Position numbers and translations under genes: made by a program | NCBI RefSeq assembly: GCF_963921235.1 | Contig: NC_086097.1 | Coordinates: 156,366,001-156,430,000 of the forward strand | Length of the DNA: 64,000 nucleotides | Reading direction: 5' to 3' | From: Mobula hypostoma | Taxonomy: Eukaryota | Notes under the pieces: model-generated | What the model was told of the DNA's origin: nothing | The model's input: the letters and a program-made list of their open reading frames with translations, nothing else | The model's database searches: none | In this document: positions 1 to 64,000 of the stretch, piece after piece | Numbering within the stretch: position 1 is the stretch's first letter | Layout: every line of letters begins with the position of its first letter

Positions 1-1354
1 ACAAACCTCAGACATGGCCTCTCCTTCTTTTTATGCTACTTATAAAAACTAAAACATTCTGCAATCAACAATGGCTTAGGTACTAAGTGAGCATCAATGT
101 TACAATAGCAGCAGAGCTCATTTATGTTGGATTGGCTGGAGCAGTCAAATTTCGAAGTAATCTGTATACCTTTAAACCAAATGAACGCATCAAAGTTGAT
201 ACTCGCTTCTCATTGGCTATTTCATTTTTTTCAAGATACTGTTCCAATAGTTCAGTATACATGAGACAAATACTTGTTGTGTAATCTAACTCGCCAGTCT
301 TTCCAATGTAACCACTCATTTCTGATGTTTTCTTAATGGCTATTATCACCCAATACTCACTCCTGATGAACCTATGAATTCCTCCATTTCCTGCCCTTGT
401 TTAAATTTGAACATGTCTTCCCCTCCAAAGAAAATATCCTGCTCTCTTTCGCCGTTCCTTGCTGTTCTGTTTCTTTTAACTTGAATGTCTCACTGCATTT
501 AAACTGATCAGTAACCATCTCAGGTTCATTTAAAAAATACCTCGTATGCAATGTTATGTTTTGTAACTTCCAAACTGAATCTGAAATGTGGTCTAACTTT
601 GAGTTTACTTTAAGCAAGATGTGCACATATCACATGGTAGCGTGATGACATATCTAATTTTATATATATAATTACTCAAATATTGAAATATTAAATGCAC
701 CACATGCTTTAATCCATGTCACTTGCTGGATGCTGACAAACTACTTTTCTTCACTTCTTGGTGTCTCTCGAGCCCAGCCAACAACTGTCAAGTTTACATA
801 TTGTCACCTTATGTAAATTGAGCTATCTGCAGTCACTAGATCAACTCTAATAGCAGAATTGTATTGACAGAGCTATATTTCCAAGTTCTCCCTTTTTCCA
901 AGCAATTCCGAACTTTCAACTAGGTCCAATTTAATATAAAGTACAAGTATGATTTTGTATTCATACATTATACACATCAGCAAATCCAAAAACATTGAGT
1001 GACAATGCCATCGATTCTGAAAAGGAATCACAAGAAATATTCATTGAATCAAATGCCCCTTCATCAGTAAAGTTCAGACTTGTGAGACGGAAGGTAGCCA
1101 AGATGTGCATTCTGAATGTGACTGCAAAATTTCAAGATATTGCAGATACATAACTATATTGTAGATAAATCCAGTACAGACAATTCTTCTATCATTTGCA
1201 ATATTTGGAATCTGAATCAGATTCATTCTCACTGATTTATATGATTCAAACTTGGTTGCTTTGCAGCAGCAGGTCAATGCATAGACAAAAAAATAAATAC
1301 TGCAAATTCCCAAAATAAATAACAAAACAGTGCAAAAAAAAAGATGGAATAATC

Positions 1355-1600
1355 AGGTGGTAATCAGAAGTATGCATAGAACATTTTAAAATTTGATGGC
1401 TGAGAGGAAGAGTGATGTTCCTGAATCATTGAGTGTGATAGATAATGAGATGAGGGCATGACCCAGATGATGAGGGTCCTTCGTGATGGATGTTGCTTTC
1501 TAGAGGCTCCATCTCTTTGAAGATGTCCTTGATGATGGGGATTTTGACCCCTTGATGGAAATGGCTGAGTCTATAAGCCTCTGCATCTATACATAAACAC
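1355..1600 (-). mobile_element. Rex1/Babar-like LINE 3' fragment, degenerate
   Basis: Minus strand resembles the C-terminal 'SNIHHEGPSSSG' / 'IIKDPHHPGH' region and 3' UTR seen in other copies (11510, 27726, 60594). Confidence 0.6.
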
Positions 1601-1679
1601 ATCTGTAATAAAGGCAAAACACACATGTGGAACAGTTGTTGCTCTGGCGCTCCTCCCAACTTCCTCCTCTACTTTTTCA

Positions 1680-2115
1680 GTGGGCTGAAATCAGCACAAG
1701 AGGTAATTCGTTAGTGATGCAGTGTGAAGTTTAAAATGAGCTCGAGAAACTTCAACTTTCATTTAGCGGGCTGAAATCAGCGTGGGAGGTTGTTTGCTGG
1801 TGACAGAGCACAAAGTTTATAAAGAGCTTGAGGGCTTTGAGCTTTTAGTGGTCTGCAATCAGCATTGGGACAACTAAAGGAAAGGAGGTGTGAGTGGAGT
1901 GGATATTGTTGCAGTGGGCCAGTTTTAAAGTGGTCTGGATTTGGCTCAACAGGCTTGCAAACGTACAGGCAAAGGTTTTAAGTAAATAACTACAAACGTT
2001 TGTAAGAACGTTTCAAAGTTTTTTGTTCTGTCAGTGCATTGCTGATAGGAGTCCTTACGTGAGACGTGGGGAATTTGGGAGACCTCCACTCTCCCTGATA
2101 ACTACATCTGCTAGG
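1680..2115 (+). mobile_element. CR1 LINE 5' UTR and ORF1 start fragment
   Basis: 2065-2112 reads W-G-I-W-E-T-S-T-L-P-D-N-Y-I-C, like the ORF1 start of the 14-18 kb CR1 (MWESWETSSLPDGHI). 'tttggctcaacaggctt' matches its 5' UTR. A repeated 'gggctgaaatcagc' unit is present. Confidence 0.55.
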
Positions 2116-3555
2116 ATTTTCCATTCAAGGGCATTGATATTTCCATACCAGGCTGTGATACTGCCAGTCAATATACTCTCCACTTCACATCTATCGAAGA
2201 TTTATGTGTAATGCTGAACCTTCACGAATTCCTAAGGAAGTAGAGGTACTGCCATTCTTTCATTGTAATTGCACTTATTTGCTGGGCTCAAGTCAGGTCC
2301 TCCAAAACAATAACACCGAGGAATTTGAAGTTGCTGACTCTCTCCACATCGGATACCCCGCTGAGGGCTTGCTCATTGGCCTCAAGTTTCCTCCACTGCA
2401 TGTCTATAGAAGTCTGTCAAAGTATTAGATGTCATGCCAAATCTTTCCAAACTCCTCAGGAAGTAGAGGTACCCCTGCGCTTTCTTCATAATTCCATGAA
2501 CGTGCTGACCCCAGGACAGGTCGTTTGAAATAATACCACAACAGAATTTAAAGATGCTGACCCTCTCCATCTCTGATTCCCTGATGAGGGCTGGCTCATG
2601 GACTTCCAGTTTCCTCCTCCTGAAATCAAAAATCAGCTCCTTGGTCTTGCTGACATTGAGTAAGTGGTTGTTGCTATGCACCACTCAGCCAGATTTTCAA
2701 TCTCCTTCCTATATGCTGGTATGTCACCATCTTTAATTCTGCCTATGATGGTTGTGTCATCAGCAAACTTGAATATGGCATTGGAGCTGTGCTCATAGTC
2801 ATAAGTGTAAAACAAGTAGAGCAGGGGTTATGCATACAGCCTTGTGGTGCACCTGTGCTGATGGAGATTGAGAAGGAGATATTATTGCCAATCTGAAATG
2901 ATTGTAGTCAGCAGGTGAGGAAATTGAGGATCCAATTGCTCAAGGAGATATTGAGGCCAAGATCTTGAAGCTTATTGATTAGCTTTGAGGGACTGATAGC
3001 ATTGAATGCCAAGCCGTGGTAAATAAAAATCATCCTGATGTATTCACCTTTGGTGTCCAGATGTTCCAGAGTTGAGTGAAGTGCCAATGGGAGAACATCT
3101 GCTATCTACAAATTGGAGCAGATTCAAGTTGCTTTGCAGGCAGGAGTTGATAAGTTGCATCACCAACCTCTCAAAACACTTCATTGCTATGCAAGTAAGA
3201 GTTAATGGATGATAGTTATTGAAGCAGGTTTCCACGTTTTCCTTGGGCACTAGTTTAATTGAAGTAGGTGGGTATCTCAGAATGCTGAAGCAAGAGGTTA
3301 AAGATCTCCATGAACACTCCAGCCAGTTGATCAGCACAGGGTTTTAGTACTTGACCAGGTACCCTTCCTGGCCCAGGTGCTTTTCATGGGCTCACGCTCC
3401 TGAAGGTTGCTCGCACGTTGGGCCTAGAGACTGAAATCACAAGATCATTGGTTGCCTGGGAGTTTCTGATGGTACCTTCATGTTTTGATGGTCAGATCAG
3501 GCATAGAAGGCATTAAACTCATCTGGAAGTAAAGCCCTAGTGTCACCAATTAACT
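2115..3555 (-). mobile_element. Rex1/Babar-like LINE, RT region, frameshifted
   Basis: Minus-strand ORFs give IFKFADDTTIIG (RT catalytic motif), LNVSKTKELIFDFRR and YHPLTLTCIAMKCFERLV. Confidence 0.85.
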
Positions 3556-3832
3556 GAAAGTAAGACAGTTAAGGTGAGAGCTTGGTCCAAGCATCTCAAA
3601 GCATACCCGTCTGCTCTTTGACTCTCATGTGTTGCATCTATTATAGTTTAAGACATGGACATTTTTTTCAGTTTCAACTTCCTGTTGATCCTCTAATTCT
3701 TAACCATCATTCAGAAATAAATATAATAGGACTGTAAAGCTTGAATATTAAACTTCAGTCTCTTTAAATAAATTGCTTGGCCACAATGGCGAAATTGTAG
3801 CTCATTTGATCACATGCTTGAGAATCCTGCTG

Positions 3833-4345
3833 CACCTAATAAAGTGGCCATTGATTGCATGTTTGTAGTCTTCATCTGCTGTAGCCCATCCACTTGAAGG
3901 TTCATCGTGTTGTGTGTTCAGAGATGCTCTTCTGCACACCACTGTTGTAACAAATGGTTATCTGATTGACTGCTGCTTTCCAATCAGCTTGAATCAATCT
4001 GGCCAATCTTCTCTGACCTCTCTCATTAACAAGGCATCTTTGTCCAGAGAACTGTCAATCACTGGATTTTTTTTGTTTCTCACACCATACTCTAAACTAT
4101 AGAGACTGTTGTGTGTGAAAATACCAGATGATTAGTAGTTTCTGCGATACTCAAACCATCTCATCTAGCACCAACAATCATTTCACAGTCAGTCACTTAG
4201 ATCACATTTCTTCCCCATTCTGATGTTTTGTCTGAACAACAACTGAACCTCTTGACCACATTTGTATCTTGTATGCATTGATTTGCTGCCACGTGATTGG
4301 CTCACTGGATATTTGCATAAATAAGATGGTGTACTTGATAAAGTT
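3833..4345 (-). mobile_element. Tc1-derived non-autonomous element (transposase N-terminal HTH remnant)
   Basis: Minus strand from ~4219 reads MGKKCDLSD...(MI)VGAR..GLSIAET...VFSHTTVSIV, a Tc1-like HTH. There is an 'acctaataaagtggcca' terminal-type motif and a second copy at 26520-27005. Confidence 0.7.
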
Positions 4346-4469
4346 CTACAGAGTTTAAGTGCAAATTGAAAGATTTGATCACAGCTATATAGCTTTTGAT
4401 TTTGAGTCAGCTTTACTAAAACAATGTCAAAGTTACAAAAATGTCATTGTGAAGACACGAGGTTATCTT

Positions 4470-4898
4470 TACAAAAACCGTATAGTGATCATTTTAATGA
4501 TGCCCAGAATGTGTTGCTTGTCCATAGAGGAAAGGATGCATGGATTAAACTTGTATATGATGAAATTTAGAAAAGTGGAAGAGGCTTGATTAAAACATAA
4601 GGAACCCTGACAGAGTGAATGTGGATAGGAAATTTTCTTGCAAGTGAGAATTTAGAGCTAAGTGTCACTGAAATATAAGGGAGGCCAGAAATTATATATT
4701 ATTTTCCTGATAGGGTAATGATTCTTGGATTTCTCATATGGTAACAGATCTAGAATCTCTGAATATTTTAAGGTAAAGAAAGATTCTTGACTAGCAAAGG
4801 CAGGAATGTCACTGCAGAAATGAGTTTATAATAAGATCAACCATGATGGTGGGATGAGCTTGAGAGGCTGAATACCCACTCCTGTTCCTTAATTGTAT
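4470..4898 (+). mobile_element. Old CR1 LINE 3' fragment
   Basis: 'EERMHGLNLYMMKFRKV' resembles the CR1 ORF2 C-terminus (EERLDELGLYSLEFRR). The 3' UTR continues after the insertion, at 5029-5050. Confidence 0.6.
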
Positions 4899-5028
4899 AC
4901 GAGAGAAAATCTGCAGATGCTGGAAATCCAAGCAACACACAAAATGCCAGAGGAACTCAACAGGCCGGGCAGCATCAATGGAAAAGAGTACAGTTGAGAG
5001 TGTGGGCCGAAACCCTTCGGCAGGACAA
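4899..5028 (-). mobile_element. Solo PLE 3'-terminal unit (130 bp) with degenerate hammerhead motif
   Basis: Homologous to 42493-42626. Flanked by a perfect 13-bp TSD tccttaattgtat (4886-4898 and 5029-5041). Confidence 0.85.
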
Positions 5029-5071
5029 TCCTTAATTGTATGTTCGTTTGTAGATCTATTATATAAATCGA

Positions 5072-5713
5072 TGTAGGGTTCTCAGTAATATTAGCTGGAT
5101 TGTTAACTGTTAATTGCTTATTATAAAATGGCTTTTCTGAAGTGTTATAATAAAATGGTTTCTCGTACTGTTAACTGCTGAGTAAAGGGTTCTTTGTGGT
5201 AGCATGTTTGGGCTATACTATGTGATAATGGAAGTTGTATTCATTTGCTAGCCAATGGAAGTCATGTTATGCTATCTTGTATGTGTGTGCTGAGTTGAGG
5301 AGTGCGGGCTTTTTCGGGAGGTGAGCAGAGAGGACGGACGTGCGGTGAACGGACAGCGGCTACAGGGCGGCAGATAGTGGGCCTCGGCGTTTCGGATAGT
5401 GGCCAGAGTCTCAGAAGGACGTTGTGGATGGAATCGAAGGCATGAGCTCCAACTTATTAAAATATTATGTGCACAAGACTATTAAGTTACTTATGTGGCG
5501 CCTTTTCTTTTAGTTGTTGCTACTAACCCATCACTAAAAATTACTATAAAGTATAATTCTTCACTCGCACTTGGTATATTGTTCGATATTTGTGTCGTGG
5601 CTGATTGTTGGGTGCCTCACACCATATCCGTACCAAAGCATTTGCACTGTTTGGTGGGGTCAATGACTATTCACCCTAGGCAACGGGAGTCAGTTGGAGT
5701 CAAAGGCGTTACA
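5072..5713 (+). mobile_element. Probable solo LTR
   Basis: Starts TGTAG and ends GGCGTTACA (TG...CA), ~640 bp, with a CpG-rich core in AT-rich surroundings. The TSD is not clean (tcga vs ggga), and the strand is tentative. Confidence 0.5.
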
Positions 5714-7857
5714 GGGATTTGCAGTTTTGATTAAAAAATGGAACCAGATAACCTACTGCTTCAGAATGGCCATCTCAGCATGAGATGAAGAGTCTGTCCG
5801 GAGGTTATGTGGGAAAAGTGGTTGTAGTCAACCCTGACAAGTCAGGGCTCTAAAATAAGACCTTTTCTAGAAAAGCCTCTGAAGAACATAGCTTCCTTTA
5901 CACAATAGGGCATGCCTGAGACAGGCAAGATAGTAATACAATGAAAGTTTGTGAAGCACATCCAACAAATAAGGGACATTTGCTTTACTAACTTCCAGGT
6001 GTCATTGGTTGTCAGCTTGCCTTTTAACACCTCTATTGTGAATGGAGATTGATTTTGCAAGTAAGGTATTCAAACATACCCAGTTTACCAGACTGCCAAT
6101 ATCCACAACTGATAAGCCAATTCTGTAGAAAAATAGCATTTTCCTGTCTTGGTTTCCTTGTGTACAAATAAAATAAAGTATGATTGAGGAGTAAATGTGT
6201 GTGTGTATTCCTAGTACAGTTATCAGTGATGACAGTTACATCTTTTTGATCTACAGGAGACTCTTGTAGATCTTATCAACGAAACTTTCCAGAATATACT
6301 GATGTACATCATATAATAAAATAATCATTCGCTTGGCCGCAATGTTGAACATGAAAATATTGTACCTGGTGTATTGTGCCCAGTCCTATTATTCCTATTT
6401 AGATAAAGTAGAATACATTGGAGAAGATGGAAGAAAGAATTCAACAGCATAGGGGCAAAAATGAAAGACTGAGTAGTTATGTTTCATTTTAATATTATCT
6501 TTAAAATTGGGTAAATTTTTGATTGGATGATAACATTTGTGAAGGAGGCTAAACCTTGGGGCCATACTAGTAGATCTTGCAACAAATTCAAAGAAATCAC
6601 TGTTTGGAAGTGTGTTAAAGAGGATAGTGTTGTTATGGATTCATGTGGAGCATTAGCACCTGAAAGGACCAGTGGAATAGATTAGCCTGATACGGTACTG
6701 CAGACTCTGTCTAATTATATGCAGTTCTAATATTTGTCATAGGCACAGAATTGGAGAAGTAAAAGGATGTATTACTTTCCAGGATAGATAAAAGGTTAGA
6801 ATAAAACTGATATCGATAGTACTGGTGACGTTTTTTTTTGTTTTAGGGTAGAAGAGATTTCTTCAATTGTGAAGTCAGAGATAAAATCCAAAACTCATAA
6901 ATGTGAAGTGCGCTCAGCTATTTGATAAAAGACTAAGTGAAAAAATAAGACAATTCAGTTTTAGGATTTCTTCCCTTTATTCCAAATATGATGATTGCCT
7001 GCCAAGCAGTAAACAGGTTTTCATTGATCCATATAGATTTATAAAGTAGGACTTTGAATGATTAAGGATGAATAATGAGATACATTGTACTCTACTGATT
7101 CAAATGACATAATTTATGGTCCCCATCTGATCTTCAAGATTAAATTACAGCCTTTTACCCATTCACTACTATCCTTATAACGTACACATTATTTCAATTT
7201 GTGGAATTAATGGGAATGAATAAGAAGCTGACTGGACAACCACAATGATTGAAGACCAAGAAGTAATTATGGCATTAGTATAATGAACGGTAGGATTCAG
7301 AAGCAGATGGAATATGGCATTCTTTTATACAGAATGAATATGACATTTTGCTTCCTTTTTTCCCCTGGTAGATTGCTCATTATTCTGTGACTCTATCTGA
7401 AAGGCAGCTAACACAGCTCTTCCCAGTCTCCTTGATGACTCATTCATTGAGAGAAAAAAAAGATCAAATAAACTCATTGTATTAATATTTATTATTTAAT
7501 CTGACTATATGAAACATGTAACAAACTATGTAATGTAGTCAATACAGAAATTCAATGGATGATTTCTTGTCTATTCTCTCGCCCCATATTCCCAAATGTG
7601 ATGGCTTTTAAAATCAGAATACAATATAATATGAGAAAAGCCATTCAGCTCATTAGACCAGCATCTCTCAGAGCCCACTTGCGTTTCTTTTATCATGCTG
7701 TTCCATGCTTCCTTCCATGACGTAATATTAATCCCTAGTGCACAGTAAACAGCATGTGCCATTGTTATCAGTTAAACACCATCCATTCTTTTCTCGACAG
7801 ATGTCAATCGAATTACATTTTAACCATGTTTCTTGACTAAAAGTTAGCTTTTCATTT

Positions 7858-8897
7858 CATAGAAACATAGAAAATAGGTGCAGGAGTAGGCCATTCGGCC
7901 CTTCGAGCCTGCACCGCCATTTATTATGATCATGGCTGATCATCCAACTCAGAACCCCGCCCCAGCCTTCCCTCCATACCCCCTGACCCCCGTAGCCACA
8001 AGGGTCATATCTAACTCCCTCTTAAATATAGCCAATGAACTGGCCTCAACTGTTTCCTGTGGCAGAGAATTCCACTGATTCACCACTCTCTGTGTGAAGA
8101 AGTTTTTCCTAATCTCGGTCCTAAAAGGCTTCCCCTCTATCCTCAAACTGTGGCCCCTCGTTTTGGACTTCCCCAACATCGGGAACAATCTTCCTGCATC
8201 AAGCCTGTCCAATCCCTTTAGGATCTTATACATTTCAATCAGATCCCCCCTTAATCTTCTAAATTCCAACGAGTACAAGCCCAGTTCATCCAGTCTTTCT
8301 TCATATGAAAGTCCTGCCATCCCAGGAATCAATCTGGTGAACCTTCTTTGTACTCCCTCTATGGCAAGGATGTCTTTCCTCAGATTAGGGGACCAAAACT
8401 GCACACAATACTCCAGGTGTGGTCTTACCAAGGCCTTGTACAACTGCAGTAGTACCTCCCTGCTCCTGTACTCGAATCCTCTCACTATAAATGCCAGCAT
8501 ACCATTCGCCTTTTTCACTGCCTGCTGTACCTGCATGCCCACTTTCAATGACTGGTGTATAATGACACCCAGGTCTCGTTGCACCTCCCCTTTTCCTAAT
8601 CGGCCACCATTCAGATAATAATCTGTTTTCCTATTTTTGCCACCAAAGTGGATAACTTCACATTTATCCACATTAAATTGAATCTGCCATGAATTTGCCC
8701 ACTCACCCAACCTATCCAAGTCACCCTGCATCCTCTTAGCATCCTCCTCACAGCTAACACTGCCACCCAGCTTCGTGTCATCCACAAACTTGGAGATGCT
8801 GCATTTAATTCCCTCATTCAAGTCATTAATATATATTGTAAACAACTGGGGTCCCAGCACTGAGCCTTGCGGTACCCCGCTAGTCACCGCCTGCCAT
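7858..8897 (-). mobile_element. Young 5'-truncated CR1 LINE
   Basis: Uninterrupted 312-aa ORF (7949-8887) with SGVPQGSVLGP, KFVDDTK, VRPHLEYCVQFWSP, followed by a 3' UTR and a (tttctatg)n tail at 7858-7873. Confidence 0.95.
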
Positions 8898-9212
8898 TTC
8901 TTTCTTGATATCTACATTCTCAGGAAACCTTTCATGCTAGAATATAAACCCATTGGTATGAACAGCAACAGCTTCCTTGAAGTTGCCAGTGAAGGTCAGG
9001 AGGATGTTTAACCCTTGGGGAACATTACATTAATTACCTCTGCCCCTGACACTTCTCTACCTTCCTATAAGAGTCACTTAAGACAGACAGGAAGATTTTT
9101 CCCTCCTTGGAACAATGTGTCACTAAGACTACCTGTACAATTTGAGGCCATGGAAATTATAGTGGGCCTGGGAAGGAAACAGATACTTATTTATTCAGAA
9201 ACAAAAAATCAA

Positions 9213-9480
9213 AGTAATACACACAAGATGCTGGAGGAACACAACAGATCAGGCAGCATCTATGGAAAAAGTAAACCGTTGTCAACTTGGGCCGAGACCC
9301 TTCATCAGGACTGGAAAACAAAACGATTAAAAGATGGTGGGGGTGGGGACGGAGAAGTACAAGGTAGTAGGTGATAGGTGAAGCCGGGAGAAAGGGAAGG
9401 CTGAAATAACCAGATGGGAAGACAATTGGTAAAAGAGATAAAGGGTTGGAGAAGAGGGATCCGATAGGAGAGGATAGTAA
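9213..9480 (-). mobile_element. PLE 3' region, outer part of the left arm of a nested inverted PLE
   Basis: Homologous to 42528-42770. Hammerhead remnant ccagtcCTGATGAagggtctcggccc lacks the GAAA. Homology resumes at ~10722. Confidence 0.8.
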
Positions 9481-10384
9481 TATGTGGGGCTGGGAGTGAT
9501 AGGGTTGTGGAGTTTAGTGTGGTGCGGTATGTGGGGTGCATTAGGGTTGAGCCACTTTAATCTGGTCCATGCCTTTCATTAACCTGGTCCGACACCACTT
9601 GGCTTAATTAACTGGATGTGCACTGGGATACATTATCAGTAATGTACCTGAGGTCTTCAGGTGTTTTGGGTCTTTAATCACTAAACACCCTCGTCCAGGC
9701 GACCCACATTAGGGTTAGGTTGAGATCACGCAACCCTGACACTTTGATCGAACCCACGCCTTCATTAACCAGATCCAACACGTGCCTTTATTGGATTGGG
9801 CTAGGGTTAGGACAAAGACAGAGAGGAAGAAGTTCTATAAAGTAGAATGAAGAGCTTTATCCTGCTGAGATATAAACTCAGCAGGCAGGACAGGGAAAAG
9901 CAGATAGTAGAGAACACAAGATCATTGATAAAGTCAGATAATGACTGTAAAACTTTTTTAAAACACTGGAGTACTGTCCCCAATACACCTCACTAACTTC
10001 ACGAATGTTGTTATGTGCAGCAGTCATTTTGTAGAAAAATTCCAGGAAATTGGGAAATCAGCTATAAGATCAGACCGAGATTGTGCTCCTTGGTGCAAAG
10101 AAAGCTGAGAGAAGATTTGGGGTGTACAACATTAAGACAATTTAGACTGCCAAATGGAGAGTTTCCCTGTGACCTTGAGGCTAAGAGGAGGCCACTCAAT
10201 GTGGATGGCTTCTCATAAAAGTCAGGATCAGGCATGAAATGCAAGAATTAAAGTGCAGTCAGATAATTCAGGATTCACATAACCAGTGATCACATTGGAG
10301 TATAGGATTTGGTGAGCTGTTTCAGTAAAATGACTTATAAAAAATTCAACAAGGGTGCAATTTATTTAGTAATGTTCATTTTGA

Positions 10385-10721
10385 TTGTGTGGATAGTCAG
10401 AGGCTTTTTCCCAGGGCTGAAATGGCTAACATGAGAGGGCACAGTTTTAAGGTGTTTGGAAGTGGGTATAGAGGAGAGGTCAGTAGTAAGCTTCTGACGC
10501 AGAGAGTGGTGAGTGTGTGGAATGGGCTGCCGGCGACGGTAGTGAAGGCGGATAAAATAGGGTCCTTTAAGAAACTCTCGGATAGCTACATGGAGCTTAG
10601 AAAAATAGAGGGCTATGGGTAACCCTAGGTAATTTCTAAAGTAAGTACATGTTCGGCACAGCATTGTGGGCCAAAAGGCCTGTATTGTGCTTTAGGTTTT
10701 CTATATTTCTATGTTTCTATA
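10385..10721 (+). mobile_element. CR1 LINE 3' fragment
   Basis: ORF 10389-10622 (RGHSFKV...TQRVVSVWNGLP...IEGYG) followed by a (tttctatg)-type tail. Confidence 0.9.
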
Positions 10722-11425
10722 GAAGGCTGTGGAAGAAAGAGAAGTGGGAGGAGCACCAGAGGGAGGTGATGGGCAGGTAAAGAGATAAGGTGAGAGAGGG
10801 AAATGGTGAAGGAGAAAGAGGGGCGGTGGGGTGCAATTACCGAAAGTTCGAGAAGTCGATGTTCGTGCCATTAGGCTGGAGGCTACCTAGACAGACTTCT
10901 CCGTGGATTGTCACCTTGCCATGGTGGAGAAGCTTGTGTGGTTCTGAGATCCCGAGAGCAAAGCCATCTGGAGCTATGCTCCTGGTAGGGTCACCCATGG
11001 CGGTAAGGTCGAGGATGAGGTCCCTGACAAAGAACAATCCAACCAAGACCTCAACGGTGGAACAGGCGGATGAAGTTACTTCGAACTCAATGGCTGCGAG
11101 GGCGGATGAAACAAATCCATCAGCTCCAAACGTCATGATTTCCATGCCATTGGAATCAGTTGGTTGATTTGTGAAGTATCTTGTGCTTCCTGGAGTGCAA
11201 CATCAAGTACACATTAAACAAATACACGCACAGGCACCTTCGCTCTGTGGGCCACTTCTTCAGAACGAAGACCATCAACCTCGACCTCGAAGGATAGCCA
11301 CGACGACGATGACCTAGACAGAATAAAAGGTGTTGCTTCTCCAACCTGATTGTTGTCTCATTGCAGCTGCAGAGGAAGCCGTGGAATGGGAATGGGAACT
11401 AGAATTGAAATATGTGGCCGCTGGG
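10722..11425 (-). mobile_element. PLE GIY-YIG C-terminus and 3' UTR fragment, interrupted by an RTE-type insert
   Basis: 'EKQHLLFCLG' (11344) and 'CLGSLQPNGTNIDFSNFR' (10837) are the two halves of the motif EEQHLIFRLGSLQPDGMNIDFSNFR seen at 42920. Confidence 0.85.
10896..11311 (+). mobile_element. Non-autonomous RTE-type retroelement (416 bp)
   Basis: Perfect 11-bp TSD acctagacaga (10885-10895 and 11312-11322) and a 3' (cga)n/gat tail. The 5' part (tcaccttgccatggtggagaag...cctggtagggtcacccatggc...gacaaaga) resembles RTE/Expander 5' UTRs from memory. Confidence 0.75.
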
Positions 11426-11439
11426 TATATTTCATTTTG

Positions 11440-12005
11440 TGCAGTTATATCTCATTAGGAGTTTGAGGAGATTTGGTATGTCACATAAAACACTCAAAAA
11501 TTTCTACGGATGTACCATGGAGGGCATCACCGATTGGTATGGGGGACTACTGCGCAGGATCAAAGTAAGCTGCAGAGAGTTTTAAAACTAGTCAGCTCCA
11601 TCATGGATACTGGACTCTGTAGTGTCCAAGACAGACTCGAGGAGCAGTGTCTCAAAAAGGCGGTGTCCATCATTAAGGGCCCCCACCACCCAGGACATGC
11701 CCTCTTCTCATTGTTACCATCAGGAAGGATGTACAGAAGCCTAAAGACACACACTCAGCAATTCAGGAACAGTTTCTTCTCCTTTTACATCCTATTTCTA
11801 AATCGACTTTGAAACCATGAAGACTATATCATTTTTTTTATTTCTATTTTTGTACTATTAATTTAATTGAACTATTCAATATACATATATACTTACTGTA
11901 ATTCACAGTTTTTTCTATGTTTTGCATGTATTGCATTGTACTGCTGCCAATAAGTTAACAAATTTCACGATATATGCCAGCGATATTAAACCTGATTCTG
12001 ATACT
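11440..12005 (+). mobile_element. Rex1/Babar-like LINE 3' fragment
   Basis: ORF 11510-11812 (SIIKGPHHPGHALFSLLPSGRMYRSLKTHT), then a 3' UTR ending attaaacctgattctgat. Confidence 0.85.
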
Positions 12006-12006
12006 G

Positions 12007-13195
12007 CACATCGGGAGAGCGTTTTGTCGAGCACATTTGCTCAGTCCTTTGAAAAAATCAGAATTTCTCGATGGTTATCCATTTCAATTCAACTTTGCAT
12101 TCGCATTCTGACATGTCTGTCCGTGGCCTGTTCTACTGCCATGATGAGGCCTAACTCATGTTTCAAAAGCAACACCTTGTATTCCTTCTGGGTAGCCTCC
12201 AGTCTGGGTTGTTAAAGTTGTTATAGCCGAGGGTGGTAATGGGGACAAGCTCCCACTACCTATTAAATGCTCCTAATAGTGTGCGTCTCAGACTGCCTCT
12301 AACTACCAAGTCCAGCTCCTGGCTCTCGTGTGTGGCTTAGCTACTAAGCCCAGTGGAACTATTTCTGCTGTCAGCAGAAGGGGCAAAGTTGGGTGATTGC
12401 TGCCTTAGAACCAGTAGCATTAGCAGGTGGGGTTTCTCAGACATTGTTGGAAGCTCACCTAGGAGAAGGAAAACTCTGATCTCAAACCTCCGCTGCCTTA
12501 TGGCTATACCCACTCACAGGGAAGGCTTCAGAAGTAAACACCATGGGGAAAATCCAGAGCTGCCTCCATAAGGCAGTTCTACATTGAGTTCAAAGCTGGC
12601 TGCCAATCCTGCGGCGCTGCTGGTGCCAAACTGTATCAGTCATTGACGTTCCTTTGTGTTCATCAGATGCGTAGAGAGGGAGAGCTTGCTACATAGGCAA
12701 CATCTCCTTTTCCATATTGTACTGCCCAGGCTTTCACATCCAGACAGCCAGGATGCAACATCCATGGTCGACCCTGATCAACGGAGGCCTCAGCCTGCAT
12801 GAACATGGATTTCTTTAACTTCTGTTAATATCTCCCCTCTCCCTCCTTCTCTCTTTTTCCATCCTTCATTCGGGTTCCCCCTTCTCTTTTCATCACCAGT
12901 CCATCAACTCCTTTTTTTTCTTCCATAATTCTCTGTCCTCTCCTATTGATCCCTACTTCTTCAACCCCTTACCTCTTCCACCTACCACCTCCCAGCTTCT
13001 TACATCATTTCCCCTCCCACACACGCACATTCACCTTCCCCTTCACCTGGTTTCTCTTATGACCTGCCAGTTTGTACACCTTTCCCTCTCACCCCACCTT
13101 CTTATTCTGGCTTCTGCCCCTTCCTTCCTAGTCCTAATGAATGGACTTGGCCTGAAAGGTCAAATGCCTATTCCCCTCCAGAGAATATGTCTGAC
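12007..13195 (+). mobile_element. PLE GIY-YIG C-terminus and 3' UTR, right arm of nested inverted PLE
   Basis: Homologous to 44020-44600, with a degenerate hammerhead at ~13130-13165. Interrupted at 12207-12790. The terminal part resumes at 13450-13512 after a SINE. Confidence 0.75.
12207..12790 (+). mobile_element. Non-autonomous interspersed element, probably RTE/RTEX-type
   Basis: Splits PLE homology, with an imperfect duplication cagtctg/cagcctg (12200-12206 and 12791-12797). A reverse-complement copy lies at ~27050-27605. Class assignment is tentative. Confidence 0.65.
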
Positions 13196-13199
13196 TATT

Positions 13200-13445
13200 T
13201 CTTTTTTATTTTATTTAGAGATACAGCAGAGAGCACACCACCCAGCAACCAACTTACTTAACCCAAGCCTAATCACATTCACAATTACCTATTAACCTAC
13301 TATCCTTACATCTTTGGAATGTGGGTGGAACCCAGAAGAAACCCATGTGCTCACGGGAAAGGCATACAAACTTTATACAGACAGTGTCAGAATTCAACTC
13401 TGAACTCTGATACCCCACTGTAATAGCATTGTGCTACCGCCCCAC
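13200..13445 (-). mobile_element. V-SINE/HE1-like SINE
   Basis: Carries the reverse complement of the V-core (gggtttcttctgggttccacccacattccaaagatgt) and a tRNA-like head remnant. Similar copies at 29412, 32665, 39870 and 41870. Confidence 0.7.
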
Positions 13446-14239
13446 AGTAGCACTCCTCCTGCATTTCTGTGTGTTGTTCAAGGTTTACAGCATCTACAGA
13501 ATCTCTTGTGTTCAGAGAGTGCGTGCTTAGTTTTGCACACATTTTTAATGAGTTTCCTTTTTTTAAGATAATGAAATATTATTAAAAGCATGTCTGCTAT
13601 GCAAGATTTTTGAAGACGAGTACTGGCTTTGCTCCATCACATCCTTCTAGCCAAATTAATTCTCTCTATGGTGTAAACATCAATGTTCAACAAGATGGTA
13701 AAATTCTTAGATCAGACTTTCAACCTCAGCCAATTAATATTGTCCTAAACTTTAAGATTATTCTCTGCATAGGATTTACTCACTATACCATAATACTGGT
13801 CTCTTCATAGAGCTTGTCAATGGCACATAAACCAGTTGTAATTCTGAAGCAGTAAAGCAGGAGAAATTGCCTTCTGTTGAACCAGTATCAATTATATCTT
13901 GGGAAGAAATATGAAGACTATTCACTCAAATGGAGAGGAACAACTGTGGGGAATGGGGGTAAGCATATTTGCAATATGTTTGGAATTAATTAAGATAATT
14001 TATCTGTTTTACTTGCTTCAATTGCATTCTATATTTTAATCGTTTCCACTTTTAAATCTTGTTTTATTAACTTTTGGGTTTTTGAACCTATTTGAATTGA
14101 AAGTCTGAACAGGTTTGACAACTGGCAAACCATTGCCATGCTATAAGACCATAAGACCATAAGACAAAGGAGCAGAGGTCGGCTGTTCGGCCCATCGAGT
14201 CTGCTCCGCCAAATATCATGAGCTGATCCATTCTCTCAT

Positions 14240-17072
14240 TTAGTCCCACTCCCCCGCCTTCTCACCACAACCTTTGATGCCCTGGCTACTCAGATACATA
14301 TCAATCTCTGCCTTAAATACACCCAATGACTTGGCCTCCACTGCTGCCCATGGCAACAAATTCCATAGATTCACCACCCTCTGACTAAAAACATTTCTTC
14401 GCATTTCTGTTCTGAATGGGCGCCCTTCAATCCTTAAGTCATGCCCTCTCGTACTAGACTCCCCCATCATGGGAAACAACTTTGCCACATCCACTCTGTC
14501 CATGCCTTTCAACATTCGAAATGTTTCTATGAGGTCCCCCCTCATTCTTCTAAACTCCAAGGAATACAGTCCAAGAGCGGACAAACGTTCCTCATATGTT
14601 AACCCTCTCATTCCCGGAAACATTCTAATGAATCTTCTCTGTACCCTCTCCAACATCAGCACATCCTTTCTTAAATAAGGAGACCAAAACTGCCCACAGT
14701 ACTCCAAGCGAGGTCTCACCAGCGCCTTATAGAGCCTCAACATCACATCCCTGCTCCTATACTCTATTCCTCTAGAAATGAATGCCAACATTGCATTCGC
14801 CTTCTTCACCACCGACACAACCTGGAGGTTAACCTCAAACGTATCCTGTACCAGGACTCCCAAGTCCCGTTGCATCTCAGAACTTTGAATTCTTTCCCCA
14901 TTTAAATAATAGTCTGCCCGTTTCTTTCTTCTACCAAAGTGCATAACCATACACTTTCCAACATTGTATTTCATTTGCCACTTCTTTGCCCATTCTTCCA
15001 ATCTATCCAAGTCTCTCTGCAGACTCTCCATTTCCTCAGCACTACCAGCCCATCCACCTATCTTTGTATCATCAGCAAACTTAGCCACAAAGCCATCTAT
15101 TCCATAATCTAAATCATTGATGTACAATGTAAAAAGAAGCGGCCCCAACATGGACCCCTGTGGAACACCACTGGTAACCGGCAGCCAACCAGAATAGGAT
15201 CCCTTTATTCCCACTCTCTGTTTCCTGCCAATCAGCCAATGCTCTATCCACGTATGTACTTTTCCCGTAATTCCATGGGCTCTTAACTTGTTAAGTAGCC
15301 TCATGTGTGGCACCTTGTTAAAGGCCTTCTGAAAATCCAAATATACAACATCCACTGCATCTCCCTTGTCCAGCCTACTTGTAATTTCCTCAATAAATTG
15401 TAATAGGTTTGTCAGGCAGGATTTTCCTTTAAGGAATCCATGCTGAGTTCTGCCTATCTTGTCATATGCCTCCAGGTACTCCATAACCTCATCCTTAACA
15501 ATCGACTCCAACAACTTCCCAACCACCGATGTCAAGCTAACAGGTCTATAATTTCCTTTTTGCTTCCTTGTCCCCTTCTTAAATAGCAGAGTGACATTTG
15601 CAATCTTCCAGTCCTCCGGAACCATGCCAGAATCTATCGACTTTTGAAAGATTATCGCTAATGCCTCCGCAATCTCCACAGCTACTTCCTTCAGAACACG
15701 AGGGTGCATTCCATCTGATCTGGGAGATTTATCTACCTTTAGACTATTCAGATTTTTGAGTTCTTTCTCTGTCGTAATTGTGACTGCGCACACTTCTCTT
15801 CCCTGCCACCATTGAGTGTCCGGTATACTGCTGATGTCTTCCTCAGTGAAGACTGATGCAAAATACTCGTTCAGTTCCTCCTCCATCTCCTTATCTCCCA
15901 TTACAATTTCTCCAGCATCATTTTCTATCGGTCCTGTATCTACTCTCACCTGTCTTTTACTCTTTAAATACTTGAAAAAGCTTTTAGTATCCTCTTCGAT
16001 ATTATTTGCTAGCTTCCTTTCATAGTTAATCTTTCCCCTCTTAATGACCTTCTTAGTTTCCTCTTGTAAGGTTTTAAAAACTTCCCAATCCTTTGTCTTC
16101 CCACTAATTTTTGCTTCCTTGTATGCCCTCTCCTTTGCTTTAACTTTGGGTTTGACTTCTCTTGTCAAACATGTTTGTATCCTTTTTCCATTCGAAAATT
16201 TCTTCTTTTTTTGGAATATATCTGTCTTGCACCTTCCTCATTTCTCGCATAAACTCCAGCCACTGCTGCTCTGCCGTCTTTCTTGCCAGTGTCCCTTTCC
16301 AGTCAGCTTTGGTCAGTTCCTCTCTCATGCCACTGTAATTTCCTTTACTCCAATTGAAATACCGACTATCAGATTTCGGCTTCTCTTTTTCAAATTTCAC
16401 AGTGAACTCAATCATGTTATGATCACTGCCTCCTAAGAGTTCCTTCACCTCAATCTCTCTGATCACCTCACGTTCATTACACAATACCCAATCCAGTACA
16501 GCCGATCCCCTAGTGGGCTCAACAACAAGCTGTTCTAAAAAGCCATCTCGCAGACATTCTACAAATTCTCTCTCTTGAGATCCAGTGCCGACCTGCTTTT
16601 CCCAATCCACTCGCATGTTAAAATCCCCCACAATTATCATAACACTGCCCTTCTGACAAGCCTTTTCTATTTCCTGTTGTAATTTGTAGTCCACATCACT
16701 GCAGCTGTTTGGAGGCTTATAAATAACTGCCATCAGGGTCCTTTTACCCCTGTGATTTCTTAGCTCAACCCATAAAGATTCTGCACCTACCGATCCTATA
16801 TCACCTCTTTCTAATGATTTAATATCATTTCTTACCAATAAAGCAATGCCTCCCCCTCTGCCTACCTACCTATCCTTCCGATACACCATGTATCCTTGGA
16901 CATTCAGCTCCCAGAGACATGCATCCTTTAGCCACATCTTAGTGATGGCCACAATATCATACCTGCCAATCTGTAGCTGTACGACAAGATCATCCACCTT
17001 ATTCCTTATGCTGCGTGCATTTAAGTATAACACCTTAAGACCAGTGTTTGGTACTTTTTGCTTTGATTTCAC
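14240..17072 (-). pseudogene. CR1 ORF2 (AP endonuclease plus reverse transcriptase), disrupted
   Basis: Endonuclease motifs YLNARS, GDFN, LDWVL and SDHN. RT motifs NYRPVSLTS, YLDFQKAF, GVPQGS and FADD. In-frame stop at 16866-16868 and a frameshift near 16170-16215. The RT part is open for 642 aa. Confidence 0.93.
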
Positions 17073-17211
17073 TGCAACTCATCCCAATGGCTACAAATTT
17101 GCCCCATCACCTGCCTGTCTTTCCTGACATCTTTACTGCTCACTATCTTAGATTTATTTCTGTTTTCCCCTTCCTTCGCTCTGTCATTCCAGTTCCCATC
17201 CCCCTGCCAAA

Positions 17212-18121
17212 TTAGTTTAAACCCTCCCTAACAGCTCTATTAAACTTTCCCGCCAGGATACTGGTCCCCTTCAGGTTCAGGTGTAATCTGTCCATTTTGA
17301 ACTGGTCATACTTCCCCCAGAGGAGATCCTAATTATCCAAGAATCTGAAGTCTTGCCCCCTGCACTAGTTTCTCAGCCATGCATTCATCTGCCTGATACT
17401 ACCATTCTTGCCCTCACTAGCACATGGCACAGGTAGTAATCCCAAGATTACTACCCTGGAGGTCCTGCTTCTCAGCCTCCTTCCTAACTCCCAGAAATCT
17501 CTCTTCAGGACCTCCTCCTTTGTCCTATCTATGTCATTGGTACCAACATGTACCAAGACAACTGGCTGCTCACCCTCCCCCTTCAGAATATTCTGGACCC
17601 GATCCAAGACATCCTGTACCCTGGCACCTGGGAGGCAACACACCATGCGGGTATCTCTATCAGACTCACAGAATCTTCTGTCCGTTCCTTTGACTATGGA
17701 ATCCCCTATGACTACCGCATTCCTCTTCTCCCTCTTTCCCTCCTGTACAACAGCACCAGGCTCAGTGCCAGAGACCCGGTCACCGTGGGCGTCCCCTGTC
17801 AGGTCATCCCCCTCAACAACATCTAGAACAAGATATTTATTGCTGAGGAGGACAGCCACAGGTGTGCTCTCCACTATCTGGGCATTTCTCTTCCATCTCT
17901 TGACCGTGACCCAGTTTTCTAACCCCTGTAGCTCCTGTCTATCACCTCTTCACTTTCCCTGATAAGCAGTAGGTCATCAAGCTGCAGCTCCAGATCCCTA
18001 CACGGTCTCTGAGGAGCTGCATCTCAGTGCACCTGGTGCCGATATGGCCATCAGGGAGGCTGGAAGTCTCCCAGGATTCCCACATCTGACACCCTGAACA
18101 AAGCACTAACCCTGCAGGCAT
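17212..18121 (-). pseudogene. CR1 ORF1 (zinc finger/coiled coil plus SGNH/GDSL esterase domain), disrupted
   Basis: ATG at 18121 gives MPAGLVLCSGCQMWE...HIGTRC. Esterase blocks are VVIGDSIV, VHVGTND and DRLH. Premature TAG at 17365 and indels near 17900-18000. Confidence 0.88.
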
Positions 18122-21100
18122 GCTATCTAATTCTACAGGAATGAAACAGGAAAAATAAGTCTACTCACCCATTTACCTCGCCAAACAGACAAACTTTTTA
18201 AACCATTAGCTCGTACCGTTAGCTGTGAGAGCCCTGCTGTTCTTGTCTGTCCGGGCCGATTTGCGAAAGGGGGGCGGGGAGAAAAAAAGAGTTGGTGCTT
18301 CGCTCTCGCCTCTTCCCGTTTACCGCCGAAGCCCGTTGAAGCCAAAGCCCTACACTCTATAGTCAGCTGTCAAAATTGTTTTCACGGTTTTTATTGGTAG
18401 GACTTGTTCAGTCCAGGCCACGTGACACACAAAAAGTAAAAACAGCCTATTACTGAACTGGGCTGATTTCAAGCATCAAATTGCTATCAGCAGTGGAGGT
18501 TGGGATTTTGCTTCCTTCTGTGATCTTTCAGAAAAAGATAAGCTTTTAGTTATTGCACAGGTCAACAGCAATTATGGGTGTGACTTGTTGCTGGGAGCAA
18601 CTTCTTGCCCAGAAAACTGCTAATAAATTTGAACTTTCCTGAGTATATGATAAATCACTACATTAAAAACAATGCTGATGTCCAATTAGAAGTTTCTACT
18701 AATCCTGTTGAGTAGTTTATTTGAATCCTCAGCATTGAGAAGAAACATTTAAAATATTAAATTAGAATTTACACCCTATTATGGAAATATAATAAAAGAT
18801 AATGAGTTTCCGATGGAACTGTTGTGATTCCATTGACCTAAATCATGAAATTTGTTTCTCTGTCTGCAGAACTTGTCTGATCAACTGAACATCTCCAATA
18901 TTTGTTGATTTTCATTTGGAATTCCAGATTTTATTTTGCTTTATGACTATTTAGTATTATGTCGCAGAGTTAAATGCAAGCAACTTTTTTAAAATTTGCA
19001 AATAGCCTAGATGTATTTGAATTCTATGAAAGAAATGTAAAATAAAATTAAGCAATATAATTTATATTCAAAATATAATTAATGAAAAGTCTATTCTATA
19101 TCTTGAGTTGCTAAGTTTGCCAATCACAGCTGAAACAAAATCTAAAGCTGGTTCAATTGTGCTGAGAGCTTGTGGTAGATTTCTAGAGGCAGGATTTTTG
19201 CTTCCTTTTGCTACCCTGGTTGTTCGCTTGAAGACAAGTTCAGTTTAAGCCATTGTTTCGGTCCACTGTTTTAAAGCATGCCATTATTCACTGTTATGAC
19301 TTACACATGCAAAGTAGCTCTTCTGGAGAGCCATTGGTACTTGTATGTCTGTTCTCCAGAGATTCTATGTTCATGAAAAGAATGAACAGAAGCGGCTTCT
19401 ACACTTTTGTCATGCATTGGAATGAAAGGGTATAACAGTAATTTTGTTTGAGAGACAAATTTGTGGCTTGCTCTCCAGCAGTTGCTGCCAAAGTTGTCCT
19501 TTGGGAAAAGAATATGCATTCTACAGGCTGAGAGTTGACACTTGTTCTAAACAGAGGGCACTGAACCATCTGTGGCACAAATTCATTCCTTTATTCAAGA
19601 CACGCTGTGAATTGGAAAAGCTGACACTGCTTTTTAAGCCAACTAGCCTGGCACTAACACCAAGACACTAGAACGACAGTAAAAGTCAGTTTCTATTAAT
19701 ACAAAGGCAGCTCTCGACAGGCTTCATCATGCTTCATTGAGTTTTTTTCTCCTTTCTCTCGGCATCACACTATCAATCGGTATCAAGCAATTATAAAATG
19801 TCCTTGCCACAGCAAGGAACTCAGCCAGCTCTCAGGAGAATCTGTTCTGTGGTGTCAGGTCCTGCTTTATGCGCTGTTGGAGCTCTGTATAGTTGTATTG
19901 CTTGGCACAATGCTGTCACTCTCAAATAAGCAGCGAGGATAGCTGCTGTAGTGCAGAGTGTAGGCAAGGTATGAGCTTGCTCATACTTTGCTCTCGCTGG
20001 GCCTGGGCCTTTTTGTTGAGGTATACATTTAAACAAATTCTTCTTTTCTTGGTGACATGCGAAACTGATTGTAATTTCACTGGATAATGTTTTCAGCAGT
20101 ATGCTTCCTGCTGAAGATTATTTATGAAGTGAGCAGTACAGTAGAATGATATTTGTTTTAAACTGTAGCTCTGAGAGAAATTATCAGTTGGAGGAAGACA
20201 ACAGAAAAATTAATGAACACATTGAAATTCAGAGCATTCATTTTAGTCCTTAAGAAGAAAGTGCGAGTCACCATCTGTTGCTGTTTATAGCAAATTGTAG
20301 CAGACTTTTAAAGGTTAACTATGCTACGTTTGAGTTTGTCACTAAAATTGCTGCCAGTTTGGATCTTTGACAAGTGTAAAATTAGCAGGAGAAAAGAAAT
20401 GTTGACATAACTTTCTGGAATATACACAGAGCAGAGACTGGTTATAATGTCTTTGAATCAGTACAAAAGACAACAATTTAATTCATGAGCTTTGCAAAGT
20501 TAATCAAAAACTTTTTTTGTTATTTATGCCACTTTAAAAGTTCAATGGTGATATAGTTAGCTTCTGACTCCCTGGGTAGGTGGTAGCTACAGCAGACATT
20601 ACTGATAAATCCACAGTCCAGGGCTGTGCATCTCGCTACCCTTGGCTGGTCCAGGAGAAATCAGAACATGGAAAGAAATGTAATTAATAACATTGAAACA
20701 AGGGATTTTCCCACCCTGACTCCCAGAAAGACAGATGATGCACTCATTTTTACTTGCAGATAAATGCTGCCCATGCTGTTAATATTTAACTTAGTAATGT
20801 GGTATCCTGATAATATGGAATTGAACAGTAAGTATAAGTATCAGCCACAAGTTAATCCCCACATCTGATGCCAAAAAGTTAAGTTCCATCATGGTTAAAT
20901 TTGTCCCCAGAGAATTAACTGAAAATCAAAGGCTTGCAGTAGCACAGTGTTACATGTTGTGTGCACTATTATTACTTGGAAGTTGGACATATATTCCAGT
21001 ATTATATTGACTTGACTGACTCATAACTGTTCTCTGAAAAGACAGACAAGTCCAATAGTTTCATTAATCTGCAATGCAGATGCCTCCTTTTCAGAACAAC

Positions 21101-21986
21101 TGGGGCAATTTCTGCTAATTGTTCCAATAAGATAATTATGAGGAAAAATACCTAACTTGCCAGCAATACTCACAAGCTATGCAGGAATTTATAACAATTC
21201 AGCATATTTTTGCAATGCTGACTGGCTATTAAATTGAACAATATCTGAAAATGTAGTTGAGTATTAAATATTCCATTACAAAAATATTACTACTTTCACT
21301 TTGTATGTGCTCATTTTTATGTGCAACATATTAAATATATTATATAGTTTACTCTAGTACCAATATTCCTCAAGGTGATAAAGCCTGTAATTAAAAATTC
21401 ATGGATAAAAAGACTGTCTGTATTTTGCGGTTTTGCACAATTCTACTAGAAAATTAGATACTTGTTTAAAATGAAATATTTTTTTAAAAATGAAAAACTC
21501 ATGTACAATATAAACCAGGAAGAGTTCAGGAAGAATTGCAAGCTCATTTAATGAGGTCAGGTAATGTTTAGTATAGAGATTGGAAAATCAATACACAGGT
21601 ATCATTGCATGTGTAATTCTGAAAACAGGGCATGGATGATTTATTGTGACAAGCTAACGGAGCTTTACTGAACACCTAATTCAGCTTGAGTTTGAGTGAA
21701 GTTGACATCTGGCATCAAAAAATGAAAGGGATTGCATTCCTCATGAGCAAAATTCTTCATGTTGATGAATATAACTTTCTCCTTCAATGAACTACTTTCC
21801 TTAAACAAAAGATACCTTTCACAAGACAGATGGTTCCTGTAACTGATGAAGTGTGCTATGACTTTGATTTCTTTCAGCTTTGAGGTATGTGGTTAATATT
21901 AATATAAGGAAACTTAAGGTCAGGAATGACTTTTTACACAAAGGATGGTAAGTTCTTGGTGCTGCTGGAAAGTTGATATAAGTGGA

Positions 21987-22102
21987 CACAAAGAATTCTG
22001 CAGATGCTGGAAATCCAAAGCAAGGCACACAAAATACTGGAGGAATTCAGCATCAATGGAAATAAATAAGCAGTTGATGTTTCAGGCTGAGACCCTTATT
22101 CA
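21987..22102 (-). mobile_element. Solo PLE 3'-terminal unit
   Basis: Homologous to 42493-42620. 11-bp TSD with one mismatch: atataagtgga (21976-21986) and atgtaagtgga (22103-22113). Confidence 0.8.
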
Positions 22103-22597
22103 ATGTAAGTGGAACCTAAAGCTCTTCTTAAATGATCATCAGATCTATTACATTTTAACATTGTTTAAATCAGGTGTTTTTGCCAAGGTCTAGACAACAC
22201 AGTGCATGAGATACACTAGATTTTGTATTGGGTCAGAATTCAAATTGATCTCAAATAAATCAGAATTTGTTTTCAATTTATAAGTAGCTGGTAGATCTAT
22301 ATTGTAGCTTGGAACAATGAAAGAAAGAAAGTTGCTTATTTGTTCATGATGTTCCAGCACAGTACAATTTAGCTTAGTAAATTGTGCTAGTTTATTGGAA
22401 GTGTAGTAAGGGCAATTTCTGGCTGTTGGCTCTCCTCTGTTACCAGGTTATGAAAATAAGCAAACAAGATTGGAGCAAATCCTGATAGGCTGCAATTGAT
22501 ATTGGAGCCATGTAATGCAGACACAGGACCTAGGCACACTAAATCCATTAGAATACTAAGTACCCATTTGTACTTACCTTACTTGTATTCCCCATAT

Positions 22598-22805
22598 GTT
22601 CAAACTTCAAAGTAAATTTATTATCAAAGCCCATATATGTTAGCATATACCACCTTGAGATTCATTTTCTTGCAGACATTTACAGAAAGAAAGAAATACA
22701 ATAGAATATTATGATAAACTATTCATAAGCAAAGACTGACAATCAATGTACAAAAGAAGACAAACTGTACAAATAAAAATAATATTGAACATGAGTTGTA
22801 AAGCG
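22598..22805 (-). mobile_element. Rex1-like LINE 3' tail fragment
   Basis: ttcaaagtaaatttattatcaaag...tgagattcattttcttgc is shared with the 56755 and 58688 copies. Confidence 0.65.
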
Positions 22806-23820
22806 CTCCCATAAATTCTGTTTCTGTCATCCTCCAGCTGGTGATTTCCATACTATTATCACATGTTGTCTTAAAGTTTTGCTTCACATCCTCCCTGTGA
22901 CTTTTCCCCCAATATTAAATCAATTCCCTCTGTTTTTAAATATCCAGTACAGAACCAGCTTCTCTCAATTTCTGTTGCCTAACTCTGTCATGCTATTATG
23001 CATTGCTATCATATGTCCTCTCTACAAATTTTCCTCCAAGGGAAAAAAAAACGCCTCATTATCAAACCTTGTAATGGAACTCTCTCACTGAAGGAACCAT
23101 TTCCGTAACACTTTCTCCGGAAACTCCACGTTCTTTTTTTTTATTATGTTTAAATGCTTTCCCCCCTGTTCAAAAGGAAAGGTGTATTTGTATGGCGACT
23201 TGTCAAATCGCAGCAACACGTCAAAGCATTTTATCTATTGTAAATAATATAAGTAAATATTCTCACCAATTTGTATTTAATCAAGATCTCAGAGACAACA
23301 TAAAATTCAGTTATTCATATTTTGTGGCATTTCTGTAGAAACTTTGGACATGCCAACAAATATTAATATGAACAATAACATTTCCTAAATTACTAGAATT
23401 GTAGCACTGCATTGGGTTGTTAGCCTAGAGCTATGTTGTCAAATCCCAATGGACTACTGGTGGCTGCATTTGAAATTTGGTGTTATGCAAGAAGACTTAA
23501 CTGTTTTGAAATAAAAGGACAAAGTAACGTATGCGTTATTTCCATTCCCTTCCCAAAGTACACTCAATGGACTGTGAGACATCACAATAAGTTTGAAGAA
23601 ATAAATCATCATTTTGCAAAGCTCATTTAAATGTTACTACCATGGCAGCTGGTTTCCTTGTAGGCTAATTTGCTGAGCACAATTTTCAGTCATAAAAGTT
23701 TATAAACCAGATAGTTGGTTGGGTAGACCTTATGATGAATATAATAGATTCTGAGCTCAAAGTGCTTCCTTTTACCAGGTAAAACACTGCTGTTTACAAT
23801 TACATATTATTAAACTATCG

Positions 23821-25475
23821 GACCATAAGATATAGGAGCAGAATTAGCCCATCAAGTCTGCTCTGCCATTCCATTTTTCCTCTCTGCCCTAATCTCCTAC
23901 CTTCCCCTGTAACCCTTGATGCCCTGACCAGTCAAGAAATTATCGTCCTCTGCCTTAAATATACATAAGGACTTGGACTCCACAGCTGCTAGTGTCAAAG
24001 AATTCCACAGATTCACCACTCACTAGCTAAAGAACTTCCTCCTCATCTCCATTCTAAAAGGACACCTTTCGATGGGCTTCAATGAGGACACACCTCATTA
24101 TCTGAATTCGAGTGAATACGGGCACAAAGCCATCAAATGCTCTTCATATGACAAGCCATTTAATCCTGGAATCATTTTCATGAACGTTCTTTGAACCCGC
24201 TCCTGTTTCTACACATCCTCTCACAATGCTCCAAGTGAGTATATTCTATCCATTTAGAAAACAATCAACATTTTCATTTCTTATACCAAAGTACATTACT
24301 ATACACTTCAAGACATTATATTCCATCTGTCACTTCTGTGCCTATTTTCATAATTTGTCTGTCATTTTTTAGCCTCTCTAATTGCTCAAAACTACATGGC
24401 CCTCCACCTATCTTTATGTCATCTGTAAATTTTACAACAAATATATAAGATCCATAGTCCAAATCGTTGACATATAATGTGAAAAGAATCTGTCCTAACA
24501 CAGAACCTCATTGAACACCACAAGTCAGCGGCAGCCAACCAGAAAAGGCTCCCTTTATTCCCACTCTTTGCCTCCTGCCAATCAGCCACTGCTTTAACCA
24601 TTCTAGAATATTTCCTGTAATACCACGGGCTTGTAGCTTGTTAAGCAGCCTCATGTGTGGCACCTTGTCAAAGGTCTTATGAAAATCCAGATACACAATA
24701 TGAACCGATTCTCCTTTGTCTATCTGTTTGTTATTTCTTCAAAGAATTCTGACATATTTGTCAGGCAAGATTTTCCCTTGAGGAAACCATGCTAGCTACA
24801 GCATATTTTGTCATGTTCCTCCAAGTACCCTGAAACCACATCCATAACAATCAACTCCAAAATCTTCTCAACCACTGAGGTCAGACTAACTGGTCCATAA
24901 TTTCCTTTCTTCCACCTCTCGCCCTTCTTGAAGAGTGGAATGACGTTTTCAATTTTCCAGTCTTCTGGAAACATTCCAGATTCTAGTAATTCTTGAAAGA
25001 TCATTACCAATGCCTCCACAATCTCTTTAGCCACCTCTTTCAGAACCCTGGGATGTACAGCATCTGGCCCAGTTGACTTATCTACCTTCAGGCCTTTCAG
25101 TTTCCCAGGAACCTTCTTCCTAGTTATGGTAGCTTCTCACACATGGAACTTCCACCATACTGCTAGTGTCTTCCACAGTGAAGACTGATACTTATTCAGG
25201 TTATCCGTCATTTCCTTGGCCTCCATTACTGCTTCTCCAGCATAGTTTTCCAGCGGTCCGATATCCACTCTCTATTCACGTTTACACTTTTTGTATCTGA
25301 AGAAACTTTTGGTTTCCTCTTTAATATTATTGGCTAGCTTACTTCCATATTCCATCTTTACCTTCTTAGTGACTTTTTTAGTTGCCTTTTTCTCGGTATT
25401 TAAAAGATTCTCAATCCTCTAACTTCCCAGTAAATTTTGCTCTCTCTTTGGCTTTTATGTAGGCTTTGACTTCCA
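23821..25475 (-). mobile_element. Degenerate 5'-truncated CR1 LINE
   Basis: Fragmented RT motifs (PEDWKIENVIPLFKKG, YLDFHKTFDKVPH, KFTDD), internal deletions and a gaccataaga tail. Confidence 0.92.
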
Positions 25476-26519
25476 TTATTATGTAGAAATATACATGGCT
25501 AATTTACAGCTCAGAAATGGGAAACTTTCGCAACTGCTCTCTGACTCTGTGAGAACCTCCATTTTACTGAACTTGTCTACATTTTCTTTCTCCCTCATTC
25601 ACTCATTCAAATTTACCCCTGAAAACTTTATGCTATACTGTATCTCTTAGCTCTTTTCAGTATTCACTGATGTTCACTTATATTTAGATGGTGAACTGTC
25701 GGATTCCCAATCTTAACCTTCATTCTTCTGCTTATTAATAATTTATTTAGTTTACAGAGCATGGTTGGTAACCGTGGGGCAGTTTTCCATATTTATTACA
25801 CCTAGTAATGTAGTAAAATGGCCCACACACTCTTTATAGATGCTTTGTATTTTCCTTTTCAATTTTAAATAAAAAGAGTTGATCAACTGTAAATACAGTT
25901 CATTGTTAATGACAGGTTGCTATAATTATTACTTCCTCTCTGAACGTTCAATGGAATAAAGCCAATGAATGTGCTGAAGTTGAGGGAAAAACACATGTAG
26001 CTCATTAATGTAGATGGTTACTCTGATTAGTCTCATGGTTACCATGAACCACAGCACAACCCTGACTCTACCTCAGCAATGGAACACTGCAGACCACCCC
26101 TTGCACTAGCATGGACGTCACTGACTGTGTCATTTTTGCACTAACTTCTTGTTTTTGCAGTCCTTCCCCTCTCTCTTCACTGTCTTATAATTTATGTATA
26201 AATTATCTTCTGGATGTTGTCTCGATCTAAGTGTTTGTGGTGCTGTTGCAGCCAAATCATTCATTACACTCATAACTTCACCATACTTGTGAAGATGACA
26301 ATATACTTGACTTCACTGTTTCTTGCTACTTTCAATACAAGTGGCCTACATGAATTATCATTGGAAAGGATGATAGGATCTTCAAGAAGCTTCAGAAATA
26401 TAAAAATGGGTTTGAAAATTGGTCCTCCGATGGCTTAGAAATAGTATAGGAAGAAGTGGGACTTCAGAGTCAGAATGAGAATCAAAGTCAGGTTTGTTAT
26501 TACTGACATGCATCCTGCG

Positions 26520-27005
26520 ACTACTTTACTAGGTACAGTACAGGGGTTTAATGAATCAAGTGACCACAGGAGTGGGACTCAGTGTGGTCTTTTGCTGCAG
26601 TAGTTCATCCACTTCATGGTATGACATTCGTGTGTTCAGATGCTCTTCTGCACACCACAGTTGTAATGTGTGGTTATTTGAGTAACTGTTGCCTTCCAGT
26701 CTGGCTTGAACCAATTTGGCCATTCTCCTCTGATCAATCTCATTAGCAAGACATTTTCACTGTCAGAACTGCCAGTCACCGGATTTTTTTTTTTTCGCAC
26801 CATTCTCTGTCAAGTCTAGAGAGTGTTGTATGTGAAAATCCCAGGAGATCAGCAGTTTCTGAGATATTTTAACCACCCCTTCTGACGTTCACAATTATTC
26901 CATGGTCAAAGTCACTTAGATCACATTTCTTCTCCACTCTGATGTTTGGTCTGAACAACAACTGAATCCCTTGACCGTGTCTGCATGGTTTGACTCGTTG
27001 TGTTT
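26520..27005 (-). mobile_element. Tc1-derived non-autonomous element, second copy
   Basis: Collinear with 3860-4290 (gatgctcttctgcacacc...gtcacttagatcacatttcttc...tctgaacaacaactgaa). Left end actttactaggtaca. Confidence 0.7.
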
Positions 27006-27020
27006 CTATAAGTTATAATT

Positions 27021-27049
27021 TTATATATATATATATATATACACACACA
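27021..27049. repeat. (TA)n(CA)n microsatellite
   Basis: Direct reading. Confidence 0.9.
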
Positions 27050-27605
27050 GTAGCTCACCACCATTACCATTTGCCAGCGTCACACATGGATGTTGCACCC
27101 TAGCAGTCTATACACAATCCAGCATGCAAGGCAGGTCACTATGATATAGAGAGCAAGTGACTCAAGTGACTGCCCATGCGTTGGCCACCACCCGCCGCCC
27201 TCCACGCAGCCGATGAATCCAAAGGAATGGCAGAGACTGCTTCAGTTTAGCGCCAGTGGCGATGCCAGACTTACCAGTCAGTGTTGAACACAATGTAAGT
27301 CTGCCTTAGAGACTCCAGCTCCAGATTTTTCCCTGGGTTTACTCAAAAAAACATCCTCATGAGTGGGTATAGCCAAGAAGGTAGCAGAAGTTTGTGTTCA
27401 GCATTTTTCTGCTCCTAGAGGAGCTGCCAACTGTGCATGATAAGCCCTATCTACCCAAAGCAACTGGTATTAAGGTGCCAGTGACCTGCCTTTGTCCCTT
27501 CCCCTATCAGTAGAAATCCTTCCGCTGGACTTAGTAGGTAAGCCATACTTGAAGGCCAGGAACAGGACTAGGCTGTCAGGCTACTTGTGATGCATGCACT
27601 TGGGT
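27050..27605 (-). mobile_element. Second copy of the 12207-12790 non-autonomous element
   Basis: Reverse-complement matches: catggatgttgca, gagtgggtatagcc, cttagtaggtaagcca, gccaggaacaggact. Confidence 0.7.
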
Positions 27606-27659
27606 ACCCAACCTGGGGTCAACGGCCCCTCGGTTAATGGTAGGGGTCCATGGCATGAG

Positions 27660-28240
27660 TATAACTAACTATGTATTAAATTAAGTAAATTTTACAAAAA
27701 TAGTGAGGTAGTGCTCATTGTCCATTCAGAAATCTGATTGCAGTGGGGAAGAAGCTGTTCCTACCAAATACTGAGTGTGTGTCTTCAGGCTCCTGTACTT
27801 CTCTCTGATGACAGTAACAAGAAAAAAGCTTGTCCTGGGTAACAGGGGCCCTTCATGATGGATGCCACCATCTGTGGAATCATCTTTTGATGATGTCCTT
27901 GATGCCTTGATGTTGAGGAGGCTAGTACTCATGATGGAACTTGCTGATTTTGCACTGATCTTAGCTGTTTCTGATCATGTGCAGTGGCCTCTCCACACCA
28001 GATGGTGGTACAATAAGTTAGAATGCTCTCCATGAAAAATCTATAGAAATTTTCTTGAGTCTTTGCTGATATACCAAATCTCCTTCAGCTCAGAAAAAAA
28101 AAATAGCTACTGACGTGCCTTCTTCATAATTGCATCAGTAAGTTGAAACCTGCATCAATATGTTGAACCTTCAGAGATAGATCTTCAGAGATGTTGGCAC
28201 CCAGGAACTTGAAACTGCTCCTCCTGTTCACTGCTGAATA
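27660..28240 (-). mobile_element. Rex1-like LINE 3' fragment
   Basis: YRSLKTHTQ motif, and the minus strand of 28190-28225 encodes an S-S-F-K-F-L-G-like segment. Confidence 0.75.
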
Positions 28241-29411
28241 GCGTATGAGGTCACTTTAGTTAGTTGATGGATGCCACCATTTTAGAATCTCAGTAACAAG
28301 TTTTAAGCTAGAGACTACTGTAAGATAGAGATAATAAATCCTGAGAATACAATAGAGGTTGACTGAGGACTTCTATGACTTATTATTTAAGGAAGTGATG
28401 CCCATGATGCTCTAAAGAGACAGCCACAATTTCTTAACTTCCCTGCCCTTATCAGGTGTGTGAACTTTATCCTTTTTTTATTTTTCAGCCTGATAATGGG
28501 AACCGGGGTTGGGGGTGGGACCTGCAATGCTCAATACCACTATCATTTCACTTATTTTGCCATGATTTCTCTTGTTGGTGCCTAGCTGGATTTTTGGGGT
28601 TTGACAAGATGGCTGATCTTCTATTCTTCAGTACAAGAGCACTGCTCCTATCAAATTGAAATTATTCTTTAAATGCTTCAAACAATTTCTGTGATTGTCT
28701 GGTTTCAATCAGTGTAGGTGTTAAGACAATAAAAATATATGAAACAAAGATGAGAGCCTGAAAACTACGTGAATTTTGTACTAACATGAAATAGTATACC
28801 GTTCTAGCAGCCGGTCTCTATTGTAATTTGCAGTCTTTTAGTGCTGTACTTGAAGCATTTCCAATTCAAGATTGCAGTGTTACATTGGAGATATACTCCA
28901 ACAACTCACAATTTAAATTTAAATAAGCTAACCTTGCATTTTACAGCTAAGTCTCAGCAATTAACAGCGCCATTGAGGGTGAAAGTCTCTGTGGATTTTA
29001 AGATGATTAAGTGAAGATCAATTGATTTAATTTTATAGTTTGGCAACAGTGAAACTTATTCCTCAGAGCTCATCACCAGAAAATTGAACTGTACGGTGTC
29101 AATTGTTTAGTCACAATAGGGGGCTGATAAGTTTTTCCTTTCCCAGATGCTACATTGGAAATGTTTCAATATGAATGTCATGACAGAATGGTGGACCTCT
29201 TGGGGGTGTATGTAGAAACCTCCCAAATGGAAACTTTTGATTACCCACCAACAGCTTAACCTCTTCCAACTTGTTTTAGAATAATTTGTTTGATGACCTC
29301 TGAGTCACTAGCTACATTAATGGAATATTAGGAAATTAAAAGTAATTATTGGTAATTGTTTAACCTGTCAGTTTGATAATGAGGGTAGAATAAAGTTTAT
29401 TAATTCACCTT

Positions 29412-29690
29412 CACAGTGACGTGGGTTCCATCCCGACTTCACATGCTATCTGTATTGCAGCTTTCCTGTCCTCCATTTTACCTTCCCTGGGTTTCCTCTA
29501 GGTGATCCAGTTTCATCCCATATCTTGAAGACATATAAGCCGGCACATTAATTGGCCACTCTAAATTGCTCTTAGTGTCTGGCGAGTGGTAGGATTTCTG
29601 GGTGGAAGAAGGGAGTTGAAGGGAATGTAGCAAGACTGAAACAATGGTATTATTGTAGAATGAATGGTTTTGATCAGTATGGACCCGATA
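29412..29690 (+). mobile_element. V-SINE/HE1-like SINE
   Basis: B-box-like gggttccatccc, V-core ctgggtttcctctaggtgatccagtttcatcccatatc, and ttaattggccactctaaattgc. Confidence 0.7.
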
Positions 29691-29695
29691 TTTCA

Positions 29696-30510
29696 AAGGT
29701 TCAAGGGTTCAAAAGTATATTTAATGTCAGAGAAATGTATACAGTATACATCCTGAAATTCTTTTTCTTCACAAACATCCATGAAAACAGAGGAGTGCTC
29801 CAAAGAATGAATGACAGTTAAATGTTAGAACCCCAAAGTCTCCCCCCGCTCCCCCTCACCCACACACAAGCAGCAGCAAAGCAACGATTCTCGCTCCCCC
29901 ACCAGCAAAAAAATCATCGGTGCCCCCCACTGAGCACTCAAGCATTCAGCAAAGCATCAATGAAGACACAAATTTGCAGTGCCTCAAAGACAACTCGTTC
30001 ACCTGGTATTTGACATACCACAGTCTCCTTCTCCCTAATAAGGGAAAAAGAGGTATCCCTGTTTCACAACAAAAAGGGAGTCATAACAAACAACTCGCTG
30101 ATTTACAATGTTAAAAATCTGTTGCATCACTTCTTCTGAGCTCTGTGTGCACAGAACTCGGTCTCTGGGCATACAACCAGCAGCCAGCTTGCTGCTTTCG
30201 ATCTTCCGTCTCCCACGACACACCAATTTCCTGCAGCGGCACTGATCTCGAGTCTGCCCGGCTCCAGAGCCACAAAATCCTGGAACCCTGAAGGCACACT
30301 GGTCTTCTAGACCTCGTTCTTGGCATATTGAATAGCGGCCAGTCCTGAGACCCGAAAGCGGGTCCCATTCCCACAAAAAACTGAAGTCAATGTGTAACTC
30401 CAGATCAGGGTCTTCAAAAGAACCCTGAAAGGGAAAAATGAGCTCAGTAAGATAGAAATAGAGCTGTTTCTGAAGATACAAGTAAAGGAGTCCCCATTAG
30501 GTGACATTGT
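29696..30510 (-). mobile_element. Non-autonomous element with Rex1-like termini (~810 bp)
   Basis: Minus-strand 5' end aatgtcacctaatggggactcc resembles the aagatggcgc-type start at 47034. The 3' tail is (cccttgaa)n-like. The interior is non-coding. Confidence 0.55.
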
Positions 30511-30640
30511 TCTCCTAAGTCAAGATACCTGTGACTGACTGCTGATTGTCCCTGTGAAATGGGTTTTGCAGTCGGAAGAATTTTCTGAGCAAATTGTCAT
30601 AAGTCCAAAACCATATGAAGAATAAATAAAATTAAACAAA

Positions 30641-30862
30641 TCAGATGCTCAACGCACTCAGCAGCTCAGGCAGCATCTGTTGTGGAAATAGACAATCAAC
30701 ATTTTGGACTGTTGAATGGTCCAGATAAAATCCAATTCAGTTGCGGGGTCTTGACCTGAAATGTTGACTTTCCATTCCCTTCACGTATGTTGCCTCAGCC
30801 GTTTGTTTACTCCATTATCTTGCTTGTTAGTCCAGACAATATCTGCCATTTCTTCTGTTTCC
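30641..30862. mobile_element. Degenerate miniature inverted PLE-end element
   Basis: An antisense PLE end (ctcagcagctcaggcagcatctg...atcaacatttt) is followed by a sense end (gggtcttgacctgaaatgttgact...tgttgcct). Confidence 0.55.
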
Positions 30863-31100
30863 AGAATCAGAATCAGAATAAGAATTAGTTTTATATCACT
30901 GACATATGTCACAAATTTGTTGTTTTGCAGCAGCAGTACAGTGCAAAGCAATCTCTGTAAGTTGCAAAGTAAATAAATAGTGTAAAAGATGAGTAACCAG
31001 GTAGTTTTACTGGGTTCATACATCATTCAGAAATCTGATGGTGGGGGGGAAAGAAGGTGTTCTCAAAACGTTGAGCATGTGTCTTAAGGCTTCTGTACTA
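30863..31100 (-). mobile_element. Rex1-like LINE 3' tail fragment
   Basis: (agaatc)n tail and a 3' UTR complementary to 11760-12005. Confidence 0.8.
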
Positions 31101-31519
31101 TTTGGTAAAAAAATTTAAAAAACAAGAAAGGTAAACACCAGGAGTATGGAAAAGAGAGACAAGAGGAATACAATGGAACAGAAATAATGAAGCCACCCTG
31201 GTCTGGATAATACAAAATAGGATTTATTATTATGCATCCTCTTCCATTTTAGCTCTTACTCAACATCCCCCATGCAGAATAATGCCATTACTCACCACTA
31301 TAACACTTCACCCTACAGGAAACAAACATCTAGAAATCTGAAAATAGCATCCTCAAGATTCAGCTTCATAAAATTGGTTGTTAGAGCAACAGTGATGTTG
31401 AAATAATTCTCATGTAGTGAGATGTGACAGTTATTATATTGATTGGGGTGTCGGCGTGGGTTGGGGAGTGTGGGAAGTAATGCAAGAACTTCTCCCATAA
31501 CGTACTCTGATACTCATGG

Positions 31520-32150
31520 GTATTGCTTTAATTTGAGAAATAAAATGTTTAAAGAGGACCGGAGGAAGTATGTTTGACTCAGAAGGCAGCTGCAATCTAA
31601 AATACACTTTTTGAGAAGGAGGTGGAGGTAGCTACTATCACACCATTTAAAGAGTTTCTGGGTGAGCAATTGAACTCCCAAGGCACTTTAGATTATGGGC
31701 CAGGTATTGCTAAATAGGTTTAGCATAGATAAGGGCTTGTAGGTTAACATGGGCATGGTGAACTGAAGGTCCTTTTCCTATGTTGTTGACTATGATCAGC
31801 AATCATGTGCACAAACTATATCAAGACACACCACATAAAGAATGCTTTTGACATACTGGGCATTCATAAATCTAAGTATTGCATCCAGGAGTTAGGATGT
31901 TAAGTTGAACTAGAAGATGTTGGTGAGGCTTAATTTGGAGTATTGCATGCAGTTCTGATCACCTACGTACAGAAAAGATATCAATAAGATTAAGGGACTG
32001 CAAAGAAAATTCAGAAGGAAGTTGTTGGGACTTGAAGACCTCAGTTATAGGGAAAGGTTCACTAGGTTTGGACTTTATCCCCTGGAGTGTAGGAGAATAA
32101 GGGGAGATTTGATAGGGTATATACAAGCAGGATTTTTCCACTGAGGTTAG
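31520..32150 (+). mobile_element. Old CR1 fragments (two pieces)
   Basis: 31520-31800 is an ORF2 end with 3' UTR. 31860-32125 reads LVRLNLEYCMQF*SP...LYPLECRRIRGDLI. Confidence 0.75.
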
Positions 32151-32159
32151 ATGTGGGTG

Positions 32160-32340
32160 AACATAGAACATAAAACAGTACACCACAGTACAGGCCCTTC
32201 GGCCCACAATGTTGTGCCGACCCTTAAACCCCACCTTAAATTCCTCCATATACCTGTCTAGTAGTCTCTTAAATTTCACTAGTGCATCTGCCTCCACCAC
32301 TGGCTCAGGCAGTGCATTCCACGCACCAACCACTCTCTAA
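32160..32340 (-). mobile_element. Short CR1 3' end
   Basis: RVVGAWNALPEPVVEAD...FKRLLDRYM followed by an (aacatag)n tail. Confidence 0.85.
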
Positions 32341-32664
32341 GTGGGCATACCATATAGAGAGTCTGTGTAGTTGGCAGGGAAAAGTTCATTTAAAAAGATC
32401 AAAGATGAATTTGTAGTCACTCGAATTCAAACCTGCATATTTAAGTAAATAAGATTGAACTATTACTTGCCATTACAAAACTGGATCTGCTACTCAAACC
32501 AAATTTATACAGGAATATAGTTGATCCAGCCTGGGCTTTCACATAGTTACAATGAGAATATTAATGATTGGAATTTAGAGTGCTAACTGGATCCTACTGA
32601 ATAAACATGGATTAACCACAAATTTTGATTCCATGATGTTTAAAAAAATCATAACTCAGGAAAC

Positions 32665-32920
32665 ACAGAAACGAAACTTTTGACCCAGTGAATCCATACC
32701 AACCATCATGCATCTATTTTCAGATATCCTATTCTTATTCTAAGATTCTAACACTCATATTTGGAAATTTACAGAGACCAATTAACATACTTACTGGAAG
32801 CTGAAACACCTGGAGGCCTCCATCCAATCACAGAGACAACATGTAAATTCTATATAAACAGAATTGGGGGTCAAGTTTGAGCACAGATCACAGGCATTTT
32901 ACGAGCAGTGCTCTCAACTT
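32665..32920 (-). mobile_element. Degenerate V-SINE/HE1-like SINE
   Basis: Similar to 13200-13445 and 39870-40150. Confidence 0.5.
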
Positions 32921-33991
32921 TAACACACAAAACATTGATACAAATATACTGTATATTGGAAATTGAAAAAAGTATTAGGGTATATTGGGAACTAATGTTA
33001 GCACATTAGGCAGAATCAGAAACCATGAAAAAATGACTAATAAATAATTAAATCCAAAAACAGTAATTTTGCTCTTACAGAGAAATACTGATGAAAAATC
33101 TGATTCACCTCAATAACGGAGTTTGAAAAGGTAGCATAACCAAAGCTAGGGCTGAAGATTTGCTATCACATTAATTGGAAAGTAATTTACGTAGGAGAAT
33201 TCTGATTATTCTAGATTGATTGTAGCAGATCACCATATTGGCTTTCATACCATCAGTCTGCAATGATGGCACCTTAAAACTCATCAGCGTTTTGGAATTT
33301 GATATGTTGCTCCTGGATTACTGAATGTTAAAGTGATGTAATGTAAAACTTAGTTTGCTTGGAAAAGCAATCCCTTAAGCTACTTCACCCAATGGAAGCA
33401 AAACACAAAACATTGCCCAAGGACATTTTAAATTGTTTTAAAACTGAACACAGAGCAAGCAGGTAGAAAAAAATGAAGCATTAATTATCTTTCCACACTT
33501 CTCAAAGTACCAGAAGGTATTCCTAACTTAACTTGCTTTAAACAAAAAGAAATCTTCAGCAACATAGATTGTTTTTCAAGTTTAGATTGCTCTTTTTATT
33601 TCAAAGTTTATTTTACTGTGTAAATCCTACCTTATATCTTATATTCCATGTAATTCTTGGATCAATAGTGTTAAAAAAAAGAAACTCTACACTGTTACTC
33701 TTCTGAAATAAAAGCGTATATTGCTGGATATACACTGTGATGGCAAGTCACTTCTTAGCCTGTAGATTCTTGGTTGAATGCTAAGCTTGCTTTCTGAATA
33801 CAGCTGGTGCCAATTGATAAGGTGAAACAATTATGAGTATACTTCCAACTACATGTTTTGTTTAGCTTCTGGTCATAAATGGGAGCCAGTCTTCTGTTCT
33901 TAAAGTGTACCATAAATAGCAAGCAGTAATCAGTTTGAAGTTAAAACTGAGTATCGTCTATAGAACAGCTTTGCAAACAAACTGTTTATAG

Positions 33992-36900
33992 AATCACACA
34001 GGAACTCAGCAGGCCAGCCAGTATCTATGGAAAAGAGTAAACAGTTGATGTTTCTGGACAAGACCCTTCATCCGGACTGGGGAAAATAATAGGAAGCCAG
34101 AGGATGAAGTGAGGGTAGGGGAGGAAGAAATACAGGTGATGGGTAAAACTGGGAGGGAGAAGGAGTGAAGTAAAAAGCTAGGAAGTTAATTGGTGAAAAA
34201 GATCAAGATCTGGAGAAGGGGGAATATGATAGGAGAGGACAGAATGCCATGGAAGAAAGGGAAGGGGAAGGAGCACCAGAGGGAGCTGATGGGCAGGTAA
34301 GGAGATAAAGAGAGAGATGGAAATGGTAATGGGGAATGGTGAAGATAGCTGTAAGATTCAATGTGTTTATAAAAGACATCAGTGGATAAGCTGTCTCGAG
34401 AGATAGATACAGAGAGATCAAGAAAGGGGAGGAAGATGTTGGAAATGGACCGGGTAAATTCAAGGGCAGGGTGGATGTTGAGGCAAAGTTGATAAAGTCG
34501 ATGAGTTCTGCATGGGTGCAGGAAGCACCACCAATGCAGTTGTTAATGTAGTGAGGAAAAAGACCCTATTTTCCCTTCCCCACCACTACCTTGCAATCAC
34601 GTGTCTCTGAAGTTCCACCACCAGCTCTTGGGTCCTCGGAGACTCTATCTTCCTCTCACCCCACTTTTCCTGAACACCCCAACCCTTCCCTCTCCTCTGA
34701 CACTACCAATCCCCATCCCCTCTCTGATCCCAGCTCTTAACTGTGCCAGGTCTTTAGCATTTCTTCTTCAGCTACTCAGTGGATAGAGGCTCAGGTGGCC
34801 CTGATTTGAGGCAGAACGTTCTGTCCACAGTAACGGCCTTACCTTTGTCCCCCTGCTATGATGCTGAGCTCTTCTTCCACCACCTCCATCTCCAAGCCTA
34901 CTTCTTAGACAAGGACTGTCCAGCTTGCACCAATGACCATCTCTCCCATCTTCAACACTCCTCCTCTATTTGGACACCCCACTCTGGTCTTCTGCCTGCT
35001 CTGGATCTTTTCATTGTTAGCTGCTGATGAAACATCACCCTCTTGACTTCACCCCTCCTCTCTCCAATTCCAACCTCACTCCTTCCAAATGCACTGTTCT
35101 CCACTCTCTCCACACTAATCCTACCTCACCATCAAACCCGCAGATAAGGGAGTTGCTGTAGAAGTCTGTAGGACTGATCTCTGCTTTGTTGAGGCCAGGC
35201 GACAACTGTCAGACACCTCCTCTTACTTACCCCTCAAGTAGGACCCCACCAAGGAACACTAGGCCATTAACTCCCACACAATCACTTACCTTATTACCTC
35301 CTGGGATCTCCCATACACAGCTACCAATCTCATAGTTTTCTCACCCCACACCTCCTGTTTCTACCTCCTACCCATTGTTTCTGCTTGTTCCTGCCCCACT
35401 AAATTAATATATGCACATCTCGACTCATTTTTATCCCCCTGGTTCAGTCCCTTCCTACCTACATCCGTGGTACTTCACATGCTCTTGATCTTTCGAGTAC
35501 CCTGGCCCCGATCATTTTATTTTAACAGTGGATGTCCAGTACCTATACACCTCTATTCCCCACCAGGAAGACCTCAAAGCTTTCTGGTTTTTCTGGACAC
35601 CAGACCCAACAATTCCCTTCCACCACGATTCTCCTCTGTCTGGTGGGACTCATCCTCAATGTCAAAAACTCCTCCCACTTCCTTCAAACAAAAGGTGTAG
35701 CCATGGGTACCCGTATGGGTCCCAGCTATGCCTACCTTTTTGTCAGCTATGTGGAACAGTCTATGTTCCAAACCTACCCTGGTGTCCGCCATGTACTACA
35801 CTACATCGACGACTGCATTGATGCTGCTTCCTGCACCCATGCAGATCTCATCACTTTATCAACTTTGCCATCAACTTCCACCCTGTCCTCAAATTTACCT
35901 GGACCATTTCTGACACCTGCCTCCCCTTTCTCAATCTCTCTGTCTCCATCTCTGGAGAAAGCTTATTACTGATGTCTTTTATAAACGCACTGAGTCTCAC
36001 AGCTAACAAGTCTATACCTCTTCCCAGCCTGCTTCTTGTAAATATGCCGTACTCTTCTCTCAATTTCTCCTTTTCCACCTCAACTGCTCTCAAGATGAGG
36101 CTTTTCAATCCAGAACTAAGATGTCCTTCTTCTTCAAAGAAAGGAGCTTCCCTTCTTCAACCATCAACACTGCCCTCAACCACATCTCTTCCATTTCACG
36201 CACGTCTGCTCTTACCCCATCCTCCCGCCACCAGTCCAGAGATAAGGTTCCTCTTGTCCTCACCTATCATGCCACCAGCCTCCACATCCAACACATAATT
36301 CTCCATAGCTTTGGCCATCTCCAACAGGATCCCACTACCAAGCACATCCTTCCCTCTGCCCCACTTTCTTCCTTCCCTATGCAACTCCCTTGTCCATTCG
36401 TCCCTCCCCACTGCTTTCCCTCCTGGCACTTATCCTTGCAACCGAAAGAAGTGTTTCACTTGCCCCTACACCTTCTCCCTCACTAGCATTCATGGCCCCA
36501 AACAGTCCTTCCAGGTGAAGCGACACTTTTTCTGTGAGTCTTTTGGGGTTACCTACTTTATCCAGTGTTTCTGGTACAGCCTCCTATATATCATGAGACC
36601 CAACATAGATTGGGAGAGTGCTTTGCCAAGCACCTACACTTCACCTGCCAGAGAAATGTGGGATCTCCAAGTGGCCATCCATTTTAATTCCACTTCTTAT
36701 TTCCATTCCAACATATCAGTCCGTGGCCTCCTATACTGCCGCAATGAAGCCACACTCAGGTTGGAGGAGCAACACCTTATATTCCGTTTGGGTTGCCTCC
36801 AACCTGATTGCAAGAACATTGATTTGTCGAACATCCAATAATGGCTGCCCCCACCTTCTTTTTCACCATTGCACTTTCCCATTTCCCTCTCTCACCTTAT

Positions 36901-37471
36901 CTCCCTACCTGCCCATCACCTCCTTTTGGTGCTGCTTTCCCTTCCCTTTTTTCCATGGCCTCTTCCTCTCCTATCAGATTCCCCCTCCTCCAACTCTTGA
37001 TCTTTTTCACCAATCAACTTCCTAGCTCTTTACTTCACTCCTCCTCCTCCAGGTTTCACCTATCACTTTGTGTTTCTTCCTCCTCTTCCTCCACCTTCTT
37101 ATTCTGACTTTCCACCTTTTTTTTCCAGTCCTGCCATAACTTATATTCAAAAGAGCCCTTGCCACAACTGTAACACACCTTGTTTGGCCTGGCTGGTTTC
37201 TGTTTAGATGCTGTTCATGCTCACTTTCTTCCTGACTACAACTCAGTTGGATTTCTGTCTCTAGTTTCCATTGAAACAACAATTTCAGTTGCTCTTTGGA
37301 ATATAAGTTGTGTTTCAGTTTGGACCAGGGTCTAATTTCATTGATGAAGGGTCTTGGCCTCAAATATTCACTGTTTACTCTTTTCCACAGATGCTGCCTG
37401 GCCTGCTGAGTTCCTCCAGCATTTTGTCTGTGTTGCTTGGATTTCCAGCATCTGCAGATTTTGTCCTGTTT
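33992..37471 (+). mobile_element. Penelope-like retroelement (Neptune-like), long copy with inverted 5' arm
   Basis: Sense body ~34600-37471 has RT motifs MDVQYLYTSIPH, QTKGVAMGTRMGPSYA and YIDDC, a Cys linker CNRKKCFTCPY, and a degenerate GIY-YIG. Antisense arm at 33992-34560. TSD ctgtttatag (33982-33991 and 37472-37481). Confidence 0.9.
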
Positions 37472-39869
37472 CTGTTTATAGCATCCTGTCTTGCCATTCA
37501 AGGATGCAGGATAGGACAATAAATTATTTATTTTGCTCAGTTTCAAAACAGATAAGCTGACTAAGTTGTTTAGTACAAAGAAGCTTGCAGACCAGACAGA
37601 TAATATTACTTAGCATGTCTATAACTAACCGATTAATGCTGGGAGTTTTATATACTCAATGATGTTAGCTTTACTGGACTAAATGAGGAACTGCACCTCC
37701 AAGATGTTTTTAGACTGTTTGGGTATCTAAGGAAATATCACATGCGTGTGAAGTCAGCCGAGTGGGACAGAAAGAAGTAGAGAGCAGTTCAGGCTTATTG
37801 GGAATGAGTTAAGGAACTTCAAGAAACTGTGGAAGAACTACGGGTGAACTAGAATTCATTCCACTGTCTTTGGTTTCTGTGATGGTCAGCTTGTTCTTCT
37901 GCATCTTCGGTATGTCTTTTTTAGTTTATAGGAATTGTACCTGTGTTTTGGAAATTCTTTGTCCTTTGTGCTTTGCATTTTAGAAATGGTTTGTAATTTG
38001 GAAATGTTTAAGATACAAATCCCCTGTGAATTTTAAACATTTTAAGAAGATTGTTTGGATTTAAACATGTATCACAGAAAATAAATGAATTGTGTTTAAA
38101 ACTACTTTGTTAGCTGGAAGTATCTTCTCCTTTCTAGGAAGAGGAAACCCACTTTTCAAATAATCTCAAAGCAGTGGATGGATTAATTGATCGTCAAGTG
38201 GTTTCAGAGAAGCTTGTTGATTAACAGTGCAGGAAGAAACCCTTCACAAAGAACATAGTATTTTGTAATTGCAATCACTGTTGAAATGTAAGGCAAGTTG
38301 GCAGACAATTTGCCTGCAGATTCTCTTATGGCAATAGAGTCCATGTTTTGCTGACGTTGGCTGAGGACAGAAAAAGTCCCTCCTCTTTGAAGTTGTGGGT
38401 ATGTAAAGATGTGTAATTGTCTAGAAAGATGGTTCAATTACTCACTGTAGTGAACCACTGAATCATTATAGAGATGTGTGTACTGAGTAATTCCATTACC
38501 AGTTGAAAGATTCTACATTCAGCCTTAACTATTTGCAACATTCAAATCCAGGATCGCTATTCTCCAAAAAATCTGAACCAGTGACCAATCATTTGGCTTT
38601 TACATTTAACTCTCTGAAGGCCGGTAGCTCTAAGTATATCTACAGAGACCCATTCCAAAATGCTCTTTTGCTTCATCCATAAATCCTATCTCAGCTTGAA
38701 AGCTAAGGGGACTGTTTCAATGTGATCCGAAAAAGACTTGCTCTCTATTTTAAAGATCTTAAATTTGATCTTGTACCTTTGTTTCAAATACACTTTAAGC
38801 ATCAGGAAATCTATTGACTGTCAGTAACTCAGCATACACATGGATCATCGCCTGGGTGAGGTGTTCAACTGTATGTAGTGGTTCTGGTGTTATACCCCTG
38901 CAGGCACTGGGAGATGGAGTTAAGAAGCAGAAGTGAGCATAAGAGGTTGGATAAACAACATGATCTGTTTTTAAGTAGGGATATTATCTGATTCATTGAA
39001 ACATTGGAAAAAACCTTGGCTCAGAAAATTAAATAGATTGCATAGTGTGTAAGCTGGAATAGATTGTATCTGGCCTGTGGAAAAATATGATTAATAGATT
39101 AAGTGGATTTTTTTCTTCTTCTACTTTTAATTAAGCAAAACGGGTTAATTTAAATATCTGGAACACAGCAGCTACTAAATTCTCCCCTTAATCTGAGCCT
39201 CAGATGATCCTGATTTCAACAGCCCTTCAGCAAAATTATTGATCAAATGCATCGTATTCTCTTCTTCAGCTATGTGAAGCTGAGTCTCAATGTTATTTAT
39301 TGATAATATCCATGACACTGCATTGCAGATTTTTAGTTTAGGTAATTCTGTGAAGTTCTACTGCCTGAGTCTTTTCTTAAGTGGGCTAATATTGCACCGT
39401 CCTTGAGAAAGAATATGCTTATTTCCTTCTTGATTTCCCTTGGTAAACAGAGGGAGGATAGAAGTTGATGTCGTCATCCCTGCTGGAAACCTTATATTTG
39501 CTGCAGGTTAACTCAAATAGCTGACAACCTATTCGACCTTGAGGTAAGATTTTATCTTATCTACAATTCTGCAAGATTGTCTACCTTTGCAACAACCTGC
39601 CACTGATTCCAATTAGTAAGCCAGTTTATGACATGTACAGGTGGGGGAGCATTGCTGGAGTGCGGCCAATATAGCTGGAGGTTTTCTCACTCAATTCCAT
39701 TATCTCTTTATATGAAAACTGGTTGAACTGCCATGTAATTTCAACATCATTTAACATTTATAGATTTTTTTTATTATTATTCTGATCTGAACATTACATG
39801 GAATAAAGGTCAATGAAATAATGGCATTGGATGTGAGAGAGGAAGAAGTTAATAGAGTCATGAAGATAC

Positions 39870-40150
39870 AGGACAAGAACCAATTCTTCGGCCCACAGTG
39901 TTTGCACCCTTTACCCAGCAGCCGCTTACACTAATCATTAACCATTTTTATTTTCCATTAGCTTTCCCCAGTGCCACCACTGACTGACATACTGGAGGTA
40001 TTGTATAGGCTACCACCTGCACATTTTGGGGAAGTGGAAGAAACTAGGGCACCTGAAAGAAATCCACAGGGTCACTGGGAGAAAATGAAAACTTCACATA
40101 CAATGCACCAGAGGTCAAGGTTAAACTGAGTCACTGGAGCTGTGAAGAAG
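39870..40150 (-). mobile_element. Degenerate V-SINE/HE1-like SINE
   Basis: Reverse V-core (gtggaagaaactagggcacctgaaagaaatccac) and a tRNA-like head remnant. Confidence 0.6.
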
Positions 40151-41600
40151 CAATTTAACAATCTATTATTTTGGTGATTGTGTTTGCATTCATCTTTGGC
40201 ATTTCATCTCTAATTCTCAAATCCACTTCATTTTTCTTCATTTATTCATCAGGAAAGTCATCCGCACTCTGTAACGCTAATGTTGCCACACATAATGGCG
40301 ACAATTTTTATTTTGCATCTGAAATTTGGACTGAATTTCGGAAACAGTGCGAAGCTCTACCACCATCACACAGCACATTTAGCACCTAGGCAATTTTTTC
40401 TTATTACTCAGGAGTGTGCTCTAAATATTTTTCTTGGCATGGCACTCCATGTGGGCACATATAGTTCAATAAGCCAAACACTGAGCACTTTTGACATGGA
40501 TAGCACTGGAGGCAGAGATAGATCTGAACTTTGGACAAGACTTTCTCTCATTGTTCCCATAATAACTACGAGTTGATGTTCATCTTTACCAAGAATAAAA
40601 GAAATAATTATCTGGGTGAACATTTGCCAAAAGTCATAAAAGATATAATTAAAACCTTGTTGAGGATAATATAGATGTGGAGGATCTTTTAAAGAATGAG
40701 TTTGAAATATCAAATTGAGGGATTATATGGCATTCAGAAATTGTGCTCACCTGACTAGTACAGCTTCCAAGCAGTTTCATTCCAAGCATATTATTAACAC
40801 TAACTACACTCTCTCAATAACCAATGGTCATTTATTCGATCTCTCCACAGATCTGTTTTAGGCATCATATATCCTTAGGCCGTGAAAGCTGCTTGCGTTA
40901 GTCTACATGATTCTGAGGAATGATTTTGGAGTCTAACTATCCCTGCAGCTCCTCTGCCACCTGCTTAGAGTTTTGAACACACTAGCTCAGGAATACCACT
41001 ATGAGTTTAATGGGGGTCACAGAAGGGCTGTTCAAAGTGTGATTTTGCTGTCTGCACCACTGATAGCTGGCTGCATTCTTCACCAGCCAGGGTCTTTTTA
41101 CATTGATATGTACAATATTGAAAAACATTTCCCATTGATGAGTTTGGCAATTCACTAGCTGCAAGTAAACCAGGGTGAAAGCCAATATCAAGATGACAGG
41201 AGTAGGTGGAAGAAGATAAGAACAAATAAACACTTAATTGAGACCCTCAATAACTGACCCACCATATCAGTCTTCCCGAAGGATTAGCTGCTGAGAGGAA
41301 ATAAATTATTCTGGAAGAGGTTCTTACAAACTTGATAGCATTTATTGCTTCCCGCGTACTCATTCTCAAATCATCCACAGACTCACAATGTACTTAACCC
41401 ACTAGAAAATTTTACAAATAAAGCTCATTCAGAGATACAATCAGTTACAAACACCTTACACATTGCAAGTATAAATGACTTGCAGAAAGTTACATAATTT
41501 AACATGACTGCGGACTTTATTTCCAATTAGCAGCAGGCTAATGCTTCCACTTCATTTCTCAGTCAACATGGACCTTCTCAGGACAACAGAGTAATTACAT

Positions 41601-41755
41601 GCAACACACGCAAAATGCTAGAGGCTGTCCTGCTGAAGGGTCTCTGCCGAAAATGTCAGCTGTACTCTTTTCCATAGATGCTGCCTGGCATGCTGAGTTC
41701 CTCCAGCATTTTGTGTGTCTTGCTTGGATTTCCAGTATCTGCAGATTTTCTCTTA
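41601..41755 (+). mobile_element. Miniature inverted PLE-end element (155 bp)
   Basis: 24-bp antisense arm (41601-41624) plus a sense unit starting at the hammerhead stem I. Perfect 13-bp TSD agagtaattacat (41588-41600 and 41756-41768). Confidence 0.88.
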
Positions 41756-41869
41756 AGAGTAATTACATACTCATCTTCCATCACTTCTGTTTGTCCTGTC
41801 AACCACCTGAGTCTCGGCCAGCTCAAAGAGGAACAACATTCACCCATTAGTTACCCTGTAAATGAGTCT

Positions 41870-42105
41870 AGCTATATTCCCATCAACTTCACCCCCACTT
41901 CTTATCTATACATTAGGGGAAAGTTAAATTGTTTAATTAACTTAGAAAACCACGTCTTCAAGAATGTGGGAGGAAAGAGGAGTATCAGGACAAACCCTAA
42001 ATGATCATAGTATTGTGAGAAAACACCTTGCAGTCTCACGAGAGGACAAGACTGAACCTGGACTGCCGGTGTTGTGAAGCAGCAACTCTACCAGCTGGGC
42101 TATTA
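41870..42105 (-). mobile_element. Degenerate V-SINE/HE1-like SINE
   Basis: ttaattaacttag...cgtcttcaagaatgtgggaggaaa...gaacctggactgccggtgttgtgaagcagc. Confidence 0.6.
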
Positions 42106-42590
42106 TTCTGTCCTTATCCAACTTTTCAAATCTGTGAATGTAATTCCTCATTATGTAAAATTGATTTGTTTTCCTGGCCAAACAGCTGCTGTAATTTGGA
42201 TTAATCTCAAAACCAGAATGCCTTTATGACAATGTGTTCTTCCCATTTACAAACCATTCAGGTGCACATCAAATGGTCCACTTAACCACACTTGCAGTCC
42301 CTGCATTAATGGAGATTTAAATTCGGAACAATATAATGTACCAATGTGAACAAGGCCTTTAATCTCACTGTGATTCAATGGAACAATGAGGCACAGATTT
42401 TTACTTGATCAGGATATATTCAGCAGCTATATGACCTCACTTGAAATTGTAGCCAAATCTCTATAAGTGCATCTCATTTGGTATATCAACATAAACAACA
42501 GGAATTCTGCAGATGCTGGAAATTCAAGCAACATACATCAAAGTTGCTGGTGAACGCAGCAGGCCAAGCAGCATCTATAGGAAGAGGCGC

Positions 42591-42626
42591 AGTCGACGTT
42601 TCAGGCCGAGACCCTTCGTCAGGACT
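42591..42626 (-). ncRNA. Minimal type I hammerhead ribozyme motif (left arm)
   Basis: Reverse complement reads AGUC-CUGACGA-AGGGUCUCGGCCU-GAAA-CGUC-GACU, identical to the right-arm copy. Confidence 0.8.
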
Positions 42627-44545
42627 AACTGAAGGAAGAGTGAGTTAGGGATTTGAAAGCTGGAGGGGGAGGGGGAGATGCAAAATGATAGGAGAAGACA
42701 GGAGGGGGAGGGATAGAGCCGAGAGCTGGACAGGTGATAGGCAAAAGGGGATACGAGAGGATCATGGGACAGGAGGTCCGGGAAGAAAGACGGGGGGGGG
42801 GTTACCCAGAGGATGGGCAAGAGGTATATTTAGAGGGACAGAGGGAGAAAAAGGAGAGTGAGAGAAAGAATGTGTGCATAAAAATGAGTAACAGATGGGG
42901 TACGAGGGGGAGGTGGGGCCTAGCGGAAGTTAGAGAAGTCAATGTTCATGCCATCAGGTTGGAGGCTACCCAGACGGAATATAAGGTGTTGTTCCTCCAA
43001 CCTGAGTGTGGCTTCATCTTTACAGTAGAGGAGGCCGTGGATAGACATGTCAGAATAGGAATGGGATGTGGAATTAAAATGTGTGGCCACTGGGAGATCC
43101 TGCTTTCTCTGGCGGACAGAGCGTAGATGTTCAGCAAAGCGGTCTCCCAGTCTGCGTCGGGTCTCACCAATATATAAAAGGCCACATCGGGAGCACCGGA
43201 CGCAGTATATCACCCCAGTCGACTCACAGGTGAAGTGATCCCTCACCTGGAAGGACTATTTGGGGCCCTGAATGGTGGTAAGGGAGGAAGTGTAAGGGCA
43301 TGTGTAGCACTTGTTCCGCTTACACGGATAAGTGCCAGGAGGGAGATCAGTGGGGAGGGATGGGGGGGACGAATGGACAAGGGAGTTGTGTAGGGAGCGA
43401 TCCCTGCAGAATGCAGAGAGAGGGGGGGAGGGAAAGATGTGCTTAATGGTGGGATCCCGTTGGAGGTGGCGGAAGTTACGGAGAATAATATGTCGGACCC
43501 AGAGGCTGGTGGGGCGGTAGGTGAGGACCAGGGGAACCCTATTCCTAGTGGGGTGGTGGGAGGATGGAGTGAGAGCAGATGTACGTGAAATGGGGGAGAT
43601 GCGTTTAAGAGCAGAGTTGATAGTGGAGGAAGGGAAGCCCCTTTCTTTAAAAAATGAAGACATCTCCCTCGTCCTAGAATGAAAAGCCTCATCCTGAGAG
43701 CAGATGTGGCGGAGACGGAGGAATTGCGAGAAGGGGATGACATTTTTGCAAGAGACAGAGTGAGAAGAGGAATAGTCCAGATAGCTGTGAGCTATCTACT
43801 ATAAGCCTACTGACTCTCACAGCTATCTCCCTCCTGGCACTTATCCGTGTAAGCGGAACAAGTGCTACACATGCCCTTACACTTCCTCCCTTACCACCAT
43901 TCAGGGCCCCAAACAGTCCTTCCAGGTGAGGCATCACTTCACCTGTGAGTCGACTGGGGTGATATACTGCGTCCGGTGCTCCTGATGTGGCCTTTTATAT
44001 ATTGGTGAGACCCGACGCAGACTGGGAGACCGCTTTGCTGAACATCTACGCTCTGTCCGCCAGAGAAAGCAGGATCTCCGAGTGGCCACACATTTTAATT
44101 CCACATCCCATTCCCATTCTGACATGTCTATCCACGGCCTCCTCTACCGTAAAGATGAAGCCACACTCAGGTTGGAGGAACAACACCTTATATTCCGTCT
44201 GGGTAGCCTCCAACCTGATGGCATGAACATTGACTTCGCTAACTTCCGCTAGGCCCCACCTCCCCCTCGTACCCCATCTGTTACTCATTTTTATGCACAC
44301 ATTCTTTCTCTCACTCTCCTTTTTCTCCCTCTGTTCCTCTGAATATACCTCTTGCCCATCCTCTGGGTCACCCCCCCCCCGTCTTTCTTCCAGGACCTCC
44401 TGTCCCATGATCCTCTCGTATCCCCTTTTGCCTATCACCTGTCCAGCTCTCGGCTCTATCCCTCCCCCTCCTGTCTTCTCCTATCATTTTGCATCTCCCC
44501 CTCCCCCTCCAGCTTTCAAATCCCTTACTCACTCTTCCTTCAGTT

Positions 44546-44581
44546 AGTCCTGACGAAGGGTCTCGGCCTGAAACGTCGACT
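44546..44581 (+). ncRNA. Minimal type I hammerhead ribozyme motif (right arm)
   Basis: Stem I AGUC/GACU, core CUGACGA, short stem II, GAAA, near-absent self-complementary stem III (ACGU). The GUC triplet predicts cleavage after 44577. PLEs are known to carry such motifs. Confidence 0.8.
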
Positions 44582-44689
44582 GCGCCTCTTCCTATAGATG
44601 CTGCTTGACCTGCTGCGTTCACCAGCAACTTTGATGTGTGTTGCTGGTATATCAACATGTTCAATTACAAACAATGGTTTGGTGAAAGG

Positions 44690-45120
44690 TGTTTAAGGGG
44701 TGGTGGGTCAGGTTTGTTTTTTTTTCTTAGACTGAAGGTCTGTGGTCAATTGGGTACGCTGCAATGATTAATGCTGTGTTCTTTGATGTTTGTAGAGGAT
44801 TTTAGGTGAGGGGAAAAGATTTAGAGGAAGGGTGGGTTTTTCACACAGAGGCTGATGGGCATATGGAATGAACTGCTAGAGAAAGTGCAAAAGATGGGTA
44901 CAATTCCAAATTTTGAAAGACATTTAGGCAATTTCATGGAATAGAAAGGTTTAGAGCAGAGGTTTCCAACATGGACTCCTTGCTTAAAGGTATTGGTCCA
45001 TGGCATAAAAAAATGTTGGGAAGCCCTGATTTAGAGGAATATGGGGCTAGCTCAGGCAAGCACCTTGATCAGTATGGATGAGTCAGGCCAAAGAGCTTGC
45101 TTCCGTGCTCTGTGCCTCTG
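44690..45120 (+). mobile_element. Old CR1 fragments
   Basis: FFTQRLMGIWNELLEKV-like translation at ~44838 and a CR1-type 3' UTR. Confidence 0.65.
44957..45028. mobile_element. 72-bp hAT (Charlie-type) MITE
   Basis: Imperfect TIRs cagaggtttccaac / gttgggaagccctg and an 8-bp TSD gtttagag / atttagag. Partial relatives at ~27604-27658 and 50829-50890. Confidence 0.75.
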
Positions 45121-45997
45121 ACTAACCTCCAAGTTTAATAGTCACACACAAGAAGCATCTTGTAAAGAAATAGTGCACTTCAGAAGTAAATGTAGTATTA
45201 TCTAGGACATGTTGGAAGACTGCCTTTGACATCAAGACCAAATGTAAAATCGAGGATCCTAGTCGAACTGAAAGTGGTAGGCATCAAAGAGAAATAACAT
45301 TCGAATGGTATGAGTTGATCGTTTAAAGGAGTCAGTCATGCCAGACACAGGACCTTTCTGAAAGAGAGCCTCTGAGTATCTCAGGCCTAACCATCTTCAA
45401 TTGCTTCATTAATAATCATTTTTCCATTATGAAGTTGGAATATTTGCAGATGCTTAACTGACATTCAGTTCCATTTGCCAGTCTTCACGAAATAAAGTAG
45501 TCCATGCTTGCATACACCATACACCATAAATTGGCATATATTATTTACACCAATAATGATCTTCAATAAAGCAGAGTCTGATCAGCTACTGTACCTATAG
45601 CTGTTAGAACAGTTCAGAAGCAGAACATCTTTAGTGATTGACTCTCCTCCTGCCTCTTCTGGCATCTCAAATGCACAAGTCATAACCTTTGTGAAATATT
45701 TCCATTTGCCTGGATGATTGCATTGCCTATAAAATCAAAGAGTCTGGATATAATCCAGCTCAAAGTAAGCAGTTTGAATGGCATCTTACCCACTCTCTAA
45801 ACGTTAATTTCCTTCACCATGGAGCACTATAGCTGCACTATGCTCTATATATAAAATACAACAGCATGCTTGTCTACACAAATGGCACCCCTCCTAAATA
45901 CACATCTTCTAAAACTAAGAATAAAGTTAACAGCACATGGAAATAATACCCATTTCATCTTCTCCATCTACCCTTATACCGACCTAACCTGGGAATC

Positions 45998-46480
45998 CAG
46001 TCAATTCAAGTTAATTGAGACACATTGATACTAGTACATCTTGACACAATTAAGCGGCTGCTCCAGTTAGCTGAAGCTTCATGGAATTAGTTAAAAAGGT
46101 ATAAAAAAGACAACTATAAAACTGTGTGATACTTTGGATTGTTTTAAAGTCAAAATAAAAAATAAAATGATCAAAAATCACTCCTTTTTGAATTGGTGTC
46201 CGTTAGTCCAAATAGATGCCATAGCACAAGCTCATGCAACTAACGCTATTTAAAAACTTCACTCTAAGAATGATGTTGTGCCTCACAATCTCACAAAAGC
46301 ACGTGACTGACGCTAGGTAGAAACTGTTCAGCATAGTGTTCTGTCCCAATTAAGTACATAGTGTCCCAAATAAACAAAGGGAATTCCAGCTGTTTGCTTG
46401 ATCCGTTTTTTCCCTTAAGAGTGGTCCCAAATAATCATTTCTCCCAATTAACTGATGGCCCAATTAACTGGAATTCACTG
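45998..46480. mobile_element. Tc1/mariner-superfamily (Tigger/pogo-like) MITE
   Basis: Imperfect TIRs cagtcaattcaagttaattg / caattaactggaattcactg and repeated internal cccaatta motifs. The TA TSD is decayed. Confidence 0.6.
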
Positions 46481-46542
46481 CATATCACTGTTCCTTCCTT
46501 ACCATTGGATCTATATCCTGGAACCTTCTACCACATAACATT

Positions 46543-46826
46543 GGACCATAAGACCACAAGTCATAAGATCAGAATTAGGCAATATGACCTATTGAATCTG
46601 CTCCGCCATTCCAAAATGGCTGGTTTATTATCCCTATCAACACTATTCTCTTGTCTTCTCCCCATAACCTTTGGTGCTCTTGCTAATTACGAACCTAGCA
46701 ACCTCCACTTTAAATATTCCCAATGATTTGGCAATGAACTCTAGAGATTCACCACCCGCTGGCTAAAGAAATTCCTCTTCATCTTATTTCAAATGTGTTG
46801 GTCCCTTTATTCTGAGGCTGTGCCAC
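46543..46826 (-). mobile_element. CR1 3' end fragment
   Basis: gaccataagaccacaag tail, collinear with 14146-14440. Confidence 0.8.
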
Positions 46827-47032
46827 AGATTAGAATCTTTATCAGAGATTCAAACAAGTGCTTACCACCATATTCTCAAAGGACATTAGGGTTTGGACAA
46901 TAAATTTAGGTCATTTCGGACATAACTATGTCAGGAGAACTGAATTACAACCATGCAATGCTGTACTTCAGACAGGTAAACCTATTTCTATCCTTCTGTG
47001 ATTGTTTAAAAAGCAATAACTTCAGTAAGAGC

Positions 47033-50000
47033 AAGATGGCGCTGGTGAACCATGAGGACGTTCTGTAGACCACATACAATACTTCTAAATATACCTACGT
47101 TGAAATGCTCTCATTGCAATCTGCAGCATGTCATTTCTCTTAAAGAAGTATACTTTTAAATTGACTTAATGAACTGCAGATTTCAAGATCTTCTGAAGGA
47201 CTTGGCAGACTTAATTTTCAAGCAAGCAGGTAAAGCACCTTTAAACAGATGAAGGTGCATCACCATGTCTGGAAGCGAGGCAGGAGGGGGTTGGAGCCAT
47301 AAACCTAGCTGAAACGCAGATGAATACGACCCCTCTACTCAGCATCTAGTTAGCAAATGTGCAGTCACTGGACAGCAAAGTTGAGGACCTGAGTGCGGGA
47401 TCGATGTATTAAAGGGAAATGAGAAATTGTTGTGTTCTGTTTTCCCGAGACATGGCTAACTCCCAGACTGCCAGATACAGCGATCAGACCTGAAGGCATC
47501 TTGATACTCAGGACGGACTGAACTGCTGATTTGGAAAAGATAAAAACTAGAGTTTTTTTTTATAATAACCTCTCTGTGGTGCCCTGATATGGTAGTTTTG
47601 TTGAGCTCATGTTCCCCTGACTTCAAACACCTAATGGTCAAATGCTGTTCATTCTATTTACCTAGGGAGTTCTCATCCATGATCCTGACCGCCGTTTAGG
47701 CACCATCAACAGTTGACTATAATGAAGCACTTGACATACTGCATGATGGTATCACCAAATAAGAAATAGTCCACTCCAATGCATTTCAAATCATAGTCAG
47801 GGATTTCAGTCAGGCTTATTTGAAGAAATCCCCGCTCAATTACCATCAGCACATTAATGGTGGCACCAAGGTCTCAATACATTAGACTACTGCTGCACAA
47901 AGATCAAGAATCCCTTCAGTTCCATGCCCAGGCCACAATTCGGGAGATCTGATCACTTGGCTGTCTTTCTCCTACCTGCATACAAGCAGAAGCTGAAAAG
48001 CAAGGCTCCAGGGATTAAGACAACAAAAAGGTATTCACAGGAATCAGCGCCTTCAAGTTAGTGGACTGGACCCTGTTCAAGGACTCATCTGTGGATTTGA
48101 ATGAATGCACAGACTCCACAAAAACAGCTGTAGATAAGTGTGTCTCCAAAAAATCATTCAGAGTCTTCCCCAATCGGAAGCCCTTGATGAACAAAAAGAT
48201 TTGCAACCTGCTGAAGGCCAGACCAGAGGCATTCAAGTCTGGCAACCAAGCAAGCTATAAAAAACCCAAGTATCATCTTCAGAAAGTGATCTCACAGGCG
48301 AGGTGGTAATTCCAGACTAAACTTGAGTCAATGAAGGATGCTTGACAGTTGTGGCAGGGCTTGAATGCTATCACCTCATATAGAAGTGACATAGGAGACT
48401 ACAGGGCTTCACTTCCAGATGAGCTCAATGGCTCCAATGCTCATTTTGAACATTAAAACATGGATGAACCATCACCAACTCCCTCAGTCCCCAGTGATCA
48501 TATGATTTCAGTCTATGAGGCTGGTGTGCAAGCATCCTTCAAGTGGGAGATCCCAGAGAAATCATCCAGCCCATATGGGCTATCTGGTCAAGTACTAAAG
48601 ACCTGTGCTGATTAACTGGCTGTAATATTTACTGAGATTATTAACCTCTTGCTTAGGTAGCTTAAAGCAGACTTCAATTATACCAGTACCTAAGAAGAAC
48701 GTGGTAACCTGCCTTAGTGACTATCGTCCAGTAGCACTTACATGCATAGTGATGAATTGTTTTGAAGGTTTGTGCTGCAACATTTCAACTTCTGTCTGAG
48801 AAGCAACTTGGATCTGCTCCAATTTGCAGATAACAGGGATGCCATCTCATTAGCTCTTCACTCAACTCTGGAACATCTGGACAGCAAAGGTGCATACATC
48901 AGGATGCATTTAAACCACGTCCCCCCCACCAATAATTTTCTGGGCGGTTCTGGAAAACTGAGATGTTATCCCCTCACTAACAGCCACTGGATTCCGTAGC
49001 GATAAACCTACCTTTCTCCAGCTTCGTACATCCAGAGTGTATACAACTTTGGTCCCGCCAAATCCGTGAGGATGGGTTGCCTTGCCCCAGTTTGTGTGAG
49101 TGCTGTGTGATTTACTGCCTCTGGCAAGAAATAACAGATTGTACACTGCATACAATTAAAAAGAAGTATATTTAGGAATGTTAATTTAAGCAAACAGCTA
49201 TTAAATGAAAGAAGGGAAAAAAAAACAAAAATGGCCCATTTCTCTTAAACAGTTAAATATGCACTTAAGTTAGAGCTCATCTTGAACTTCTCTGTCACTC
49301 AGGCACTGGACCCTCAGTCTGCGTGAAAGCACTCACCATCTTCCGAATGTCGCTTGAAATCCATCTCGAACAAATCTTGTAGAATAGGGACAGCATTCTC
49401 AGCTGTCCTTTCCCCTGCCTTCTTCCATCTCCCACCAACAAAGAATCAAGGCCTAGGGATCTCCAGAACCATCTCCCAATTCCACTATCCCAACTGGCTG
49501 ACAGCACATTCCTTAGGGGCACACGCCTCTTATCTTAGCTCAAACCCAAACAAGCTGAAAGCAGAACTGTCTGCTCTTACAGAACTACTAAAATGAAATA
49601 TCTGCAGCACAGCAGTAAAAATCTTAACCAGGGCGTTACACATTTTATTGACTGCAGCTTGGCATTCAATACTATCATTCGCTCTAATCAATAAGGTTCA
49701 AGACCTTGGCCTCAATATCTCCTTGTGTAATTGGATTCTCAATTTCATCATTTGTAGATGACAGTCATTTCAGATTGACAATAACATCTCTTTCTCAATC
49801 TTCATCAGTGCAGATGCACCACAAGGCTTTGTGCTTAGCCCCCTGCTCTACTTGCTTTACCCTAATGACTATGTTGCTAAGCACAGCTCCAATGCCATTT
49901 TCAAGTTTGCTGATGACACCCCTATCATAAGCTGAATCAAATCTGGTGATGAATCAGCATATAAGAGGGAGACTGAAAATCTGGCTGAGTGGTGTCATAA

Positions 50001-50118
50001 CAACAACCTCTTACTCAATGTCAAGGAGACCAAGGAGCTGATTATTAACCTCAGGAGGAGGAGAAAGCCAGAGTTCCATGAGCCAGTCCTCATCAGGGGA
50101 TCAGAAGTAGAGAGGGTC
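47033..50118 (+). mobile_element. Near full-length degenerate Rex1/Babar-like LINE (endonuclease plus RT)
   Basis: 5' aagatggcgc start. Endonuclease remnants (LANVQSL, ETWL, gatcac/SDH) and RT remnants ([14 protein letters not shown] at ~49903, NVKETKELII). Many stops; split by an insert at 48912-49640. Confidence 0.85.
48912..49640. mobile_element. Solo LTR-like insertion (~730 bp) within the Rex1 RT
   Basis: Splits YIRMH|FIDCS coding sequence. Duplication cattt (48907-48911 and 49641-49645). Right end GGGCGTTACA; the left end lacks a clean TG. Confidence 0.65.
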
Positions 50119-50361
50119 TGTGAGGCCAGACTCTATAATGTACCTATCTAAACTGTTGTAGCTTCGTAACATAACACCTTAGATTGGTTTGCTGTCCTTT
50201 TCTGGGAATATTTTTCTTGAGAGTTATCCTTCAAATGGTCAATGGTCACACAAAAAACTAAATTCAAAGTAGAATTTAATGTAGAAATACTAGCAGGCTA
50301 CAAGTTGCAACCATTTTCAAAGGCACTCACCTGAGGCTTTGGAGTTGCAGCTGCAGTAACT

Positions 50362-51280
50362 TTCAAGTTCAAGTTCGAGTTTATTTGTCTCCTGACTGTA
50401 CATATATATAACCAAATGAAACACCATTTCTCTGGACATGGTGCACCCAAAATACATATTCCACACAAAGCACATACACCAAAATGTTGCCACAATTAAA
50501 TTAATAAAATGCAAATCAAAATGCGCAGGTTAACAATAAACAGTAAACAGGTCACATTCCTAGTGATGAGACATCGGTGGTGGCAGGGTTTTCATTAGCC
50601 TCACAGCCTGAGGAAAGAAGCTGTTACCCAGTCCGGCAGTCCTAGTCCTGATGCAGCTATGCTTTCTTCTTGATGGTAGTAGGTCTAGTCAAAGAGATTG
50701 TGGGATGGGTGGTAGGGATCCTCAACAATGCTTTAAGGCCTAAAGCATTATTGAGGATCCCTACTACCCATCCCACAGTCTCTTTCACCAGCTATCATCA
50801 GGAAGGAAGTACAGGTGCATCAGGACTGTACCACAGGCCCTTCGATTAATAGTAAGGGCCCATTGCATGATAAATGGTTTGGAACTCCTGCTTTAGGCCC
50901 TTTGCATATAACACTCCAGTAAATGTCACAGATTGGAGGGAGGGAGACCTTTGTGATCCTCTTGCCAGTTCCTACTATCCTCTGTATGGTCTTGCAGTCT
51001 GATGTCCTGCAGCTTCCATACAACACAATGATGCAGCCAGACAGGACACTCTCAATAGTCCTCCTGCCGAAAGTTGTTAAAATGGGGGTGGGGATCCTTG
51101 CAAGCCTCAATCTCCTCAAAAAGTGTTGATGCTACTGTGCCTTCTTGAGTAATGAGGTGGTGTCCTTTATGTGCATACCAAGGAAACGGTGCTCTTCACC
51201 CTCTCCACAGCAGAGCCATTGATATGCAACGGAGATTGATAGATCTACACCTTCCTGAAGTCCACCGTCATCTCTTTTCA
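50362..51280 (-). mobile_element. Rex1-like LINE 3' part with internal fold-back and MITE remnant
   Basis: RRLRLARIPTPILTTFGRRTIESVLSGCIIVLYGSC and an (aagttc)n tail. Confidence 0.8.
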
Positions 51281-52829
51281 TATGCCATTAGCTGACTTAC
51301 GTTGGGTGTGTAAGGGTAAGAAAACAAATAATAAAGGAATGTGCAGAGTCCACAATCCAAAAAGTTAAATGGCTTTACTCAACATGAGCTGCACAAGTCA
51401 AACAACTTTAATGGGAAAAATAATTGATTGCAAAGGAATCTTAAATAATGAATAAAAATCAATTCACACAGATAGCTCTACTTTGTTACCTGCCCTTTTA
51501 CTCTGATCCTATTGTTACAAGACTTCCTCTCTTCTTGTCCCTGAGATACAGATGTTCCCTCAGGATATCCATGATTAACTCATGCCCTTGAAAAGCCAGC
51601 GTCAAACTATGATGTACCAAGCGGTGTCCCTTCAGTTTGGGAAATTAACCTAGTTTTCAAAGGTTGGGTGGTACCTAGTGGCGGTAGGAGAGATCATAAT
51701 GTCCTGATCAAAGATAGGAGTCTCCAATCCTCCACTACCGTATGCATTCTCTTGGTACAAGGCAGCCTGCATAATTGTCATCATTCCCTTCAAAACCCTG
51801 CTAACAGACTGTAAATAATAATTTCTCCTTGACTGCATTACCAGCTTCCCACAGAGCAGGCAACTGCTGTCACTGGGGATCAGCCCGTTGCAGGTTCGGG
51901 CTTAGCCGAGCTCTGGTGGTCAGTTAACATGTGTCAATGGAGACAAACACCTGCTCCTTCAGCTGCCACGTTTCCCCAGCTTTCTCCTGGCCTGGCATAG
52001 CAGAGAGAATCACTGCCAGAAGAATGGTTCTGAACAGAAGTTGCTGAAAGAATAAGGACCAGGACTCTATGTTCAAATTCACCATATGGATGCAGCTTAC
52101 AAGGGCAGCTGGGGCTGATTGACTCTCTGCACTGAAATCATCAGGCTCAGTATCTCTCATTATCCTGTGTAAATGCAGCCCACTATTGTCTATTGTCCTT
52201 CCTTGTGAAATTAGCCTTCTTTAATTCGATCTCGTCTTTAGCAATGACATTTTCTGAATTGATGCCCTATAGGCTTAGCTGCATGAAAGCTGTGAGCATT
52301 TTTCATATGTAGCAGCTGGTCACGCCATCTCCTGCTGTGAAGGTGACACAGGATCTCCTCTGGAGAGGCAGGCTACCTTTCAGAGCCGAAGGGAAAAAGG
52401 AATACATGCTAGGTTCTCCTGCAGTAATATCTCATCACTAAACACTAAACTACAATGAGAACATTTGCAGTACATTGTATTTTCTGGCAAATATTGACTC
52501 CTATGTTTGAAACCACTTATTTAATGTATCAGAGTGATGGGTTCATACTGAAAGAATGGCTGGTACACTGGGACAATTTTGCAGGAGGTAAAGCATTTTA
52601 GTGAAGTCTCTAATACCTAGAACTATGCAAGATTATGAGTATGCACCTTATCACAAGCTTTGCCTACACACCTATGACGCTACCACAGTGGAGTTCACAC
52701 AGTGCATGAGCCTTATGGTGTCTCAGTTGGACATGGCACGTTTCAATAGCCTCTACTTCTTGCTTCAATTTGATACTTGTTTTGGATGGTACCTGAGTAT
52801 GTGTGCTTCTGTGTTGTCTACAACGCTAT

Positions 52830-53245
52830 AAATTCCGTCTGGTTTGCCTCCTGATGGCATAAACATCGCTTTCTCAAACTTCTGATAATCCCCCCCTTCA
52901 CCATTCCTCATCTTCTTTCCCCTCTCTCACCTTATCTCCTTGCCTGCCCATCACGTCCTTCTGATTCTCTTCCCGTATTTTCTTTCTTCCACGGCCTTCT
53001 GTCCCCTCCTATTAGGTTTCCTCTTCTCCAGCCCTGCATCTCTTTCCTCAATCCTTCCCAACTCTTTACTTCAACCCTCCTGGTTTAACCTATCATCTTG
53101 TGATTCTCCCTTCCTTCCCACCACCTTCTAATTCTGACCCCTCATCTTTTCTTCTCCAGTCCTGCTGAAGGGTCTCGGCCCAAAACATCGACTGTACTAT
53201 TTTCCATAGATGCTGCGTGGCCTGCTGAGTTTTGTGTGTGTTTCT
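52830..53245 (+). mobile_element. PLE 3' fragment with degenerate hammerhead
   Basis: Collinear with 44190-44640. cagtcCTGCTGAagggtctcggcccAAAAcatcgactg at 53157-53194. Confidence 0.85.
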
Positions 53246-53539
53246 GTTTACCTTCAATGGTATACATAAAAAGATAGGTATATAGAGAGATGCAGTATAT
53301 ATTGATGTAAGACTCAGAACTGTGGTGCCCTTGGGATGGTGCTGGGCCCTGACGTGTGAAATTGTTGGAGTGTATTAAAGTTGGTCTCTGCTTATCCAAA
53401 TGTACCTCAGTGATATTGCTACATCCAGCCATTGTTCGTTATTTGTAAGTGGCTGATGTACCAATTTTGTGTGGAAGTGATGTACGTAGACATTATGAAA
53501 TGGGAACGATTGGAAAATGAGCATGCTTAATTTTAGGTG

Positions 53540-53925
53540 TGGTTCAAAATCAAGTTTATTGTCATATGCCCAAGTACACATATGCCATGTGCCTGTGATC
53601 CTGCTGCAAGTAAGTTTCTCATTGAAAACCCCACTTGCAGCAGAATCACAGCATACAGCATCACATACATAAGCCTTAAAAGATAAAAACAACATAAATT
53701 AAATATAAATTATACACGAGTTTTACAAGAAAGACCACAAATAGAACAAAAAAAGTGCAAAGTGATTGAAGTGATCATACTGCTGCTGTACTGAGGTAGT
53801 GTTTAGGGTTATGCAAATTGGCTCAAGAACCAGAATGGTTGAATGGTAGTGTGGAACTTTAAGCTTCAGTACTTCCTGCCTGATCGTAGCTGTGAGAGAT
53901 GGCACGGCCCAGATTGTAGGGAATG
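53540..53925 (-). mobile_element. Rex1-like LINE 3' fragment
   Basis: ttcaaaatcaagtttattgtcat tail and TIRQEVLKL (PSGRxYRSL in another frame). Confidence 0.6.
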
Positions 53926-54295
53926 TTGATAACCAGAAATGCAACAATATCATACCTTACAGATCACAAACAAGCCCCACTTCCTTTTGGTCATTTGAAC
54001 CTATTTCCCTGCATCCATCAGGACCAGTATTCTGTCCTCCAAAGGAGGCAACCTGTTCCTCGTGATCTTTCGTACAACATACGGCAATTGCTAAATGTAG
54101 TCGTGGGTGCAACTTTGTTACCCCCATGAATGTTTTCATGGTTAGTGTAGCTAATAAGGAGGGGAAGAGAGAAGGATGAAGGAAAATAGATAAAAACAGA
54201 TAAGACAAGGCAAAGGCACAAACCAGGCAGTGCAGCAGGGAGATGGGGGAAAAAGAAAGTGATGGTGGTGAGGGGAAGGGAGGGTAGATGTGGAT

Positions 54296-54312
54296 AGAGA
54301 GAGAGAGAGAGA
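54296..54312. repeat. (GA)n microsatellite
   Basis: Direct reading. Confidence 0.85.
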
Positions 54313-55299
54313 ATTAAAGAGTAAGAATCACTGGTCCCTTTAAGAGTGAGCTGATGAGGTTATATCATTTGCGGCTTGAAACTCATCTAGAACATTTCGA
54401 TTTTTTTCTGAAGTAACATGGAACTCAACAATGATGCTATCAAATTTTGCAATCCTTATGGAGCTTTTTGAAACATCATTAGGGAGACAGATAGTGTCAG
54501 TCTAGCAATGAGAAAGTGGTGTTAAATATCTAGACTCTGCAAAAATCCTGCAAATAATTGCAGCTATTAAAATTACTGTCACTTAAAAAATAAATGTATT
54601 GCTGGTAGTCTAAAGGACTTCAGCAACAATCCAAATACCAAGCTCAAAATGCTACTAAGGTAGTTGAGGCATTTAAATGTAGTTAATAATTTGAATTTTA
54701 AAAAGGAAAAATTTACCTTAATAACTGTGTTTATAAAATTACTGAAATAACATTAAAAAGAATATTTGGTTTGATAGTGTCCTTCAGAAGAATAAGTCTA
54801 TCAATATTACCATGGAGGAATTGGTGGAAGTGATTCACATGTTCTGAGGTACAGTCACAGCTTATCTTGCACACTATTCTTACAGATTTATTATTACACC
54901 AGTGCATCGAGATAGAAAAAGGTAGAACTATAACAATGCTGATAAAAGTGTGACAGCTACAGAAAAAGTACAGTGCAGGTATACAATAAGGTGCCAATTT
55001 ACACATGACCGCATACCAACAATAAAGTAGCTTACTCTTAAATATCATCTAAAATCACTACGGGTGCCATATTGCTCAGGATAATTACAGACAGACAATA
55101 AATGCTGTCTTTACCAATGATGGCCTCAACTAAAATTAAATATTTTTAATCAATTCTCTTGTAATACAATTATGTAACATTTTTATCTCTCTCATGGCAT
55201 TCAATTCTGCTACCTTTACTTGCTACTTGAAAGCGGAATCAAGTTTCTATAGTAAATGAAATTCAGAGTTCGATGCTGGCAACAGATGTTTAAAACCTG

Positions 55300-55455
55300 A
55301 CTTAAAGCAGAAAATGCTGGGAATACTCAGCAGGTTAGGCAGCATCTGGCAAAGAGAACCAGTTATGGGATCTGATGAAAGATTTTGGATCTGCAACATC
55401 AACTGATATTTCTTTCCAGAACTGCTGCGTGAAATCAGCACTTTCTGTTTCTATG
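55300..55455. mobile_element. Older miniature inverted PLE-end element
   Basis: Antisense arm (cagaaaatgctgggaatactcagcagg...gcagcatctg), then CTGATGA at 55372-55378, then a sense arm ending cagcactttctgttt. Confidence 0.55.
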
Positions 55456-55619
55456 TCAATGTTCCAAGCTTCTATTCCCTTTCAGATTTCATGTTCATAA
55501 AACTTGCTCAGGAACTGTAGGCCAGTGAGTGGATAAATCAATAGTGGATAAATTGCTGGAGCAGATTCTGAGAGACAGATTCTACCAACATTTGGACATA
55601 CGGGGTCTCTCCGGGTTCA

Positions 55620-56408
55620 ATCAAAGGTGTATTTGTTCATCTTATATGACCTTTTTATGATCACAAGTCACTGCTGGATACTAAGAACATCAAGTACAGT
55701 AGGACTATCTCATCAGCAACTTGCTCAACAGCAATGGAGCTGGACTTATTGCGAACTATTGTTGGGTTGTCTCCTGTACTCCTTGCTAAACATTGCATTA
55801 AGACGGTGTGTGATCAAATAAGCAGAGCGAGTAATTACCTTGGATGTTTTTATTGTGATCTCAAGATCATTGGTGATGTAGAATAATTCAAGTCTGGTTC
55901 ACTGGTTCACTGGCGAGACCGAAAGCAGCAGAGCTGCGTTGCCTTGGCTGTAGTGAGGACTAGACCCAGACAGCAATGTCACCTGATGCAGCCACCAAGG
56001 GGAGGAGAGCCTCCTCTGGTAGTATGGCAGAGAGCAGGGGCCTCTGTTGAGTGCATTGGAATCCCTACTGGGTTGAGGGCTGGCCTTTCCTGTTGGTGCT
56101 TCTCTCCGATGTTCGCTCGATGCTGCCCTCCGGTGTTCACTCAGTGCTGCTCTCTAGTGTTCACTCGGTGGAAGCACAAGCTGGAGTGGACCAGGATAAC
56201 CTTCAGTCATGCCACTCAGTGACTTAGGCTATATTGTTTTTCTTTGTGATTTTATGTTTTTTTTTCTGAAATCATAACCATATTTGCTATTTATGCTGAG
56301 TTCTACGTGCTATTGGGAACCCGTTTTGCACCTTAACCCTAGAGAATGCCGCTTTGTTTGGCTATATTCTTGTATGGTTGAATGATAATTAAACTTGAAC
56401 TTGAACTT
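55620..56408 (+). mobile_element. Non-autonomous element with Rex1-like 3' tail
   Basis: 3' end gataattaaacttgaacttgaacttg is complementary to the tail at 50362-50440. The 5' boundary is uncertain. Confidence 0.5.
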
Positions 56409-56449
56409 GTCTGATTCAGGGCCGTCAGTGCAGTTTTGTATGTGAGGAG

Positions 56450-57810
56450 GTGTGTTTGATGAATTTCCTGGGATTTTTCAAAGAGGTAATCAAGAGGATG
56501 GATGAGTGTAAGACTGTTGATTTTGTCTATATGAACATTAGCGATATCTTTTACAGGATCCTTAAGAAAGGCTAGTCTGGAAAGTTAGACCGCATGGAGC
56601 CAGAGGGAGAGTGGATTGGGTTTACATTAGGCTCAGTGGCAGGAAGCAGAGAATGATCATTGAGGGTTGTTTCTCTGACTTGAGGCCTCAGGGTCTTAGT
56701 ATTGGGACTTCTGTTGTTTATAATTTATATAAATCATTTGGATGTGAATGTACAAAGTTCAAATTTCAAAGTAAAACTTATTATCAGAGTACATACATGT
56801 TACCAAATACAACCCTGAGGTTCTTTATCCTGTGGACATACTTAGCAAATCTTTAGAACAGTAATTGTAAACAGGATCAATGAACAACAAACAGTGCAAA
56901 TGCAAATATAAAAAAAAGCAATAAATAGCAAGAATATGAAATAACAGGATAAAGAGTCCTTAAAGTGAAACCATTGGTTGTGGGAATACGAGAAATAGAA
57001 TGGGTGTAGTTATCCCCTTTTGTTCAAGAGCCTGATGGTTTAGGGCTGGTGACTGTTCCTGAACCTGGTGGTGTGAGTCCTGAGGCACTTACACCTTCTA
57101 CCTGATGGTTGCAGTGAGAAAGGAGCATGGATTGGGTGGTGAGGGTTTTTGATGTTGGATGCTGCCTTTCTACAGCAACGTTTTATGTAGATGTACGTAA
57201 TGGTTGGGAGGGCTATACCATGATATACTGGGCTGAATCCACTTCCTATTGTAAAATTTTATGCACAAAGGCATTGGTTTTCCCATACCAGATCATAATG
57301 CATGATTAGTAAGTCTGTGGATGATTCTAAAATAGATGGTGCTGTAAATAGTGTAGAAAGTTATGAAAAATTACAGGGGAATCTTGCTCTGCTCGGTACG
57401 TAGGCTGAGGACTGACAAATAGCTTTCAGTAAACTAGAAGTTTATTCCCTGGAATGTAAGAGATTGTTAGGTAACCAAGATATAAGATCATAAGCGATAT
57501 AGACAGAATGAAAGCACATAGACTTTTTTTTCCCAGGAGAAAATAAAAGAGAGAATAGATTTAAGATCAGAGGTGAGAGATTTAAAAAGGACATCTTGGC
57601 AGATTTTACACGCAAAGGGTGTTATGTATTTGGAATAATTTGCTAGAAGTAGTGGTTGGGCCTGGCACACTAGCACTACCCAAAAGCCATCTGGATAACT
57701 ATATGGGTATATTTTAGAGGGTTGTAGGCAGATGAGACAAACTCCCTAAGCAAAACAGTCAACATGGTTGCTTTGGGCAGAAAGGCCTGCTACTGTGGTA
57801 CATGGCGCAA
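56450..57810 (+). mobile_element. Old CR1 RT and 3' fragments interrupted by a minus-strand Rex1 piece (56755-57300)
   Basis: LSGRKQRMIIEGCFSD, KSVDDSKIDG at ~57311, and an FTRKGVMYLE-like end. Confidence 0.7.
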
Positions 57811-58727
57811 AAACTTAACTCTCTACAGTCATATTGTTCGTAGTTTTTGCGGCTTCAACTCAATATGAATTCCAGGTCTGTACTTGGGTCCAAATGGACT
57901 TTTTTAAACCAGAGATACTGAGTAATATCCTCTCATCTGAAGCATCAGCTACACTACTTCAATTTTGAGTTTCTCAGCACAGACCATCCTTCATTGTTTC
58001 TACATCTCTGTGTCTAAAATTGATTGCTGAAATTAAACTAAAGTCTCATTCAAAAAATCTGTAAAATTTGACTTAATGCATATTCTATATTATGCTTTGA
58101 CATCTTAGTCAAGTACCTTCTACTCTTTAACACTGTTTCGCTTAGATTAGGTTTAAAGCATATAAATTGCTAGAGAAGACTGCTCAGTAATTTTAAAACA
58201 GATTAACATGGGTCTTTTGCTGAACTTCTTTTATGAAGTTTTTTTTCTCTCTGCATCTTGTACCTCTTGTATGTGATTTATCAACTTGTATTTTAAATCA
58301 CTAAGGGTGAAACTGCTTGAGTTATGAACTCCATCACTATTTCAATATTAGTCTGAAATTGGCAAGCATACTACCAGCTGGCATAACTGAAAGACTTTAA
58401 AGGCCTTACTTCTTGTCATCTCATCACAAGGTGAAGACTCAACCATGACCAATTATCTTTCTAACTGTAGATTTATCATGTAAGGAAAGGATAATAAAGC
58501 CTGCACAAGAAAGGTCAAAGCTCAAAGAAAATTTATCATCAATGTACATATACTGTATGCCACCATATTCTACTTTGAGATTCATTTTCTTGTGTGCATT
58601 CACAATACATACGTAGAAACACAAAAGAATCAATGATAAACTACATACAAAAAGATGGACAAATAACCAATATGCAAAGATAACTAAAGTTCAAAGTTTA
58701 AAGTAAATTTTACTATCAAATGACATA

Positions 58728-60347
58728 CAGTGGTATGCAAATGTTTGGGCACCCATGGTCAAGATTTCTGTTACTATGAATCATTATGTGAGTAGAAGAT
58801 GAACTGATCTCCAAAAGTCATAAAGTTAAAGATGAAACATTCTTTTCAACATTTTAAGCAAGATTAGTGTATTATTTTTGTTTTGTGCAATTTTAGAGTG
58901 AAAAAAAGGAAAGGAGCACCATGCAAAAATTTGGGCATGCCAAGAGATTTCAGCTCTCAGATAACTTTTACTAAGGTCTCAGACCTTAATTAGCTTGTTA
59001 GGGCTATGTCTTGCTCATAATCATTGTTAGGAAAGGCCAGGAGATGCAAATTTCAAAGCTTTATAAATACCCTGACTCCTCAAACTTTGTCCCTCAAACA
59101 ATCAGCAGCCATGGGCTCCTCTAAGCAGCTGCCTAGCACTCTGAAAATTAAAATAAATGATGCCCACAAAGCAGGAGAAGGCTATAAGAAGATAACAAAG
59201 TGTTTTCTGTTAGCCATTTCCTCAGTTCGTAATGTAATTAAGAAATGACAGTTAACAGGAACGGTGGAGGTCAAATTGAGATCTGGAAGACCAAGAAAAC
59301 TTTCCGAGAGAACTTCTCGTAGGATTGCTAGAAAGGCAAATCAAAACCCCCGTTTGACTGCAAAAGACCTTCAGGAAGCTTTAGCAGACTCTGAAGTGGT
59401 GGTGCACTGTTCAACTGTGCAGTGACACCTGCACAACTATGACCTTCATGGAAGAGTCATCAGAAGAAAACCTTTCCTGCATCCTCACCACAAAATTCAG
59501 CATCAGAAGTTTGCAAGGGAACATCTAAACAAGCCTGATGTATTTTGGAAACAAGTCCTGTGGACTGTTGAAATTAAAATAGAACTTCTTGGCCGCAATG
59601 AGCAAAGGTATGTTTGGAGAAGAAAGGGTGCAGAATTTCATGAAAAGAACCCCTCTCCAACTGTTAAGCACGGGGGTGGATCGATCATGCTTTGGGCTTG
59701 TGTAGCAGCCAGTGGCACGGGGAACATTTCACTGTTAGAGGGAAGAATGAATTCAATTAAATACCAGCAAATTCTGGAAGCAAACATCACACCGTCTGTA
59801 AAAAAGCTGAAGATGAAAAGAGGATGGCTTCTACAACAGGATAATGATCCTAAACAAACCTCAAAATCCACAATGGACTACCTCAAGAGACGCAAGCTGA
59901 CAGTTTTGCCATGGCCCTCACAGTCCCCCGACCTAAGCATCATCGAGAATCTGTGGATCGAACTCAAAAGAGCAGTACATCCAAGATGGCCCAAGAATCT
60001 CACAGAACTAGAAGCCATTTGCAAGGAAGAATGGGTGAAAATCCCCCAAACAAGAATTGAAAGACTCTTAGCTGGCTACAGAAAGTGTTTACACACTGTG
60101 ATACTTGTCAAAGGGTGCGTTACTAAATATTGACCATGCAGGGTGCCCAAACTTTTGCTTCGGGCCCTTTTCCTTTTTTTGTTATTTTGAAACTGTCAAA
60201 GATAGAAATAAAGAAGTAGTCTTGCTTAAAATATTAAAGAAACGTGTCATCTTTAACTTTATGCCTTTTGGAAATCAGGTCATCTTTTACTCACTTAGCT
60301 ATTCACGGTAACAGAAATTTTGACCGGGGTGCCCAAGCGTTTGCATG
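58728..60347 (+). mobile_element. Tc1 DNA transposon, IR/DR type, full span
   Basis: TA|CAGTGG left end. ~210-bp TIRs (58728-58942 and 60136-60347), each with two copies of a tgcaaa..tttgggca direct repeat. Central transposase. Confidence 0.95.
59111..60133 (+). pseudogene. Tc1 DD34E transposase pseudogene (340 codons, single frame)
   Basis: MGSSKQLP...SGRPRK...RRKP...LWTVE...KHGGGSIMLW...QQDNDPK...WPSQSPDLSIIENLW. TGA stops at 59246 and 59423. The first catalytic Asp reads Val. Confidence 0.93.
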
Positions 60348-61875
60348 TCACCATATGCAGTTCTGAGATCCATTTTCTTGAGGGCACAATCAGCAATTCG
60401 ACAGGGTAGTAACTATAACAGAGTCAATGAAAGGTCAACCAGAGTGCAGAAGACAATAAATTGTGCAAATGCAAATATAAATAAATAGCAATAAATAATG
60501 AGAAAATAGCATAATGAGATAAAGAATCTTTGAAAATGAGATCATTGGTTGATGAGAAATTTTCAATAATGGGGCAAGTGAAGTTGAATGTAGTTATCCT
60601 CTTTCATTCAAGAGCCTGATGGTTGAGAAGTAGTAGCTGTTCCTTGAACCTGTTGATGCGAATTCTGAGGCACTTCTCCCTGATGGCAGAAGTGAGAAGA
60701 CAACACGACTTGGGTGGTGGGGAACTCTGATAAAAGATGCTGCTTTCTTATGACAGTGTTTCCTGAAGATATGCTCAATAGTTGAGATGGATTTATTCAT
60801 GATGTACTGTAGGAATTTTGTCGGATTTTCCGTTCAAAGGTATTGGTGTTTCCATACCAGGCTATGATGCAGTCAATATACTCACCACAGCACATCTATA
60901 GAAGTTTGACAAAGTTTTAGATGTCATTTTGAATCTCTGAAAAATCCTAAAGAAGTTGAGGTGCTGCCACGTTTTCCTTGCAATCGCACTTATTGCTGAA
61001 TGCAGGACAGGTCCTCTGAAATAGAAACGCCCAGAAATTTAAGAAGTTGCTGACCCTCTCCACCTCTGATCCTTTGATGAGGACTGGCACATGGACCTCT
61101 GGTTCCCTCTCCTGAAGTCTATAATCAGTTCCTTAATCTTGCTGACATTGAGTGAGAGATTAATGTTATGATACCACTCAGCCAGATTTTCATTCTCCCT
61201 GCTATATGCTGATTCATCATCACTTTTGATTCAGCCCATGATAGTGGTGTCATCAGCAAACCTGAATATGACATTGGAGCTATGCTTAGCCACACAGTCA
61301 TAAGCATAAGGTGAGTAGAGCAGGGGGCTAATCACGGCCCTGTGATTATACAAATACAAAAAAAAAACAAAATAGGAACTAGCAATAGGTAAGTAAGTAA
61401 TAAATAATATTGAGAACATGAGTTGCAGAGTGAGACCATAGGTTGTGGAATCAGCTGAGTGTTGGAGTGAATGAAGTTTTCAACTCTGGTTCAGGAACCT
61501 GATGGTTGAAAGGTAATAACTGTTCCTGAACCTGGTGGTGTGGGACCTAAGGATCCCTATAACTTCTTCCAGGTGACAGCGGTGAGAAGGGAACATGAAC
61601 ACAAAAAAATCTGCAGATCCTGGAAATCTAAGCAATACACACAAGATACTGCAGGAACTCAACAGGCAAGTCAGCATTTATGGAAAAGAGTAAACCGTCA
61701 ATATTTCGGGCCGAGACCCTTCATCAGGACATCAGGACAAAGAGCAGGCCTGGATGGTGTGGGTTATTGATTATGGATGATGCTTTCCCGTGTCTGAGCT
61801 CCTTGTAGGTGTGCTCAATAGTGGGGAGGACTTTACCTGTTATGGACTGAGCTGTATCCACTATTTTTTGTAGTT
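60348..61875 (-). mobile_element. Rex1-like LINE fragments (at least two)
   Basis: RVPHHPSRVVFSLLPSGR, IFRFADDTTIMG and HTTRFRNSYY. The outer tail lies left of the Tc1, at 58688-58727. Confidence 0.85.
61598..61738 (-). mobile_element. Solo PLE 3'-terminal unit with apparently intact hammerhead core
   Basis: Homologous to 4899-5028. Minus strand 61697-61730 reads GUC-CUGAUGA-AGGGUCUCGGCCC-GAAA-UAUU-GAC. An 8-bp atcaggac duplication sits at its 5' end. Confidence 0.8.
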
Positions 61876-62443
61876 GTATAGAACAAGAGAAGGCCATTCA
61901 GCTCACTAAGTCAATTCATTTCACCAGGTATGCAGTATATAACTAACTCTAGTAACAATTTTATCCCTTCTAATACATCTCCCAAGGAAGTCATTTCAGA
62001 TTTTATAAAGCTGTTTCCTGCAATTCCCCTTGAAATTAAATTGAGCAAAACTTCACAGCAAGTATCAATCCTAATATAATAAAATTATCTTCAAAATGCA
62101 GCTAAGCACTCATATCAGAATGCAAACGGCTTTGTATATGAAGCCTCACGTGTATCAATATGAAGATAATACAAACAATAAAGTCAAAGCTGGTGATGAT
62201 GGGTCCAGGATGAAATGGCGAACAATTTCAAGTTCATAATGTTGAAAGTTCTTCCTTATTTAATAAATTATTTCAGTAAACTATTTGAAGACCTTCTGTA
62301 AAGGGGAGGGGGCAGTGGGAATATAGGTTGCCAGTCTTAGGTCCTGAAGCTTATGGCTGCACAACTGAGACTGAAGATAAAATATACTGTGAGCAAAATC
62401 TGTACAATATCAATATGCAAACTTCCGACTGTTTACTTCTTCA

Positions 62444-64000
62444 GAATCAGAATCAAAATCAGATTTAATATCACTGTTGTGAAATTTGTTAACTTTACAG
62501 CAGCAGTACAATGAAATACATGATGCATAAATATAGGGGAAGACTGAGTTACATTAGGTATATATATATATATATATATATATATCTATTAAATAGTTAA
62601 ATTTGTAGGCATTTTTGAATGTTTTAGTTGACAAACCAAATCTCCTCAAACCCCTAATGAAATATAGGTGCTGTTTTGCCTTCTTTATAGCTGCATCAAT
62701 ATGTTGCGTCCAGGTTAGGTCCTCTGAGATATTGACCCTTGGGAACTTGAAATTGCTCATTCTCTCCACTTCTGATCCCTCTATGAAGACTGGCTTGTGT
62801 TCCCTCGTCCTATCTTTCCTGAAGTCCACAATCAGCCCTTTGGTCTTGCAGATATTCAGTGCAAAGTTGTTGCTACGACCACACTCAACTAACTGGTATA
62901 TTTCAGTTCTGCATACTCTTTCGTCACCATCTGAGGTTCTGACAACAATTGTTGTATCATCAGCAAACTTATAGATGCTGTTTGAACTAGCCACACAGTC
63001 ATGAATGTAGAGAGGGTAGAGCAGTGGGCTAAGCACATGTTATTTCCAATCCGCAACAGATTGCAGTCTTCTGGTTAGAAAGTTGAGAATCCGGTTGCAG
63101 AGGGAAGTACATGGGCCTAGGTTCTGTAGTTTTTCAATCTTGACATAGCTATTTGCATTGTCCCGGTGATTCAAGGCTGCGTGAGGTGCAATTGAGATCG
63201 CGTTATCAGTAGACCTATTGTGGCAATATGCAAATTGCTGAAGATTCAGGTACTTCCATAGACAGGTGTTGATTCTAGCCATGACTGACCTTTCAAAACA
63301 TTTCATCACTATAGATATGAACGCTACTGGATGGTAATTGCTGAGGCAGGTCACACTGCTTTTCCTGGCATTGGTATAATCGTTGCCCTTTTGAAGCAGG
63401 TGCAAATGTCTGACTGTAGCATTGAGATGTTTAAAATGTATTTGAATACTCCTATCAGTTGGTTGGTACAGGTTTTTAGAGCCTTGCAAGGTACTCCATT
63501 GGGCCCTGCTGCCTTGCGAGGGTTCACTCTCTTGAACGACAGCCTGAAGTCCACCTCCAAGACACAGATCACAGGGTCATCAAATGCTGCATCAATCCTC
63601 ATAGCTGTGGTTTTATTCTCCCTTTCAAAGTGAGCATAAAAGGTATTGTGCTCATCCGATAGTGAAGCATTGGTGCCATTCATGATGTTGGGTTTTGCTT
63701 TGTAGGAAGTATTAGCCTGCAAACCCTGCCACAGTTGATGGGCACCCAATGTCGCCTCCAACCTCTCCCAGAATAGTTTTTTGACTCTTGAAATAGCCCT
63801 CTACAAGTCATACCTGGTTTTCTTATACAAGTCTGAATCACTAGACTTGAATGCCTCAGAGCTAGACCTCAGCAGTCTACGAACCTCCTGGTTCATCCAT
63901 TGATTTTTGTTTGGGAATGTACAGTAAGTTTTCGTAGGGACATACTCATTCACACAGGTTTTAATGAAGTCAGTGACAACTGTAGCATACTCATCCAAGC
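62444..64000 (-). mobile_element. Rex1/Babar-like LINE RT region, runs off the window end
   Basis: RKAAGPNGVP, NYHPVAFISIVMKCFER, QFAY, LSPLLY, YKFADDTTIV and NICKTKGLIVDFRK, with an (agaatc)n tail and (TA)n at 62559-62585. Confidence 0.92.

Follow-up and report, generated by a model that had tools for sequence, protein, structure and literature searches.

Insertions left by endonuclease (EN)-bearing Penelope-like elements (PLEs) have been described before. In the available text of Craig et al., an inverted 5'-truncated copy often adjoins the 5' end of the element, and a tail of 30 to 40 bp is often found at one end only (PMC8557442). The accessible portion of the report by Arkhipova et al. 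describes a 31-bp tail on one inverted pLTR, TSDs of 8 to 10 bp, and solo pLTRs (PMC3846280), and that of Schostak et al. describes a 34- to 37-bp repeat together with inverted repeats whose size varies (PMC2377424). A curation guide, in its excerpted text, likewise warns of inverted pLTRs and 3' extensions (PMC8969392), and minimal hammerheads in pLTRs have been described by Cervera and de la Pena in the available part of their paper (PMC4209133). The closest biochemical system is PAc, the Poseidon element of Anolis carolinensis. According to the accessible text of Frangieh et al. (2024), PAc cleaves and extends both strands and prefers AT-rich DNA, and its RT begins at two internal sites, one at each border of the tail, on an RNA that runs on into the ORF (PMC11167929).

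Here we compare with these systems a 155-bp miniature insertion in a 64,000-nucleotide stretch of Mobula hypostoma DNA, the whole of which is referred to as the window. The positions of the features are collected in Table 1.

Structure of the miniature insertion

The insert (41601-41755) is bounded by an exact 13-bp TSD, agagtaattacat, present at 41588-41600 and 41756-41768 (13/13 identical; P = 0.002 against 2000 random places in the window). The preliminary description had reported a 155-bp insert with a 13-bp TSD and an antisense arm starting at gcaacacac, and all of these were recovered: the antisense stub begins with those bases and is identical at 21 of 24 positions to the insert's own sense unit (41700-41723). 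Taken alone, the stub gave an nhmmer E value of 0.019. The sense unit (41625-41755) measures 131 nt, and its final 32 nt are absent from the stub. Its first bases form the 5' strand of helix I of a hammerhead that is now decayed and was matched neither by the hammerhead descriptor nor by Rfam. Because longer copies continue into RT and GIY-YIG coding sequence, and a hammerhead stands at the start of the unit, the miniature represents the 3'-terminal 131 nt of a PLE, comprising pLTR and tail, joined to an inverted partner of 24 nt.

The miniature itself is noncoding, with RT and GIY-YIG remnants found only in longer copies. From an ATG at 41678, a frame stays open through the tail (41678-41755), and the same is seen in the copy at 37391-37471; this ATG is a possible candidate for the start of the element's ORF. 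In the family of the young palindrome described below, no matching ATG frame through the tail was found.

Table 1. Positions of PLE-derived features in the window
Feature	Position	Strand	Evidence
Miniature: left TSD, 13 bp, AT-rich	41588..41600	+	Direct-repeat test versus random places
Miniature: inverted stub of PLE 3' end, 24 nt, without tail; outer end is the tail boundary	41601..41624	-	21/24 to 41700-41723
Miniature: decayed minimal type I hammerhead of pLTR; core CTGCTGA, not CTGANGA	41625..41668	+	Alignment with intact copies
Miniature: remaining pLTR up to gttgc-type anchor	41669..41723	+	Comparison with other copies
Miniature: PLE tail, 32 nt, at one end only	41724..41755	+	Comparison of stub versus sense unit
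Miniature: right TSD, 13 bp	41756..41768	+	Direct-repeat test versus random places
Palindrome (young, 2152 bp): left copy of 14-bp TSD, the right one being 44645-44658	42479..42492	+	Direct-repeat test; contigs of three related organisms match no further than 42492
Palindrome: tail-bearing 5'-truncated PLE copy	42493..43791	-	Pfam, translation, hammerhead descriptor, alignment
Palindrome: sense junction piece, 36 nt	43792..43827	+	Alignment
Palindrome: tail-less arm, 817 nt, ends gttgc	43828..44644	+	Alignment
Older tail-less inverted arm, internal deletion	33996..34560	-	82-87% like partner; TSD 33982-33995
Older tail-bearing partner copy, RT and EN remnants	34563..37471	+	Pfam, alignment; TSD 37472-37485
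Solo unit, hammerhead border to tail end, no inverted stub	4899..5028	-	Exact 13-bp TSD
Solo unit with tail	21987..22102	-	11-bp TSD, 1 mismatch
Solo copy without tail, EN end to anchor	52813..53240	+	13-bp TSD, 1 mismatch
Solo unit with tail	61598..61732	-	blast/nhmmer maps; no TSD found
Copy with partial or decayed tail, no proven partner	9206..9474	-	blast, tail comparison
Old head-to-head pair of unit	30640..30868	.	E 2.6e-6/3.7e-4
Old head-to-head pair of unit	55308..55431	.	E 9.8e-6/1.3e-4

Identity of the element

A GIY-YIG domain was recognized by Pfam at 42923-43255 (E = 8e-5, above the cut-off), and an RT remnant at 35526-35969, upstream of the EN in the copy at 34.5 to 37.5 kb, scored below the cut-off (E = 8e-4). 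The scan covered 11 frames, and 3 of the 7 PLE-related frames matched anything; the RT copies in the window are frameshifted. The GIY-YIG translation reads VIY-C-x2-CxxC-x3-YIG with two later His residues, so that a CxxC lies between GIY and YIG (the CCHH motif), and a linker motif, CKRNKCYTC (CX4CX2C), is found upstream of it. When a 290-residue piece, with one stop read as X, was used as the protein query against proteins of 509 to 2000 residues, the best of 17 homologues was a zebra-shark protein with 61% amino acid identity over the whole query (E = 3e-109). Another protein, P0018, is a 1005-aa ray NACHT/LRR gene model with a stretch 61% identical to the PLE protein, probably a PLE fragment in the annotation.

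The available text of Craig et al. gives a zinc-finger-like CX2-5CxxC linker motif as a mark of Neptune and Nematis that is absent in Penelope/Poseidon (PMC8557442). By its predicted protein, the element is an EN+ PLE with a Neptune/Nematis-type linker, carrying the linker zinc finger whose absence is the criterion for the Penelope/Poseidon clade. Upstream of the unit, longer copies run into a pyrimidine-rich region and then into coding sequence. The hammerhead descriptor found an intact core at three places, all in copies of this family (42622, 44550, and 61727), and gave two additional matches outside the family when one mismatch was allowed; the Rfam scan of the window returned three chance-level hits and no hammerhead. 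The intact hammerheads of the pLTR conform to the predicted minimal type I motif. We hold the PLE identity of the unit with very high confidence.

Tail lengths and TSDs

The arm end that had been noted at a fixed place ~32 to 35 nt before the 3' end is the boundary of the PLE tail: the distances from anchor to TSD were 32, 33, 33, 35, and 35 nt in all five tail-bearing copies with a TSD. The tail was confined to the longer copy in all three TSD-bounded inverted insertions. TSDs of 2 or 8 bp had been named beforehand as evidence against retrotransposition, and those found were of 11 to 14 bp (13, 14, 13, 11, 14, and 13 bp in six of nine candidate insertions). The remaining three candidates (61598-61732, 30640-30868, and 55308-55431) had no significant TSD.

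In RNA folding, the unit did not surpass shuffled sequences (z = -0.2 to -0.8; anchor region, -0.1 to -1.9). Microhomology between target and tail at the tail-less ends was also considered and was not supported, with P < 0.05 at three of nine ends (palindrome, 12/22; 53243, 11/22; 9206, 14/22) and a score of 10/22 for the miniature (P = 0.11). The score at 9206 probably reflects a real, decayed tail rather than microhomology. The pooled continuations of contig ends are simply AT-rich.

Other insertions in the window

The palindrome (42493-44644) is 2152 bp long with an exact 14-bp TSD (42479-42492 and 44645-44658). Its short arm had been said to end at the same position as the stub of the miniature, and the same gttgc was seen there. 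The left copy holds the RT thumb/linker with CX4CX2C, the GIY-YIG endonuclease with an in-frame stop just upstream of it, and the 3' region, along with an intact minimal hammerhead and a 35-nt tail (42493-42527). The junction piece consists of 24 nt from just upstream of the left copy's 5' end and 12 nt overlapping that copy, which makes the centre of the palindrome a 12-bp stem with a 24-nt loop. Beyond it, 435 nt are skipped at a microhomology of 4 nt. The tail-less arm differs from 42528-43344 at 14 positions, with no gaps, over 817 nt. Contigs of organisms B, C, and E quit matching exactly at 42492 and then run on for 340, 338, and 16 letters, and a contig of organism A crosses this position into the element. 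This fits a putative empty site and a young insertion, in agreement with the 14 differences per 817 nt between the arms. As a side observation, the palindrome was probably once a near-perfect 1.3-kb hairpin that was turned asymmetric by deletion or template jump.

The older composite insertion of 3.5 kb (33996-37471) has a 14-bp TSD with one mismatch (P = 0.0015). At its start, the inverted arm misses the anchor by 1 to 5 nt, and it has lost 10 nt to a deletion; the hammerhead of the partner copy is split by an insert of ~210 bp. Two family copies, this one included, are interrupted within or just after the hammerhead by inserts of 210 to 260 bp (37131-37341 and 13186-13446), for which no second copy was found within the window. 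In two tail-less copies, 10 nt are missing directly upstream of the anchor (33996-34010 and 53215-53235). The breakpoints are not the same in both, and these gaps look as if RT had jumped over a small stem shortly after it began at the inner site. The TSD of the tail-less solo copy at 52813-53240 overlaps the element's tgtgtg.

Antisense arms with the same starting point had been proposed at ~9213 and ~33992. The latter holds, since 33996 is paired under the 14-bp TSD, but the former was not shown to be an arm: the copy takes in 8 nt or more of the tail (its blast match reaches 9206; 14/22 tail-like bases, P = 0.001), and none of the three pairings tried for it had a significant TSD (P = 0.06 and 0.30 with the downstream sense copy). 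Pairing with the sense copy at 12006-13511 was rejected (66 to 68% identity, TSD not significant). Further pieces of the 9206 copy lie at 10724-10895 and 11312-11425. Older miniatures had also been suggested at 30641-30862 and 55300-55455. Both are head-to-head pairs of the unit, found in a search whose control, the reversed window, gave 0 hits, but neither has a significant TSD (P = 0.08 to 0.66). With arms 61 to 66% alike, the pairs are real but too decayed for a TSD.

Elements of other kinds are also present in the window. Long RT-bearing frames at 14240-17949, 7949-8911, and 24792-25136, all on the minus strand (RVT_1 E = 4e-32 and 2e-11 for the first two; one nearly full length), resemble what we take to be CR1-type LINEs. 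A Tc1-type transposase remnant (DDE_3 and HTH_Tnp_Tc3_2) lies at 59426-60133 on the plus strand, and an 85-bp near-perfect hairpin at 50696-50780 gave weak scores against two miRNA models, below the gathering thresholds.

Evidence from public contigs

Four runs of public contigs were aligned to positions 41450 to 42800 (1.35 kb) at 80% likeness, with 82,000 to 216,000 contigs per run. Among the matches listed (24 of 2342 loose-end rows, 6 per run), the largest 3' end was at 41718 in all four runs (2595, 2207, 1793, and 1364 contigs), with mixed AT-rich continuations (agreement, 0.38 to 0.39). Loose ends at 41754 were among the matches listed in two of the four runs (1263 and 998 contigs) and were not among the rows of X9 and X16. 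Position 41718 is a stand-in for the anchor region because the reference has a private base at 41719; this private substitution sharpens the peak, and subfamily variants add to it. Arm end points scattered at random had been named as a result that would speak against a fixed site, and the contig ends instead peak at both sites among the matches listed. Loose ends at 41724 and 41725 were rejected as ends, being subfamily variants whose continuation is the tail itself. Joints from 41718-41724 to 42523-42527 on opposite strands were likewise rejected as an artefact of two homologous copies in the reference.

Whether miniatures share an internal junction or have unique ones had been posed as a test of amplification. 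Depth over the stub and junction was ~1,250 to 8,200, compared with 13 million in the unit core (X1, a run that may come from the window's own source), a ratio of 10^-3 to 10^-4, where depth is not equal to copy number. The junction of the miniature is not amplified, and the insertion is not an amplified MITE, though a small family is possible. Contigs spanning the left TSD, the stub, and the junction are present in organisms A, B, and E, and because all three carry them, the miniature is older than the split of these organisms; the flanks differ between organisms at 15/768 and 41/768 positions. Pattern scans of viral and metagenome contigs yielded 0 loci.

Mechanism of insertion

The miniature is very probably a dead-on-arrival, heavily 5'-truncated insertion of an EN-bearing PLE. 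The GIY-YIG/RT protein would nick AT-rich DNA at staggered positions 11 to 14 bp apart, and reverse transcription on the element RNA would be primed by each free 3' end at one of two fixed sites ~32 to 35 nt apart. The cDNA from the outer site would include the tail (131 nt here), and the cDNA from the inner site would lack it (24 nt). The two would then be joined head to head, with repair leaving the TSD. The miniature, the 2.15-kb palindrome, and the 3.5-kb composite could all come from one type of event, with cDNA lengths differing, and a second cDNA of no length would give a solo unit. By analogy with the anole PLE in vitro, twin priming in this form (nicks and two-site priming) seems to us fairly probable, and two priming events make the best-fitting model. 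The preliminary description had also proposed two priming events and had placed one at the RNA 3' end. The two end points ~32 to 35 nt apart are confirmed and fit the first proposal. As to the second, the outer site probably does not correspond to the RNA 3' end: both start sites of PAc, the one PLE tested in vitro, are internal to an RNA that continues into the ORF, and the insertions here have no poly(A). A caveat to twin priming comes from the palindrome, whose two copies have ends no more than 24 nt apart, a closeness that independent cDNAs would not require.

The PLE identity would be kept if, instead, one cDNA folded back, or an antisense RNA primed itself, to form a hairpin from which the endonuclease trimmed the tail of one arm. 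The available passages of Craig et al. ascribe the tail to EN-mediated resolution (PMC8557442), those of Arkhipova et al. infer self-priming from palindromes at inverted junctions (PMC3846280), and the 2.15-kb insertion, with its central stem and loop, was probably such a near-perfect hairpin before the 435-nt skip. We nevertheless regard folding back with trimming as unlikely. The inner ends are highly unequal (24 versus 131 nt, and ~0.56 versus 2.9 kb in the 3.5-kb case), the junction of the miniature has no microhomology for a snap-back, a tail-less solo copy with a TSD exists (52813-53240), and the 2024 in vitro work places RT starts directly at both tail borders. Moreover, the 24-nt loop of the palindrome is in the sense orientation, that of the tail-less arm, and so belongs to the tail-less cDNA, which cannot template a tail; at this one junction, the orientation favours two cDNAs over a simple snap-back of a tail-bearing cDNA.

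An inverted repeat and a TSD within 155 bp would also be expected of a MITE or fold-back DNA transposon, bounded by terminal inverted repeats and multiplied in one piece by a transposase, and a Tc1-type transposase remnant is present in the window (59426-60130). This origin is extremely improbable, however, given that the TSDs vary from 11 to 14 bp, the arm lengths differ at every locus, and the junction depth lies far below that of the core. The proposal of retrotransposition rather than DNA transposition is upheld by the continuity of the unit with RT/GIY-YIG coding sequence in longer copies. The companion description of the insertions as MITE-looking fold-backs needs qualification, in that the 24-bp inverted repeat of the miniature is not terminal on the right, lying 32 bp inside that end, and its junction is not amplified. 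A title-level literature search found no publication on PLE copies misclassified as MITEs or DNA transposons.

The 5' border of short copies

Both-strand priming at two fixed sites, our preferred account of the ends, is compatible with a further reading of the ~130-nt unit as a non-autonomous element (a solo pLTR, a retrozyme monomer, or a SINE-like unit) that has a defined 5' end at the hammerhead border and is moved in trans by the PLE protein, as opposed to being truncated by chance from a full-length RNA. In three of the four short tail-bearing copies, the 5' end falls no more than 2 nt from gtcctg, and in the fourth it lies ~5 nt inside (41625, 5028, 61732, and 22102); shorter 3'-only copies were not found in the blast and nhmmer maps of the window. 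The same border, 42624-42626, is where 4 of the 12 joint rows among the matches listed leave the unit, and depth drops upstream of it in all four runs. PLE-derived non-autonomous hammerhead repeats with monomers are described in the available text of two reports (bioRxiv 10.64898/2026.07.22.740005 and PMC7229834). However, the copies number four and the joints listed are 12 of 800 rows, subfamily divergence confounds the drop in depth, the same pattern would follow if RT stalled at a structured motif, and the blast and nhmmer maps of the window contain no tandem array of the unit. We therefore treat a non-autonomous unit as a tentative possibility.

At all six long loci, a pyrimidine tract and YAG resembling a splice acceptor stand at the helix I border of the hammerhead (e.g., 9312, 34078, and 53158). 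The intron of Drosophila virilis Penelope ends at the 5' end of helix I, according to the accessible text of Cervera and de la Pena (PMC4209133). The start of the short copies is a lead to either a discrete processed RNA or merely an RT stop. In one contig (X5), a joint at the hammerhead border returns from 42626 to 42516, a same-strand step of ~110 nt, which hints at possible tandem, retrozyme-like units elsewhere in the genome. A broader generalization is that the very-high-copy PLEs of elasmobranchs preserve a natural record, across the genome, of inverted insertions made by both-strand priming at the tail borders, and that the ~130-nt miniatures derive from a discrete RNA with its 5' end set at the helix I border. 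This strikes us as quite improbable; if true, it would mean a PLE parasite, spliced or processed and non-autonomous, whose insertions take the form of small hairpins.

Comparison with known systems

The finding mainly confirms known PLE biology in another host and helps the correct annotation of an abundant repeat. The public contigs are numerous enough in each run to decide between twin priming and fold-back with trimming, and they are a resource for testing whether the two sites used by Poseidon also serve a Neptune-type element. A title-level literature search found no publication on this PLE family in sharks or rays.

With the canonical insertion units of EN+ PLEs, the insertions share the head-to-head inverted copy, the one-sided tail of 32 to 35 nt, the variable TSD, and strong 5' truncation, as well as the hammerhead in the pLTR, the palindrome at the inversion junction, and a pLTR and tail that open a reading frame; the ATG frame through pLTR and tail resembles the ORF start described for Adineta PLEs. 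The miniature differs from these units in its extreme truncation (a 24-nt stub and a 131-nt unit), the TSDs are 11 to 14 bp here versus 8 to 10 bp for Adineta, and no direct-repeat partial tandem is present in this window. Like PAc, the family has two fixed ends a tail length apart, downstream of the hammerhead, with AT-rich targets and use of both strands. PAc, in contrast, is a Poseidon without the linker zinc finger, whereas the window family has CX4CX2C; its start site is an AC-rich stem loop, whereas the anchor here is GU-rich on the sense strand; and the in vitro work on PAc did not reconstitute an inverted insertion.

In L1 twin priming, two target-primed cDNAs are joined head to head inside one TSD, the second priming site may lie anywhere upstream, and the two pieces barely overlap. 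Unlike in L1, the two pieces here start at fixed sites within a shared 3' region, and no poly(A) is present. The "Chompy" MITEs of crocodilians may be PLE-derived. As far as the available text describes them, non-LTR retrozymes and non-autonomous PLE derivatives share with the miniature a short noncoding unit, a pLTR-related type I hammerhead, dispersed monomers, and a TSD of >4 bp (PMC7229834 and 10.64898/2026.07.22.740005). Retrozymes are defined there by tandem arrays with intact hammerheads, and self-cleaved circular RNA is a further mark of the group, whereas the miniature is a single monomer whose hammerhead core has decayed and which carries an inverted stub. Compared with the available text of the PLE reports, the insertion pattern is the published PLE signature and not a new mechanism (PMC8557442, PMC3846280, and PMC11167929).

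Follow-up and report, generated by a model that had tools for sequence, protein, structure and literature searches.

How two copies of one mobile element came to stand head to head inside a single duplicated target site is the question raised by an insertion in the window, i.e., the whole 64,000-nt stretch of Mobula hypostoma DNA that was analyzed. The insertion contains two arms (Table 1) that are 820-nt reverse complements of each other with 14 substitutions and no indels; a separate comparison of the inverted arms gave 98% identity over 829 nt. Both arms are enclosed by an exact 14-bp TSD (TGGTATATCAACAT) that has no third occurrence in the 64-kb window, and only the left arm carries 35 additional nt at its outer end.

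Structure of the Insertion

An earlier note, based on the sequence, had described the palindromic arms, the one perfect TSD around them and the extra tail of the left arm, all of which are confirmed. The note had also proposed a single integration event, and the search for an empty site agrees with this proposal. In contigs of a related organism (two runs from one sample), window positions 41900–42478 are joined directly to 44645–44999, with a flank divergence of approximately 2%, so that the empty site holds one 14-mer and not the two beforehand that the note had named as the adverse outcome. The other concern raised there, that the second arm may be an assembly fold-back artifact, was checked at the outer junctions. 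Both are spanned with zero mismatches by short-read contigs of the source organism (two runs from one sample, possibly the assembly's own). The insertion is a real and recent event that consists of two 5'-truncated Penelope-like element (PLE) copies, arranged head to head within one 14-bp duplication. The description as a two-arm palindrome stands in that the arms are real, but the 477 nt between them are not a plain spacer. This interval is composed of 444 nt of the left-copy element on the minus strand, 3 filler nt, and an inverted bridge of 34 nt.

Table 1. Features of the head-to-head insertion (window coordinates).
Feature	Position	Strand	Basis
TSD, left copy, 14 bp	42479..42492	+	Sequence; single copy at empty site
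35-nt PLE tail (distal reverse-transcription start), left arm only	42493..42527	-	Sequence and family alignment; tail concept from the accessible part of PMC11167929
Left arm: linker zinc finger, GIY-YIG endonuclease (in-frame stop 43256-43258), 3' UTR/pLTR	42528..43347	-	Sequence; Pfam GIY-YIG E 8.2e-05, above cut-off
Minimal type I hammerhead motif, left arm	42590..42627	-	Sequence
Left-copy continuation into C-terminal part of RT, ending at family position 2249	43348..43791	-	Family alignment
3-nt filler; with the next 3 nt, a putative 6-nt snap-back copy of the left-copy end	43792..43794	.	Sequence
34-nt bridge, family positions 2228-2261	43795..43828	+	Family alignment
Right arm, family position 2691 to pLTR end, no tail; in-frame stop at 43983	43825..44644	+	Sequence
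Minimal type I hammerhead motif, right arm; predicted cut after 44577	44545..44582	+	Sequence
TSD, right copy	44645..44658	+	Sequence; empty site

Family Assignment and Age

Both arms encode the end of a PLE protein, with a linker finger and a GIY-YIG endonuclease that are followed by the 3' repeat with its hammerhead. The linker finger (CKRNKCYTC, in both arms) fits the CX2-5CxxC motif given for Neptune and Nematis in the accessible part of PMC8557442. Two further motifs from the same part were also found, namely a CCHH finger between GIY and YIG (VIYCVRCSRCGLLYIG plus two later histidines, in the window) and a DKG motif (ADKGG, in family copy L049). The open RT-EN frames of L049 are 743 and 786 aa long, and the 786-aa frame has RVT_1 (E 2e-4) followed by GIY-YIG (E 1e-3), both under the Pfam cut-off. 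The arrangement that defines EN+ PLEs, i.e., RT and then a C-terminal GIY-YIG in one frame, is therefore provided by L049, and the window arm passes the GIY-YIG cut-off. The layout of such elements (pLTR from partial tandems, tail, inverted 5'-truncated copy, and TSD) was likewise observed, with tails, arms and TSDs in 62 pairs and a tandem unit of 3510 nt that was read in locus L105. Penelope/Poseidon elements are characterized by the lack of a linker zinc finger, which is present here. These motifs point to an EN+ PLE of the Neptune/Nematis type rather than Penelope/Poseidon, the label being given because of the linker zinc-finger motif alone.

When compared with the majority sequence of 29 family copies, the left and right arms deviate at 6 and 8 of 820 sites, respectively, which accounts for the 14 differences between them. 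This low divergence, together with a separate stop codon in each arm, indicates that the insertion is young and dead; the earlier identification as a young Penelope-like insertion is supported. The possibility that the arm differences mark two source elements was considered and rejected, as 13 of the 14 are private or nearly so among the 29 copies. The remaining one, at 44638, is a family dimorphism.

Head-to-Head Pairs in the Genome

For canonical EN+ PLE units, the accessible parts of PMC8557442 and PMC3846280 (the latter for Pen2a_Av) describe a neighboring copy that is inverted and 5'-truncated, a single TSD, and, in some cases, a tail of 30–40 bp. The view that inverted repeats and a tail of about 35 nt are known PLE features agrees with both sources. 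As far as those parts go, the window insertion resembles canonical units in its head-to-head copies, tail at one end, single TSD, short junction palindrome and pLTR hammerhead, but differs in having neither an upstream direct pLTR nor a full ORF. The TSD of 14 bp also differs from the 8–10 bp of the rotifer cases in these texts. The three-piece seam, with a bridge at the end of the partner arm, was not found among the canonical EN+ units described there.

Such pairs are numerous in this genome. A 28-base pattern from the 3' end has 60,720 exact matches, and the neighbors within 3 kb of the first 100 matches comprised 10 head-to-head, 0 tail-to-tail and 4 tandem arrangements (one of the 10, L091, proved to be two separate events joined). 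Among long copies taken in genome order, 29 of 87, or about a third, were scored as head to head, including one small adjacent pair. Inverted arms were found in 8 of 20 other long loci, with whole structures of up to 5.7 kb (L049). The earlier note had treated the pair as a special structure, which was not upheld; the head-to-head layout is common here and already in print, and the structure is an ordinary one. By extrapolation, thousands of such pairs in the genome would permit a large statistical test. The set of 62 pairs used below was obtained after removing L147 (mirror of L146), one L113 chain and one L137 chain, which are not single events.

Several other observations were made among these loci. 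L146 and L147 (G000:C1:52603767 and 52670184) represent one head-to-head insertion found twice, 66 kb apart and mirrored, which suggests an inverted segmental duplication or an assembly duplicate. L048, L049, L032, and L039 are palindromes of 3.3–6.1 kb that have little or no spacer and persist in the assembly. Overall, kilobase-sized palindromes seem to build up in this genome and to be retained. L006 shares the start of the right arm, which had raised the possibility of a fixed breakpoint or of a palindromic subfamily that replicates as such. Both were rejected, as the shared boundary is the edge of the query and most of the 30 loci read from 104 pattern hits are point variants of the native sequence.

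Hammerhead Motifs and Predicted RNA Hairpin

The two hammerhead motifs reported previously are present, one per arm, and they are intact and identical. An Rfam search returned no match at E<=1, and the fold of the hammerhead monomer had a z of 0.18. When read from the sequence, the motifs have the core boxes, a bulged base before helix II, a loopless palindromic helix III, and a short helix I, as do the minimal metazoan PLE hammerheads in the accessible part of PMC4209133. Differences from the latter are that the motifs lie on opposite strands and that helix II is closed by G-U: position 11.1 of the conserved G10.1-C11.1 pair is a U in each arm, as it is in 195 of 200 copies of the family.

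According to the same part of PMC4209133, minimal hammerheads need a tandem partner. Given the opposite strands, one transcript of this locus holds one sense motif and no cis dimer. In the predicted RNA fold, the arms form an 820-bp stem in which every nucleotide of the sense hammerhead (39 of 39) pairs with the opposite arm. Because the sense motif would be fully paired and has no tandem partner, self-cleavage from this locus appears unlikely. For the RNA hairpin that the earlier note had envisaged, the long stem is thus retained as a prediction, whereas the ribozyme within it is predicted to be buried. Read-through transcription into a dsRNA hairpin, siRNA production, ADAR editing, and extrusion of a cruciform are possibilities that reflect the potential of the structure only.

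Proposed Priming of the Two Copies

TSDs of 12–17 bp (mode 13) surround 55 of the 62 pairs. A tail is present on exactly one arm in 60 of the 62, and in 37 of these 60 it is on the shorter arm, which excludes a simple fold-back copy of the long arm. Non-CpG diagnostic comparisons between the arms of pairs were discordant in 38 of 686 cases, compared with 227 expected for independent templates. The two 5' ends are no more than 50 nt apart in 9 of 33 long two-piece pairs, compared with 1.5 expected (0 of 20,000 permutations). Since the 38 discordant comparisons exceed the expectation from later mutations, some pairs, such as L032 (7 of 41 discordant) and L085 (4 of 13), used two templates.

In the window, the arms are concordant at 12 of 13 family sites, at which both carry the major alleles, and 27% of 149 copies are as close to the left arm as its partner is. 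These similarly close copies and the discordant site 44638 (family position 3505) make the case for a single RNA a weak one at this locus. This family position is 5 nt from the proximal start site, and four of five discordant pairs show A on the arm with the tail and G on the arm without it, a split that may come from error at initiation.

The formation of tandem and inverted repeats by PLEs is called undefined in the accessible part of PMC8557442, and the rotifer model in PMC3846280 (section 11, in the accessible text) invokes self-priming. As described in the accessible part of PMC11167929, the Poseidon PLE protein of the green anole cuts and extends both target strands in vitro, initiates at two sites that delimit the tail, and probably acts as a dimer according to prediction. 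The window element shares with this system two neighboring RT start sites that delimit the tail, an AT-rich target, a hammerhead upstream of the start sites and, in the route proposed below, the cutting and extension of both target strands. However, the anole element belongs to Penelope/Poseidon, whereas the window element has the Neptune/Nematis linker zinc finger, and that part of the anole work does not derive inverted insertions from two-strand priming.

Composition of the Seam

The bridge originates from the element stretch just upstream of the left-copy end and is placed inverted before the right arm. It consists of 21 nt that are absent from the left copy and 13 nt that form an inner hairpin with 43779–43791, such that it ends 13 nt inside the end of the left copy (+13). 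The join between bridge and right arm has a 4-nt microhomology (ATCT, 43825–43828). Because the left copy lacks 21 nt of the bridge, it cannot, as it stands, be the bridge template.

An extra BLAST-detected piece was found in seven of the 62 pairs, of which five have bridges and two (L040 and L116) have repeats of an arm's own end. In addition to the window, the bridges end at +4 (L173), +9 (L159), −6 (L032), and +69 (L087) relative to the partner-arm end. Another 87 loci, sampled later and comprising 33 inversion junctions, added one bridge (L236, +9, with a 14-bp TSD), one extra 3' copy (L194), and one look-alike (L198). In all, six bridges were found, each with a TSD, and apart from the window, four of five end within 14 nt of the partner-arm end. 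Among nine multi-piece junctions, which include three that are not bridges (L040, L116, and L194), five lie within 15 nt of the partner-arm end. The binomial probability is 6e-6 at p=0.035 (an upper limit of 3.5% for each case, as estimated from how the 5' ends are spread) and about 1e-4 without the discovery case, for a sample that is small and in which pieces shorter than approximately 30 nt are unassigned. The look-alikes L142 and L198 (+12) have no 3' piece and no TSD.

Jumps at the bridges carry 3–7 nt of microhomology. The L032 bridge has at least 4 of 43 differences from the arm fused to it and matches a variant in other copies, indicating that it was copied from another template and is not a deletion scar. 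In comparison with the left arm of L032, the variants of this bridge form a mosaic. Bridge seams were not found described in the open-access literature searched on PLE mechanism, twin priming, and template switch. The bridge seam is the one addition over the known PLE layout and constitutes a modest mechanistic clue.

Further features of seams were observed. In two independent insertions (L087:1103 and L173:4453), the bridges end at the same family position, 1647, and the partner arms start at 1953–1962; 5' ends in the family also cluster near 1830. These positions are possible RNA stall sites. The head-to-head pair at L103:1876-2263 has 388 nt of non-element DNA at its seam, apparently captured from another repeat.

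Origin of the Insertion

We assign about an even chance to the explanation that both nicked strands were primed on one element RNA, with the second copy jumping to the point at which the first had stopped. The staggered cut, 14 bp apart, is recorded by the TSD and the empty site. The top-strand end would have primed at the distal start site, yielding a left copy that has the tail and reaches family position 2249, and the bottom-strand end at the proximal site 35 nt inside, generating the tail-less right copy. To judge from the bridge, the right copy may have stalled at 2691, re-annealed via ATCT at 2261 beside the left-copy end, and run on to 2228. Microhomology repair with a few templated filler bases would then have joined the two cDNA ends. 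One-sided tails, shared variants, and bridges favor this route, in which both nicks prime on a single RNA and a template jump follows. A point against it is that long strand displacement would be required for one RNA to serve twice as the template over 820 nt. The palindrome itself is a by-product to which no function is assigned.

The proposed route has parallels in L1 twin priming as described in the accessible part of PMC2912911. In both cases, the two ends would prime on one RNA, the cDNAs would be joined at a short microhomology, and an inverted piece lies just upstream of the end of the other cDNA. Internal annealing of the second end is immediate in L1, and no long inverted duplication results. 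In contrast, the second end in the window would first copy the 3' 820 nt and then jump. L1-type products have no duplicated 3' end, whereas both window arms carry the 3' end, and only the bridge resembles an L1 inversion.

A more specific mechanism, in which a PLE protein dimer uses the two start sites of a single RNA to prime both nicks and the second RT, once stalled, re-lands beside the stop of the first, is put forward tentatively and at somewhat less than an even chance. If this is true, bridge seams would be a genomic record of how PLE inverted repeats are built, through a process that combines two-ended 3' priming with twin priming of the L1 kind, and the dimer-priming reading would replace the self-priming model. 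The seam yields a prediction that is testable in existing in vitro systems.

Other explanations differ mainly in how they account for the bridge. Two-ended priming may have been followed by gap filling, during which a nascent strand copied the bridge, snapped back past the partner end, and re-annealed downstream by microhomology. A nucleating stem would require overlaps of the kind observed, which are small and for the most part positive (+4 to +13), the jumps have 3–7 nt of microhomology, and the filler reads as a 6-nt snap-back. Nonetheless, this account leaves L032 unexplained (no overlap and a foreign variant), and four of five jump points are within about 320 nt of the 3' end, like stalled short cDNAs, rather than spread along the stem; it is considered rather unlikely. 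We regard as improbable that the insertion began as a near-symmetric palindrome whose right arm was subsequently shortened by 429 nt when replication slipped into the hairpin loop. Near-symmetric pairs are indeed common (9 of 33), the deletion would have a 4-nt microhomology, the look-alikes L142 and L198 lack the TSD as a later deletion would cause, and PLE deletions at microhomologies are reported in PMC3846280 (section 11, in the accessible text). Slippage is difficult to reconcile with the intact perfect-centre palindromes of 3.3–5.7 kb (L048 and L049) when pairs with 300-nt loops (L087 and L173) carry bridges, and it cannot add the foreign bridge of L032. The landing point expected from a template jump would also result from a gap-filling snap-back or from slippage at a hairpin.

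The remaining two explanations concern the templates. That the arms were copied from two different RNAs and met by chance microhomology would suit the discordant dimorphic site at 44638 and the pairs that clearly have two templates. This is very unlikely in view of the genome-wide concordance and the one-sided tails, and it would leave unexplained the landing of the bridge 13 nt from the partner's end. Least weight of all is given to an assembly fold-back artifact or to the self-priming fold-back suggested for rotifer PLEs, on either a cDNA or an antisense template. The variants common to both arms, the 13-bp palindrome at the junction, and the published self-priming proposal are compatible with such an origin, and independent read support is limited to the outer junctions, not the inner seam. 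Against it are the frequent occurrence of the tail on the shorter of the two arms, the location of both ends at the canonical start sites with an exact TSD, the split of the 14 arm differences into 6 and 8 from the family majority, and the outer junctions and empty site seen in short-read contigs.

Surrounding Window

No host exon was found among 118 stop-free frames of at least 62 aa at 18,000–58,000, a scan that would miss small exons. These are 118 of the 134 listed frames, the other 16 being within an older PLE at 35.2–36.9 kb. Matches among the 118 frames were an RT fragment, ALKBH8_N, and a sub-threshold Pfam match to APOBEC at 26202–26435 (+). The last has no PDB match and is probably due to chance. 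The older PLE relative occupies window positions 34150–37050, is approximately 80% identical, and has its own inverted short arm. Long LINE-like RT frames, which we take to be CR1-like, are located at 14240–17949 (−) and 7949–8911 (−); one is near complete, with an esterase-like frame upstream. A 235-aa fragment at 59426–60133 (+) is presumably derived from a Tc1-like transposase.

Follow-up and report, generated by a model that had tools for sequence, protein, structure and literature searches.

A minimal hammerhead motif and the 5' ends of Penelope-like element insertions in Mobula hypostoma

Minimal hammerhead ribozymes (min-HHRs), defined by Cervera and De la Pena (2014) as CUGANGAH-G..C-GAAA-N-palindrome-NUH, occur in the pLTRs of Penelope-like elements (PLEs) of many animals, among them the fish elements Xena, Poseidon and Neptune; they number about 4,000 in coelacanth and about 9,000 in Xenopus, and cleave weakly as dimers or trimers and not at all as monomers. 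For an Anolis PLE, the available part of PMC11167929 describes an uncut RNA template, two start sites of reverse transcription, and a protein-assisted hammerhead that is dispensable in vitro: core mutants were without effect on insertion, and cleavage required the protein. The role of hammerheads in PLEs is called unclear in the accessible sections of PMC8557442, and the accessible text of Li et al. 2026 (bioRxiv 10.64898/2026.07.22.740005) reports retrozymes in its one chondrichthyan genome. Here we analysed a hammerhead motif in a 64,000-nucleotide stretch of the Mobula hypostoma genome (contig NC_086097.1, positions 156,366,001 to 156,430,000; hereafter the window), together with its copies elsewhere in the genome and the points at which they begin and end.

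The motif and the element that carries it

The 36-mer at positions 44546-44581 of the plus strand (AGTC CTGACGA A GGGT CTCG GCCT GAAA CG TC GACT) is, by its sequence and the consensus of PMC4209133, a minimal type I hammerhead motif. Along the plus strand, the 4-bp stem I (AGUC/GACU, 44546-49/44578-81) encloses CUGACGA (44550-56), an unpaired A (44557, base 9.1), stem II (44558-61/44566-69, with a G10.1-U11.1 wobble in the young subfamily), GAAA (44570-73), CG (44574-75) and UC (44576-77), and the predicted cut site falls between 44577 and 44578. Several features expected of a min-HHR were found: the core CUGACGA and GAAA-CG-UC with a tiny palindromic helix III, an unpaired base between A9 and 10.1 (A44557) together with a short stem I, and a location in the pLTR of a PLE with one hammerhead per tandem unit (locus L041). 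This agrees with the earlier note on this DNA, which had recognised a minimal PLE hammerhead with a palindromic stem III; the palindrome is ACGU, and the motif lies inside the 3' pLTR of an element that encodes RT and GIY-YIG. The motif itself is not new, being by sequence a known type of predicted self-cutting RNA. A covariance-model scan, suggested in that note as a check, returned no Rfam match at the gathering score in the window, and in 44450-44700 a threshold of E 10 gave no hammerhead family either, min-HHRs having been originally defined by a descriptor and not by Rfam covariance models. No tRNA genes were found in the 64-kb window.

In nearest-neighbour energies, which leave out core contacts, the best fold of the monomer is a non-hammerhead rod pairing the core with CGUC (-10 kcal/mol, z -0.37); the hammerhead fold reaches -6.0, and a double hammerhead -9.5 versus -28.3 for the best two-strand fold. 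These modelled energies would fit a slow or protein-assisted ribozyme. At base 11.1, T occurs in 92% of 276 young copies (giving G-U) and C in 81% of 21 middle-subfamily copies, and the old copies have G10.1-C11.1 too, once CpG decay is allowed for. The U at 11.1 (window 44569) is fixed in the youngest and most abundant subfamily, probably through a CpG change in the master copy.

The intact motifs claimed at 44546-44581 (+) and 42591-42626 (-) indeed hold the same 36-mer. They are not independent, because one insertion supplies both: its arms form an inverted repeat of 829 bp at 97.9% identity, with a 13-bp TSD, and the minus-strand motif lies in the inverted left arm. This 5'-truncated head-to-head PLE insertion spans 42493-44645; counting from the predicted cut, its left arm extends to +102 and has a tail, and its right arm extends to about +68 without a tail. 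The 13-bp TSD copies lie on the plus strand at 42480-42492 (left) and 44646-44658 (right). In the left arm, coding sequence (42926-43792, -) covers the RT thumb, a CxxxxCxxC linker and GIY-YIG, corresponding to aa 754-1042 of the full-length protein at 95% identity, with stops; that of the right arm (43825-44252, +) runs from the linker through GIY-YIG to the stop codon, with one in-frame stop, and is followed by non-coding pLTR (44253-44645, +) made up of a pyrimidine-rich spacer, the hammerhead and about 68 nt downstream.

The element is seen at greater length in L041, a partial tandem in which hammerheads at 3683 and 7202, at a spacing of 3,519 bp, flank an open RT-EN frame of 1,043 codons that begins about 60 nt after the hammerhead. 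Its protein (P0001) matches RVT_1 (E 3e-5) and GIY-YIG (E 4e-4), both below the Pfam cut-off, and contains DKG at 448, YIDD at 689, the linker CKRNKCYTC at aa 910-918, and CCHH. A single ORF combining RT with a C-terminal GIY-YIG, and the DKG motif, are as in EN+ PLEs, as are the pLTR formed by a partial tandem, the inverted 5' copy, the one-sided tail and the TSD, all of which are present. The CX2-5CxxC linker, which according to the accessible part of PMC8557442 is common to Neptune and Nematis, would point on sequence to one of these two groups; the best named homologues of the protein are from bamboo shark (72% and 68%), which makes a cartilaginous fish the likely host. The N-terminal 300 aa (L041:3773-4700) include a long Pro/Ser-rich segment ahead of the conserved RT N-terminal motifs, and the first in-frame ATG of the ORF stands at the short 3' end, with GTG in many copies. 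A pattern for the ORF start has 549 exact matches in the genome, so about 1% of copies extend that far. At L241 (C1:46047602-46049001), C2:157816701-157817357 and C2:122542740-122543038 this pattern is repeated at 260-435-bp spacing; these short head-to-tail units of pLTR end, hammerhead and ORF start are possibly retrozyme-like.

Abundance and decay of the copies

A profile built from the window copies found 13 family matches in the window and none in a reversed control. The count of about a dozen copies given earlier holds at all listed places but three, 30750(+), 37130 and 55372(+), which the profile left unmatched and where heavily decayed or interrupted pieces are visible. The CTGANGA...GAAA core is kept in only three family copies of the window. 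The label of decayed copies does not suit 5027, 41626 and 53158, which carry an inherited A6C and not random decay: these are two short A6C-lineage copies starting at -31 (4932-5027, -; 41626-41724, +) and an old A6C-lineage copy with upstream pLTR (53126-53242, +). Old decayed copies lie at 9214-9323 (-), 13117-13191 (+), 22019-22101 (-, core broken) and 33995-34102 (-), with an old decayed inverted pair at 30642-30769 (30711-30642 on the minus strand and 30746-30769 on the plus strand, the latter a weak match, E 0.1) and a heavily decayed inverted pair at 55308-55400. In another old copy (37127-37437, +), which is preceded by decayed RT-EN sequence (34803-36838), about 207 bp of unrelated DNA appear to interrupt CUGAUGA, leaving pieces at 37127-37133 and 37342-37437. 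An older diverged PLE (42-67% aa) with RT and EN (+) and an inverted piece (-) occupies 34333-36838, up to the split hammerhead at 37127/37342. Other interspersed repeats, 67-84% identical between copies, occur at 7858-8896, 14150-16115 and 23911-25441, and at 2114-3538, 48403-50118 and 60823-63036; they had no match to the PLE protein and are probably LINEs.

Genome-wide, an exact 34-nt pattern had 45,139 matches in 3.48 Gb and its backwards control none, a CpG-tolerant pattern had 77,799, and a profile search gave 611 matches in 181 sequences (1.86 Mb), with none in the same sequences reversed. The designation as a high-copy ribozyme family is borne out in its first half by the 45,139 exact copies; as to the second, the ribozyme is a passenger of PLE insertions, its core decaying like the non-core. 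With 45,139 or more exact motifs, this genome has about five times as many as the highest number given for a vertebrate by Cervera and De la Pena (2014), who defined min-HHRs. Our literature search yielded no report for this lineage or of a 5'-end pile-up; Lunse et al. 2017, which may list cartilaginous fishes, lies beyond its scope, as do Frangieh 2024 (Fig. S2) and the Li 2026 supplements, which may bear on the point. What is new here is the lineage, the copy number and what the copy ends reveal, and nothing beyond, because the motif class is already in print for other fishes; insertion anatomy, too, was already known.

Decay was counted in 591 distinct copies (305 young, 196 old and 90 other or unassigned). 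The excess conservation of the core over its flanks that the earlier note had proposed as a check is absent among young copies, in which changes at non-CpG core positions (34/2,108) are as frequent as those in the stems (64/4,009; 1.6% vs 1.6%). The corresponding numbers in old copies are 117/1,195 (9.8%) for the non-CpG core, 293/2,223 (13.2%) for stems and loop and 604/5,661 (10.7%) for the tail. Individual copies decay neutrally, as expected of dead-on-arrival insertions. Between the young and old majority sequences, the motif differs at 2 of its 36 bases (N7 and 11.1) and the adjoining flank at 16 of 25, and so the motif has been under selection of some kind. This does not single out catalysis, because the loop and the further tail, like stem II, are also conserved between the lineages and no double stem change separates them; nor were compensatory changes found within the families.

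The old-subfamily short copy at 61631-61743 (-) has an intact core and, as described earlier for 61697-61730, the variant GAAA-TATT (61731-61696, -); a covariation reading of the accompanying C-G to U-A pair change is unsupported. For the genome-wide check, the first 100 of 1,895 matches sharing the downstream flank were counted by hand: positions 15.2/16.2 were CG in 30, TG in 30, CA in 37 and TA in 3, that is, single unpaired changes in 67/100 versus U-A in 3/100 within this flank-matched subfamily. A compensatory stem III change was rejected on this TG/CA excess, the mark of CpG decay, and GAAA-TATT at 61631-61743 is most likely CpG decay as well. TA occurs in 9/153 old copies versus 1, 2 and 4 at three other CpG sites, a slight excess that would allow for a minor TA sublineage.

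A pattern forbidding A at position 6 had 2,948 matches, the first 100 of which, counted by hand, carried C (71), G (16) or T (13); this C excess is the reverse of the expectation from point mutation. Old-type flanks are common to 20/23 A6C copies, several of which have upstream endonuclease sequence, and some are stubs beginning at -31/-32, including those at 5027 and 41626 in the window. Judged by these sequences, the A6C copies form an older lineage with A6C in its master sequence, its own flanks and a linked endonuclease sequence, of an estimated size of about 1,700 or more strict matches. A natural A6C hammerhead has low activity, below 0.1 per minute, in the accessible part of PMC3088659; by analogy, a lineage with a weakened core has likely spread. 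The A6C lineage could also have been mobilised in trans by an intact-core partner.

Where insertions begin and end

Ends were mapped for the young subfamily in 146 loci, taken from the first matches of two patterns wholly downstream of the cut in the first 63 Mb of contig C1. The 185 anchored young copies were reduced, by merging arms and duplicates, to 141 insertions (76 solo and 65 inverted); copies beginning downstream of +5 are invisible to this anchor, and 14 loci picked by the hammerhead pattern itself (L139, L140 and L209-L220) were excluded from the counts. One duplicated copy among the 146 loci shares its flanks. The 5' ends pile up in front of the ribozyme: 69/141 insertions begin at -65..-15, versus 6.3 expected from the rate beyond -100, with 27/141 at -33..-30 and 16/141 exactly at -31 (neighbour mean 1.7). 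This modal end is the second base of stem I (44547, +), in TTAG/TCC after a polypyrimidine tract. At the cut, ends within 3 nt number 3/141 versus 0.8 expected (P 0.045), which leaves room for a small excess; six inverted arms end near it, and microhomology in stem I could explain these. The solo copies taken separately have 33/76 at -65..-15, 8/76 at -31 and 1/76 at the cut. Two artefacts were considered: simulated random truncations were called flat, which discounts the -31 peak as a product of alignment, and apparent 5' ends at +20..+34 were traced to an indel in the reference copy.

Individual TSDs of 11-15 bp flank many of the short solo copies, some lack a detectable one, and 3' ends cluster at about +65-72 and at +102. 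The arm lengths of inverted insertions correlate (rho 0.68). Many insertions are perfect hairpins of 200-270 bp whose arms turn at the hammerhead (L062:4871-5136, L114:4854-5093, L103); some hairpin junctions exploit the complementary AGTC/GACT of stem I, and usually one arm has a long tail and the other a short end. Copies that contain the ORF start were mapped separately (25 copies at 24 loci, of 549 matches). Of these, 19 reach beyond +5 and the other six begin at +29..+111; among the 19, none begins within 3 nt of the cut, five at -27..-48, one at -7 and 13 past -80. The last number implies that many templates were longer read-through or multi-unit RNAs.

Because half of the young insertions begin upstream of the cut, we propose an uncut template that starts at the front edge of the ribozyme: with a probability of roughly two in three, the tens of thousands of copies are insertions reverse-transcribed from such RNA. 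Transcription would start at or just before stem I, and the RNA would be uncut when copied. The protein would prime at the tail closest to the 5' end of the RNA and run off it, yielding stubs of 100-135 bp, or prime at the next tail and fall off at random, yielding long truncated copies; fold-back or double priming may produce the inverted pairs. To judge from its homologues, the ribozyme would be slow, dependent on a dimer or on protein, and dispensable for insertion, and cutting, when it occurs, would by analogy remove just the first ~30 (capped) bases. The sequences TCCAGT (old) and TTCAGT/TTAGT (young) resemble an initiator; the -31 mode lies one base inside the A(-32) that this initiator reading predicts, and the five ORF-start copies nearest to it end at -27..-48 and not at -31.

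The same pile-up could arise at a 3' splice site, if the uncut RNA starts further upstream and the polypyrimidine tract and AG just ahead of stem I carry splicing factors or intermediates that stall reverse transcription. The AG at -32/-31 after a pyrimidine tract is kept in the young (TTAG/TCC) and old (CCAG/TCC) lineages, and the spread of ends over -65..-25 would match the tract plus possible branch points; moreover, the intron of Penelope in D. virilis reaches to the 5' border of helix I and terminates in GUUAG (Cervera and De la Pena 2014), with a start site 46 nt before this 75-nt intron (PMC2377424). However, upstream exon sequence was joined to none of the copies in 57 short rows, none of the joints listed for six contig sets (whose source runs may be DNA) is of the GT..AG type, and no convincing U2 donor is apparent by eye in the pLTR, making a splicing roadblock unlikely. 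These six sets cover the element throughout, show no ends, and are from runs not on record as RNA; no RNA run was listed as containing the element. Three contig joints enter at 44546, as would fit short copies inserted in other copies; in contigs from two related organisms the final endonuclease codons (window 44227-44233) are joined to 44546, suggesting insertion of short copies into the AT-rich ends of others.

A sharp common start could also belong to a non-autonomous element (SINE- or retrozyme-like) that propagates itself from its own master copy, or the motif could be a promoter or protein-binding site that never cuts. The monomer fold that is not a hammerhead, the conservation of loop and stem II like that of the core without covariation, and the failure of 8/9 Xenopus dimers to cleave, as given in the accessible text of bioRxiv 10.64898/2026.07.22.740005, would all suit such an origin. 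We nevertheless rate it very improbable, since the short copies end at scattered points, have fold-back junctions that are each unique, share their subfamily variants with the long copies and are not in tandem arrays, and since every core position fits a hammerhead consensus common across phyla. The arrangement of non-LTR retrozymes, head-to-tail units without an ORF, was likewise not found for the short copies, which are solo or head-to-head in the 146 loci.

Conversely, the ribozyme might be active and needed in vivo, with dimers in tandem transcripts excising unit-length RNAs for ligation into circles, and with the -31 ends coming from a minor side pathway. Cervera and De la Pena derive partial tandems from the copying of circles; such tandems exist here (L041, L042), the lineages retain the motif but differ in its immediate flanks, homologue dimers and trimers do cleave, if weakly, and a re-ligated circle has no end at +1, so that few +1 ends are compatible with it. 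Yet half of the insertions end at a point absent from a circle, the A6C lineage has reached its estimated size of about 1,700 or more strict matches, core mutants of the Anolis element left insertion in vitro unaffected (available part of PMC11167929), and Naiad PLEs are described as thriving without hammerheads in the portion of PMC8557442 at hand. We regard an essential circular intermediate as quite improbable.

Returning to the uncut template starting at the front edge, a tentative extension, which we hold to be possible rather than probable, is that the hammerhead forms the first 36 bases of the mRNA, that the uncut capped RNA serves as both message and template, and that slow, protein-assisted cutting acts as a cap-removing off-switch that can be lost, as in A6C. 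If this extension is true, the tens of thousands of stubs would chart the RNA 5' end in vivo, in the richest hammerhead-bearing type of vertebrate genome among the reports found. The copies provide natural evidence at scale, with starts in front of the ribozyme and not at the cut and with a lineage of likely weakened core that still spread, and the genome evidence supports in vivo what the in vitro study showed for the lizard element. It also supplies an exact candidate position for the RNA start, 44546-44547.

Comparison with known systems

The motif resembles the min-HHRs of Cervera and De la Pena (2014) in its CUGANGA-H-G..stem II..GAAA-CG-UH layout, 4-bp stem I, U-rich upstream sequence and pLTR position, and its copies, like theirs, are mostly single truncated copies and opposite-strand pairs; many rows of their alignment (Fig. 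S3) read GAAA C G U C, the same as here. It departs from that set in host, their 56-motif list and Table S1 being without cartilaginous fish, in uniformity, one near-invariant motif here standing against many variable families there, and in the G10.1-U11.1 pair of the young subfamily (92% of 276 copies), where their conserved pair is G-C.

Poseidon PAc of Anolis carolinensis (Frangieh et al. 2024, PMC11167929), in the parts of that paper available, likewise has a hammerhead at the pLTR-ORF junction and an uncut template, and its two 3' ends at the ORF start, separated by about 35 nt, are matched here by those at +65-72 and +102. Unlike PAc, the element described here has the CX2-5CxxC linker of Neptune/Nematis and a pile-up of 5' ends, none being reported in those parts for PAc, and the evidence is genomic here and biochemical there. 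With the complex insertions of EN+ PLEs, as portrayed in the accessible portions of Craig et al. (2021, PMC8557442) and Arkhipova et al. (2013, PMC3846280), it shares 5' truncation, partial tandems, an adjoining inverted copy, a one-sided tail of 30-40 bp and a short TSD; in contrast to the insertions portrayed there, about half of those here are stubs of 100-135 bp or hairpins of 200-270 bp whose 5' boundary is defined at the ribozyme. Finally, the non-LTR retrozymes of Li et al. (2026, bioRxiv 10.64898/2026.07.22.740005) carry, in the available text, a type I hammerhead from PLE pLTRs, as does the element here, but they are head-to-tail tandem units, whereas the copies described here are dispersed singles or head-to-head pairs.
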